64,000 bases of DNA from contig NC_086097.1 in NCBI RefSeq assembly GCF_963921235.1, positions 106,022,001 to 106,086,000 of the forward strand, read 5' to 3'. The notes under the pieces are model-generated. The model saw only the letters and a list, made by a program, of their open reading frames with translations. It did no database searches and was not told where the DNA came from. Each line of letters begins with the position of its first letter. The stretch's first letter is position 1. Both the position numbers and the translations under genes were made by a program. Positions 1 through 64,000 of the stretch are shown in pieces. This DNA is from Mobula hypostoma. Taxonomy: Eukaryota.

Positions 1-248
1 GGACAAATAGTTACAAGAACAGTTTCTTTCTGTATGCCATCAGTCTTATGAACACTTGAATTTTAGTCTATTATAAACCAAGTTCACCTGTACATACACA
101 GGTATACCTCATTGTATATAGTTCACGATTATTTGCACTGTTCTTTTGCTTGCTTTTTGATTCTGTACGGCGAGGGCTCAGGGAAACCGGCATCAAATTC
201 CCTGTATGTGTCCACATACTTGGCGATAATAAGGGATTCTGATTCTGA
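1..248 (+). mobile_element. Rex1/Babar-type LINE 3' end (runs off window start)
   Basis: Decayed K-N-S-F-F-x-x-A-I C-terminal motif (aagaacagtttctttctgtatgccatc), a 3' UTR and a (GATTCT)n tail at ~235-248. Same tail type as 33358-34027. Confidence 0.6.
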
Positions 249-1034
249 TCAGCAGCCACCAGGCAAATCCTGGCTCCTATGTCTTACGCGAGGCTTTTTA
301 AAAAAAATTAAACCTTACATTGAGACCTTTACAACCACAGGCACATTTTTAAGATTTTAGGTTATCTTTTCAGACAGAAGCTATAGGGATCTCTCATGCC
401 CAACCTATCCCTGGTTAAAGTTAATTCCTTTCAAAAATAGAGTTCTGACTAGACAGAGCTTTTTTCACCTTCATGAAAGCTGGAGTAGTCCCCAGTCCCC
501 AAATCCCAAAAATACTTGTGGGTACCCAGGACTATCCCCATCTTCAGCTACCTAGTAATGGATTCAAATGAGAGATCAAAAAGAGTGATATAAATTAACT
601 GAAGCTGCTCAGAGCAGTTGGGCCTCCATGGACCTGCATTTTTGTGTGCACCATGCACTTTGAGACTTGCATGCAGTTTCTATTCATGCATGTCTGTATT
701 ACTGGCTGCCTTCTTTTGCGCTACTGAAAGATGGAATACTTCAAAACATGTAGAATTAAATTTACAGTCATTCACTGCTTTTCACTGGGTGCTGCTATTG
801 GCTTAGATTTTCTTGCTCGCTGCAGATAATTGTGAAGATAGACGGATGATACCCCTTACCTTAAGTTTTAAATGAAGGTCAAGGTCTTGTCTGTTTTAGA
901 TAGCTGTTTCCTGACCATGTCTATGAGAATTTCACTGATTTCTTCTGATTCTTGATTAGACACATTGGATGTTCTGGGTGTATGTAACCTCATTCGGAAA
1001 CTTAACATTTTATGCAAACACCCATCAGAACATG

Positions 1035-1245
1035 TGGTCGTGGTGCTATCTCCGGAGATGAGTATGATGGGGTTGTCTATTGGTAAGTCTCAGGTGGTTG
1101 TAGAGGCCAATTCGGGATCCACATAATGTGCCGCAGTGTGGGCAAGAGTAATTGGTGGCTGTGGTTGGGTCCTTTGGTGTTTTGGTCTCTTCTTTCACAG
1201 TTGCCGTTTGTTCTATGTGCCACCCTGTTTGCTGAGCTATCTCTA
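1035..1245 (-). mobile_element. RTE-clade LINE 3' end
   Basis: Minus strand reads N-K-R-Q-L-*-K-K-R ... Y-S-C-P-H-C-G-T-L-C-G-S-R-I-G-L-Y-N-H-L-R, the C-terminal C2H2 finger (SRIGLxxH) of RTE-type ORFs, then a short 3' UTR. Confidence 0.7.
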
Positions 1246-1569
1246 CTGTGTCTGCCAGAAACCTATTCCCAGCCCAATCACATCATCTTACTTCCTGAAA
1301 TGCATTATCAGTGAGCTACCCAGACTTGTGAAGGGCTGCAATAAAGACAGTTGTTTCTTTACTCCGGAACCCAAAGTTCAAGCACCTCCAGTTTTTTCTG
1401 TAGTGAGTAGGACATTGCAGAGGGTGCACACTACACAGATGCCATTGCTTTAGTTGAGCTGAGTAAGAGGTTTGGACAGCTGGCAATCTGTCCTGATGTA
1501 CTCATCATTGCATGGGATGAGTCTACCAAATCCCAGCAGATATTGAAGATATCCGCTACATTTGTGAAC

Positions 1570-1874
1570 AGGCTCCTGCTTATTACTCCCCTCCCCCCCC
1601 GCAGTCCCATTGTTCTGTTGTCCACCCTTCCTTCCTATCAGATTCTTTCTTTTCCAGCACTTCACTTTTCCCACCCACCTGGCTTCACTTTTCATCTTAC
1701 AGCAAGCTTCATTCCCCTCCCCCACCTTCTAATTCAGGCATCTTTCCCCTTCCCTCTGTTCTGAAGAAGGGTCTCAGCCTGAAATATTGACTGTTTACTC
1801 TTTTCCATAGACGCTGCCTGATCTGCTGAGTTCCTGCAGCATTTTGTGTGTTGCTTTGGATTTCCAGTATTTAC
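1570..1874 (+). mobile_element. Old Penelope-like element 3' end with degenerate hammerhead motif
   Basis: Pyrimidine-rich 3' UTR, then ctgaagaagggtctcagcctgaaa (1761-1784) and the gctgcctgatctgctgagttcc...gatttccag tail shared with the PLEs elsewhere in the window. Confidence 0.65.
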
Positions 1875-3374
1875 ATGATTGACAAAGAGGCATTTTGAGC
1901 TTTTTTTTTAATATAAGGGCAGATCAAAACCATCAGATAGCTCTCAAAATAATTCAAGGACGAACAAGATCAGTTTGAGGAGGCCAATTGTACTGGAAAA
2001 GGAAGCCTGTCCCATCTGGCTTGTCCAAGACTAATGGGGGAATTAATAATCATGCTGTGTACACACTGTAAATATTTTATTTCAGTATGGGTATAGAATT
2101 AATTATACTTCCCTGATTAAAAAAATGTAAGCACTGTAAGGGTTAATGAAGTTAGCTGGAATGACAAGCAAGCAGCAAACAACGGGATTCACAGAATCAG
2201 CATCTTGCAAAATTCTTGCTATTGAGAGATATCACCAACATCTTCAGCAAATAGAACTCTTTTGAAACAAAACTGAACTTTACATTATAATGGAATCACT
2301 ACTGCTAAATGCACCAAATCATTATAAATCATCAGGAATCAGTAAAAATAAGTGTTTTCAGCTTTGTGCACATTACCAATGCTGAGGTAATGCTTCTACA
2401 GCTCCTGATAAACGTTAATAAATTACCTGAATTTCAAAATTAATGGGTGCTGGGCTGTTCTGGGGCGATATCATTGTGTTTCATGAATATTTTGATATCA
2501 AGATTGGATCAAAACCACCAAATTACTAAACAAGCATACCCAAGGTCCAGTAATCATGAAGTCTGTTTCAAAAAAAATATTTCCAGAAAGAAGTGGAGCT
2601 ACGAAATAATTAAATGAATTTTCCTGCATTTCACCTTGTCATATTTGCATGACTTAGTATCTCCTCTATTAATCTTTCCGTAGCTAAGAAATACACATTT
2701 TTGTACCTTTTTAAATATACCTTGCTAGTTGAGATAATGGCCTATATTGTGATGTTGAAAAGGCTTGTATTTGCAAAAAAAACAATGAAGTGTCAGTGCA
2801 AGCTCTGGGAACCAATGATTAAACCAACTGTATGGTTTCTATATGGTTCTATATCTATTTAAACAGGTTTCCAGTGTTCCCTTTTGTGCCACACAAAGAT
2901 CAATATTCAGCAAACAACTCATAATTTACTGTTATTAAGCTTTACTGGCCATAAAAATGGACAACTGCAGATTCATGTGATGAAGCATCATTGAGTTATA
3001 AATGAGTTCCAGCTACAGTTCTTCAAAAAAAACCTTTGACAATTGGTTCCAAACATTCAAAAATCATAAAATATTCACAATTTGTGATTTATTTGTTTTG
3101 TTTACATATTTGGTCTACAGGAAATTAAGTCATACTGTTCTAGGGTTAAAGCTTACAAGGTGTCTGCTACTTAATAAACTTGGCCACCACAATTATCTCA
3201 AAGGTATCATACTTGTTTTTCCTTTCCATCTTGTGTTTCATGTTCTTGAACTAAGCTATATATACCTTGTCTATTTTACAAGAGATAGATAAATATTGAA
3301 TTTAAAAATGTATATTGGTTTACACATGTTCTGAACAGTTTACATATTCTGATATACTGTACATCTGACCACCC

Positions 3375-3702
3375 TACACCTGAAAGTCCCAGAACAATAC
3401 CACCTAAAATCCTTACAAAAGATTTTGGCGATCATCTGGAATGACAAACACACTAACACCAGTGCACTAGATGAGGCCAACTCGAACAGCATCTTCACCA
3501 TGATAAAGTAATACCAACTCTGATCATAGAATCTGGATGCCTAACTCACATCTCCCCAAACAGATCCTTTAGTCTCGGTTGAAGGAAAGTTAGTGAGCCA
3601 CTCGTGGGCAAAGGAAACGCTTCAAAGACAACATCAAAATCAACCTGGAAATATTCAACATCATTGGGAAGATATTGTACTCAATAAATACACCAGGAGG
3701 AA
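3375..3702 (+). mobile_element. RTE-clade LINE internal fragment
   Basis: Decayed reading H-L-K...Q-Y-H-L-K-S-L-Q-K-I-L-A-I-I-W-N-D-K-H-T-N...L-P-K-Q-I-L...G-Q-R-K-R-F-K-D-N-I-K...W-E-D-I, typical of the post-RT region of RTE ORFs. Confidence 0.65.
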
Positions 3703-5072
3703 ATGATGTTTATCGGAGAAACACCATATCCGGATTGATCCAACTACTGCACCAGTCATGCATGCCCCGAGAAAGATTCCAGTAGCTCTCAGGGGTCAAG
3801 TGATGGAGGAGCTACACAGAATGAAACAGATGAGGGCCATAACAAGACAGATACAACCGACCAACTGGGTGAATAGTATGGTGACAGTGGTCACAGAAAA
3901 AAAGATGAGGATTTGCATGAAGATCCACAAGATCTCAACCAAGCCATCAAAAAAGAGCACTATCCGCTGCTCACGGTTGAAGAGGTTATCTCCCACATGC
4001 CTAATGCAAAATACTTTTCAGTATTAGACGCAAATTAAGGTTTCTGGCAGATCAAGCTGGATGAAGAAAGTTCCAAATTATGCACTTTCAACACGCCCAT
4101 AGGGAGATATCATTTCCTGCATCTACCCTTTGGGATTTCTTCTGCATCAGAGGTATTCCAGAGATCCATGGCACAAATGATTGAAGGCCTGGATGGGATG
4201 GTCAACATCATTGATGATTTGCTGATATGGGTTGACACAATTCAGGAACATGATCAGAGACTGAGGAAACTCCTGGAGAGAGCACGTGAGTACAACCTAA
4301 AACTGAACAAAAGTAAATGTAAGATCAGAACTACAGAGATCAAATACATAGGTCATGTACTCAGCGCTGATGGGTTAAAACCAGATGATGAAAAGGTCAG
4401 AGCTATGGTACAGCTACCACCACCCGAAGACAAGCAAGAACTATTGAAGTTCATGGGCATGATAGAATATCTTGCCAAATTCATTCCCAACTTATCAGAG
4501 GTCAGCACTCCACTCCGAAAGCTACTAGAGAGCGACACTGAATGGCATTGGGAAAATGAACAAAAGAAAAGTTTTGACATATTGAAGCAGTTGGTTACCA
4601 ATGCACCAGCACTCAAGTTCTATGATGTCAATAAACCATTGACGATGCCTGTGGATGCCAGTTTGGAGGGAATAGGAGCTGTTATACTGCAGGATGGGAG
4701 GTTTGCGGTGTATGGATCATGAATACTTACGGACTGTCAATGCCAATATGCTCAAATCGAGAAGGAATTACTCAACATAGTTTATGGGTGTGAGAAGTTC
4801 CACCAGTATGTATATGGCAAAGAAATCCAGGTTGAGAGTGATCACAAACCACCTGAGAGCATCTTCAAAAAGCCACTCCACCAAGCTCCTATGAGGCTGC
4901 AAAGGATGCTTCTCAGGCTACAGAGGTACACTCTCACAGTCACCTATAAGCCAGGAAAAGAACTGCACATTGCTGATGCTTTGAGCCCTGCCATTATACC
5001 AAACCAAATGAGACAGGAAATGTTCAACAGAATTTATGAGTCACACCTGGGGATAGTGAAATGTAAAGAAAG

Positions 5073-5959
5073 TGTCATGGTCCGGTCCGTGAAGTCCATA
5101 TTCCGGTTCACGGTCCGGTCCATTGACCCTTGCTCCAGGTTTTCCTATCTACCCTGTTTCTGTTCTTGTTGAGCTAATTTAGGCAGCTGATGCTCGTTGG
5201 GGCGGGCTGCATAAATACATTCAGAGTCCCAGGTCTGGCTGCTGGATTGTTCTTGTCCTTACTCCTTGTATCACTTGCTCTGCCTTCTGTTTCCTCGCCT
5301 GAAGCCTTGCCTTGTCTTGCCGGTAACTCTCACCTTGCCTCAAGTCTCCTGCCTCCAGCCTCCATCCTCCCGCCTCGCCTCACCTCAAGTCTCCTGCCTC
5401 CAGCCTCCAGCCTCGCCTCACCTCAAGTCTCCTGCCTCCAGCCTCGCCTCGCCTCAAGTCTCAAGTCTCAAGTCTCCAGCCTCCTGCCAAGCCTCACCTC
5501 ATCCCTTGCCTAGACTCGAGCCTGAAGACTCCAGCCTCTTGCCTAGCCTCTAGCCTGAAGACTCCAGCCTCTTGCCTAGCCTCTAGCCTGAAGACTCCAG
5601 TCTCCTGCCTAGCCCCAACCCTGAAGACTCCAGTCTCTAGCCTCTTGCCAAGCCAAGCCAAGTCTCTAGCCTCTAGCCTCAATCCTGTAGATTCCAGCCT
5701 CATCCTGCCTGCCTGCCAAGCCTCGTCCTTGCCTAGTTCTGGGGTCCGAGCCAGAGGCAAGACCCAGGTACTGGGTCCTTGTCCAGTCTCTGGCTCGGAG
5801 TCCAAGCCTGGGCTCCTAGCTCTCTTGTCCAGTTTTGTTTCAGGTTCCTGGTTTTCCTGTCCATGTCCTTGCCATCGCTCTGTATCCTAGTCCTGTCCCG
5901 AGTACTTCAGTGTCTATGTCTTGCACTTGGGTCCTTTCCCAGCCCACCGCCGTGCAACA
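5073..5959 (+). mobile_element. Solo LTR (887 bp) inserted in the integrase Zn-binding region
   Basis: TGTCATGG...GCAACA ends; 5-bp TSD GAAAG (5068-5072, 5960-5964); removing it restores KCKERARDTLYWP. TATA-like gcataaata at ~5209. Confidence 0.85.
5330..5680. repeat. Minisatellites inside the solo LTR
   Basis: ~28-31-bp units (cctcacctcaagtctcctgcctccagcct) at 5330-5490, then 33-bp units (gcctgaagactccagcctcttgcctagcctcta) about 3.5 times at 5520-5640. Confidence 0.85.
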
Positions 5960-6280
5960 GAAAGAGCAAGGGACACTCTCTATTGGCCAGGCATATCAAC
6001 TCAGATAGGGGACATTGTGTCTCAGTGTGTTGTCTGTAATGAAAACAAAAGCAGCAATCCAAGAGAGCCTCTGCTTCCCCACCCACTACCAGGAAGACCA
6101 TGGGAGAAGATTGGCACAGATCTCTTTCACTACAATGTTGCTGAATATCTGCTTTGTGTGGACGACTATTCAAAATATCTGGAGATCACCAAGTTAAGTG
6201 ACATGTCCAGTTGAGGTGTCATTACCTCAATGAAGGCAACACTCGCAAGACATGGTATTCTAGATATTGTCATCAGTGAC

Positions 6281-6842
6281 TGTTAGAGTGGATTTCTTTT
6301 GGGTAGATGATTTGTTTTCACTTAAATGACTTTGGCCACCAGACTACTATTTTAACTGTTTGACAAAGGACTGTGGATTGAGTCCACCACAATGGGCTTC
6401 CTAAAATGTGTGAATACCAGATACTTCTGGTAGTTTGACCTGCTACTGTAGTTTCAAAGGCAGTATCACCTATACATTATAAATATTAATTGTATTAATT
6501 GTCTTCTATGTTAGCACGAGCAATGCCAAATAAATGTATCGCAGACTTAACTTACATTCCTAAAGGCTGTAGATACCAACCCAGACATGTTGGCGTTGGG
6601 AGGAAAGGATGGTGTGAAATTTGTATGTAGCTTCAATAGAAAGCATTGTCTATGCATTGTCTGTAACTTTTTAAGTAGCAATTGCCTTTGTGTTTAGCAT
6701 ATAAATATCGAGCCCACATTTAGCTAGCAGACCTTTCTACGGAAAGCGTCTCCATCCGTAAAATGCCTACTGTACCTTGTTGAGTCGAATAAAGAAGCTG
6801 CTTTGTATCTACCAGTGACTGTCTCTCTGGTAATTTCATCCA
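6281..6842 (+). mobile_element. Solo LTR (562 bp) inserted in the integrase core
   Basis: TGTTAG...TCCA ends; 5-bp TSD GTGAC (6276-6280, 6843-6847); removing it restores VISDNGPQY. TATA-like atataaa at ~6699 and AATAAA at 6788. Confidence 0.85.
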
Positions 6843-7823
6843 GTGACAATGGTCCACAATATGCCAGTGGTGAGTTCAGAGGGTTCTCAGAAAGCTGGGA
6901 ATTTCAACATGTTACTTCCAGTCCAGGGCACGCTCAGTCTAATGGACAAGAAGAGAAAACTGTCCAAACTGTCAAGAACATGCTCAAGAAGGCACAAAGC
7001 AGCAACGGTGACCCTTACATTGCTCTGCTTGAATACCGCAATGCACCAATTGAGGGTGTGGGGTTCTCTCCCGAGCAGCTGTTGATGGGATGTCATCTGA
7101 AGTCCAAACTGCCAACATCCACAACTCTAATGCTCAAGCATGACAAGCAAAAGTACAAGCAAATAAAGCAAAAGAGCTACTATGACAGAAATACAAGACA
7201 GTTGCCAGATCTGCATACAGGTGAAAATGTCAGAATACAGACAGGGGACACTTGGCAACCAGCTGTGCTTGTGAATAGACATCAGCAACCAAGATCCTTC
7301 ATAGTTTGCACGCCGGATGGAAGACTCTACAGGAGGAACAGGAAGCATCTGCTGAAGACAGGCGAGAGGGAGATTCCACGTACAGATGCACTGGACATTT
7401 CCACATATACAGACATGGAAACAAACGACACCAAGAATGATGCAGACGGCAAAGACACAGAGGTCACTGGAGAGACTGACACAGATGAAGGACAAGCACA
7501 GTCACAGTTGTATCACACACAGTCTGGGAGACAAGTCAAACTTCCAGCTAGATACAGAGACTAGACATACATACAGTCTCACACAGTTTGAGGCAAAGTC
7601 ACACATGTCATAAGTTCCAAGGTGTGAAATAAAAGGTTTATTAGTCTATGTTAGTAAAAGAAAATACACTGCTGTTAGTATTGTAAGATACAATGCAGAA
7701 TACAGTACAAGAAGTTAAGATTTTTTTTAGTTTATGTCATGGTTGTTGCACTGTAAGAAGGGCATACCTCGAGGCATTGTTTTGGTAATTCAGTGTTGTA
7801 AAAAAAAATCTTGAAAAGGGGGA

Positions 7824-7958
7824 TGTAATGTATTGTGTGAGTATTCGTAGCGTCAGAGTGTGTATGACGTCAGGACGTAGAGAAGTAAAAAATGGAAGCC
7901 TGTTGCAAAAACCTAGTTGTTCAATCTACAGCAGTGTCGGAGTCACATCAATATTACA
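7824..7958 (+). repeat. 3' LTR of the Mag-like Gypsy element
   Basis: 6-bp terminal inverted repeat TGTAAT/ATTACA directly after the PPT; AGTAAA at ~7884. Confidence 0.8.
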
Positions 7959-7959
7959 C

Positions 7960-8365
7960 CCTCGACCTGGCCAGCCTCCCTCTATAACTCAGGACTAGCC
8001 TGGCCAGCCTCCCTCTATAACTCAGGCCTAGCCTGGCCAGCCTCTCTCTATAACTCAGGCCTAGCCTGGCCAGCCTCTCTCTATAACTCAGGCCTAGCCT
8101 GGCCAGCCTCTTTCTATAACTCAGGCCCTCTAGTCCCGGCAAGCTCATTTTTTTCCCAGTACTCTTACAGTTTAACTACATATTTCCTGTAATAGCACCC
8201 AAAACTGCAGACGATATCCCAAGTACAACCTCACCAAGACTTATAAAACTACAACACAATGTCCCAACTCCTATACTCAGTGCCCCGACTGAAGGTCAGC
8301 ATGCTAATGCTTTTTGTCCCCCATTATCCTGCCTATCTGTGACGCCACATTCAATGAATCATACA
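7960..8365 (-). mobile_element. Old CR1 LINE 3' region; further degraded pieces continue to ~10170
   Basis: Minus-strand LPGLEGLSYRxRL, plus remnants of the EYRSWDxML...LVRxxLEY..QF block seen in other CR1s here. Confidence 0.7.
7967..8127. repeat. 33-bp tandem repeat (~5 copies) derived from CR1 ORF2
   Basis: Unit ctggccagcctctctctataactcaggcctagc; the minus strand encodes (GLSYRERLARL)n in frame. Confidence 0.9.
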
Positions 8366-8370
8366 TTATC

Positions 8371-8985
8371 CAGACATCCCACCTCTCCCAGAAGTTCCGG
8401 GAATCTCCTGCATATTAATAGTGGCTCCCTGAATCCCGCAAATTATATACAATATCCCGGAAATCAATTTTTTTGTGAGTGAGAGAGCGCGCAAGAGCGA
8501 CCACAAGAGAGAGAGCGAGCGCGAGAGAGAGAGAGCATGAGAGAGAGCGAGTGCGAGAGCGAGAGAGTGAACACGAAAGTGAGAGAGCAAGCGCACGTGC
8601 GTGAGAGAGAGAGAGAGACAGCAAGAGCGCACCATGGCAGAGTGTTCCAAAAAAACAAAATATAAAACGTACGTCACCCCAGGCTACACTAAAGTGTCCC
8701 TCTGCCTAATAGGGGTCAAAAATAATGACAGAGCTGCTCACTGCACTGTTTGCAACAGTGACTTTTCTATTGCCCGTGGTGGGTTAAGACTGTAAAAGAC
8801 ATATTGAGGTGAGTGCAGCAGGTGTCATTCATTCATTAGCATAACTAACATTATTTAAACTAGCTGGCTAGCTGCTAAGGAGCTTCTCTATTGCAGACAT
8901 TCCACCTCTCCCGGAAGTTCCAGGGTCTCCCACAAATTGATGGTGCTACCTACCTGAAATGAGTTTTTGCTGGGTGGGATGTCTG
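8371..8985 (+). mobile_element. Non-autonomous hAT-like DNA transposon with a BED-finger exon remnant
   Basis: TIR CAGACATCCCACC...GGTGGGATGTCTG; (GA)n tract; ATG at ~8634 gives MAECSKK...HCTVCNSDFSIA...CKRH followed by a GTGAGT donor. A second copy lies at 54640-55188. Confidence 0.85.
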
Positions 8986-9146
8986 CATTAACTGCATTGA
9001 AATTTATTTGTCACTCTTTGGCTCACTTCCCTAAACGATCAGGATCCTTTTGAATTGACGATAATCTAGTTCACTATAAATACCTAATTTTTGGTCATAC
9101 TTACTGGTAAGTCTTTTGTGTTTGCATCCAAATTAGAAATATCTAA

Positions 9147-9383
9147 AAACGCAAACAACAGGAATTCTGCAGATGCTGGAAATTCAAGCAACACACATCA
9201 AAATTGCTGGTGAACGCAGCAGGCCAGGCAGCATCTCTAGGAAGAGGCGCAGTCGACGTTTCAGGCCGAGACGCTTCGTCAGGACCTTCCTGACGAAGGG
9301 TCTCGGCCTGAAATGTCAACTGTATCTCTTCCTAGAGATGCTGCCTGGCCTGCTGCATTCACCAGCAACTTTGATGTGTGTTG
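9147..9383 (-). mobile_element. Fold-back (hairpin) mini-element derived from the PLE 3' end, with hammerhead motifs on both strands
   Basis: ~95-bp inverted arms (9190-9284 and 9288-9383); flanking 14-bp repeat TTAGAAATATCTAA/TTAGGAATATCTAA (9133-9146, 9384-9397). Confidence 0.85.
9250..9285 (-). ncRNA. Minimal type-I hammerhead ribozyme motif (stem II weakened)
   Basis: Minus strand: GUC-CUGACGA-A-GCGUCUCGGCCU-GAAA-CG-UC^GAC. Confidence 0.6.
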
Positions 9384-9744
9384 TTAGGAATATCTAACAA
9401 GGTTTCCCAATAACAACCATTATAGCATAACACCAGTCACCAGCCTCCATTTTAAGAAACCTCTGCTTCCAACCTGAGCCAATTCTGAAACCACCAAACA
9501 AGCTCCTCCAGATTCCAGAGGACTCATGTTTCCAGCAGCCTACAATGTGACACCTTGTTGAAGGACTTGCTATAATAGGCAACATCCACCGCCCGATCTT
9601 CAACCCCTTAGGTTACCTCTTCAAAAAACTAGAAAGGTTCATCGTGTGACTTACCACACACAAAGTCATGCTGACTCCTAATCAGGCTGAGTATCCAAAT
9701 GCTGGTAGATCCTGTCCCTCTGAATTCCTCCAATTCAGTCCAGG

Positions 9745-10117
9745 TCCAAGTGCGAGGGATGACCTGCAATTTGGCCAATTTAAGTAGCAGGCCAGATTGA
9801 AAAGATTAGGGTGTCAGGGTCAGAGGCTGGTGTTCAGCTCACTGATCCATGAGGTTTACTTGTCCATGCACTGAGGCTGTGACCTGCTCCTGGATCTGCT
9901 GTGGCTTTGTGTCTGTGGACCCACTTTCATGAATGTCACTTCTGAATGTTATTTGCTTACTTTTATTGTTTGCATGGTTTTCTTCCCTGCACACTTCATG
10001 TTTGACAGTATTTTTTATAAATGGGTTCTGTGAGGTTTCTTTGGTTTATGGCTGCCTGTTAGGAGATGAATCTCAAGGTTGTGTATAGATGCTTTGATAA
10101 CAAATATACTTTGAACT
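9745..10117 (+). mobile_element. Interspersed repeat ending in a TTTGAAC-type tail (Rex1-associated 3' end or SINE-like)
   Basis: Terminal gatgaatctcaaggttgt...tttgataa...actttgaacttt motif. Related ends at 26670-26935 (+), ~29985-30430 (-), 34438-34915 (-) and 55189-55428 (+). Confidence 0.55.
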
Positions 10118-10172
10118 TTCCCATTACTGATATCAGGTTGGCTAGCCTGTAGCTCCCTGGCTTATCCCTGCT

Positions 10173-10777
10173 AGAAACATAGAAACATAGAAAATAGGTG
10201 CAGGAGTAGGCCATTTGGCCCTTCAAGCCTGCATTGTCATTCAGTATGATCATGGCTGATCATCCAACTCAGAACCCTGTACCAGCCTTCCCTCCATACC
10301 CCCTGATCCCTTTAGCCACAAGGGCCATATCTAACTCCCTCTTAAATATAGCCAATGAACTGGCCTCAACTGTTTCCTGTGGCAGAGAATTCCACAGATT
10401 CACCACTCTCTCTGTGAAGAAGTTTTTCCTAATCTCGGTCCTAAAAGGCTTCCCTTCTATCCTCAAACTGTGACCCCTCATTCTGGATTTCCCCAACATT
10501 GGGAACAATCTTCCTGCATCTAGCCTGTCCAATCCCTTTAGGATTTTATTTGTTTCAATAAGATCCCCCCTCAATCCAATGAGTATAAGCCTAGTCAATC
10601 CAGTCTTTCATCATATGAAAGACCTGCCATCCCAGGAATCAATCTGGTGAACCTTCTTTGTACTCCCTCTATGGCAAAAATGTCTTTCCTCAGATTAGGG
10701 GACCAAAACTGCACACAATACTCCAGGTGTGGTCTCACCAAGGCCTTGTACAACTGCAGTAGTACCTCCCTGCTCAA
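10173..10777 (-). mobile_element. Young CR1 LINE, 5'-truncated
   Basis: SREVLLQLYKALVRPHLEYCVQFWSP...GIRGYGGKAG; 3' hairpin region and (TTTCTATG)n tail. Same family as 62645-64000. Confidence 0.9.
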
Positions 10778-11102
10778 GAGTGAACATATGAAACCTTTTA
10801 AAGATTAGCTTTATTTGACACATTCTCATCAAAATAGAGTTAAGTGCAGAATTAAATGCATCATTTTGCATGGATCATGTGCTGGAGACAGCACACAGGT
10901 GTTGCAACTTACCCTGTGTCCCTTTACCAAAGCCTTGTGAGTCAAAGCTTAAAGTCCCCAATTTTACAATATCTGCTCCAAAATGCCACTGCACTCAACC
11001 TTACCTTCCTTTTCCTGGATAAACGTTCATTCCCCATTACTACCTCTCCAGTCTTTTTCCAGCAATCTCATATCCACTCTTGTCTCTCTCTTACTCATTA
11101 AA

Positions 11103-12060
11103 GGAGAGTCCCTTGTCCTTTAGATGTAGCTATCCACTGAAGTCTTGACCTGAGGTGTTAGCCCTCCTAGGTTGGGCAATCTGTTTGTGAAGTTGATGTT
11201 GTTTTGTCTCACCGATATACAGATCTTTGCAGTTCTCATTGCATTGGTTAGCATATACAATAATGTTCTGTTTATGTTTGGGTGTAGGGTCCTTGGGGTG
11301 GATGAGTTTCTGTCTGAGTGTATTTGTAGGTTTGGAAAACATGGGGATTTGGTGTTGGTTGAAAATTCTTCTGAGTTTCTCTGACACTCCAGCTACACAT
11401 GTTTTTCCATCTGCTTTGCTCCTTACCTCTGTCTGTTGGGCTGATGTCCCTGCCGGTTTTTGTTGCTGTCTTGATGAAGGCTCAGTCAGGGTAGCCACAA
11501 GCTTTCAAGGCTTCTCCCAAATACTTGCGTTCCTTGTCTTTAGCTGTAATATGGGTGGTACATTCTCGGCGTGGTGATGTCTTGTTCTGATAACCCCCAA
11601 CTTATGTTCTAATGGGTGATGAGAATCAAACCATATGTACTGATCTGTGTGGGTTGGATTCCTATAAACTTCAATATCTAGATGTCCATTTTCTTTGATA
11701 AGTCCTGCACAGTCTAAAAAGGCCAATTCATTGTTCTTGACGTCTTCTCATGTAAAGTTGATGTAATCTGTGAAGGATTACACCTCATGGATTTTGATCT
11801 TGACCCAGGTGTCATCCATATACCCGAACCAATGACTGGGTGACGTTCTATGGAAAGTGTTCAAGGCTGTCCTTTCTACTTCTTCCATGTACAAGTTGGC
11901 TTCAATAGGAGATACCAGTGAACCCATGGTGCAACTGTGTTTCTGCCCGTAGAAGACATCTTCGTATTTGAAATAGGTAGTGTTGAGATGGAGGTAGAGT
12001 AGAATGCATACCTGATTCAAGTTGAATGTGGTTCTACTGTCCAGGGTACTATCCTGACAT
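11103..12060 (-). mobile_element. Penelope/Poseidon-type PLE fragment (RT + GIY-YIG), decayed
   Basis: YGQKHSCTMGSLVSPIEANLYME, GYMDDTWV, FLDC, VYRNPTHTDQY..FDSHHPLEHKLGV, IVYANQCNENCKDLYIGETKQ. Confidence 0.85.
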
Positions 12061-12065
12061 GAGGA

Positions 12066-13270
12066 CATATGCAGATGCTGGAAATCCAAGCAACACACAC
12101 AAAAAATGCTGGTGGAACGCAGCAGGCCAGGCAGCATCTATAGGAAGACGTTTGAATCCGGTCGACGTTTCGGGCCAGGACCCTTCGTCAGGACTAATTG
12201 AAAGAAAAGATAGTAAGAGATTTGAAAGTGGGAGGGGGAGGGGGAGATCCAAAATGATAGGAGAAGACAGGAGGGGAGGGGTGGATCTAAGAGCTGGAGA
12301 AGGGAGAGAATCATGGGACGGGAAGCCTGGGGAGAAAGAGAAGGGGAGAGGGGAGCCCGAAGGGTGGAGACGAGGCATCATAGTGAGAGGGACAGAGGGA
12401 GAAAAAAGAGAGAGAGGAAAAAAGGGGGGGGGATAAATATAGATAGATAGATAAATAAATAAATAAATAAATAAGGGATGGGGTGTGAAAGAGTATGGAG
12501 GGGCATTAACGGAAGTAAGAGAAGTCAGTATTCATGCTATCAGGTTGGAGGCTACCCAGACGGAATATAAGGTGTTGTTCCTCCAAACTGAGTGTGGCTT
12601 CATCTTGACAGTAGAGGAGGCCATGGATAGACATATCAGAATGGGAACGGGATGTGGAATTAAAATGTGTGGCCACTGGGAGATCTTGCTTTCTCTGGCG
12701 GACAGAGTGAAGGTGAACATTCTCCCAGCCTGCGTTGGGTCTCACCAATATACAGAAGGCCACACCGCGAGCACTGGACGCAGTATATCACCCCAGCCGA
12801 CTCACAGGCAAAGTGTCGCCTCACCTGGAAAGACTGTCTGGGGCCCTGAATGGTGGTGAGGGAGGAAGTGTAAGGGCATGTGGAACACTTGTTCCGCTTA
12901 CAAGGATAAGTGCCGGGAGGGAGATCGGTGGGAAGGGATGGGGGGGACAAATGGACAAGGGAGTTGTGTAGGCAGCGATCCCTGCGGAAAGCAGAAGCGG
13001 GGGGAGGGAAAGATATGCTTGGTGGTGGGAACCCGTTGGAGATGGCGGAAGTTACGGAGAATTATATGTTGGACTCAGAGGCTAGTGGGGTAGTAGGTGA
13101 GGACAAGGGGAACCCTCTTCCTAGTGGGGTGGCGGGAGGATGGGGTGAGAACAGATGTGCATGAAATGGGAGAGATGCGTTTGAGAGCAGAGTTGATGGT
13201 GGAGGAAGGGAAGCCTCTTTCTTTAAAAAAGGAAGACATCTCCTTCGTCCTGGAATGAAAAGCCTCATCG
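12066..13270 (-). mobile_element. Neptune-like PLE 3' part (Cys linker, GIY-YIG, 3' UTR, hammerhead, tail)
   Basis: GTYPCKRNKCSTCP...VIYCVQCSRCGLLYIGET; polypyrimidine UTR; tail ...gatttccagcatctgca. Confidence 0.9.
12159..12196 (-). ncRNA. Minimal hammerhead ribozyme motif, core intact
   Basis: Minus strand: AGUC-CUGACGA-A-GGGU(CCUG)GCCC-GAAA-CG-UC^GACC. Both conserved boxes and a palindromic ACGU helix III are present. Confidence 0.75.
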
Positions 13271-13830
13271 AATCCTACATGAGAACTCCCATGTCCCCCA
13301 GCACTTCTGATTTTTGATTTTCTCCCCTTTTAGAAAATAGTTCGCACCTTTATTCTTTGTGATATTGCATCTCCCCCAATCTGTCTAAGCCCTTCTGCAT
13401 TCAGTCTGCTTCTTAACACAGCTTGCGCCTCCACCTATCTTTGTACCATCCACAAACATGACCATAAAGTCATCAATTCCTTCATCCAAATCATTGATAT
13501 GCAGCATGATCCCAACACTGACTGACCCCTGTGGTACTCTACTAGTCACCAGCAACCAACCAGTAAAAGGCCCCCATTATTCCCACTCTTTGTCTCCTGC
13601 CAGCCAGCCAATCTGATACCTTTCTTCTAATACCATGGGTATTTTGTTAAGCAGTCTCATGTGTGGCACCTTGTCAAAGTCCTTCTGAAAATCCAAGTAA
13701 ACAACATCCACTGACTCTCCTTTGTCTATCCTGCTTATTTATTATTTCCTCTAAGAATTCCAACAGATTTGTAAGGCAAGATTTTCCCTGATGAAAACCA
13801 TGCTGACATTGGCCTATTTTATCATGTGTG
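13271..13830 (-). mobile_element. Old CR1 ORF2 fragment, continuing at 19265-20030 on the other side of the younger CR1
   Basis: QHGFxxGKSCLTNLLEF...DFQKDFDKVPH remnants; joins the NYRPVSLTS region at ~19300. Confidence 0.7.
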
Positions 13831-14312
13831 TTAAATGATAACATCAGAGAAGGAAGTCTGAGAATCGGAGCGGGAGTGCGGCGGAAGCCATTTTGATTTT
13901 TTTCTTTTTCTCATCGGAGTTAAGAGAGGCGAGACTGCACAGGTGTGTGACGTCGGGCAGTGAAGCGCGGAAGATTTAAAAAGTCAGAAATTCTGATTCA
14001 GGTTTAATTCAGAGAAGGAAGTCTGAGAATCAGAGCAGGAATGCAGCAGAACCCATTTAGATATTTTCTTTTTCTTATCAGAGTTAAGAGAGGTGAGACT
14101 GCACAGGTGTGTGACATCGGGCAGTGAAGCGCGGAAGATTTAAAAGGAACACAGCCTTATACAGCGGGCAGCATCGTTTTGCGGGCAACGGAGTGAGCTG
14201 GGAGCAGGGTGAAGGCTTAAGGGCTTTGGCTCAATGGGCTTAGGCAGAAACGGGCGAGGCAAAGTAGGTTTGGTTTTCAATTTTCCCTGTTATTTGAGGA
14301 AAGGAGGAAGTA

Positions 14313-14794
14313 AGTCATAGTCATAGTCATAGTCATACTTTATTGATCCCAGGGGGAAATTGGTTTTCGTTACAGTTGCACCATAAATAATAAATAGTCA
14401 TAGAACCATAAATAGGTAATAGTAATATGTAAATTATGCCAGTAAATTATGAAATAAGTCCAGGACCAGCCTATTGGCACAGGGTGTCTGACCCTCCAAG
14501 GGAAGAGTTGTAAAGTTTGATGGCCACAGGAAGGAATGACATCCTATGACGCTCTGTGCTACATTTTGGAGGAATGAGTCTCTAGCTGAATGTACTCCTG
14601 TGCTGACCCAATACATTATGTAGTGGATGGGAGACATTGACCAAGATGGCATGCAACTTAGACATTATCCTCTTTTCAGACACCACTGTGAGAGAGTCCA
14701 GTTCCATCCCCACAACATCACTGGCCTTACGAATAAGTTTGTTGATTCTGTTGGTGTCTGCTACCCTCAGGCTGCTGCCCCAGCACACAACATC
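14313..14794 (-). mobile_element. Rex1/Babar LINE 3' fragment inserted at the CR1 ORF1 start codon
   Basis: CWGSSLRVADTNRINKLIRKASDVVG...SHPLH; (GACTAT)n tail; TSD AAGTA (14308-14312, 14795-14799). Confidence 0.8.
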
Positions 14795-14798
14795 AAGT

Positions 14799-15698
14799 AT
14801 GAGTGTGACGGCAGCTTGCTGTTCTCAGTGTCGGATGTGGGAGGTCCTGGAATCTCCTAGCCTCCCGGACGTCCACATCTGCACCAGGTGCGCCAAGCTG
14901 CAGCTCCTAAGGGACCGTGTTAGGGAACTGGAGCTGCAGCTTGATGACCTTCGTCTGGTCAGGGAGAGTGAGGAGTTGATAGAGAGGAATTACAGGCAGG
15001 TTGTCACACCGGGGCCTCGGGAGGCAGGCAAGTGGGTCACGGTTAGGAGGGGGAAGGGGAAATGTCAGGTACTAGAAAGTACCTCAGTGGCTGTGCCCCT
15101 TGACAATAAGTACTCCTGTTTGAGTACAGTTGTGGGGGGGGGGACAGTTTACCTGGCGGAAGTAATAGTATGGAGCATAGAGCATACAGTCTGGCCCTGT
15201 AGCTCAGAAGGGTAGGGAAAGGAAGAGGAGGGCAGTAGTAATAGGGGACTCAATAGTTAGGGGGTCAGATAGATGATTCTGTGGACGCAGTCAGGAGACC
15301 CGGATGGTAGTTTGCCTCCCTGGTGCCAGGGTCCGGGATGTTTCTGATCGTGTCCAAGATATCCTGAAGTAGGAGGGTGAGGAGCCAGAGGTCGTGGGAT
15401 AAGGGAAGAGGTCCTGAAAAGAGAATATAGGGAGTTGAGAAGAAGGACCGCAAAGTTAGTAATCTCTGGATTACTGCCTGTGCCACGCGACAGTGAGAGT
15501 AGGAATGGAATGAGGTGGAGGATAAATGAGTGGCTGAGGGATTGGAGCAGGAGGCAGAGATCCAAGTTTCTGGATCATTGGGACCTCTCTTGGTGCAGGT
15601 GTGAGCTGTACAAAAAGGATGGGTTGCACTTGAATCCTCGGGGGACCAATATCCTGGTGGGGAGATTTGCAAAGGCTACTGGGGAGACTTCAAACTAG
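14799..15698 (+). pseudogene. CR1 ORF1 (Zn finger, leucine zipper, SGNH esterase-like), disrupted
   Basis: MSVTAACCSQCRMWEV...HICTRCAKLQLLRDRVRELELQL; VIGDSIVRG; CLPGARV; KDGLHLNPRG. Confidence 0.85.
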
Positions 15699-15899
15699 AA
15701 TGGTTGGGGGGTGGGAATCAAATTGAAGAGACTAGGAGAGAGGAGCTTAGTTCACAAACAGAGAAAGCTAGTAGACAGTGTGTGAGGGAGGATAGGCAGG
15801 GGACAGAGAATGGAAGCACTCAGACCAAAGATGTAGGGGAGGAGGAAGAAAAAGATAACAAAGTTGTTTGCACCATTAGGGATAATTAGAGAGGAAGAG

Positions 15900-18800
15900 G
15901 TGGTGAGTTTCTGAAATGCATCTATTTTAATGCTAGGAGCATTGTAAGAAAGGTGGAGGAGCTTAGAACATGGATTGATACCTGGAAATATGATGTTGTA
16001 GTTATTAGTGAAACATAGTTGCAGGAGGGGTGTGATTGGCAACTAAATATTCCTGGATTTTGTTGCTTCAGGTGTGATAGAATCAGAGGGGCTAGAGGGG
16101 GAGGTGTTGCATTGCTTGTCAGAGAAAATATTACAGCAGTGCTTTGGCAGGATAAATTAGAGTACCCGTCTAGGGAGGCTATTTGGGTGGAATTGAGGAA
16201 TGGGAAAGGTGTATTATAAGGGTGTATTATTGATCACCTAATGGGGAGCAAGAGTTGGAAGAGCAAATTTTTAAGGAGATAGCAGATATTTGTAGTAAGC
16301 ACAAGGCTATGATTGTGGGAGATTTTAATTTTCCACACATTGATTGGGAAACCCATTCTGTAAAAGGGCTGGATGGTTTGGAGTTTGTAAAATGTGTGCA
16401 AGAAAGTTTTTAGCAGCAATACAAAGAGGTACCAACTCAAGAAGGGGCAGTGTTGGATCTCCTGTTAGGGAATGAGATAGGTGTCAGGTGATGGAGGTAT
16501 GTGTTGGGGAGCACTTCGGATCCAGTGATCACAATGCCATTAGATTCAATATAATTATGGAGAAGGATAGGACTGGACCCAGGGTTGAGACTTTTGATTG
16601 GAGAAAGGCTAACTTTGAGGAGATGCGAAAGGATTTAGAAGGAGCGGAGTGGGACAATTTGTTTTATGGGAAGGATGTAATTGAGAAATGGAGGTCATTT
16701 AAAGGTGAAATGTTGAGGGTACAGAATCTTTATGTTCCTGTTAGGTTGAAAGGAAAGGTTAAAAGTTTGAAAGAGCCATGGTTTTCAAGGGATATTGGAA
16801 ACTTGGTTCAGAAAAAGAGAGAGATCTACAATAAATATAGGCAACTTGGAGTAGATGTGGTGCTCGAGGAACATAAAGAATGTGAAAAGAATCTTACAAA
16901 AGAAATTAGAAAAGCTAAAAGAAGATACGAGGTTGACTTGGCAAGTAGGGTGAAAATAAATCTAAAGTGTTTTTACAGTTATACTAATAGCAAAAGGATA
17001 GCGAGGGATAAAATTGGTCCCTTAGAGAATCAGAGTGGACGGCTATGTGCAGAGCCAAAAGTGATGGGGGAGATTTTGAACAATTACTTTTCTTCAATAT
17101 TCACGAAGAAGAAGGATATTGAATTGTGTAAAGTAAGGGAAACAAGTAGGGTAGTTATGGAAACTATGATGATTAAAGAAGAGGAAGTACTGGCACTTCA
17201 AAGGAATATAAAATTGGATAAGTCTCCAGGTCCTGACAGGATATTCCTTAGAACCTTGAGGGAAGTTAGTGTGGAAGTAGCAGGGGCTCGGACAGAAATA
17301 TTTCAAATGTCATTAGAAACGGGTATGGTGCCGGAGGATTGGCGTATTGCTCATGTTGTTCCATTGTTTAAAAAGGATTCGAGTACAGGAGCAGGGAGGT
17401 ACTACTGCAGTTGTACAAGGCCTTGGTGAGACCGCACCTGGAGTATTGTGTGCAGTTTTGGTCCCCTAATCTGAGGAAAGACATCCTTGCCATAGAGGGA
17501 GTACAAAGAAGGTTCACCAGATTGATTCCTGGGTTGGCAGGACTTTCATATGAAGAAAGACTGGATGAACTGGGCTTGTACTCGTTGGAATTTAGAAGAT
17601 TGAGGGGGGATCTGATTGAAACGTATAAAATCCTAAAGGGATTGGACAGGCTAGATACAGGAAGATTGTTCCCGATGTTGGGGAAGTCCAGAACAAGGGG
17701 TCACAGTTTGAGGATAAAGGAGAAGCCTTTTAGGACCGAGATTAGGAGAAACTTCTTCACAGAGAGAGTGGTGAATCTGTGGAATTCTCTGCCACAGGAA
17801 GCAGTTGAGGCCAGTTCATTGGCTATATTTAAGAGGGAGTTAGATATGGCCCTTGTGGCTACGGGGATCAGGGGGTATGGAGGGAAGGCTGGGGCGGGGT
17901 TCTGAGTTGGGTGATCAGCCATGATCATAATAAATGGCGGTGCAGGCTCGAAGGGCCGAATGGCTGTTGTTATAAATGCCAGCATACCATTCGCCTTTTT
18001 CACCGCCAGCTGTACCTGCATGCCCACTTTCAATGACTGGTGTATAATGACACCCAGGTCTCGTTGCACCTCCCGTTTTCCTAATCAGCCACCATTCAGT
18101 TAGGAAGGAAATTAGTTAGGAAGGTTCAATCCTTAGGTATTAATATTGCAGTAGTGAAATGGATTCAGCAGTGGCTGAATGGGAGACGCCAGGGAGGAAT
18201 GGTAGATAACTGTGAGTCAGATTAGAGGCCGGTGTCTTGTGGTGTGCCTTAGGGATCTGTACCAGGTCCAATGTTGTTTGTCATATATATTAATGATCTG
18301 GATGATGGGGTGGTAAATTGGATTAGTAAGTAAGCAGATGATACTAAGATAGGTGGAGTTGTGGACAATGAAGTAGATTTTCAAAGCTTGCGGAGAGATT
18401 TAGACCACTTAGAAGAGTGGGCTGAAAGATGGCAGATGGAGTTTAATGTTGATAAATGTGAGGTGCTGCACATTTGTGAGCTGTAGGACTAATCAAAATA
18501 GGACATACATGGTAAATGGTAGGGCATTGAAGAATGCAGTAGAACAGAGGGATCTAGGAATAATGGTGCATAGTTCCCTGAAGGTGGAATCTCATGTGGA
18601 TAGGGTGGTGAAGAAAGCTTTTGGTATGCTGGCCTTTATAAATCAGAGCATTGAGTATAGGAGTTGGGATGTAATGTTGAAATTGTTCAAGGCATTGGTA
18701 AGGCCAAATTTGGAGTATTGTGTACAGTTCTGGTCACCAAATTATAGGAAAGATGTCAACAAAATTGAGAGAGTACAGAGAAGATTTACTGGAACGTTGC

Positions 18801-19183
18801 CTGGGTTTCATCTCCTAAATTACAGAGAAAGGTTGAACAAGCTGGCTCTTTATTCTTTGGAGCGTAGAAGGTTGAGGGGGGACTTGATGGAGGTATTCAA
18901 AATTATGAGAGGGATAGGTAGAGTTGACGTGGATAGGCTTTTTTTCCATTGAGAGTGGGGGAGATTCAAACAAGAGGACATGTGTTGAGAGTTAAAAGGG
19001 AAAAGTTTAGGGGTAACATGAGGGGGAACTTCTTTACTCAGAGAGTGGCAGCTGTGTGGGAACGAGCTTCCAGCAGAAGTGGTTGAGGCAGGTTCGATGT
19101 TGTTGTTTAAAGTTAAATTGGATAGCTACATGGACAGGAAGGGAATGGAGGGTTATGGGCTGAGTGCAGGTCGGTGGGACTAG
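15900..19183 (+). pseudogene. CR1 ORF2 (APE endonuclease + reverse transcriptase), disrupted
   Basis: CIYFNARSI, GGGVALLV, VGDFNFPHIDW, GSSDHNAI, SPGPD, VVPLFKK, ADDTK, LVRPNLEYCVQFWSP. Confidence 0.9.
17374..18100. mobile_element. Rearranged young CR1 piece replacing part of the host RT
   Basis: 17374-17963 is the 3' end of the 62645-64000 family in + orientation, without its tail. 17968-18100 is the adjoining upstream part, inverted. Confidence 0.8.
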
Positions 19184-20032
19184 GTGAGAGTAAGAGTTCA
19201 GCACGGACTGGAATGGCCGAGATGGCCTGCTTCAGTGCTGAAATTGCTATATGGTTATATGGTGTTCAAGTGCTCTGAAAGCTCATCCTTAATAATAGAA
19301 TCCAATATCTTTCCAACTGAAGTCAGGCTAACTGGCCTATAATTTCCTTTCTTCTGATTCCATCCCCACCCCCCCAGCCTTAAAGAGTGGAGTAGTATTT
19401 GCAATTTTCCAGTCCTCAGGAAACATTCCAGTATTTAGTGATGGTTGAAAGATCATTACTCCGCCATCTCTTCAGCTACCTCTTGCAGACCCCTGGGGTA
19501 TAGTCCATCTGGTCCAGGTAACTTATCTACCTTTAGACATTTCAGCTTCCCAAGGGCCTTTTCCCTATCAATAGCAATGATACTCACTTCTGCCCTCTGT
19601 CACTCTCACATTTCTGACTTCTGCTGGTGTCTTCCACAATGAAGACTGACACAATTCATCCCCCATTCATCCCCCATTACTACCTCTCTAGTGTCATTTT
19701 CCAGCAGTCTCACATCCACTTTTATCTCTCTCTTACTCTTTAGACACCTAAAAAAAATTTTTGCATCCTCTCTTATATTACTGGCTTGCTTTTCTTCTTT
19801 TCTCTCTTTATGGCTTTGTAGTTGCTTTCTGTTGGTTCATTAAGTTTTCACCTCTACCTTCCCACTAATTTATGCTATGTTATATGCCCTGTCTTTTGCT
19901 TTTATGTTGTCTTTGAATTCCCTTGTCAGCCAATGTTGCCCCATCATTCCTTTAGAATACTTCATCTTTGGGATAAAACTTTCCTGCACCTTCCAAATTT
20001 CCCCCAGAAACACCAGCCACTGCTTTCTGCCA

Positions 20033-22320
20033 TACTCACAACTCGTTGGAGGAACTCAGCGGGTTGGGCAGCATCTGTGGAAAAGATCGGTTGACGTTTC
20101 GGGCCAGAACCCTTCGTCAGGACTTCGTCAGAGAGAAGGGGCAGAGGCCCTATAAAGAAGGTGGGGGGAGGGTGGGAAGGAGAAGGCTGGTAGGTTCCAG
20201 ATGAGAAACCAGTAAGGGGAAAAATAAAGAGGAAGCAGGGAGGTGATAGGCAGGAAAAGTGAAGAAGGAATAGGGGAAAACTAATGGGCAGTAGAAGGAG
20301 GCGGAACCATGAGGGAGGTGATAGGCAGCTGGGGGAGGGGGCAAAGTGACATAGGGATAGAGGAAGGGAGGGGGAGGGAATTACCAGAAGTTGGAGAATT
20401 CTATGTTCATACCAAGGGGCTGGACCCTACCTAGACAGTATATGAGGTGTTGCTCCTCCAACCTGAGTTTAGCCTCATCATGGCAGTAGAGGAGGCCATG
20501 TATGGACATATTTGAATGGGAATGGGAAGCAGCGTTGAAGTGGGTAGCTACCGGGAGATCCTATCTGTTGTGGCGGACGGAGTGGAGGTGCTCGATGAAG
20601 CGGTCCCCCTATCTGCGTCCAGTTTCACCGATGTAGAGGAGGCCGCACCGGGAGCACCGGATGCAATAGATGACCTCAACAGACTCACAAGTGAAGTGTT
20701 GTCTCACCTGGAAGGACTGTTTGGGGCCCTGAATGGTTGCAAGAGATGAGGTGTAGGGACAGGTGTAGCACTTATGTTTACAGCGATAAGTGCCAGGTGG
20801 GAGATCAGTGGGGATGGACTTGCGGATAAGGGAGTCACGGAGGGACCAATCCCTGCAGAAAGCGGAGAGAGGTGGAGAGGGAAAGATGTGCTTAGTGGTG
20901 GGGTCCTGTTGAAGGTGGCAGAAGTTGTGGAGGATAATGTGCTGGATCTGGAGGCTGGCGGGGTGGTAGGTAAGGACAAGGGGAACTCTGTCCCTGTTGT
21001 AGTTGCGGGAGGATGCGGTGAGGGCCAAAGTGCAGGAAATGGAGGAGATGCGCGTGAGGGCATCATTGATGACGGTAGAAGGGAAACCATGATCCTTAAA
21101 GAAAGAGGATATTTGAGATGTCCTGGAACGGAAAGCCTCAATCTCGGAGCAGATATGACGGAGACAGAGGAACTGGGAACAGGGAATGGCATTTTTGCAT
21201 GTGATGGGGTGGGAAGAGGTATAGTTGAGGTAGTTATGAGAGTCAGTGGGCTTTGTAGAAGATGTCAGTGGACAGTCTGTCTCTAGAGATGGAGACCGAG
21301 ACATCGAGAAAGGAGAGAGAAGTGTCTGAGATACAGCAAGTGAATTTGAGGGCTGGGTGGAAGTTTGAAGTAAAATCGATGAAATCGACGAGCTCAGCAT
21401 GGGTGCAGGAAGCAGCACCAATGTAGTCGTCAATGTACCGAAGGAAAAGTTGGGGAGCAGTACCAGAACAGGTTTGGAGCACAGACTGTTCCACATAACC
21501 AGCGAAGAGGCAGGTGTAGCTGGGTCCCATGCGAGTTCCCATAGCTACACCCTTAGTCTGAAGAAGGTGGGAAGAGCCAAAAGAGAAGTTATTAAGTGTG
21601 AGAACCAGTTCCGCCAACCGGAGGAGGGTAGTGGTGGTGGGGAACTGGTGACGTCTATTATCCAGGAAGTAGCGGAGGGCTTTGAGGCCTTCTTGATGGG
21701 GAATGGAGGTGTATAAGGATTGGACATCCATAGTAAAAATGTAGCAGTTAGGACCGGGGAATTGGAAGTTATTGAAGAGGTGGAGGGCATGGGGTGTATC
21801 CCGGATGTAGGTGGGGAGGGACTGAACTATGGGTGACAAAATGGAGTCCAGGTAGGCGGATACAGGTTCGGTGGGACAGGAGCAGGCAGAAACTATGGGT
21901 CTACCGGGACAGTCAAGCTTGTGTATCTTTGGGAAGAGGTAAAACCGAGCGGTACGGGGTGTGGGAATAATGAGTTTAGCGGCTGAGGATGGAAGGTCTC
22001 CGGAGTTGATAAGGGTGGTGATGGTGCTGGAGACAATGGTTTGATGTTTTTTGGTGGGGTCCTGTTATTTTAGTAAATTTTAGTAAATCTCCTCTGTACT
22101 CTCTCAATTTTATTGACATCTTTCCTATAATTCGGTGACCAGAACTGTACATAATACTCCAAATTTGGCTTCACCAATGCCTTATACAATTTCAACATTA
22201 CATCCCAACTCCTATACTCAGTGCTCTGATTAACAAAGGCCAGCATACCAAAGGCTTTCTTCACCACCCTATCCACCTTCAGGGAACTATGCACCATTAT
22301 TCCTAGATCCCTCTGTTCTA
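20033..22320 (-). mobile_element. Chimeric element copy 1: CR1 fragment + (TTTACTAAAA)2 + Neptune-like PLE
   Basis: 22088-22320 is CR1 (...VQRRFT). 20033-22066 is PLE: RT (LPKIHK, MDVQSLYTSIP, GVAMGTRMGP, RYIDD), GIY-YIG and HHR. Confidence 0.9.
20089..20124 (-). ncRNA. Minimal hammerhead motif (stem I mismatch)
   Basis: Minus strand: AGUC-CUGACGA-A-GGGU(UCUG)GCCC-GAAA-CG-UC^AACC. Confidence 0.6.
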
Positions 22321-24987
22321 TTGGAGAGAGTTTAAACTAATTTGTCATTTGGATGGGCTGCAACTAGAGACTGGCAGATAATGTTGACATCAGAGTCGTG
22401 GCTGAAAGAAGATTATAGTTGGGAGCTTAACATCCAAAGATGCACATTGTATCAAAAGGACAGGCAAGTAGGTAGAGGTGGTGTTGTGGCTCTGTTGGGA
22501 AAAAATGAAATCAAATTCTTAGAAAAAGATGACATAGGATTGGAAGATGTAAAATCATTGTGGACAGAGTTAAGGAACTGCAAGGATAAAGAGACCCTGA
22601 TGAGAATTACATACAGTCTTCCGAACAATAGCCAGGATGTTGGCGACAAAATCAAAACCGAGATAGAGAAGGCATGTCAAAAAGGCAATGTTACGATAGT
22701 CATGGGGGATTTCAATGTGCATTGGGGAAAATCAGATTGGTGCTGAATCCCAAGAGAGGAAAGTTTTAGAATGCTTATGTGATGGCTTTTTGGAGCAGCT
22801 TGTGGTTGAGCCCACTAAGGGATCAGCTATTCAGGATTGAATGCTGTGTGATGAACTGTATTTGATTAGGGAGCTTAAGGTAACGGAGCCCTTAGGAGAC
22901 AGATTTGAAAAGGAGAAGCTAAAGTCAAATATATCTGTATTACAATGAAGTAACTGAATTATAGAGGCATGAGAGAGGAACTGGCCAACGTTGATTGGAA
23001 AGGGGCATTAGGAATGATGGCACAGCTGCAATGGATGGAGTTTTTGGGAACAATTTGGAAGTCATGGGATAGATACATCCTAGACAAGAAGTATTCTAAA
23101 GGCAGCGTGATGCACAGTGGCTAACACCAGAAGTCAAAGCCAGCATAAAAGCAAAACAGAGGGCATATAATAAAGCAAAAATTACTGAGAAGTTAGAGGT
23201 TTAGGAAACTTTTAAAAACCAACAGTAGGCAACTAAAAAGCCATAAAGGAGGAAAAGATGACATATTGATGTAAGCTAACTAACAATATCAAAGAGGATA
23301 CCAAAAGTTACTTCAGATATATAAAGAGTAAAAGAGGCAAAAGTAGATATTGGATTGCTGGAAATTGATGCTGGAGAGATAGTAATGGGGACAAGGAAAT
23401 GGCGGACAAACTGAACAAGTATTTTGCATCAGTCTTCACTGTGGAAAGCACTCGTAGTATGCCGCATGTTTGAGAGTATCAGCCGGCAGAAGTGTGTAAA
23501 GTTGCCACTACTAGGGAAAAGGTGCTTGGGAAACTGAAGGGTCTGATGTTAAATAAATCACCTGGACCCGATGCACTTCACCTCAGCGTTCTGCAAAAGG
23601 TAGCCAAAGAGATTGTGGAGGGATGAGTAATGATCTTTCAAAAATCAATATATTCTGACATAGTTCTGAAGGACTGGAAAATGGCAGCTAGCACTCTACT
23701 CTTCAAGAAGGATGGAAACAGAAGAAAGGAAATTATAGGCCAATTAGCCTGACCTCAGTTGTTGGGAGGATGTTGGAGTCGATTGTTAAGGATGTGGTTT
23801 TGACCCATTTTATTATGTGCCTCCAAGTACCCCAAAATCAGCATGGTTTCCTTCAGGGAAAATCTTGCCTAACCTATCTGTTGAAATTCTTTGAGGAAGT
23901 AACAAGCAAGATGGACAAAGGAGAATTGGTGGATGGTGTGTACCTGGATCTTTGACAAGGTGCCACACATGAGGTTGCTTTGCAAGGTAAGAGCAGGAAA
24001 GATCCTAGCGGGATTGAACATTGCCTGATTGGCAGGAGGCAGAGTACGAATAAGGGAACCTGTTTTGATTGGCTGCTGGTGAATAGTAGTGTTTTGCAGG
24101 GGTTGGTTTTGGGACCACTATTCATATTATGACAGAAATAATGGTTTTGTGGACAATACAAAGAAAGGTGCAGAGGCAGGTAGAGTTAAGGGAGAAAGGA
24201 GTCTGCAGAAGGGCTTAGACAGATTAGAAGAATGGGAAATGAAACAGCAGATGGAATATTGTGTATGCAAGTGTATGATCATGCACTTGGGTCGAAGGAA
24301 TAAAGCTATATGCTGTTTTCTGAAAAGGAGAGCAAATACAGAAATCAAAGGTGCAAGGGGACTTGGAATTCCTCATGCAGGATTCCCTGAAGGTTAACTT
24401 CCAGGTTGAGACTGGTGAGGAAGGCAAATTCAACGTTCTCATTCATTTCATGAGGACTAGAATATAAATGTAAGAAAATAATGCCGATGCTTTATAAAGT
24501 TTTGGTCCGACTGCAGAGAGGATTGTGAGAAGCTTTGGGCCCCTTATCTAAGAAAGGATGGGCTGCCATTGGAGATGGTCAAGAGGAGATTATTGAAAAT
24601 GACCCCAGGAATGAAAGGGTAATGATTAGGATCATTTGATGGCTGTGGGCTTGTCCTCGCTGAAGATTAGAAGAATGAGGGGAAAATCTCATTGAAATCT
24701 ATCGAATATTGAAAGGTCTACATTGTGCAAATGTGGAGAGGATGCTTCCTATAGTGAGGGGTTCTAGGTCCAGAGGGGAGACCCTCAGAACAGAGATGAG
24801 GAGGAATTTCTTTAGCAGAGAGCGTGGATATATTTAAAGTGGAGTTTGATAGGTTCTTGATTAATCAGGACAAAAGGTCTGGCGAGAAGGCAGGAGAATG
24901 GGGTTGACAGGCATAATAAATCAGCCATGATTGAATAGCAGAGCAGACTCAATAGACTGAATGGCTGAATTCTGCTCCCATGTCTTA
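22321..24987 (+). mobile_element. Old CR1 LINE ORF2 and 3' end, heavily decayed
   Basis: ESWL, GGVVAL, MGDFN, NYRPISLTSVVG, QHGFLQGKSCLT, DNTK; 3' UTR ends tctgctcccatgtcttatg. Confidence 0.85.
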
Positions 24988-25699
24988 TGATTTTGTCAGA
25001 CCTACTATCATGGCAAGATTTTATTCCGATTTATAGTTATAGAGTTTTACGGCAGAGAAACATACCCTTCACCCTAGCCATCAATTACCTGGCTATGCTC
25101 ATCCCATTTGCCATCATTTGGTCTGTAACCTTTTCTGCCTTTGCAATTCCAATATGTTCTAGATGTTGTGATAGTAAATGCCTCCTCCATCCATCAGGTG
25201 GTGTGTTCCAGGTCCCAACCTCCCTCTGAGTGGAAAATCATCTTCCTAAACTCTTCTATCTTGCCTTATCACTAGACCTTCTTGCTATAGATGCCTCTGC
25301 CTTGGAGAAAAGTTTCCTGCTAACCACCCCTTCATAAAATGAGTCACCTCAGATAATGTGTAACTATCAGAATGCCTTTCATCCTCCTCTATTCCAGATA
25401 AACCAAACACAACCTATTCAATCTTTATCATAACTGAAACACTATAGCCCAGGCATGCTCTCCAGTGCAACCACATCCTTCCATTAAATATGGTGAGCAG
25501 AACTGCACAGTTTAACAGCTGTGACCAAGGCAATGTTTCATAAGATTGTACTATAAATTCCTTGCTCGTATATTCTATGACTTTATTATGTTGAAATAGA
25601 GTAGATAAACAGTCAGATTAATGTTTTGGCAAAAGGGGGAAAAGAAGTCCAAGGCTCTTTATTACAGGTCTATAAACTTTTCCAAATCCAGACAACTTA

Positions 25700-25990
25700 T
25701 TCAAACTGTCCACTCTCCTCTACTACCTGATTCCTTCTTTTTTAGTCCTTTTCCTCTTTGACCTATCACCTCCAGGCTTCTCACTTCATCCCTCTCTCCA
25801 CATCCACCCATCTTCTCTTTCTCCTGTTTTCACCCTTCACCCAACAGCCTGAACTACTTCCCCACCCCCACATTCTTACTCTGGCTTCTTCCCCCTTCCT
25901 TTCCAGTCTTGAATGAAGGTTCTTGCCCCGAAACATTAGCTGCTTATTCCTGTGCATAGATGCTGCCTGACTTGCTGAACTCTTACATTC
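25700..25990 (+). mobile_element. Old PLE 3' end with degenerate hammerhead
   Basis: Polypyrimidine UTR, then cagtcttgaatgaaggttcttgccccgaaac and gatgctgcctgacttgctga. Confidence 0.6.
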
Positions 25991-25996
25991 TTACTG

Positions 25997-26532
25997 AGTT
26001 CACTCAACCTATTCTCATAATGCATGCTCCCCAATCCAGGCAACATCCTTGTAAATCTCCTCTGCACCCTTTCTATGGCTTCCACATCCTTCCTGTAGTG
26101 AAGCGACCAGAACTGAGCACAGTACTCCAAGTGGGATCTGACCAGGGTCCTATATAGCTGCAACATTACCTCTCGGCTCTTAAGCTCAATCCCATGATTG
26201 ATGAAGGCCAATACATCGTACGCCTTCTTAACCATAGAGTCAACCTGCGCAGCTGCTTTGAGCGTGCTATGGACTCAGACCCCAAGATCCTTCTGATCCT
26301 ACACAGCCAAGAATCTTACCATTAATACTATATTCTGCCATCATATTTGATCTACCAAAATGAACCACTTCACACTTATCTGGGTTGAAATCCATCTGCC
26401 ACTTTTCAGCCCAGTTTTGCATCCTATCAATGTCCCGCTATAACCTCTGACAGCCCTCCACACTATCCACAACACCTCCAACCTTTGTTTCATCAGCAAA
26501 CTTACTAACCCATCCCTCCACTTCCTCATCCG
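25997..26532 (-). mobile_element. CR1 RT fragment
   Basis: FADETK...WQMDFNPDKCEVVHFG...LVRSHLEYCAQFWS. Confidence 0.85.
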
Positions 26533-26974
26533 TTGTCCTCTAAATTTTTGTCTGTTGTCCATTGTATTATTGTCCTGTGTTTTATGCTTGGTACCAGACC
26601 ACAAACAACTCCGGTTTGTTTCACATGCTGGCAATAGAGTGATTCTAGTTCTGGTACGGATAATTTCACTCTTCACAACTCTAATTCCACAACCTACAGA
26701 TTCAATTACAAGGACTCTACAACTTATGCTTTCATTGTTATTCGTTTATATATAATTTTTTGCACAATTTGTCTCCTTTTGCACATTGGTTGCTTGTCTG
26801 TCGTTATGTATAGTTTTTAAAAAAATTAATTCTATTGTATTTCTTTATTTTCCTATAAATGCCTTCAAGAAAATGAATCTCAAGGTAGTATATGGTGTTA
26901 CACATGTACTTTGATAATAAATTTACTTTGAATTTGACCAGAAGGAGAGAAAGTGATGGGGAGATTTATTTATC

Positions 26975-29181
26975 TGGATAGGATGGTGAAGAAAGCTTTT
27001 GGTATGCTGGCCTTTATTAATCAGAGCACTGAGAATAGGAGTTGGGATGTAATGCTGAAATTGTATAAGGCATTGGTGATGCCAAATTTGGAGTATTATG
27101 TACAGTTCTGGTCACCAAGTTATAGGAAAGATGTCATTAAAATTCAGAGGGCACAGAGGAGATTTACCAAAATTTACTAAAATTTACTAAACTTCATTAC
27201 TAAAATGTACTAAAATTTACTAAATTCACTAAAATGTACTAAAGTAACAGGACCCCACCAAAAAACATCAAACCATTGTCTCCCGCACCATCACCGCCCT
27301 TATCAACTCCGGAGACCTTCCATCCTCAGCCACTAAATTCATTATTCCCACAACCCGTACCACTCGGTTTTACCACCTCCCAAAGATACACAAGCCTGAC
27401 TGTCCCGGTAGACCCATAGTTTCTGCCTGCTCCTGTCCCACTGAATGTGTATCTGCCTACCTGGACTCCATTTTGTCACCTATAGTTCAGTCCCTCCCCA
27501 CCAGTTCAGGCATTTATAGGAAAATAAAGAAATACAATAGAATTAATTTTTTTAAAAACTATACATAACGACAGACAAGCAACCAATGTGCAAAAGGAGA
27601 CAAATTGTGCAAAAAATTATATATAAACGAATACACCCCATGCCCTCCACCTCTTCAATAACTTCCAGTTCCCCGGTCCCGACCACTACATTTTCACTAT
27701 GGATGTCCAATCCTTATACACTTCCTTTCCCCATCAAGAAGACCTCAAAGCCCTGCGCTACTTTCTGGATAATAGACCTCACCACCACTACCCTCCTGTG
27801 GTTGGCGGAACTGGTTCTCACACTTAATAACTTCTCTTTTGGCTCTTCCCACTTTCTTCAGACTAAGGGTGTAGCTATGGGAACTCGCATGGGACCCAGC
27901 TACACCCACCTCTTTGTTGGTTATGTGGAACAGTCTGTGCTCCAAACCTATTCTGGTACTGCTCCCCAACTTTTCCTTCGATACATTGACGACTACATTG
28001 GTGCTGCTTCCTGCACCCATGCTGAACTCATCAATTTAAAACTTCAAACTTCCACCCAGCCCTCAAATTCACTTGCTCTATCTCGGACACTTCTCACCCT
28101 TTCTCAATGTCTCGGTCTACATCTCTGGAGACAGACTGTCCACTGACATCTTCTACAAGCCCACTGACTCTCATAACTACCTCAACTATACCTCTTCCCA
28201 CCCCACAACATGCAAAAATGCTATTCCCTATTCCCAGTTCCTTCGTCTCTGCCCCATCCTCCGGCAACCACAACAGGGACGGAGTTCCCCTTGTCCTTAC
28301 CTACAACCCCACCAGCCTCCAGATCCAGCACATTATCCTCCACAACTTCTGCCACTTTCAACAGGACCCCACCACTAAGCACATCTTTCCCTCTCCATCC
28401 CTTTCCGCTTTCTGCAGGGATCGGTCCCTCCGCGACTCCCTTATCCACATGTCCATCCCCACTGATCTCCCACCCGGCACTTATCCCTGTAAGCGTAAGT
28501 CCTTACACCTGTCCTTACACCTCATCTCTTGCAACCATTCAGGACCCCAAACAGTCCTTCCAGGTGAGACAACACTTCACTTGTGAGTCCGTTGAGGTCA
28601 TCTATTGCATCCGGTGCTCCCGGTGCGGCCTCATCTACATCGATGAAACCCGACGCAGATTGGGGGACTGCTTCATCGAGCACCTCCACTCCATCGGCCA
28701 CAACAGACAGGATCTCCTGGTAGCCACCCACTTCAACTCTGCCTCCCATTCCCATTCAGATATGTCCCTACTGCCATGATGAGGCTAAACTCAGGTTGGA
28801 GGAGCAACACCTCATATACCGTCTAGGTAGTCTCCAGCCCCTTGGTATGAACATAGAATTCTCCAACTTCCAGTAATTCCCTCCCCCTCCCTTCCTCGCT
28901 ATCCCTATTTCACTCTACCCCCTCCCCCAGCTCCCTCATGGTTCCGCCTCCTTCTTCTACTACCCATTGTTTTCAGGGCTATGACGTCAATGCTTCCCCT
29001 CCCCCACCCCTTTGTCTTTCAAATTACTGGTCTTTCAACTGAAGCCACAAGCATTCTTCAAATCCTTCCCCATCTTTCATTCTTCAGTCCTGACGAAGGG
29101 TTCCGGCCTGAAACGTCGACTCATTGTTTCTAACTGATGCTGCCCGACCTGCTGAGTTCATCCAGTGTACTGAAAGTGTTG
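26975..29181 (+). mobile_element. Chimeric element copy 2: CR1 fragment + (TTTACTAAAA)~8 + Neptune-like PLE
   Basis: 26975-27165 is CR1 (...QRRFT), 27163-27243 is the repeat, and the PLE starts at AACAGGACCCCACC, the same junction as copy 1. Has internal deletions and an HHR at the 3' end. Confidence 0.9.
29086..29121 (+). ncRNA. Minimal hammerhead ribozyme motif, best-preserved stem I
   Basis: AGUC-CUGACGA-A-GGGU(UCCG)GCCU-GAAA-CG-UC^GACU; 4-bp stem I AGUC/GACU. Confidence 0.75.
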
Positions 29182-29199
29182 ACTATATTAAGGCAGCAA

Positions 29200-29800
29200 G
29201 AGTCCATAGAGGGGAGGTTGGTTCCTGTGATACACTGATCAGTTGCAGTACCAAGTTATTATTCACCCAGATAGAATGTTTTCTCGGGCGCATTGATAAA
29301 AACATTAGTCAGATTTCTTTAGCCTCCTGAGTTGTAGACTCACCGGTCCGGTGAGCATCCTTGGCCAGGACATCAACATAGTGGATGACATCATAGTTGG
29401 CCATTACATCAACATAGTTGGACCAGGACAGACTATTGGTGAAGTTCACACCTATGAACTTGAAACACTCAACTCTTCTCAACCTCAATAGTTGATGTAG
29501 ACATGCACATGTGTACCACTTCACTTTCTAAAGTCAATGATTTGATTTGTTGATATTGCAGGAAAGACTGTTGCTATGATACCATGTCGCTAAGCTCTTT
29601 ACCTCCTTCCTGTACTTCGATTTGTCATTATTTGAGATGCGGCCCACTACGTGGTATCATCTGCAAACTTTCAGATAGAGTTCGAGCAGAATCTAGGCCA
29701 CTCAGAGTAGAGTTGGAGACTGAGGATGCAATCTTGTGGAGAATAATCACGGTGGAGATGTTACTGCCTGTCCTTACAGATTGCAGTCTGTTGGTCAGAA
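29200..29800 (-). mobile_element. Old Rex1/Babar RT fragment
   Basis: NRLQSVRTGSNIS, KFADDTT (aagtttgcagatgatacc), RVECFKFIGV...LSWS. Confidence 0.7.
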
Positions 29801-31147
29801 GGTCACCCTCAATACATTTTAAAAGTGGTTTGGCCTGTACTTGAAGAGCTGTGACTAGCAGGGTTTGGACCAAGAGTTGCAAAGTGGGGTTGATTAGGTT
29901 GCTCCTTTAGGACTGGCACTGTCCTGTGTTATAAATTTACAATGATTGTGACAAAATCATGGAAAAGTGATGAGTGATTTCCTCAAAGTCAAGGCAAAAT
30001 TTTTAATCAAAATACATATATAGTATGTTAACATATAGTACTTTGAGATGTGATTTTTTTCCTGAAATTTACATAAAATTAAAGAAATACAATAGAATTT
30101 GTGAAAAAAATGCACACACTAAGACTAACAAACAACCTATGTGCAAAAGATGACTAATTGTGTGAATAAAAATATAATACTCAGAAGATGAGTTGCAGAA
30201 TCCTTAAAGAGTGAGTTTGCACGTTCTAGAATTAGTTTAGAGTTGTCATGAGTGAAGTTCAGGGGCCACGCCGGTTCAGGAGCCTGGTGGTTGTAGGTTA
30301 ATAACTGTTCCTGAACCTGGTGGTGTGGGCCCCAAGGCTTCTGTCCTTTCCTGATTGCAGCAGCGAGAAGAGATCATGGTCTGGAAGGTGGGGGCCTTAA
30401 TGATTGTTGGTGCTGTTTTGCAGCAGCGCTCCTTGTAAGTTTACTCATTGGCCCAGTTTTCCTGTCAGGCAAGCTGTAGACTTCACAAACTCCTGGCATG
30501 CACTCTTGCACCTCTGGTTCAAGTTGGGAGATTTTGATGTTCCTATGCACTCACTTGGACATTTCACATTGGTGGAAAGTAAACCAAAACATTAGACTGC
30601 TCGCTGAGATTGACAATGAGTCTCATTTCATAACTGGGCTTTGAGGAATCTTTCTTAAAAAAGATGAAAAGTGACTGCAGGGATAGGCAGTGCTAAATTA
30701 CACATAATTTATTGCATTGATCAAAAATGATGAGTGTAGAAAGTAAAATGAAGTAACGTTTTGTAATAGTTATTTTAAAAGGCACTGCACAATAAGGATA
30801 CATGAATACCATTAAACATAATTCACTGTGAAATTAAAAATCTGCAGTTAATTTTACTGAAGGTAAAAGTGCTACGTTGCCATGATGCCTCCGGGGAATG
30901 GGTAAACTCTACTTTAATAATTGGTGCTTGTGCTTTTGCAGTGAGCTACTCTTCATAATTCATCATTAAAAGTTTATTCAAGGTATTTCAAAACGTTTGA
31001 TGAAAAATATTCATACATTATTGAAATTGAAATGGCTGTTGCTGTGTTGTGGACTGAAGTTAGTGGGTCACTATCAGCCAATATGACCTTCTTGTACAAA
31101 TTTCCTTTTGCAACAAATTTCACTACAACAATATCAAGATGATGATA

Positions 31148-31637
31148 CTCAGTGGCCTCTTTATTAGGTACACCTGTACACCTGCTCGTTAATGCAAATA
31201 TCTAATCAGCCAATCATGTAGCTGCAACTCAATGAATAAAAGCATGCAGACATGGTCAAGAGGTTCAGACCAAGCATCAGAATGGGGAAGAAATGCGATC
31301 CAAGTGACCTTGACCATAGAATGATTGCTGTTGTCAAGCAGGATGGTTTGAGTATCTCAGAAGCTGCAGAACACCTGAGATTCTCATGCACAACTGTCGT
31401 TAGAGTTTATAGCAAATGCAGCAAAAAAGAAAAATAAAATCCTGTGAGCAGCAAGTCTGCAGGTGAAAAATGCCTTCATAATGAGAAAGGTCAGAGGAGA
31501 ATGGTCAGACTGGTTTAAGCTGACTGGAAGGTGGCAGTAGTTCAAATATCCATGCGTTACAACAGTGATGTACAAAAGAACATCTGTGAACACACAACAC
31601 ATCAGATATTTAAGTGGATGGGTACAGCAGCAGAAGA
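31148..31637 (+). mobile_element. Tc1-like DNA transposon, left end and transposase N-terminus
   Basis: End ctcagtggcctctttattaggtaca; MGKKCDPSDLDHRMI...GLSISEAAEHLRFSCTTVVRVY (paired-like HTH); RGQRRMVRLV...KWMG. Confidence 0.85.
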
Positions 31638-32140
31638 ATACATTAACGAAAGTAGAGCAGTGGATGTAGTATATATGGATTTAGCAAGGCATTTGATAAG
31701 GTACTCCATGTAAGGCTTATTGAGAAAGTAAGGAGGCATGGGATCCAAGGGAAAATTGCTTTGTGGATCCAGAACTGGTTTACCCACAGAAGGCAAAGAG
31801 TAACCACAGGTCATATTCTACATGGAGGCTGGTGACCAGTAGTGTGCCTCAGGGATATGTTCTGGGACCCCTACTCTTTGTGATTTTTATAAATGACCTG
31901 GATGAGAAAATGGGTTAGTAAATTTACTGATGACATGAAGGTTGGGTGTGTTGTGGATAGTGTGAAGGGCTGTCAGAGCTTACAGTGGGACATTGATAGG
32001 ATGCAAAAATGGGCAGATGGAGTTCAACCCAGATAAGTGTGAGGTGGTTCATTTTGGTAGGTCAAATATGATGGCAGAATATAGCACTAATGGCAAGACT
32101 CTTGGCAGTGTGGAGGATCAGAGGGATCTTGGGTTCTGAG
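31638..32140 (+). mobile_element. CR1 RT fragment
   Basis: AVDVVYMD...[21 protein letters not shown]...QMEFNPDKCEVVHFG. Confidence 0.85.
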
Positions 32141-32974
32141 TCCTGTCCCTCAGCCCTGCCATTTCCAGGACTTACTCATGGAAAAGGCAAAGGCAAAAGG
32201 AGGGGAAAGGCAGCGGAAGTTCCGGTCCTGGTGGAGCCCAGGGTGGCTGCTCGGGGCAAAAAGAACCGCAAGAAGTGGTGGCGGAAAGGCCGGGAGAGTG
32301 GAGCCGTTGGGCAGCACGGGCTGCTGCAAGGACACTGGATGCAAGAATCAGCAGCACTCAGGCCGAGCCCAAGGCTGCCGGGAGCGGAGGTTAACACCGG
32401 GAAATGTCCAGGAGCTGGGGTCTAGGGTTCAGATCCTGGTGGTGGCAGTCTGGTAGAGGTCTTGGGCTGGACACCATTACACCTGCCCACAAAGACCTCC
32501 AAATGAGAGTGACAAGAACAAGAAGAGCCATGATTAACAAGGTCCCCGCCAATGGTTGGGAAACTGGGACCATCTGGTGATAATTTGGCTACAGAAACAA
32601 ACCATAAATGGACCACTTTGGACAAATATATATCAACTGAATTTCCATTATTTCTCCAAAGAAGCAACTGTGGATGCAAGAATGCTCATGGATAAAAGGA
32701 AATGCTGGAAATACTCAGGAAGACAGACAACTTTTATGCTTAGGCAAAAAAATTAATTTCAATAAGCTTTTATCAGAATTGGAAAAAATTACAGATGCAA
32801 CAAATTTGAAACTTGCACCGAAACAGGGAGAAGGAAGTGGAATAGGGAAGAAGTGTGATGTGATTGGTTAGAGCACTGGAGTTATTTGCATAGAAAATGT
32901 GTAGGTTGAATGGGTCAATTATGAGAAATGCAGTGGGACAAGGAAGATAATTCTGGAATGTGGATAGGTATTAA

Positions 32975-33357
32975 TGACAAATTCATTAATACTGGCCCAG
33001 TCAGCCGGATGTTGCCACACTACCTGCCTGTCCTTCGTTGAAAGGTTCTTCTGCATCTACACTTTTGACCACAAGCCCATAAAACTGTGGTCAACATAGA
33101 ACATACCGCAGTCTGCAAGAGAAGGACTCCATGGACATGGTTCCCAGACCATCTGACAGAATGCCTTATCATCATACCTCACCGACCTTGCCTGGCTGGT
33201 GGTGAGAAGGGCTCTCCCTGTCAGATCCTTCCTGCATGCCCACACTGTTACCCCCACCATGCACTGGCTGCAAGATGACTGTAGTAGGGAAGAGATAGTA
33301 GCTCATCTCTTTGGGCACTGTGGATTTGAGAAGAGGATGTGGAGAAAGGTGCAAGGA
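32975..33357 (+). mobile_element. Tx1/L1-group LINE ORF2 C-terminal fragment
   Basis: SFVERFF..FDHK, DLAWLVVRRALPVRSFLHA, C..EEIVAHLFGHCGF...MW (zf-RVT-like). Confidence 0.7.
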
Positions 33358-34027
33358 ACACATACCAATCCTCATAGAGGAATCAGAAATGGAGGGAGTG
33401 AGCAGCTTCAAGTTCCTGGGTGTCAAAATCTCTGAGGATCTAACCCGGTCCCAACATATCATGCAGTTATAAAGAAGGCAAGACAGCGGCTATATTTTGT
33501 TCGGAGTTTGAAGAGATTTGGTATGTTAACAAATACACTCAAAAACTTCTTTTGCCGTACCGCGGAGAGCATTCTGACAGGCTGCATCACTGTCTGGTAT
33601 GGAGGGGCTACTGCACAGAACCAAAAGAAGCTGCAGAGAGTTGCAAATCTAGTCAGCTCCATCTTGGGTACCAGCCTACAAAATACCCAGGACATTTTCA
33701 GCGAAGGGTGTCTCAGAAAGGCAGCGTCCATTATTAAAGACCTCCAGCACCCAGGACATGCCTTTTTCTCACTGTTGCCATCAAGTAGGAGATACAGAAG
33801 CCTGAAGGTACACACTCAGCGATTCAGGAACAGCTTCTTCCCCTCTGCATTCCTGTTTTTGCACATTTTTAAAAATCTATTTAATATACGTATACCATAA
33901 TTGATTTATTTATTTATTATTTTTATTTTTATTTCTTCTCCCTCTCTGCTAGATTATGTATTGCATTGAACTGCTGCTAAGTTAACAAATTTCACGCCAG
34001 ATGCTGGTGATAATAAACCTGATTCTG
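33358..34027 (+). mobile_element. Rex1/Babar LINE 3' fragment
   Basis: SFKFLGVKISEDL, KKARQRLYF, ESILTGCITVWYG, HPGHAFFSLLPSSRRYRS, RFRNSFFPSA; tail aataaacctgattctg. Confidence 0.9.
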
Positions 34028-34949
34028 TGTCATGCTTCATCCCGAGCAGTTGTGAGTCAGAGAACTCTCTGATCTATGGGACGTATATTCAGAACATTAT
34101 ATTCAGATATTACCCAGACTAGATGAACCTGGCTGGGCTTTGACTCTGACTAGTTATTCTTCAGGTACTTAACTCAGAGTCTTCTATAATAGTCCTTCTC
34201 TGGAGGTACTGTACTTGATCATTCAGTGAGGCAACTTATTTTATAATTTCGGAGACACTGCTTTGATTTTATGGCAAGTTGGATGACTATAAATTCATTA
34301 TTTGTATGTGCTTGTTTCCTTAATTTCTTCAAACTGCTGCTGACTCCCATAATCACCTGAGCCACCTGGTTAGCAGTTATTGGAGTGCTCTTTATGCCTT
34401 AACAACGTATCAGATTGTCACTGCTACACAGGATCTTAAAGTTCAAAGTATATTTATTATCAAAGTATGTATACATTGTACAAACTTGAGATTTGTCTCC
34501 TCACAGACAGCCACAAAACAAAGAAACCCAAAAGAACCATTAAAAAGAGACTGCCCAGCACCCAGTAAGCAGAGAGGAAAAAAACAAATTGTGCAAAAAT
34601 AAAAGCAAGCACATGGCATTCAGAACTGAAGTCCACGAAAGAGAGTCTGTCCACAGACATGAAGCCACAGCCTCAGTTTAATGCAGAGCCAAGTAAACGT
34701 TACACAGCAGCGAGCTGAACCAGCCCATCCCACGGCTCTGGCCCCAACAACCTGACCCTTTCAATCCGGCCTGGCAATTAAATTGTCCAAACCTCAGGTC
34801 GTTCCTCACTCTTGGACCCAGGCTCTGTTGCTTTGATATGGTCTGGGGTCTGGGCCCTGCCTCTTCGACTTAGCCTGTACATGAAATTTCCAATTCAACC
34901 CAGCAGTTAAATTGATTGAACTCCGATCTTTTCTCACAATCTGGGACTC

Positions 34950-35725
34950 TGTCCTGCCTTTGCTCACCTCAACTCTGCCCTGCCCCTGCTCACCTCAACT
35001 CTGCCCTGCTCTGCTCACCTCAACTCTGTCCTGCCTCTGCTCGCCTCAACTCTGCCCTGCTCTGCTCGCCTCAACTCTGCCCTGCCCCTGATCACTTCAG
35101 CTCTGCCCTTCCTCTGCTCGCCTCAACTCTGCCCTGCTCTGCTCACCTCAACTCTGCCCTGCCTCTGCTCGCCTCAACTCTGTCCTGCTCTGCTCGCCTC
35201 AACTCTGCCCTGCCCCTGATCACTTCAGCTCTGCCCTTCCTCTGCTCACCTCAACTCTGTCCTGCCTCTGCTCGCCTCAACTCTGCCCTGCTCTGCTCAC
35301 CTCAACTCTGTCCTGCCTCTGCTCGCCTCAACTCTGCCCTGCCCCTGATCACTTCAGCTCTGCCCTTCCTCTGCTCACCTCAACTCTGCCCTGCCCCTGC
35401 TCGCCTCAACTCTGCCCTGCTCTGCTCACCTCAACTCTGTCCTGCCTCTGCTCACCTCAACTCTGCCCAGCCCCTAATCACTTCAGCTCTGCCCTTCCTC
35501 TGCTCACCCCAACTTTGCCCTGCTCTGCTCACCTCAACTCTGCCCAGCCTCTGCTCGCCTCAACTCTGCCCTGCCCCTGCTCGCCTCAACTCTGCCCAGC
35601 CTCTGCTCGCCTCAACTCTACCCAGCCTCTGCTCGCCTCAACTCTGCCCTGCCCCTGCTCGCCTCAACTCTACCCAGCCTCTGCTCGCCTCCACTCACTT
35701 CAACTCTGCCTCACCTTGCCTCGGT
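34950..35725. repeat. Pyrimidine-rich minisatellite, 25/26-bp unit with a 128-129-bp higher-order period
   Basis: Unit ctctgctc(a/g)cctcaactctgccctg; the variant unit containing atcacttcag recurs at ~35091, 35219, 35348 and 35477. Confidence 0.95.
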
Positions 35726-37660
35726 TCTGCTGCATCAAATTGCCTCCCAGTCCAAAGGGAAGTTACAGGCTCTTGTTTGTGGTGATTGTTTACCAGAAAG
35801 TGTTATTAGTAAAGTATTTAGTTGTTTTTTTCATTTTGTTTGCAGCTGATAAGTAGTTGCTGAGTTTCACCAGCATTATCTTAAACGGGAAACTCCAGGA
35901 GAGTGGGAAGTTCAGAGGATTGTAAAGTTGTCTCCACTGTGCTCCCATGCCGTCACTATCCAGATGTCCAAGTGCCAATGTGACCGCCCTTCACACCTCA
36001 TTATTTCATGCTGACTGGGTGTATTATTTCCAATTCTCTTTCTCTTTCGGCTGCTCCCAATATTGTTTAGTTTTCTCCTATGGCAGTGCTTCCTGTTGGT
36101 CATGGCCTCAGCACTGAGATCACCCCATTATGATGTGTTGGTAGACTATTGAATCAAATTTTTCCACTTTCAGTGAGAAGAGTTTAAAGGAGACAGCTTT
36201 ATAGAATGGGTGACAGCATAGAGGGAGACAGAGTAGGAGGGCTTTGGCTCAAGGGGGCTTCGGCGATAATGGGTAGAGGTGAGATACGTTACTTGTGTAG
36301 AATACAGACAGGAAGTATGTGTATGAGGCCAGTTTTCTGTGCTTGGTGTCAGATGAGGGAAGTTCTGGAGACTCCCAACCTTCCGGATGGCCACATCTGC
36401 ACCAGGTGCGTTCAGCTGCAGCTCCTTAGGGACCAGGTTAAGGACCTGGAGATGCAGCTTGATGACCTTTGTCTGGTCAGGGAGAGTGAGGAGGTGATAG
36501 AGAGGTACACCAGGGCCTCGGGAGACAGATGTGAGTAACAGTCAGGAGAGGGAAGGGCAAGAGGCAGATGCTAGAGAATATCCCTGTGGCTGCCCCCCTT
36601 AACAGTAAGTACTCCTGTTTGAATACTGTTGGAGGGGATGGCCTACCTGTGGGGAAGCAACAGTGGCTGACCCAGTGGCTCAGAACGGTAGGAAAAGGAA
36701 GAGGATGGCAGCAGTGATAGGGGACTCTATAGTTACGGGGTCAGACAGCTGATTCTGTAGACACAGGAAAGAAACACAGATGGTAGCTTGCCCCCCAGGT
36801 GCCAGGGTCCAGGATGTTTCTGATCAAATCCACGATATCCTGAAGTGGGAAGGAGAACAACCAAAGGTTGTGATACATAATGGTACCAACAACATTGGTA
36901 GTAAAAGGGATGAGGTCCTGAAAACAGACTACAGGGAGTTAGGAATGTAGTTGAGAAGCAGGATCTCAAAAGTAGTAATCTTGGGATTACTGCCTGTGCC
37001 ACGTGGCAGTGAATATAGGAATAGAATGAGGTGGAAGATAAATGCGTGGCTGAGGGATTGGAGCAGGGGGCAGGGATTCAGATTTCTGGATCATTGGGAC
37101 TTCCTTTGGGGCAGGTGTGACCTGTACAAAAAGGACAGGTTGCATTTGAATCTGAGGGAGATCAAAATCCTGGTGGGGAGGTTTGCTAAGGCTATTGGGG
37201 AGAATTTAAACTAGAATTGCCAGAGGGGTGGGAACCAAACTGAAGAGACGGAGGAAGGAGTGGTTGGCTCACAAATAGAGAAAGCTTGTAGACAGTGCGA
37301 GAGGGAGGATAGGCAGGTGATAGAGAAGGGACGTGCTGGTTTGAGATGTGTCTATTAATGCAAGGAGTATTATGAACAAAGAGCTTAGAGCATGGATCAG
37401 TACTTCAAACTATATTTCAGATAGGATAGGGAGGGAGGCAAAAGAGGTGGGGGCGTAGCACTGTTGATCATGGATGCAGAGAAGGTGGACGTCATGGAGG
37501 GATTGTCTATGGAGTCTCTGTGGGTGGAAGTTAGGAACAGAAAAGGGTCAATAACTCAACTGGGTGATTTTTATGGACCACTCAATAGTAATAGGGACAT
37601 CGAGGAGCAGATAAGGAGACAGATTCTGGAAAGGTGTCATAATAACAGGTGTAATAATCC

Positions 37661-39629
37661 TGCACCATCACCACCCTTATCAACTCCAGAGACCTTCCAT
37701 CCTCAGCCACTAAACTCATAACTCCCACACCCTGTACCGCTCAGTTTTACCTCCTCCCCAAGATCCACAATCCTGACTGTCCCGGTAGACCCATAGTTTC
37801 TGCCTGCTCCTCTCCCACCGAACTTGTATCTGCCTACCTGGACTTCATTTTGTCACCCATAGTTCAGTCCCTCCCCACCTACATCCGGGATACACCCCAT
37901 GCCCTCCACCTCTTCAATAACTTCCAGTTCCTCGGTCCCAACCGCTTCATTTTCACTTTGGATGTCCAATCCCTATACACCTCCATTCCCCATCAAGAAG
38001 GCCTCAAAGCCCTGCGTTACTTTCTGGATAATAGACCTCACCAGTTCCCCACCACCACTACCCTCCCCCAGTTGGCGGAACTGGTTCTCACACTCAATAA
38101 CTTCTCTTTTGGCTCTTCCCACTTTCTTCAGACTAAGGGTGTAGCTATGAGAACTCGCATGGGCCCTAGCTATGCCTGCCTCTTCGTTGGTTATGTGGAA
38201 CAGTCTGTGCTCCAAACCTATTCTGGTACTGCTCCCCAACTTTTCCTTTGGTACATTGATGACTACATTGGTGCTGCTTCCTGCACCCATGCTGAGCTCG
38301 TCAATTTCATTGAATTTACTTCTAACTTCCACCCAGCCCTCAAATTCACTTGGTCTATCTCGGACACTTCTCTCCCCTTTCTCAATCTCTCGGTCTACAT
38401 CTCTGGAGACAGAATGTCCACTGACATCTTCTATGAGCCCACTGACCTCAACTATACCTCTTCCCACCCCGCCACATGCAAAAATGCCATTCCCTATTCC
38501 CAGTTCCTCCATCTCCACCGCACCTGCTCCGAGGATGAGGTTTTCCGTTCCAGGACATCTCAAATGTCCTCTTTCATTAAGGATCGTGGTTTCCCTTCTG
38601 CCCTCACCCGCATCTCCTCCATTTCCCGCACTTCGGCTCTCACCCCATCCTCCCACCACCACAACAAGGACAAAGTTCCCCTTGTGCTTACCTACCACCC
38701 CACCAGCCTCCGGATCCAGCACATTATCCTCCGCAACTTCCGCCACCTTCAACAGGTCCCCACCACTAATCACATCTTTCCCTCTCCACTCCTCTCTGCT
38801 TTCCACAGGGATCGGTCCCTCTGTGACTCCCTGGTCCACACGTCCCTCCCCACGGATCTCCCACTCGGCACTTATCCCTGTAAGCGTAAGTGCTACACCT
38901 GTCCCTACACCTCCTCTCTTGCCACCATTCTGGGACCCAAACAGTCCTTCCAAGTGAGGCAACACTTCACTTGTGAGTCTGTTGGGGTCATCTATTGCAT
39001 CCAGTACTCCCGGTGTGGCCTCCTCTACATCGGTGACACCTGATGCAGATTGGGGGACCGCTTTGTCGAGCACCTCCACTCCGTCTGCCACATCAGACAG
39101 GATCTCCCAGTAGCTACCCATTCAGATATGTCCATACATGGCCTCCTCTACTGCTATGATGAGGCTAAACTCAGGCTGGAGGAGCAACGCCTCATATACC
39201 GTCTAGGTAGACTCCAGCCCCTTGGTATGAACATAGAATTCTCCAACTTCCGGTAATTCCCTCCCCATCCCTTCCTCTATCCCTCTGCCCCCTCCCCCAG
39301 CTGCCTATCACCTCCCTCATGGTTCCGCCTCCTTCTACTACCCATTGTGTTTTCCCCTATTCCTCCTTCACCTTTCCTACCTATCACCTCCCTGCTTTCC
39401 TTCTCCCACCCCTTTATCTTTCCCCTTACTGGTTTTTCACCTGGAACTTACCAGCCTTCTCCTTCCCACCCTCCCCCCACCTTCTTTATAGGGCCTCTGC
39501 CCCTTCCCTCTACAGTCCTGCCCAACACGTCGACTGATCTTTTCCACGGATGCTGCCCGACCTGCTGAGTTCCTCCAGCGTGTTGTGAGTGTTGCTTTGA
39601 CCCCAGCATCTGCAGAGTATTTTGTGTTA
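37661..39629 (+). mobile_element. Neptune-like PLE, 5'-truncated, inserted in CR1 ORF2
   Basis: TSD ATAATAACAGG (37639-37649, 39630-39640); full tail. The HHR core is deleted (cagtcctgcccaacacgtcgactg, ~39513-39536). Confidence 0.92.
37850..39043 (+). CDS. PLE reverse transcriptase + start of GIY-YIG endonuclease (partial, premature stop)
   Basis: 397-codon open frame: YIRDT, LDVQSLYTSIP, GVAMRTRMGPSYA, YIDDYI, PFLNL, GTYPCKRKCYTCP, VIYCIQYSRCGLLYIGDT. Confidence 0.8.
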   Translation: MSPIVQSLPTYIRDTPHALHLFNNFQFLGPNRFIFTLDVQSLYTSIPHQEGLKALRYFLDNRPHQFPTTTTLPQLAELVLTLNNFSFGSSHFLQTKGVAMRTRMGPSYACLFVGYVEQSVLQTYSGTAPQLFLWYIDDYIGAASCTHAELVNFIEFTSNFHPALKFTWSISDTSLPFLNLSVYISGDRMSTDIFYEPTDLNYTSSHPATCKNAIPYSQFLHLHRTCSEDEVFRSRTSQMSSFIKDRGFPSALTRISSISRTSALTPSSHHHNKDKVPLVLTYHPTSLRIQHIILRNFRHLQQVPTTNHIFPSPLLSAFHRDRSLCDSLVHTSLPTDLPLGTYPCKRKCYTCPYTSSLATILGPKQSFQVRQHFTCESVGVIYCIQYSRCGLLYIGDT

Positions 39630-41604
39630 ATAATAACAGGGTTGTCATGTTGGGAGATTTTAATTTCCCAAATATTGATTGGCATCTCCCGAGAGTGAGG
39701 GGTTTAGATGGGGTGGAGTTCGTTAGGTGTGTTCAGGAAGATTTCTTGACACAATATGTAGATAAGAGGAGAGGCTGTACTTGATCTGGTATTGGGAAAT
39801 GAACCTGGTCAGGTGTCAGATCTCTCAGTGGGAGAGCATTTTGGAGATAGTGATCACAATTCTATCTCCTTTACCATTTCATTGGAGAGGGATAGGAACA
39901 GACAAGTTTGGAAAGCATTTAATTGGAGTAAGGGGAAATATGAGGCTATCAGGCAGGAACTTGGAAGCATAAATTGGGAACAGATTTTCTCAGGAAAATG
40001 TACGGAAATTTGACAAATGTTCAGGGGATATTTGCATGGAGTTCTGCATAGGTATGTTTCAATGAGACAGGGAAAGGATGGTAGGGTACAGAAACCATGG
40101 TGTACGAAGGCTGTTGTAAATCTAGTCAAGAAGAAAAGAAGAGCTTACCAAAGGTTCAGAAAGCTAGGTAATGATAGCAAGCTAGAAGATTATAAGGCTA
40201 GCAGGAAGGAGCTCAAGAAAGAAATTTGGAGAGCCAGAGGGGGCGGTGAGAAGGCCTTGGTGAACAGGATTAAGGAAAACCCCAAGGCATTCTACAAGTA
40301 TGTGAAGAGCAAGAGGATAAGACGTGAGAGAATAGGATCTATCAAGTGTGACAGTGGGAAAGTGTGTATGGAGCCGGAGGAGATAGCAGAGGTACTTAAT
40401 GAGTACTTTGCTTCAGTATTCACTACGGAAAAGGATCTTGGCGATTGTAGGGATGACTTTCAGTGGACTGAAAAGCTTGAGCATATAGACATAAAGAAAG
40501 AGGATGTACTGGAGCTTTTGGAAAGCATCAAGTTGGATAAGTTATCCGGATCTGATGAAATGTACCCCAGGCTATCGTGGGAGGCGAGGGAGGAAATTGT
40601 TGAGCTTCTGGTGATGAACTTTGCATCATTAATGGGAATGGGAGATGCTCCAGAGGATTGGAGGGTTGCGGATGTTGTTCGCTTATTCAAGAAAGGGAGT
40701 AGAGATAGCCCAAGGAAATCATAGACCGGTGAGTCTTACTTCGGTGTCTGGTAAGTTGATGGAAAAGAGCCTCAAAGGCAGGATTGGTGAACATTTGGAG
40801 AGACATAACAGTCAGCATGGCTTTGTCAAAGGCAGGTCATGCCTTACAAGCCTGATTGATTTTTTTGAGGATGTGACTAAACACATTGATGAAGGTAGAA
40901 CAGTAGATCTAGTGTATATGGATTTCAGCAAGGCATTTGATAAGGCATCCCATGCTAGGTTTATTGAGAAAGTAAAGAAGCATGGGACCCAAGGGGACCT
41001 TGCTTTGTGGATCTAGAATTGGCTTGCCCACAGAAGGCAAAGAGTGGTTGTAGACAGGTCATATTCTGCATGGAGGTCTGCCTCAGGGATCTGTTCTGGG
41101 ACCCCTACTCTTCGAGATTTTTACAAATGGTCTGGATGAGGAAGTGGAGGGATGGATTAGTAAATTTGCTGATGACACAAGAGTTGTGGATAGTGTGGAG
41201 GTCTGTCAGAGGTTATAGCAGGACATTCATAGGATGCAAAACTGGGCAGAGAATTGGCAGATGGAGTTCAACCCAGGTAAGTGTGAGGTGGTTCATTTTG
41301 GTAGGTCAAATATGATGGCAGAATATAGTATTAATGGTAAGACTCTTGGCAGTATGGAGGATCAGAGGGATCTTGGAGTCAGAGTCCATAGGGAACTCAA
41401 AGCTGGTACGCAGGTTGACTCTGTGGTTAAGAAGGCATATGGTGCATTGGCCTTCATCAATCGTGGGATTGAGTTTAAGAGCCGAGAAGTAATGTTGCAG
41501 CTCTCTAGGACCCTGGTCAGATCCCACTTGGAGTACTGTGCTCAGTTCTGGTCACCTCACTACAGGAAAGATGTGTAAACCATGGAAAGGGTGCAGAGGA
41601 GATT

Positions 41605-43733
41605 TAGAACATACAGCACAGTACAGGCCCTTCGGCCCACAATGTTGTGCCGATCCTCAAACCCTGCCTCCCATATAAGCCCCACCTTAAATTCCTCCAT
41701 ATACCTGTCTAGTAGTCTCTTAAACTTCACTGGTGTATCTGCGTCCACCACTGACTCAGGCAGTGCATTCCACGCACCAACCACTCTCTTAGTCAAAAAT
41801 CTTCCTCTAATATCCCCCTTGAACTTACCACCCCTCACCTTAAAGCCATGTCCTTTTGAGCAGTGGTGCCCTGAGGAAGAGGCGCTGGCTATCCACTCTA
41901 TCTATTCCTCTTATTAACTTGTACACCTCTATCATGTCTCCTCTCATCCTCCTTCTCTCCAAAGAGTAAAGCCCTAGCTCCCTTGATCTCTGATCATAAT
42001 GCATTCTCTCTAAACCAGGCAGCATCCTGGTAAATCTCCTCTGTATCCTTTCCAATGCTTCCACATCCTTCCTATAGTGAGGTGACCAGAACTGGACACA
42101 GTACTCCAAGTGTGGCCTAACCAGAGTTTTATAGAGCTGCATCATTACATCGCAACTCTTAAACTCTATCCCTCGACTTATGAAAGCTAACACCCCATAA
42201 GCTTTCTTAACTACCCTATCCACCTATGAGGCAACTTTCAGGGATCTGTGGACATGTCCCCCGAGATCCCTCTGCTCCTCCACACTACCAAGTATCCTGC
42301 CATTTACTTTGTACTCTGCCCTGGAGTTTGTCCTTCCAAAGGGTACCACCTCACACATCCCCGGGTTGAACTCCATCTGCCACCCACTTCTGCATCCTAT
42401 CAATGTCTTTCTGCAATCTTTGACAATCCTCTACACTATCTACAACACCACCAACCTTTGTGTCATCTGCAAACTTGCCAACCCACCCTTCTACCCCCAC
42501 ATCCAGGTCGTTAATAAAAATCACAAAAAGTAGAGGTCCCAGAACAGATCCTTGTGGGACACCACTAGTCACAATCCTCCAATCTGAATGTACTCCCTCC
42601 ACCACCAACCTCTGCAGGCAAGCCAATTCTGAATCCACCTGGCCAAACTTCCCTGGATCCCATGCCTTCTAACTTTCTGAATAAGCCTACCGTGTGGAAC
42701 CTTGTCAAATGCCTTACTAAAATCCATATAGATCACATCCACTGCACTACCCTCATCTATATGCCTGGTCACCTCCTCAAAGAACTCTATCAGGCTTGTT
42801 AGACACGATCTGCCCTTCACAAAGCCATGCTGACTGTCTCTGATCAGACCATGATTCTCAAAATGCCTATAGATCCTATCTCTAAGAATCTTTTCCAACA
42901 GCTTTCCCACCACAGACGTAAGGCTCACTGGTCTATAATTACCCGGATTATCCCTACTACCTTTTTTGAACAAGGGGACAACATTCGCCTCCCTCCAATC
43001 CTCCGGTACCATTCCTGTGGACGTAAAGATTCTAGCCAGAGGCTCAGCAATCTCTTCTCTCGCCTCGTGGAGCAGCCTGGGGAATAGTCCGTCAGGTCCC
43101 GGGGACTTATCTGTCCTAAAGTATTTTAACAACTCCAACACCTCCTCTCCCTTAATATCAACATGCTCCAGAACATCAGCCTCACTCATATTGTCCTCAC
43201 CATCATCAAGTTCCCTCTCATTGGTGAATACCGAAGAGAAGTATTCATTGAGGACCTCGCTCACTTCCACAGCCTCCAGGTACATCTTCCCACTTTTATC
43301 TCTAATCAGTCCTACTTTCACTCCTGTCATCCTTTTTTTCTTCACATAATTGAAGAATGCCTTGGGGTTTTCCTTTACCCTACTCGCCAATGCCTTCTCA
43401 TGCCCCCTTCTTGCTCTTCTCAGCCCCTTCTTAAGCTCCTTTCTTGCTTCCCTATATTCCTCAATAGACCCATCTGATCCTTGCTTCCTAAACCTCATGT
43501 ATGCTGCCTTCTTCCGCCTGACTAGATTTTCCACCTCACTTGTCACTCATGGTTCCTTCACCCTACCATTCTTTATCTTCCTTACTGGGACAAATTTATC
43601 CCTAACTTCCCGCAAGAGATCTCTAAACATCGACCACATATCCATAGTACATTTCCCTGCAAAAACATCATCCCAATTCACACCTGCAAGTTCTAGCCTT
43701 ATAGCCTCATAATTTGCCTTTCCCCAATTAAAA
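41605..43733 (-). mobile_element. Younger CR1 LINE (5'-truncated) inserted antisense in CR1
   Basis: 325-aa open piece with NYRPVSLTSVVGK, QHGFVKGRSCLTSL and DFSKAFDKVPH; further [10 protein letters not shown] and FADDTK; tail tatgttcta. Confidence 0.92.
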
Positions 43734-44087
43734 CGAGGATTTACAGGGATTTACAAGATTTACAAGGATATTGCCTGGTTTGGGGAGCTGCCTTATGAGA
43801 ATAGGTTGAGTGAATTCGGCCTTTTCTCCTTGGAGCGACAGAGGATCAGCGGTGACCTGATAGAGATGTATAAGATGATGAGAGGCATTGATCGTGTGGA
43901 TAGTCAGAGGCTTTTTAACAGTCTCCTGGATAGGTACATGGAGCTTAGAAAAATAGAGGGCTATGGGTAGCCCTAGGTAATTTCTAAAGTAAGTACATGT
44001 TTGGCACAGCGTTGTGGGCCGAAGGGCCTGTGTTGTGCTGTAGATTTTCTATTTTTCAATGTTTCTAATAGCGGTGATTGAAGAATA

Positions 44088-45955
44088 TTGTTCTCAACTA
44101 TAAACCAACAGTTGAACCCTGCCCCAACCTATAACGTCCTCAGCCAAACATATGCTACAAAACGTGAGGAAATAGCAATACATTATTTCATCAGTAGAGA
44201 GAATATTAGAAAGATAGAAACACAGAAAATTTACAGAGCAATACAGGCTCTTCGGCCCACAGAGCTTTGCCAGACATGTACTTACTTTATTGATACCGAT
44301 ATTGGTAACCTCTATAGCCAACCTCTTCATCAGATGGTAACCATGTAAAAATTTACAAGTATTTCCAATTCAGAACTCAATCAGATTATAAGAAAGAGTC
44401 AATGTCTACATGATGGCTTGAACCTGTCCCTACCACACTTTTTAAACACTGTTTTAATAATGTTTTCAATTCTGTTAGGAAAATTACTAACACATCCCTT
44501 GAAATTGGAGTCTTCAAAATTGCAACTGTCAAACCCATACTTAAAAAGACAAATATTGATAGTGAGGTACTCACTAACTACAGGCTTATACCAAATCTTC
44601 CTTTCCTGGGCAAGATTCTCGAGAAATCATTTTTCAACCAAATTTAACTTTCTAAATGAGAACAATATTCTTGAAACGTTTCAGTCAGGTGTTAGAGCAA
44701 ACATAGCACGGAGTCGCCTATTATCAAAGTAGTCAGCACTGATGCCAACAGATTCTCATTTCTAATTCTTCTAGATCTTAGTGCTGCCTTCAATACAATT
44801 GATCACAACATTTTTGCATTGCCTTGAGAACTGGGTTAACCTCTCTGGTAGTTCCATTAATTGGTTTCACTCGAATACCTTAGACAGAAAAATTTTTGTT
44901 TGTCTTGGAGACCAATTTTCTCAGAGATATGATGCAGCTTTTGGCGTTGCTCTAGGAAGTTGGATTTCCTACTCTTCTCCTTGTATATGCTTCCCTTATA
45001 GTCATCTTTAGAGAGCACAGTTATGTAGATGACACACAATTGTGTATCTCGATTGAGTCTGATGATGATAACACCCTATCTTCCCTGACATCTGGCATGG
45101 CGACAATAAACAACTGGATGAACAATAATATTTTGAAACTAAAAGAAGATAAAACTGAAATACTTTTAGTTGGTCTCAAAGCTAAAAGTGATAAGCTTCT
45201 TAATAAATTTGGGAACTTGTTTCCCCCTGTAAAATCAGAAGTAACAAACCTAGGTGTTATCCTTGATTCTGATTTGAATTTTAAGTCTCACATAAAGAAA
45301 GTGACCAGAACAACTTTTTGACATTTAAGAAATATTGCAAAGGTAATTTGTTTCTGTCATGTAATGATGCTGAAAAACTACTTCACATATTTATATCAAA
45401 TAGACTAGATTACTGCAGAGCGCTTTTTACCGGCCTTCCAAAGCAATCTACCATCAAACTTCAACTCATTCAGAATATCATTGCTAGACATTTAGCTAAA
45501 ACCAGTATGAGGGAGCATATCACTCCCATCCTCACAGAATCACTTTTGTTTTATAACATGGCTTGAGCTCCCAGGTTTTCTTCCACCGGTCTCTTAATTT
45601 AAACAATCTCCCTCAAAAGATAGGCGGCAGGTCAGTTTATTTGGACTATCAGAATCAGAATCAAAATCAGGTTTATTATCACCGGCATGTGACGTGAAAT
45701 TTGTTAACTATGCTCCTAAATTGTGGAATTCAATAATTAAGACGATAAGGGATACAGACCCAGTTAACACTTCTCAATGTCAGCTCAAAACCAATGCATT
45801 TAGCTTTGCTTTTAATAAGCTTCTCTTTGTCTTTTATTTTCATATTTATTTTTTTATATCTTATTTTCATGTTTGCACTTTATCCCGCTGTAAAGAACTT
45901 AGAACTATATTGTCTGTATAAGAAGTGCTCTATAAATAAGTTATTATTATTATTA
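44088..45955 (+). mobile_element. Old L2-clade LINE (RT and 3' end)
   Basis: LFSTINQ, NYRLIPNLPFLGKILEK, FQSG, LLDLSAAF, YVDDTQL, TNLGVILDSDLNFKSHI, RLDYC, KLWNS; (TTA)n tail. Confidence 0.85.
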
Positions 45956-47062
45956 ATTATTTCACATTTTGAAAGACATTTTCGAAGTTCAAGTATATTG
46001 CTGTCATCGGCATGCATACCCAGGGCATAAATGCCATGAAAGTTAGCTTTCTGCAGTAGTTGCCACAGTGCTTTACCAGATGAGGACAAAAAATAAATTA
46101 ACATAGACTTAATCTGGCATAGATTATAAAACCATAAAACATAGGAGCAGTATTAGGTCATTTGGCCCATCGAGTCTGCTCCGTCATTTCACCATGGCTG
46201 ATCCAATTTTCCTCTCAGCCCCAATCTCCTTCCTTCTCCCTGTATTCCTTCATGCCCTGACCAATCAAAAGAATGATGGGTGTGTGGATCACACTACTAG
46301 GGGTGGTGGCGCAGGCAGACACATTAGAGGCATTTAAGAAACTCTTAGATAGGCACATGGATGATAGAGAAAGGGGAGGAGGTCATGTAGGAGGGAAGGC
46401 TTAGAATGATATTAGAACAGGTTAAATGGTCAGCACAACATTGTGGGCTGAAGGGGCTGTACTGTGCTGTAATGTTCTATGTTCTATAACTTAGACATGT
46501 GCAAAATAAACAAAACAGTACAAGAGAAAAAGGTAGTCCAAGGCAGTGTTAGCTCAATTCAAGAACCTGATAGCAGTGGGGGAAAAGCGATTGTTGAAAC
46601 TTGGGGAATCTAATTACTTAAACAAATATTCAAACAAAGGTAAGAGAAAAGAAAACACAACCTTGATCATCTTGTACTCAGAACAGAGATAACAAAAAAA
46701 AAATCCAGAGATAACAATTAACCTATAGACTAGATAGATTCAAGTAGCATGACTCTTGCTACAGAAAACTAAAGTTTCTCGGGGAAACTGTATTGTAACT
46801 GTTGGAAAACTCAATGAACAATTACATGAAATACATAAATTTTCAAGCAAGCAAAGAAAAGTTGAACTAAAAGAAAATAATAGTTCTACACCCCAATTCA
46901 ATAGTACTCACTAGCTTGATGTTGTGGTGCCACAAACATGGCCATGTAGATTCTCCCTGTGGCTGGATGAGATTTCCTGGTGCTCAGGTTTCCTGCCACA
47001 TCCCAAGGAATGTAATAGGGTATGTGGCCACTATAAGTGTGGACCAGGCAGGGAATCAGAAT

Positions 47063-47350
47063 CAAGAGATTCTGTAGATGCTGGAAATACAAAGCAACAC
47101 CCATAAAATGCTGGAGGAACTCAACAGGTCAGGCAGAATCTATGGAGGGAAATGAACAGTGGATGTTTCAGGCTGACACCCTTCACAAGAATTGGAAAGG
47201 AAGGGGAAAGAAGCCAGAATAAGAAGGTAGGGGGAGGGGAAGGAGTACAAACTGGCAGGTGAGAGGTGAAGCCAAGTCAGAGAGAAGAGGGGTCAGGAAG
47301 GAGGAATGAGGTGAGTTAGAGTGTGGGGTGGAGTGGATGGACATGTGAGA
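47063..47350 (-). mobile_element. Old PLE 3' end with degenerate hammerhead
   Basis: gattctgtagatgctggaaat...ggaactcaacaggtcaggcag...tttcaggctgacacccttca, followed by the purine-rich (antisense) UTR. Confidence 0.7.
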
Positions 47351-48749
47351 GAGAATAGGTTACGGGGAAATGAGAGGGGGGGGAATGGTCTGATGGAATG
47401 GGATTGAGGGAAATGACCAAATAACCTCCTTCCATGATAGGAGAAAATACATTAGAGACCTAATGCTAACCAATATGTGTCTGTATTGATGTGCAGTCAT
47501 TACTATGGAGTTACCTTCCTTGTGGCAATTCCCAGCTCCAGGTCTCCAGAATAATATCAAATATCTGATACAAGCCATCGGCCCTTGTGCCTGTGGAGGT
47601 GAGAACACTCCTGAACCATTTACACCTTCCAACACTAGGGTGGGAGCCCAGTCATAACTTCTTCAGAACACATTCAAATATTTAAATGTGATCAATTTCC
47701 CAGATGTGATCTTCCCTAACAAATTCATGTTGATTGTTCTTGATTAATTTATCCTTCCACATGAAGACTTGTGCTGTGCCTCAAATTTGATCTCAGTAAT
47801 TTGCCTACCTCGCAAGGTGAAGTACTAGCTGTCAATTATTTAGTTTTACCATTTCCTCCTTTTTCAAACAGCACAGCATTGTCTGATCTCCAATCCCCAG
47901 CACCAATATGGTGGTAAGAGACAATCCAGAAATCATGGTTGGAGCTAAAAACCTCAATTATGTTTACTCCATCCAGTACTTCACAATAATCCATAATTCT
48001 CTTCTCCAATTCCAATCTAGAAATACAATTGCTCCTGGACTGCTGATGCTCACTATTTGCTCATGAGACACATGTGAACAGTGCCACAGTAAGTCAGTTA
48101 CCTGCACTTGTCTCACTCCCATCCCAGTTTAGATGTGCAATCTATTGCTTGAGTAAGTTGGATTTTGACTCGTGAGGCCAAATACAATGAGACATTCACA
48201 ATGAAAATACAAGATTCAGCCCAGAAATACTTGACAGAACAGGACTTGCTATGGAGGGCATCCAGAATTAACATTGTAATGCTTTGCATGACAAGTAACC
48301 ATGCTTCTAGTACATCAGTATCTAAAATGTTATCATAAAATAACACTCAAAAAGATTGTAAATAACTGCAATATGTAACATCTTGTAGCAATGTGCTACA
48401 CACAGAGCTAGAAATAATGATGCGCAGTCTGCAAGTTGCACTCGAGACTAGTTTATTCAAACTTCGCTTCACTGGCTTTTACGCAGTTCCGTTCCTGCCC
48501 CTCTGGGCGGAAAGGACGTCCGAGGTGCATTACAAAAGTGTCTTCCTGCGCGCGGGCTTTCTCCCCTTGCTGGTGAAGAAGAAGGCCCAGCGCCATTTTG
48601 GGGCTGGCCTCTGTGCCGATGCGCGCGTCATTTTGTGAGCCAGTAATCCCGCGTAGAAAGTGGGTCGCCACATAACCCTCCTCCCACCCCAGAACCGGCG
48701 ATACACCCCCCCCCCCATGTCCACAGTCTGGATCAGTCTCTGTTTGGGC

Positions 48750-51700
48750 GGTCTGCCTCTGCGCCGCAGTGCCTGAACCTTGACCCCGCTGCGCCAAGTC
48801 CACATGGGCCAGTTTGAGTTGGTCCACCATGAAAACCTCCTCTTTCCCCCCAATGTCCAGAACGTACGTGGACCCATTGTTCCTGATCACCTTGAACGGC
48901 CCCTCGTACGGCCGCTGTAGTGGTGCCCGGTGTGCGCCCCTTCGTACAAATACAAACTTACAGTTCTGCAGGTCTTTGAGTACGCAGGTCGGGATTTGTC
49001 CGTGCGGTGAAGTCGGTACGGGGGGGGCCGGGTTGCCAAGCGTAGTTTGTCCAGGACTGTTCCGGGTTCTTCCTGTTGCCCCCTTGGCACTGGTATGGAC
49101 TCTCCTGGGACGACCAGGGGTGCGCCGTACAGCAGCTCGGCCGACGAGGTGTGCAGATCCTCTTTGGGTGCTGTGCGGATTCCAAGCAGGACCCAGGGAA
49201 GCTCATCAACCCAATTAGGCCCTTTCAGGCCGGCCATGAGAGCCGACTTCAAGTGACGGTGGAAACATTCCACTAGTCCGTTCGACTGTGGGTGGTAGGC
49301 AGTTGTGTGGTGTAGCTGTGTTCTCCATAGGCTGGCCACAGCCGACCACAGACTGGAGGTGAACTGGGCGCCCCTGTCGGAGGTAATGTGGGCCGGTACC
49401 CCAAAGCGTGCTACCCAGGTTGTGATCAATGCTCGGGCGCAGGATTCGGAGTTGGTGTTGGTGAGCGGGACCGCCTCTGTCCATCTGGTGAACCGGTCTA
49501 TCATAGTTAGGAGGTACCGCGCTCCTCGCGACACTGGCAGGGGCCCCACGATATCCACATGAATGTGGTCGAACCTCCGGCGGGTGGGTTCGAACTGCTG
49601 CGGCAGGGCTTTGGTGTGCCGCTGAACCTTGGCTGTTTGGCACTGCGTGCACGTTTTGGCCCATTCGCTGACCTGTTTGCGAAGTCTGTGCCACACAAAC
49701 TTGCTGGAGACCATCCTGATAGATGAGTGCACCAAGTTGTGTATGGAGTTGAAAACTCGCTGCCAGCAGGCTGCTGGGACGATGGGGTATAGCCACATCA
49801 CAGAGGAGGGTCCTCTCTCCTGGGCCTACGATGAAGTCTTGCAGCTGCAAACCCGAGACTGCGGTCCTGTAGCTGGACATCTCGTCGTCTGCCTGCTGCG
49901 CCTCCGCCAGTGCTGCATAGTCCACCCCCTGGGACAGGGCCTGGTTAGCTGGTCTGGAGAGTGCGTCCGCCACGATGTTGTCCTTTCCCTGGATGTCCGT
50001 CGTGTACTCGGAGATGTAGGACAGATGTCGTTGCTGGCAGGCCGACCAGGGATTGGACACCTTTGTGAGCGTGAAGGTCAACGGTTTGTTGTCCATGAAC
50101 GCGGTGAACGGCCTGCCTTCTAAGAAGTACCTAAAGTGCTGGATATAGTGCCAACAGCTCCCGGTCGAAGGCACTGTACTTGAGTTCAGATGGCCTTAGG
50201 TGTCTGCTGAAGATCGCCAGGGGTTGCCAACGCCCCTCGATGAGTTGCTCCAGCACCCCACCAACTGCTGTGTTGGATGCGTCCACTGTGAGGGCCGTTG
50301 GAACATCTGTTCTGGGGTGCACCAGCATCGTGGCATCTGCCAAGGCTTCCTCGGCTTTAACAAAAGTGGCTGCGGCCTCTTCATCCCAAGTAATGTCCTT
50401 GCCTTTACCCGACATCAGGGTGAACAAAAGGCGCATGATACGGGCTGCTGAGGGGAGGAAGCGGTGGTAGAAGTTCACCATACCAACGAACTCCTGCAGG
50501 CCTTTGACTGTGTTGGGCCAGGCGAAGTAGCGGATCGCGTCTACCTTGGCGTGCAGAGGTGTTGCCCCGTCTTTGGTAATCCTGTGGCCCAGGAAGTCGA
50601 TGGTGTCAAGTCCAAACTGGCATTTGGCCAGGTTGAACGTGAGGCCGAAATCACTCAGGAGGAAGTAGAGCTGGCGGAGGGAGGTGGGACAGATGCTCCT
50701 GACGACTACTGCTGGCTATGAGGATGTCTTCCAAATAGATGAATGCAAAGTCCAGGTCACATCCCACCGCATCCATTAGCCACTGGAACGTCTGTGTGGC
50801 ATTCTTCGGGCCGAATGGCATTCAGAGGAATTCGAACAGGCTGAAAGGGGTGATGAGTGCTGCTTTGGGGATGTCTTCAGGGTGTACCAGAATTTGATGG
50901 TACCCCCAGACGAGGTCTACTTTGGAAAAGATGCTTGCCCCATGCAGGTTTGCTGCAAAGTCTTGAATGTGCGGCACGGGGTAGCGGTCTGGAGTTGTAG
51001 CCTTGTTCAGTCTGTGGTAGTCACCGCATGGTCTCCAGCCCCGGGCTGCTTTGGGCACCATGTGCAGTGGGGAGGCCCATGGGCTGTCGGACCGCCATAT
51101 GATCCCCAATTCCTCCATCCTCTTGAACTCCTCCTTCACCAGGCGGAGCTTGTCTGGGGGGAGCCTTTGTGTGCGGGCGTGGAGGGGTGGTCCCTGGGTC
51201 GGAATGTGGTGCTGTACTCTGTGTCTCGGCATGGCTGCTGTGAACCAATGGAAAGTTCATCAGGATTCTGGTGAATTCATTGTCAGACAGTGTGATAGAA
51301 TCCAGGTGTGGGGCTGGCAACTTGGCTTCACCCAGGGAGAACGTCTGGAAAGTCTTGGCATGGACCAGTCTTTTCCCTTGCAAGTCGACCAGCAGGCTGT
51401 GGGCTCGCAAGAAGTCTGCCCCCAGGAGTGGTTGGGCCACGGCGGCCAGTGTGAAGTTCCACGTGAACCATCTGGCACCGAACTGCAGCTGCACTGTGCG
51501 GGTGCCGTAGGTCTGTATCGTGCTGCCGTTTGCGGCCCTCAGGGTGGGTCCCGGCTCGCTGTTGTGGGTGTCGTACCCTGTTGGGGGTAAGACGCTGATT
51601 TCCGCTCCGGTGTCGACCAAAAAGTAGCGTCCCAACTGTTCGTCCCAGACGTACAGGAGGCTGTCCTGGTGGTCAGCCGCTGTAGCCATTAGCGGAAGCT

Positions 51701-52338
51701 GGCTCTGGTGTTTTCTGGGAACGCAGGGCGGGGACAATGGCGGGCTTCTGTGCCCCACCACTGGTGATAGAAACACCACTGTTCATTGGCCTCCTCATGC
51801 CTGCCTCTGGATTGTGTGCACCCTGTTGCCAGGCCTGGTCTGGCCTGCTGTTGTGTGCGTGGCTTGGTAATCTGTCCAACGGACGCCCTGCTCTCCCTCT
51901 TGTGCTCTCCACAGCACGTCTGCCCAGGCCGCCACCTTCCGGGGGTCACTGAAATCTGCATCGGCCAGCAGCAGATGTATGTCCTCGGGCAGTTGCTCTT
52001 GGAATGCCTGCTCCAACATAAGGCAGGGCTTGTATCCTTCAGCCAGGGCCAGCATCCCGTTCATTAATGCTGACGGCAGCCTGTCTCCCAAACTGTCCAG
52101 GTGCATCAAGCGGGCACCTCGCTCATGCTGTATATTTGCCTTCTTCCCGGGGTGACTGTATGAAATCCTCAACCTGGGCAGCCTGGTCAAGGGAGCTCAC
52201 CACGTAATACTAATGTGTGGAATCAGAAGATATCTGCCGAATCTGGGCTTCTGTTTGGTCAAACCACACACGTGGTCGCAGCGTCCAGAAAGTTGGCAGT
52301 TTTAGCAAAACTGCGTGAACAGATGAAGAGTCAATCAT
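48750..52338 (-). pseudogene. gag-pol of the CsRn1-type element (frameshifted)
   Basis: gag LKLPTFW...WFDQTEAQ and knuckle CFYH-x9-C-x3-C; PR LVDTGAEIS; RT WRPCGDY, FSKVDL, YLEDI; RNase H VDAS, YSAFDRELLA; INT HVDIVGPLP, TSDRGAQF, HPQSNGLVE. Confidence 0.92.
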
Positions 52339-52363
52339 CTTTGGTCTAAATCCCATTTGGACT

Positions 52364-52376
52364 GTCGGGGTCACCA
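52364..52376 (-). promoter_or_regulatory. Primer-binding site complementary to the tRNA-Trp 3' end
   Basis: Minus strand TGGTGACCCCGAC directly after the 5' LTR; tRNA-Trp ends ...GUCGGGGUCACCA. Confidence 0.8.
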
Positions 52377-53115
52377 ATGCTACACACAGAGCTAGAAATA
52401 ACAACACGCAGTCTGTAAGTTGCACTTGAGACTAGTTTATTCAAACTTTGCAGCACTGGCTTTATGCAGTTCTGTTCCCGCCCTCTCCGGACAGAAATGA
52501 CATCAGAGATGCATTACAAAAGTCTCTTCCCGAGCGCGGGCTTTCTCCCCTTGCTGTTGAAGAAGAAGGCCCAGCGCCATTTTGGGGCTGGCCTCTCTGC
52601 CGACTCATGCGCCATTTTGTGAGCCGGTTCACCTGCATAGAAAGTGGGGCGCCACAATCTCAATATTATCAGTGAGTTGAGAAGAGAATGAAATCAAAAA
52701 ATAATTCTAACAGCAGAGAAATTAAGACAGAAATGCATGCAAATTGCCCACTGTGAAGGTCAGAGAATTGCCAGGTAAAGGACTGTAGGTTTCAAATCTA
52801 GTCAAGTTGGAGTTAGAGAACAGTGGGGAAATTAAATATCTTATCACGCAGGGAAAGGACGATTGTGGCCAAGTCTGAGGTGAATGATATAATAGGCCTC
52901 AATCTGAAAGGTGCCAGAGAAGGGCCAGTAATACCATAAAAGATCCCACACACTCTGCTCATGGACTGTTTGTCCCACTCCCATTAGGAAAGAGGCTATG
53001 AAGCGCTGGTGAGGCATTACTTGGAGTATTGTGAGCATGTTTTGGGCCCTTTAATAAGAAAGGATGCGCTGACATTAGAGAGGGTTCAGAGGAGGTTCAC
53101 GAGAATGATTCAAGG

Positions 53116-54009
53116 TGTTACATGCTCAAGGAGATCTGTTTTTTTTTGTGAGAATGATGTAATGGTCTTTTAGAGGTCACCTGATGTGACTTTCCCGCCG
53201 ATGTGAGTCACGTGATGACATGTGCCCCGTGATTATATAAGGGTCGACCCAGGTGACGCAGGTTTTTTTTTTAGCTTGTAGATTTCCAGGTAGAACGTGC
53301 TGTATCTCCGTTTCTGTTGCGTGTTTGCTTTTGGTGACGCAGTTTCATTTTTAAAACGGAGTGTGCGTTCTGTTGCAAAATACCATATTATTTGGACTGG
53401 AAATTTTTGCTAGATGTGTTGATTTACTCAATTCCAACATTAGAAGGGAGAGTGAAGAATTTATCACAGCTACAGGATCGAGAGGAGTCGGCATCGTTTA
53501 GCAGTTTAATAAAGGATCGACCTTATTGAGTCTTCGTTGGAGGAGTAGCTACCTGCATCGAGATAACCCTTGCCAAAAAGAGCAAGGAGTTCATGCAAAA
53601 AGGTGCTCTCTCTCTCTCTCTCTAAAGGAATTTAAGGTCAGTTGATTTAAACTGTTTATTTTTGGCATTGTGAATCCTGTGGACAGAACCAGCAGTAAAG
53701 GTGCGTCTGTGAAGAAATCCTTCTCCAGAGAAGTCTCTCCCAATTGAATGTGTAAAACTGTTGGACTTTCGAAGTTATCGCTTTAAGAACTATATCTGAC
53801 TTTATCGCTTTAAGAACTGTTTTTGCATTTAACGCTTTAAGAACCAGAGCCGAGTGCCGAGTTGGTGAACGGCTGCATATCTGTTAACTTCCGGTTAAAA
53901 GTTTTCGTCTGTTTTTTTTTTCCTTATTGTTTATCCGTGTTTAATAAATGTTTGGTTGTTTTTATATAAACTGTCTTGATTGATATTCATTGTTGTCGTT
54001 TATGTAGCA
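53116..54009 (+). mobile_element. Solo LTR (894 bp) inserted in an old CR1 3' fragment (~52990-54118)
   Basis: TGTTACAT...ATGTAGCA ends; 4-bp TSD AAGG (53112-53115, 54010-54013); TATATAA at ~53234 and AATAAA at ~53943. Confidence 0.85.
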
Positions 54010-54639
54010 AAGGAATGAATGCCTTATTGTATGAGAAGCGATTGATGGCTCTGACGTTTACTTGCTGGAATTTAGAAGAATGACGCAGGATCTCATTGAA
54101 ACCTTTCAAATATTGAAAGCAACACACACAAAATGCTAGAAGAACTCAGCAGGTCAGGCAGCACCTATGAACAGTTGATGGTTATAGGGTAATAACTGTT
54201 CCTGAGCCTGGTGATGTAGGATCTAAAGATCCTCTACTTTCTGCTTAAAGGTAGTAGTGAGAAGAACCTGGGTAGTGGGGGTCTTTGATGATGGATGATG
54301 TTTTCTCATACAGCACCCCTTGTAGATGTGCTCAATGGTAGGGAGGAGTTTGGACAGTATCCACTATTTTCTGTAGAAAGTGGGAGAAAAGGCCCCTTTT
54401 TATGTGACACTCAGTTTTCAATCCACTTCCTCTAATACCTTAATTGATATGCTAGCCTCTTGTGTAGCACCATGTGAATGCCTTCTGGAAGTCTTACACT
54501 GAATCTGCAGGTTCCATTCTGTTAACTCAGGTTCAGGAACATTCAACCAGGAGGCTCCTGAACCAGCCTGGATAGTCGGTCACCTCAACACTGAACTGAC
54601 TCCACAACCTATGGACTCATTTTCAAGGACTCTCCAATT

Positions 54640-55188
54640 CAGACATCCCACCCTGCAAAAACTCATTTCAGGGAGGTAGCACCATCAATCTGCAGCAGGT
54701 GGGATGTCTGCAGTAGAGTAGCTCCTTAGCAGCTAGCCAGCTAGTTTAAATAACGTTAGCTATGCTAATGAATGAATGACACCTGTTAAACTCACCTCAA
54801 CATGTCTTTTACAGTCTTAACCCACCATGGGCAATAGAAAAGTCACTATTGCAAACAGTGCAGCGAGCAACACTGTCATTATTTTTGACCCCTATTAAGC
54901 AGGGGTACACTTTAGTGTAGTCTGGGGTGACGTACATAATATATTTTCTTTTTTTAGAACACTCTGCCATGGTGCTCTCTCTCTTGCTCTTGCTTTCTCT
55001 CTCTCGCGCTCTCTCTCCCTTACGATCTCACGTTCTCTGTCGCGCGTTCTCTCTCTCTCTGTCGTTCTCTCTCACTTGCTCTTAAAAAAAATCGATTTCC
55101 GGGATATTGTATATAATTTATTGGCATCAGGGAGCCACTATCAATATGCGGGAGACTCCCGGAACTTCCGGGAGAGGTGGGATGTCTG
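54640..55188 (-). mobile_element. Second copy of the hAT-like BED-finger element, inverted relative to 8371-8985
   Basis: Same TIRs, (CT)n tract and exon remnant; flanks ccaatt / ccaact. Confidence 0.88.
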
Positions 55189-55509
55189 CCAACTCATCTT
55201 CTCAATATATGTATGTATGCATGTATGTGTGTATGTATTTATTTATTTGTTTTTAATTTGAGCAGTTTGTCTTCTTTTGCATATTGGTTGTTTGTCAGCC
55301 TTTCTTTGTATGTAGATTCTATTATATTTCTTTGTTCGACTGTGAATGCATGAAAGAAAATGAGTCTCAAGGTAGCATATGGTGACATATAAATAGATTG
55401 ATAATAAATTCATTTGAACTTTGAACTTTTTGCGTGATTGAGATTTTTACAAATTCCTCCCTGTTGTTTGAAATTATCCCATTTACTTGAAATATTGGCA
55501 GTATTATTC

Positions 55510-56030
55510 ACATAAAGGAATGCAATTATAAGAAGGATGTGGAAGATTTAGAGAGGGTGCAGAGGAATTTAGCAGGATCCTGCCTGGATGGATAGCATGT
55601 CTTATGAAAATAGGCGAACCAAGGTTTTTCTCTTGGAGAGCAGGAGAATGAGACATGCCTTGATGGAACTATACAGGATGATATGAGGCTTAGTTAGAAT
55701 GAACAACCATCACCTTTTTCCCAGGGCAGAAAATGACTATACAAGGGGGCATAAACTTAAGGTGTTTGGAGGCAAGTACAAGAAGGACGTCAGAGAGTGG
55801 AGAGTGCATGGAACATGCTGCCGGGCGGGGGGGCGGGGGGTGGTGGTAGAAGCAGATGCATTAAGGATATTTAAGAGGCTATTAGACGGGCACGTGGATG
55901 AAAGAAAAATGGAGGGTTATGTGGGATGGAAGGAGGAGATTGATAGATTGATCTTGGGGTAGATTAAGGGGTCAGCATAACACCATGGGCTGAAGGGCCT
56001 GTAGTTTGCTGTACTGTTCTTTGTTCTATA
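55510..56030 (+). mobile_element. Old CR1 3' end
   Basis: KDVEDLERVQR, TRGHKLKV, FKRLLDGH; tail tgttctttgttcta. Confidence 0.8.
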
Positions 56031-56166
56031 TTTAATGAAGTTCATACATAAATCAATTAAATTATTGCCAAAAATGCACCTCACCTCTCATACATCTCCA
56101 CTGGAGTTTTTGGATATGTATCAGGTCTAAAGGGATTTCTAATATAAGTGTTTTGTAATTACTAGA

Positions 56167-56373
56167 AACACATATCAAAGCTGCTGGTGAACGCAGCAGG
56201 CCAGGCAGCATCTCTGGGAAGCGGTACAGTCGACATAGGGTTGACGAAGGGTCTTGGCCTGAAACGTTGACTGTACCTCTTCCTAGAGATGTTGCCTGGC
56301 CTGCTGCATTCACCAGCAACTTTGATGTGTGTTGCTTGAATTTCCAGCATCTGCAGATTTCCTCGTGTTTGTG
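56167..56373 (+). mobile_element. Fold-back mini-element from the PLE 3' end (same family as 9147-9383)
   Basis: Inverted arm 56167-56233 against 56265-56331; tgacgaagggtcttggcctgaaacgtt; exact 14-bp TSD TTGTAATTACTAGA (56153-56166, 56374-56387). Confidence 0.88.
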
Positions 56374-56559
56374 TTGTAATTACTAGATACCTGTTAGGGC
56401 GTATTCTGGAGTTAGGGTATAAAGCAAATATTAATTTCAACAGCAACCAGTCATCAGATTTGAATGTGGATTGCAGACTGAATTTAAAATGCAGCTCAGG
56501 ACAACGGTCTTCTTGAAGTTGCAGACTGGGGTCCATTACAAACCAGGAAACACCCATTC

Positions 56560-56681
56560 AAAACACACAAAATGCTGGAGGAACTCTGCTGGTCAGGCAG
56601 CATCAATGGAAATGAGTCAACGTTTGGGGCTGAGACCTTTTATCAGGATTTCCAGCATCTGCAGATTTTCTCATGTTTGTG
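56560..56681. mobile_element. Older PLE-end mini-element with inverted structure
   Basis: Antisense HHR region (gagtcaacgtttggggctgagaccttttatcagg) joined directly to the sense tail tttccagcatctgcagattttc. Confidence 0.65.
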
Positions 56682-56750
56682 AGAAATTCGTTCACCTGAG
56701 ATGCCTGCATATGCATAATGCAGCTAGAGACAAAGGTGATTAACACTCAT

Positions 56751-57195
56751 TGTGGGGGTGTTGGTGTGTTGCAATTATGTGCATTTTAATGGAGGCATTA
56801 TGAATGCATTGTAACCCTAAAAAACTGCCCTGTTGTTGCACTTGTTCTTTAACATATAAAGTGTGATGTAACACAAAGATAAGAAAATCTGTAGATGCTG
56901 GAAATCCTGATAAAAGGTCTCGGCCCCAAACGTTGACTCTAGTAATTACAAAACATTTATATTAGAAATCCCTTTAGACCTGATATATATCCAAAAACTG
57001 CAGTGGAGATGCATGAGAGGTGAGGTGCATTTTTGGCAATAACTTACCTGATTTATGTATGAACACAAAATGTGACGTAATGTTGAGTCAGGAGACCTCT
57101 TCTTCCAAGAGTGTCTCCAGTATGACGTTTGCTTGTTTCTGAAATAAAGACTTTGATATTACAAGCTTCAGTGACTCCCGGAGACTTTGATCACA
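56751..57195 (+). mobile_element. Possible old solo LTR interrupted by a templated insertion
   Basis: TG...CA ends; AATAAA at ~57143 followed by a U5-like segment resembling that of 6281-6842. The TSD is not clean. Confidence 0.4.
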
Positions 57196-59904
57196 GTCAC
57201 AATACCCAAGTAAGGCGTGTCTGTTTTAGAAACACAGGAAATCATTGATGAAATGTACAACAGTTTCCAGATCATTCTACAATCATTTCTGACCTCAGTA
57301 CACATTAGCAAGAGCATCAAAGGGTATGGGGAGAAGGCAGGAGAATGGGGTTGAGAGAGTTAATAAATTAGCCATATTGGAATGGCAGAACAGACTCAGT
57401 GGGCTCCTGTGCCTTATGATCTTATAGTCTTAATCCTTGACTAGCTGTTTTGTAATTTTAAAATCTGGTGTACAATAATTGTTAGGCTTGATGGACAGCC
57501 TACTTCCCCGACGTGGATATAGAGCAATTTCCAGTCTTCCCTCATCTTTATTTCTAATCTAGAAGCAAATTATTCTTAAAGTTATTTCTAGACATAGCAG
57601 CATGGTCATGCAATAATTGTTATGCAGATTTTTGCTTAATCCAAGCAATTTTTCTGCTGCAGAATCACTTGCAAAAACAAATGTGTAGAAATCCCTGCTG
57701 AAAGCAGTACAACACACTTGTGATCAGAAAGAGTCGCAGTGTAGTATTGTCAATGTCAATGTACATGTCAATTGTCAATGTGTGTCTCCAGTTTAGTGTC
57801 ACAGTGTGCTACTGTCCCAGAAGATTAATTGCTGACTTTGTCATTGCAATTGTTTGCATTTTGATAACAGTGTTCTTTTGCATAAGCATTTGTTTTTTCT
57901 CTGAGAAAACAGTGTTCATTGACTGGTTTAATTAAATGCATGAAGGAAGATGCAGTGTTAGAAAGGATGGATTATTGTTATTGTTATGAATGTCCTTCTG
58001 TCTCTGAAATTTCAGTTTCCATTAACCTACCTTACTTCATGCTTATTTCTCCTCTGGATCACCCACTTGAAGCTGCTATCCTTCATTTTAATTCTGTATC
58101 TCGCTGATTTCATGTTCTCTGTCTAGAGCTTTAAGTGTACAGCTCAGAAGTATACTGAAGTCAATAGAAATAATTTTTCAGTGCCAACCAAGGACAAATT
58201 TCTATCTTTTAGTGACTTACCAGAAAAATATCAGGAAGTATTTTTATTACAATGATTCAAGTTCACTTTGTATAATTTTAAATTGAGGATTTTATTGAGG
58301 AAACAGGAAGACACATTAAAGGCAAAGCTATAGTAAATCTGGTCATTAAAACAGATACCACAGACATACTAAGCAAATAGAAAGGATTCTCTATGGGAAA
58401 CATGACTGGGAAAGTGTGATCAAGGTAAAGAGGAAGGTAAAATGATTTCCTGAATATCTAAATTAGTCAATAACACCTTTCCTCATTTAAAGGCTGAATT
58501 CAAGAAAATCCCAAATGCCACCTTCCCCCCTTTGTTCATCTAGTTATACAAAATTCAAGAATCTTGGAGTTTCAAAACCCAAACCCCCAAAATAGACAAA
58601 ACACGTTTTGTGCAGAAACAGAGAAACAGAAAAAGGCCATTCTTTTTCTTATTTTTCATTGAAAATTCATTTACCTACAGTGGTTCTATAACCCTCAACA
58701 TCCTTGCCCAACAGGAAAGAAAGCAAACTTAATTTAGAAATTACTACCCTTGATGGGAGGAAGTGCCTCCTGACATTATTGTAAACAATTTAACTCTAAC
58801 TTGGGAGAGCATACTCATTATCCCTATTGTCATGGACATGATTACTTTTCAGAATTACTTTTCCTCAATCTCCAATATGACCCAGTGCTTTAGTTAAGCA
58901 CAATGTTACATTGACATCACTGTATCCCAGTGGTTATGAACATTTATCATGACAACCTGTGCTCTTTGCGTTTATTTTGAAAGCATACAACCTTAGTTTT
59001 TTTAACCAATTACTCAAACCACTCTGCCACTTTCAATGAATTACACATCTCTTTGATCCTAAACCACTATCTGATCTCCAATTTATCCTCTGAATAATCA
59101 TAATTTTCTAGTGTAAGTAAGTAGCCCTCCACAGCTAGCGAGAACTACATAAAGGGAATAGGAAGGGCAAAAGAATGTGGAATGCACAAATGTGATTAGT
59201 CTACATTTGTGTGTTTACTCCCTCGGCCAGGTGCATATGGAATGGTTGTCCATTGAAGGTTTGATGTAATCATGTTTGTACACAGGGATGGTCAACAGCA
59301 GAGTTACATGTGAATTGTGACAGAGTGAAGAATAATTCACATAATGGAAATGCAAGTTACTGACAGGGCCAGTGTCCAATTGTTGTTTCCAATTATCCAG
59401 AGAATGTATTAGAAGTTAGTCCTTTGGTCTGCTGTTCTATGTAATGTACAAGATGCTATTGGGAAGAAGGTTCCAGGGTCTTCTTTAATCCGGTAAAAAG
59501 AAAACATACATATTTATTATCAAAGTGGGATTATATGGTCTTGAGCTGGAGGTTATTGCCTTTTCATGCAGTTTTCCAGATAGTTTGTTGTTGCTGTGAT
59601 GCAGTTGGCTGGTAAGCAGCTACTGTACATTGAGCTTTTCGGGATCTCTCTCCGTTTTCTCTATCTATACCCTTCATGATTATAAATTCCAAGGAAAATA
59701 ACTAAGGAAAACCTAAGCTTTTTCAATCCATTCATCTAACTAAAGTCCTTTGTCACTGGAAACATTTTTGTAAATCTCTTCTGCAACCTTGCTAAAGCCT
59801 TTATATGTTTGCTGTAGTCCAGTATCCTGAGCTAGACAAAATGTGTCATCATGACATCTTGACTCTTGTGTTCTTAATCTCTCTTTATAAAACTAATTCC
59901 ATTT

Positions 59905-60194
59905 GCATGGGATTAGCAGTTAGCACAATGTTATTACAGCTCAGGGCATCGGTCTTTGGAGTTTAATCCAGCATCATCTGTAAGGAGTCTCTATGTTCTC
60001 CCTGTGGAATGCATGAGTTTTCTCCAGGAGCTCTGGTTTCCTCCCACAGTCCAAAAATGTACCAGTTAGTTGGTTAATTGGTCATTCTAAATTGTCCTAT
60101 GATTAGGGTAGGGTAGGGTTAAATCAGTTGGTGGGGAGGGGGTCTTGACAGCTCGGCTTGAGGGCCTGTTCCACACTGTATCTCAATAAATAAA
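59905..60194 (+). mobile_element. V-SINE-like tRNA-derived SINE
   Basis: Decayed A/B-box head; central gttctccctgtg...ctctggtttcctcccacagtccaaa domain; tail ctgtatctcaataaataaa. A weaker copy lies at ~46940-47040. Confidence 0.75.
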
Positions 60195-60299
60195 TTTGCT
60201 TTTAGTCACACACTGAACTTTCTCTGTCAGTTTCATTTTTCATATAGGTTCTCTATCATTGAACCAACCACATTCACCTTCCACCCCCCCCCCCCAGTT

Positions 60300-60806
60300 T
60301 ATACTGCTTCCTTTCATCCTTCTTACCAGTATGTTACACTTGGCATTTCTCAGCACTAAATGCCATCTGCCACCTCTCAGCCCATTCCACCAGTCTGTCT
60401 GTCCTTGAAGTTATTCTTATCCTCTTCATAATTCACAGTGCATCCGAGGTCTTCTTCATCAGCAAATTTGGAAACTGTGTCGTGTACATGTAAGTTGAAA
60501 TCGTTAAGATATATAAAGGAAGGCAAAGGTCCTATTGAGGAACCTTGGGGAATACCATTTCCCTGCAGTTCCAAACACAATCTTTTATTGCTGCTCTGTG
60601 CTTTAGTGATTTAGTTTACTATCCATGCTGCAACAAATGCTTTCATTCTATAAAATCGAATCTTCATGGTTCCCATTATGAGGTTTGTTAAGGTTTGCAT
60701 ATACTACATCAACTAGATTTCCCTCATTTACTTTCTCTGTGCTTTCACCAAAACAATCTGTCCAGCTGTTTGACACAATTTGCCTCTAGCAAGTTCATGC
60801 TGCTTT
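60300..60806 (-). mobile_element. Very old CR1 RT fragment
   Basis: GIPQGSSIGP, YLND, SKFADE, WQM remnants. Confidence 0.65.
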
Positions 60807-60814
60807 CTCTAATC

Positions 60815-61411
60815 CAGTGGTCCCCAACCTCCAGGCCGCGAAGCATGCAGGGGTGTAGCAGTAGCCGGAGTGCACCCAACACATCTTTAAGAAAAAAGCC
60901 GAAATAAACAAGCTAATTAATTAGGTGCCGCCCAGCACGTAAATGTTGGCCCAGATCAGAGGCGATTGCTGATTTCACTTGCTCTACGCGACGTTCACTC
61001 CTCTTTCCAGGGCGCTGGAGCCTTTAGCTGTTCCATTGTTTGGTTAATTTAAACACCAGCCTAGACAGGCTGTAAAGACAGGGCTGTCAGGATCGAGGTG
61101 ACATGTTGAATCTACACAAACTTCTAATAAAGTATAGGTGCTGCCGTGCTTTCTTTGTAATGACAGTCACGTGCTGGTCCCAGGACAGATCCTCTGGCAC
61201 TTTTCAGAGAGAGAAACGTCGATCCTTAATGCCGAAGAATTTAAAGTTATTGACTCTCTCCACCTCAGTTCCCCCAGCGAAGACTGGCTTCTGGGCGGCA
61301 CCTAATTAATTAGTTTGTTTACTTTGGCTTTTTTCTTAAAGATGAGCTGGGTGCGCTCCGCCTACCGCTGCACCCCTGCATGCTTCGTGGCCCGGAGGTT
61401 GAGGACCACTG
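60815..61411. mobile_element. hAT-type non-autonomous element with ~115-bp TIRs
   Basis: CAGTGGTCCCCAACCTCC...GGAGGTTGAGGACCACTG; exact 8-bp TSD CTCTAATC (60807-60814, 61412-61419). Confidence 0.92.
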
Positions 61412-61762
61412 CTCTAATCAATTCACGTAACTGTTTCTATGCCTTATTAGTGATTCCATATTGTTGTCAGACCTCAGGAACAATACTTAGACCTGAAGAT
61501 GTATGGAAGTTTCAGGGCATGTGCAACTGTGTCAAAATCTGCCAAACACTGTTTACCTGCGATGAAGACAGGTTCACCCAGTTAAACAACTCATGTTTTG
61601 TCAATACCCAGTTAAGTATTTGCAAAACAATGAATTCAGCATTTTTCCAACAGCTGATGTTATTTTTTACTCACCCTTTCTACTTTCCAGTCCAGCTGGA
61701 CCAGTTTAAAAACTGAGAAATTTTGGCATATAGCAATCGACAAATCTACAATATCTGTTGTC

Positions 61763-61950
61763 ACACCAAAATGCTGGAGGAACTTACCAGGTCAGGCAGT
61801 ATCTACTGTATGGAGAGGAATGAACAGTCAACATTTTGGGCTGAGAGCTTTCATCAGTCCTAAAACATTGACAGTTTATTGCTGTCCATTGATGCTGCCT
61901 AACTTGCTCAGCTCCTCCAACATTTTGTGTGTGCTTTCCAGCATTTTTTG
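61763..61950. mobile_element. Old fold-back PLE-end mini-element
   Basis: aaaatgctggaggaact...aacagtcaacatttt pairs with aaaacattgacagtt...ctcctccaacatttt; degenerate antisense HHR gggctgagagctttcatcag. Confidence 0.65.
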
Positions 61951-62644
61951 TGGTGGTTATTTCTTTTAAAAGATGAGAAACATTTAATCCACAGAAATAT
62001 TGATATTAATCATTTTAATTTCCTGACTTGCTATTACCCCCTGTTATTTCCCACACACGTTTGGTGTTCCTTACTGTGAAGTTAAATGTACAATACATTT
62101 TAAATGTTCCTAATATTCCCTTATTGACACCATAATTCCTCCTGTCTCAGCTTCCAGGGAATCCAAAATGACCTTCATTACTTCCTTTTCACTTATTTGC
62201 AGATTATCTGCAGTTATATTTCTTACTAGCTTATGATAATGATTTCCACTTTTCATCATTGTTAGATCTTCATTTGCTCCTCATCTTCAAGCCTTTTGAT
62301 CATTAAAATCCTCAGTTTTCCATTGGATAATCAATATTTTTTGTAAGTCATGATGGAATACCTTCCTTGTAAAGCTTTTATTTCTCAGCGGAACATAATT
62401 TTGTTGAGAATTTTCAAACATTTTTTAGATGTATACCATTCCTCAACTACCCTAATTTCCCATTCCATCCTTGTCCTTCACCTGCATATACTTGGCTTAA
62501 TTTAAGTTTAACGCTCTAAACTCCCACAATTCTGACTCAATTATCATTCCAAACATCACTTCATTGTGCTTTCATCTACCAAGGTCCTACTCTGTAGAAA
62601 TCCCATTTTCCATTTGAAAAACTCACTGCATATGCTGAAAATCT

Positions 62645-64000
62645 GAAACACAGAAACATAGAAAATAGGTGCAGGAGTAGGCCATTTGGCCCTTCGAGCC
62701 TGCACCGCCATTTATTATGATCATGGCTGATCATCCAACTCAGAACCCTGCACCAGCCTTCCCTTCATACCCCCTGATCCCCGTATCCACAAGGGCCATA
62801 TCTAACTCCCTCTTAAATATAGCCAATGAACTGGCCTCAACTGTTTCCTGTGGCAGAGAATTCCACAGATTCACCACTCTCTGTGTGAAGACGTTTTTCC
62901 TAATCTCGGTCCTAAAAGCCCTTATCCTCAAACTGCGACCCCTCGTTCTGGACTTCCCCAACATCAGGAACAATCCCCCTGCATCTAGCCTGTCCAATCC
63001 CTTTAGAATTTTATACGTTTCAATAAGATCCCCCCCTCAATCTTCTAAATTCCAACGAGTATAAGCCTAGTTCATCCAGTCTTTCATCATATGAAAGTCC
63101 TGCCATCCCAGGAATCAATCTGGTGAACTTTCTTTGTACTCCCTCTATGGCAAGGATGTCTTTCCTCAGATTAGGGGACCAAAACTGCACACAATACTCC
63201 AGGTGTGGTCTCACCAAGGCCTTGTACAACTGCAGTAGTACCTCCCTGCTCCTGTACTCGAATCCTCTCGCTATAAATGCCAGCATACCATTCGCCTTTT
63301 TCACTGCCTGCTGTACCTGCATGCCCACTTTCAATGACTGGTGTATAATGACACCCAGGTCTCGTTGCACCTCCCCTTTTCCTAATCGGCCACCATTCAG
63401 ATAATAATCTGTTTTCCTATTTTTGCCACCAAAGTGGATAACTTCACATTTATCCACATTAAATTGCATCTGCCATGAATTTGCCCACTCACCCAACCTA
63501 TCCAAGTCACCCTGCATCCTCTTAGCATCCTCCTCACAGCTAACACTGCCGCCCAGCTTCGTGTCATCCGCAAACTTGGAGATGCTGCATTTAATTCCCT
63601 CATCCAAGTCATTAATATATATTGTAAACAACTGGGGTCCCAGCACTGAGCCTTGCGGTACCCCACTAGTCACTGCCTGCCATTCTGAAAAGGTCCCGTT
63701 TATTCCCACTCTTTGCTTCCTGTCTGCTAACCAATTCTCTATCCACATCAATACCTTACCCCCAATACCGTGTGCTTTAAGTTTGCACACTAATCTCCTG
63801 TGTGGGACCTTGTCAAAAGCCTTTTGAAAATTCAAATATACTACATCCACTGGTTCTCCCCTATCCATTCTACTAGTTACAACCTTAAAAAATTCTATGA
63901 GATTCGTCAGACATGATTTTCCTTTCACAATTCCATGCTGACTGTGTCCGATGATTTCACCGCTTTCCAAATGTGCTGTTATCACATCTTTGATAACTGA
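62645..64000 (-). mobile_element. Young CR1 LINE (continues past window end)
   Basis: Tail (TTTCTATG)-like at 62645-62665, 3' hairpin region, long RT open frame. Confidence 0.95.
63020..63985 (-). CDS. CR1 ORF2 reverse transcriptase (partial; frameshift near the C-terminus)
   Basis: [56 protein letters not shown]. Confidence 0.85.
   Translation of the reverse strand: MITAHLESGEIIGHSQHGIVKGKSCLTNLIEFFKVVTSRMDRGEPVDVVYLNFQKAFDKVPHRRLVCKLKAHGIGGKVLMWIENWLADRKQRVGINGTFSEWQAVTSGVPQGSVLGPQLFTIYINDLDEGIKCSISKFADDTKLGGSVSCEEDAKRMQGDLDRLGEWANSWQMQFNVDKCEVIHFGGKNRKTDYYLNGGRLGKGEVQRDLGVIIHQSLKVGMQVQQAVKKANGMLAFIARGFEYRSREVLLQLYKALVRPHLEYCVQFWSPNLRKDILAIEGVQRKFTRLIPGMAGLSYDERLDELGLYSLEFRRLRGGSY

Follow-up and report, generated by a model that had tools for sequence, protein, structure and literature searches.

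Two neighbouring CR1-Penelope chimeras with one junction, most likely formed by local template-switch copying

The window, a 64-kb stretch of DNA analysed as a whole, contains two chimeras in which a piece of a CR1 retrotransposon and a Penelope-like element (PLE) meet at an identical CR1/filler/Penelope junction. Copy 1 runs from 22323 to 20034 on the minus strand and copy 2 from 26975 to 29181 on the plus strand, in opposite orientation and 4.7 kb apart. Local template-switch copying, rather than a new spreading hybrid family, most likely explains the pair. The original prediction considered a family and a segmental duplication; these two options omit a third, in which a neighbour is copied by template switch.

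Structure of the two chimeras

In copy 1, a 5'-truncated ORF2 piece (22082..22323, minus strand), labelled as CR1-type from a motif, is followed on the same strand by a filler (22067..22081), in which the final ~10 nt of the CR1 target are repeated in tandem (TTTACTAAAA), and by a 5'-truncated, Neptune-like PLE (20034..22066) with a reverse transcriptase (RT), a Cys linker and a GIY-YIG-like end. The stop codon lies at 20383-20381. This PLE is disrupted by a 1-nt insertion and by stops, and its 3' end is tailless. In copy 2, on the plus strand, the CR1 piece (26975..27168) is a subset of that of copy 1 and starts at the equivalent of 22275. It is followed by an expanded and mutated array of the same 10-nt unit (27169..27245), by a PLE body (27246..28969, stop at 28874-28876) from the same dead ancestor as copy 1, with five private deletions of 11, 7, 1, 140 and 14 nt, and by the 3' UTR of a different PLE subfamily (28970..29181), which carries a hammerhead-like motif at 29090-29117 and ends without a tail. 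The part of copy 2 common to both is nested within copy 1.

The junction pattern, searched with at most 3 mismatches, is found at 2 sites in the 64-kb window for 0.03 expected, and none of 100 shuffles reaches 2. The two chimeras with one junction that had been predicted are thus confirmed. The predicted repeat between CR1 and PLE is also present in both copies but is unequal, copy 1 having 2 units and copy 2 having 8 varied ones, unit 1 being the CR1's own sequence. In both copies, the CR1 frame reads ...QRRFTKIY* and its stop precedes the PLE frame (QDPT...). Hence, as had been claimed, the two frames do not fuse, and a fused CR1-PLE protein is ruled out by the stops between them. None of 120 PLE homologs of 150-478 aa carries the CR1 motifs.

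A third copy of the same PLE family, an independent insertion 8.5 kb away (37658..39628, plus strand), has neither CR1 piece nor filler. The PLE of copies 1-3 is classed as Neptune-like from its homologs and motifs. The RT matches Pfam RVT_1 (E 1.8e-7), and 573 of 1453 candidates are homologs, the best being from Mobula hypostoma (75% over 99% of the query). The Cys linker reads CKHKCYTC in copy 1, CKRKCYTC in copy 3 and CKRKSYTC in copy 2, in agreement with the CX2-5CxxC linker that precedes the endonuclease in Neptune-clade PLEs (PMC8557442). The C-terminal GIY-YIG-like region (VIYCIRC...LLYIGET) is seen in read-through; two stop-truncated frames gave no Pfam match.

At the 3' side, the minimal-hammerhead-like motif of copy 1 (CTGACGA...GAAAC.TC) lies at 20093..20120 on the minus strand. 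By the minimal hammerhead consensus, the core boxes are present in copies 1 and 2 and deleted in copy 3. The motifs have no Rfam match at the gathering score, and the ribozyme folds are no better than those of shuffled sequences (z of -0.48 for the copy 1 motif, -0.36 and 0.18). The sequence between stop and ribozyme was said to differ between the copies. In fact, ~90 nt past the stop are alike, and divergence sets in from 28970 on (42/105 sites); from this point copy 2 has the 3' end of another subfamily, which bears out the predicted exchange of 3' UTRs for that copy. The subfamily switch in copy 2 is placed between about 28700 and 28969. Several of the 15 PLE-type 3' ends in the window stop without a tail where that of copy 2 does. 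A 38-nt tail and an 11-nt target duplication both occur in copy 3, and neither occurs in copies 1 and 2. Among Neptune-clade insertions, a 30-40-nt tail and a target duplication are both described as optional (PMC8557442, PMC11167929), the tail being governed by two RT start sites (PMC11167929).

Descent from one dead copy

Copies 1 and 2 differ at 92/1430 PLE sites and 13/194 CR1 sites, that is by ~6.5% in both parts, in line with the scattered substitutions noted earlier. They differ from copy 3 at 118 and 126 of 1430 PLE sites, respectively, and have 39 and 47 private PLE changes. Copies 1 and 2 agree with each other but not with copy 3 at 40 codons; scoring these against the majority residue of the homologs gives 9 shared departures and 24 departures of copy 3, with 7 unclear. 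The shared departures include A184T, where A is found in 107/118 homologs, and W243C, where W is found in 70/99 and C is outside the top three residues. Of 70 sites, 5 show changes of the CpG-decay type shared by copies 1 and 2, and 14 show such changes in copy 3. Polarising 40 sites by a 73%-identical PLE of the window, which is noisier than the protein test, gives 16 shared, 19 copy-3 and 5 other changes.

In the CR1 part, both copies carry alleles at 22152 and 22221 that are absent from 91-99% of the family depth in all four runs from apparent related species. Because these rare alleles and the replacements of conserved PLE residues (9/40) are shared, the two copies must derive from one genomic Penelope-in-CR1 copy that was already dead. 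A single source locus with a PLE inside a CR1 had been postulated, and the shared alleles and PLE damage uphold it. They also rule out independent insertions at a hot spot, and A184T and W243C in both copies disfavour a single event from an active master.

A neighbouring CR1 (18217..19260, plus strand) belongs to the same family as the shared piece and is intact across the junction site; its ORF gave no Pfam match. The shared piece has an open frame (...YVQFWSP...QRRFT) and a depth of roughly 70,000-160,000 x single-copy. It differs from 18597-18790 of the neighbour at 12/194 sites in copy 1 and 18/194 in copy 2, which agrees with the family assignment proposed for the piece ending in QRRFT. 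Copy 2 has 9 private CR1 changes and copy 1 has 3, an excess too small to set the direction of copying. Upstream, 49/49 positions are identical between 18540-18588 of the neighbour and 22272-22320 of copy 1 (p about 0.04). Within its CR1 piece, copy 1 has a 12-nt deletion between two GTGGA words (~22271-22276). The different 5' truncation points that had been reported do exist, but copy 2 starts inside the microhomology of this deletion.

Insertion sites and the origin of copy 2

Copy 1 is bordered by old CR1-type pieces without 5' parts, at 19278..20033 (minus strand) on its 3' side and at 22318..23800 (plus strand) on its 5' side. Since the latter is only 71.5% identical to 19278-20023, they represent different copies. 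The 5' join of copy 1 to the older LINE, on the opposite strand, has 3-6 nt of microhomology (22318-22323). As the flanks are unrelated LINEs on opposite strands, both devoid of their 5' parts and with no duplication, a target deletion is needed under any model, and this would account for the missing CR1 remainder. No CR1 3' remainder is found after either copy or elsewhere in the window at high identity. The earlier observation that the CR1 does not resume past either PLE 3' end therefore stands, but the deletion weakens it as an argument.

To the right of copy 2, an old non-CR1 LINE of the PF09004-bearing type (29182..29685, minus strand) is broken in its C-terminal region at the 3' end of copy 2. 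The left flank (26939..26974, minus strand) is its probable continuation: the continuity score is reached by 16/300 shuffles and 1/300 random pieces, and a DNA test against the homolog in the window is not significant (p 0.27). Both junctions of copy 2 show a 2-nt TG overlap and no target duplication. The insertion thus probably split one old LINE, and the reading of the flanks suggests that site 2 was empty before copy 2.

The longest words shared from flank to flank have 4 nt for copy 1, 4 nt for copy 2 and 11 nt for copy 3, and no target duplication framing copy 1 or copy 2 was found. Neither inner nor outer flanks align between copies 1 and 2. A segmental duplication is ruled out by these unalignable flanks, insertion of the whole block as a single PLE with cargo by the lack of enclosing target duplication words, and a PLE-bridged inversion by the lack of matching seam words and by outer flanks made of different LINE types. 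The original prediction had named aligned outer flanks and an assembly artefact as its refuters, and the flanks fail to align. An artefact or a simple inverted segmental duplication is scarcely credible: the region is repeat-rich, and an exact 126-nt patch described below could by itself be read as a read chimera, but the copies differ at 6.4% of sites and by several indels, their filler lengths and 3' UTRs are unlike, and both inner and outer flanks are unalignable.

The original prediction favoured spread as a composite family, which the data do not support: the junction is seen at two sites of the window, 4.7 kb apart, and none of 32 listed pieces, out of 31,253 from the four runs, bridges it. 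This is a weak test: few of the pieces are listed, bridging contigs would be short, and the runs resemble related species (best share of words 0.51), no listed piece matching the locus exactly. An exact scan of metagenome contigs for the junction gave no hits, which carries no weight because nothing showed that this host is among them. All four listed pieces that reach 22066 run on, according to their record coordinates, with 12-90 unmatched letters that are not filler, and none of 8 listed pieces of one run guessed to be RNA bridges the junction. The summed depth at the PLE edge amounts to about 1030, 1190 and 120 x single-copy in X1, X3 and X9; although it does not measure copy number, it sets a rough ceiling of about 1,000 copies in relatives. 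With this ceiling, a chance pair 4.7 kb apart is unlikely: assuming a 3-Gb genome, a second copy would fall within 5 kb with a probability of about 0.003, even were all copies composites, and 0.01 chance pairs are expected across 275 windows. However, copy 3 is only 8.5 kb away, so that local PLE density may exceed the average, which tells against the argument for local copying.

It seems unlikely to us that a dead PLE in CR1 served as master for a non-autonomous CR1-Penelope hybrid whose fixed 5' end lies in the CR1 ORF, and which Penelope proteins mobilise in trans and which swaps ribozyme-bearing 3' ends by template switching. Also quite unlikely in our view is a dispersed non-autonomous family whose dead CR1-PLE source was transcribed and mobilised in trans by PLE proteins, with 3' UTR exchange. 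PLE-like 3' termini and intact hammerhead-like motifs in both copies, unalignable flanks, their coincident 5' point and an ancestor that was dead, as expected of a non-autonomous master, are in its favour, and PLE termini are reported to move unrelated sequence in trans (PMC3846280). Nevertheless, thousands of copies would be needed to give a pair this close, above the rough ceiling, and both the absence of bridging pieces among the 32 listed and the lack of filler in the four of them that reach 22066 speak against it.

The reading that we prefer, to which we give an even chance, is that a later PLE insertion ~9 kb away switched template to copy 1 and took ~2 kb from it, flank included, yielding copy 2. 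The first step would be the insertion of a Neptune-like PLE into a short CR1 copy. Slippage while the PLE 5' end was being joined would have repeated the final 10 bases of the target, and the stretch from this join to the priming nick would have been deleted, with loss of the rest of the CR1. This Penelope-in-CR1 copy decayed for a time, as the shared alleles show. RNA of a sister-subfamily PLE would then have primed reverse transcription at 29181, in the old LINE. Once 200-500 nt long, the cDNA may have paired with copy 1 DNA or with its read-through transcript; extended through the ORF and the filler and over 194 nt of CR1, it would have been rejoined at 26974 via 2-nt microhomology, without target duplication. 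Finally, the copies would have drifted to their present divergence while filler length altered, and a repair event, presumably later, inserted the inverted patch that is observed in copy 2. Four features expected of a templated retro-insertion are seen at copy 2, namely a retro-type 3' end, a switch at homology, a nearby donor and a 5' join with microhomology; copy 1 is the putative donor because of its proximity, and an empty site is suggested. Several points count against such a switch. The start of copy 2 within the microhomology at the deletion in copy 1 is unexplained unless this deletion arose during copying; templated insertions of L1 typically stay below 250 bp and lie no more than 15 bp from their site, vs 2 kb and ~9 kb here; and the continuity of the copy 2 flanks is suggestive.

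The patch itself (27503..27633, plus strand) consists of 5 nt of filler and an exact inverted copy (126/126) of 26739..26864 on the plus strand, a donor stretch that lies 643 nt away and belongs to the 3' UTR of another LINE-derived repeat. The patch replaces ~10 nt of PLE. Local inverted copying occurs at the locus of copy 2, and the patch presumably postdates formation of that copy. As repair-type inverted copying, it favours a process involving DNA only, in which site 2 held an older, short PLE 3' fragment of the other subfamily, and homeology let a broken end or stalled fork invade copy 1, copy through the junction and return by microhomology. It would account equally well for how close the copies lie, for their nesting and shared decay, and for the mosaic 3' end. 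We regard it as possible but doubtful. To the left of copy 2, neither the 5' part of an older PLE nor a target duplication has left a trace. Copy 3 retains its 11-nt duplication. The flanks of copy 2 probably join with a 2-nt overlap, which would require exact removal of the older junction.

The start of copy 2 and the extra 49 nt of copy 1 that match the neighbour CR1 would also fit a third source whose fixed 5' end both copies inherited. One distant dead source would then have supplied, in one concerted event, two cDNAs with the same 5' end at two nicks ~9 kb apart, the extra 5' bases of copy 1 being patched from the neighbour CR1 and copy 2 being begun on RNA of the other subfamily. This would explain why the copies lie close together, have equal branch lengths (39 and 47 private changes) and share a 5' point, as well as the 49/49 match, and an anole PLE, predicted to form a dimer, cleaves and extends both strands (PMC11167929). 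This scenario is very unlikely in our view: it requires an unseen source, a fixed transcript start in the CR1 ORF, an RNA switch and an out-of-register patch despite 194 nt of in-register homology, and the block has neither a surrounding target duplication nor inversion seams.

Relation to known systems

If the template switch is true, Penelope cDNA is able to abandon its RNA and to be extended by kilobases on an old homologous copy several kb off, flank included. Subfamily mosaics and local duplications could then arise in this way in Penelope-rich fish genomes, and two copies sharing one junction need not mean a family. If the junction is dispersed instead, it would mark a LINE-Penelope composite family; no described CR1-PLE family of this kind was found in the openly accessible literature searched by titles and abstract openings. 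The evidence comes from a single locus made up of dead repeats, and events of this kind are already published for L1.

Indeed, L1 cDNA can pair with nearby homologous DNA, giving templated insertions that typically span <250 bp and lie no more than 15 bp from the site (10.1101/2024.08.27.596794). As proposed here, the retro-insertion leaves its RNA and duplicates a local genomic segment, giving a chimeric product. In contrast, the present case concerns a PLE, is germline and old, and has a template of ~2 kb located ~9 kb from the priming site. L1 retrotransposition is also reported to delete target-site DNA without duplication (PMC10760644). Copy 1 is likewise 5'-truncated, with target DNA lost and no duplication; such deletion is described for L1, and for this PLE copy we infer it.

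In Adineta vaga, Penelope elements mobilise non-PLE sequence, one insertion in a LINE is joined by microhomology without duplication, and template jumps were proposed (PMC3846280). The ends found here similarly carry unrelated DNA joined by microhomology without duplication. However, the cargo described in A. vaga lies between pLTRs inside a target duplication, whereas here a dead copy's 5' flank is carried, and neither framing repeats nor a duplication are present. The resemblance to Neptune-clade PLEs extends to the RT, the CX2-5CxxC linker, 5' truncation and outward-facing inverted arms, and probably to the C-terminal GIY-YIG-like region and the optional 30-40-nt tail (PMC8557442). Published Neptune arms are adjacent parts of one insertion, while those of the present pair are 4.7 kb apart, with a foreign junction and no common target duplication. 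Finally, SVA and LAVA composites also consist of parts of unrelated repeats that travel together, but they are many-copy families, and here two neighbouring copies are known.

Two chimeras sharing one junction

The window is repeat-dense cartilaginous-fish DNA, and the two chimeras claimed in the original prediction, each made up of a LINE piece that we take to be CR1, a short filler, and a Penelope-like element (PLE), are both present as described. Copy 1 runs from 22323 to 20034 on the minus strand (CR1 22323-22082, filler 22081-22067, PLE 22066-20034) and copy 2 from 26975 to 29181 on the plus strand (CR1 26975-27168, filler to 27245, PLE 27246-29181). Their common junction was also borne out, the junction pattern giving 2 matches in 64 kb for 0.03 expected. 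As had been noticed, the CR1 and PLE frames are unfused, the CR1 frame stopping at QRRFTKIY* in both copies, and the remainder of CR1 was not found after either one. Searches of the openly accessible literature, by title and opening of the abstract, brought up no CR1-PLE composite family.

The comparison sequence was copy 3 (37658-39628, plus strand; 37639-39640 with its surroundings), an independent insertion of the same PLE family. It lacks a CR1 piece, sits in a CR1 endonuclease region, is framed by an 11-nt target duplication, ends in a 38-nt tail, and carries an 8-nt 5' filler resembling its target. A deletion runs through its 3' motif, recognized with what we presume to be the hammerhead consensus. 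The element shared by the copies contains a reverse transcriptase (RT), a CX2-5CxxC linker, and a GIY-YIG-like end; the best homolog of its frame is from Mobula hypostoma (75% identity over 99% of the query). The linker has been described as a mark of Neptune and Nematis (PMC8557442), and we provisionally name the element “Neptune-like.” Three ray gene models bearing host-gene names (P0042, P0053, P0066) resemble the PLE RT (68-83% identical across 59-73% of the query), which suggests PLE pieces within annotated isoforms.

Other repeats include a tandem array of ~26-nt units (34850-35698), short arrays at 5329-5622 (mixed units) and 7933-8130 (33-nt unit), and a young CR1-type copy at 17374-18102, 95-96% identical to 62681-63403. 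This young copy consists of two pieces of opposite orientation (17374-17964 and 17971-18102) and looks like a twin-priming 5' inversion.

A single, decayed ancestor

Between copies 1 and 2, we counted 92 differences in 1430 PLE sites and 13 in 194 CR1 sites, and this similar divergence indicates that both parts split together. Their PLE differences from copy 3 are each larger (118/1430 and 126/1430, respectively). They also have in common two CR1 alleles, at 22152 and 22221; in four public sequencing runs of apparently related species, other bases make up 91-99% of the family depth at these sites. At 40 PLE codons they agree against copy 3; scored against 120 homologs, these comprise 9 shared departures, A184T and W243C being the strongest, 24 departures of copy 3, and 7 unclear cases. 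CpG-type changes point in the same direction (5 shared vs. 14 in copy 3). Some of the shared differences are subfamily markers, such as site 21969, where run X1 is split almost evenly. Between the related species this marker varies strongly, its copy-3 allele making up 48% of the depth in X1, 7% in X3, and more than 99% in X9.

Even so, the ancestor had already decayed in the genome before being copied, for roughly a third of copy 3's decay time. This rules out two independent hot-spot insertions and speaks against one event with an active master as its source. Given the 6.4% divergence and the indels, an assembly artefact is unlikely; the chimera is real and of single origin.

Copy 2 has one deletion of 140 nt and four smaller ones. 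At 27503-27633, it also holds an exact inverted copy of 126 nt from 26739-26864, located 643 nt upstream. It is accompanied by 5 nt of filler that resemble PLE sequence close by, and ~10 nt were lost. This insert looks like a recent repair patch. Zero differences across it at 6.4% divergence would have a chance of 0.0002, so the patch is later than the duplication or has been homogenized since.

Location of the ancestor

The original prediction placed the ancestor elsewhere because CR1 does not resume after the PLE. The observation stands, but the argument is weakened. On either side of copy 1 stands an old LINE piece; the two are unrelated, lie on opposite strands, and lack their 5' parts, and no target duplication frames the copy. 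A deletion is therefore required whatever the model, and it can account for the missing CR1 remainder. Target-site deletions of this type have been described for L1 (PMC10760644). Of the two copies, copy 1 carries more of CR1, and its 3' UTR is of the copy-3 type (7/105 differences). The shared part of copy 2 is nested inside copy 1, and its 3' UTR differs (42/105). Thus, copy 1 has the features that the donor needs.

Most likely, the chimera was duplicated locally, the main argument being that the two copies lie close together. With 1,000 random copies in 3 Gb, the chance of a second copy within 5 kb is 0.003, and 0.01 pairs are expected across all 275 scanned windows; if there are 100 copies, these values fall to 0.0003 and 0.0001. 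Contigs of the four runs (best share of words 0.51) were aligned to 21917-22366. Among 32 listed of 31,253 contig pieces, none matched this locus exactly and none bridged the junction, the latter a weak result because bridging contigs between high-copy repeats would be short. By our reading of the record coordinates, the four listed pieces that reach 22066 all run on in other letters. Summed depth at the PLE edge was ~1030, 1190, and 120 times the estimated single-copy depth in X1, X3, and X9, respectively, a rough ceiling rather than a copy number.

Distant sources are, taken together, rather unlikely. They are kept alive by the start of copy 2, at the base equivalent to 22275, which falls inside the GTGGA microhomology of a 12-nt deletion in copy 1, and by the identity of copy 1's further 49 nt with the neighboring CR1 at 18217-19260 (p about 0.04). 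Either copying ended at this point and left the deletion as a scar in the donor, or a third source gave both copies the same fixed 5' end. Left of copy 2's join, the bases match undeleted CR1 at 5/7 and the deleted form at 3/7 (by eye), a faint hint that the template may have been undeleted at the time of copying.

The local inverted duplication that aligned outer flanks would betray found no counterpart, as neither outer nor inner flanks align. The whole block shows no target duplication and the inversion seams no matching words. On these three grounds, we rejected a cargo insertion with outward arms, an inversion bridged by a PLE, and a segmental duplication.

Formation of copy 2

The window has 15 PLE-type 3' ends, of which, by our own reading, 6 are tailed and most of the rest stop 10-17 nt past the last conserved box, as do copies 1 and 2. 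In anole PLE, the optional tail was reported to be determined by two RT start sites (PMC11167929). At 9206-9366 and again at 56183-56317, two short PLE 3' ends stand head to head, one arm tailed and the other tailless.

To its right, copy 2 adjoins an old LINE of the PF09004-bearing type that breaks off within the C-terminal region. The 36 nt to the left of copy 2 score, in the proper orientation, on the profile positions that follow. The same score was reached in 16 of 300 shuffles and by 1 of 300 pieces drawn at random from the window; a DNA-level test of flank continuity was not significant (p 0.27). If the flanks do join, copy 2 would have been inserted in one piece, overlapping by 2 nt and leaving no duplication. 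Such an insertion fits a model in which PLE RNA of a sister subfamily would prime at this site, a template switch within the homology would lead onto copy 1, either its DNA or a transcript through it, and the 5' end would be closed via a microhomology join. The main rival is a DNA-only switch starting from a PLE stub already present at the site, and the 126-nt patch shows that such copying does occur at this locus.

For the RNA-primed model, there are precedents. In Adineta, a PLE joined by microhomology without duplication has been described, as well as PLE ends moving foreign sequence (PMC3846280). A similar switch has been proposed for L1 cDNA, although templated copying in L1 usually involves shorter lengths and distances than in copy 2 (10.1101/2024.08.27.596794).
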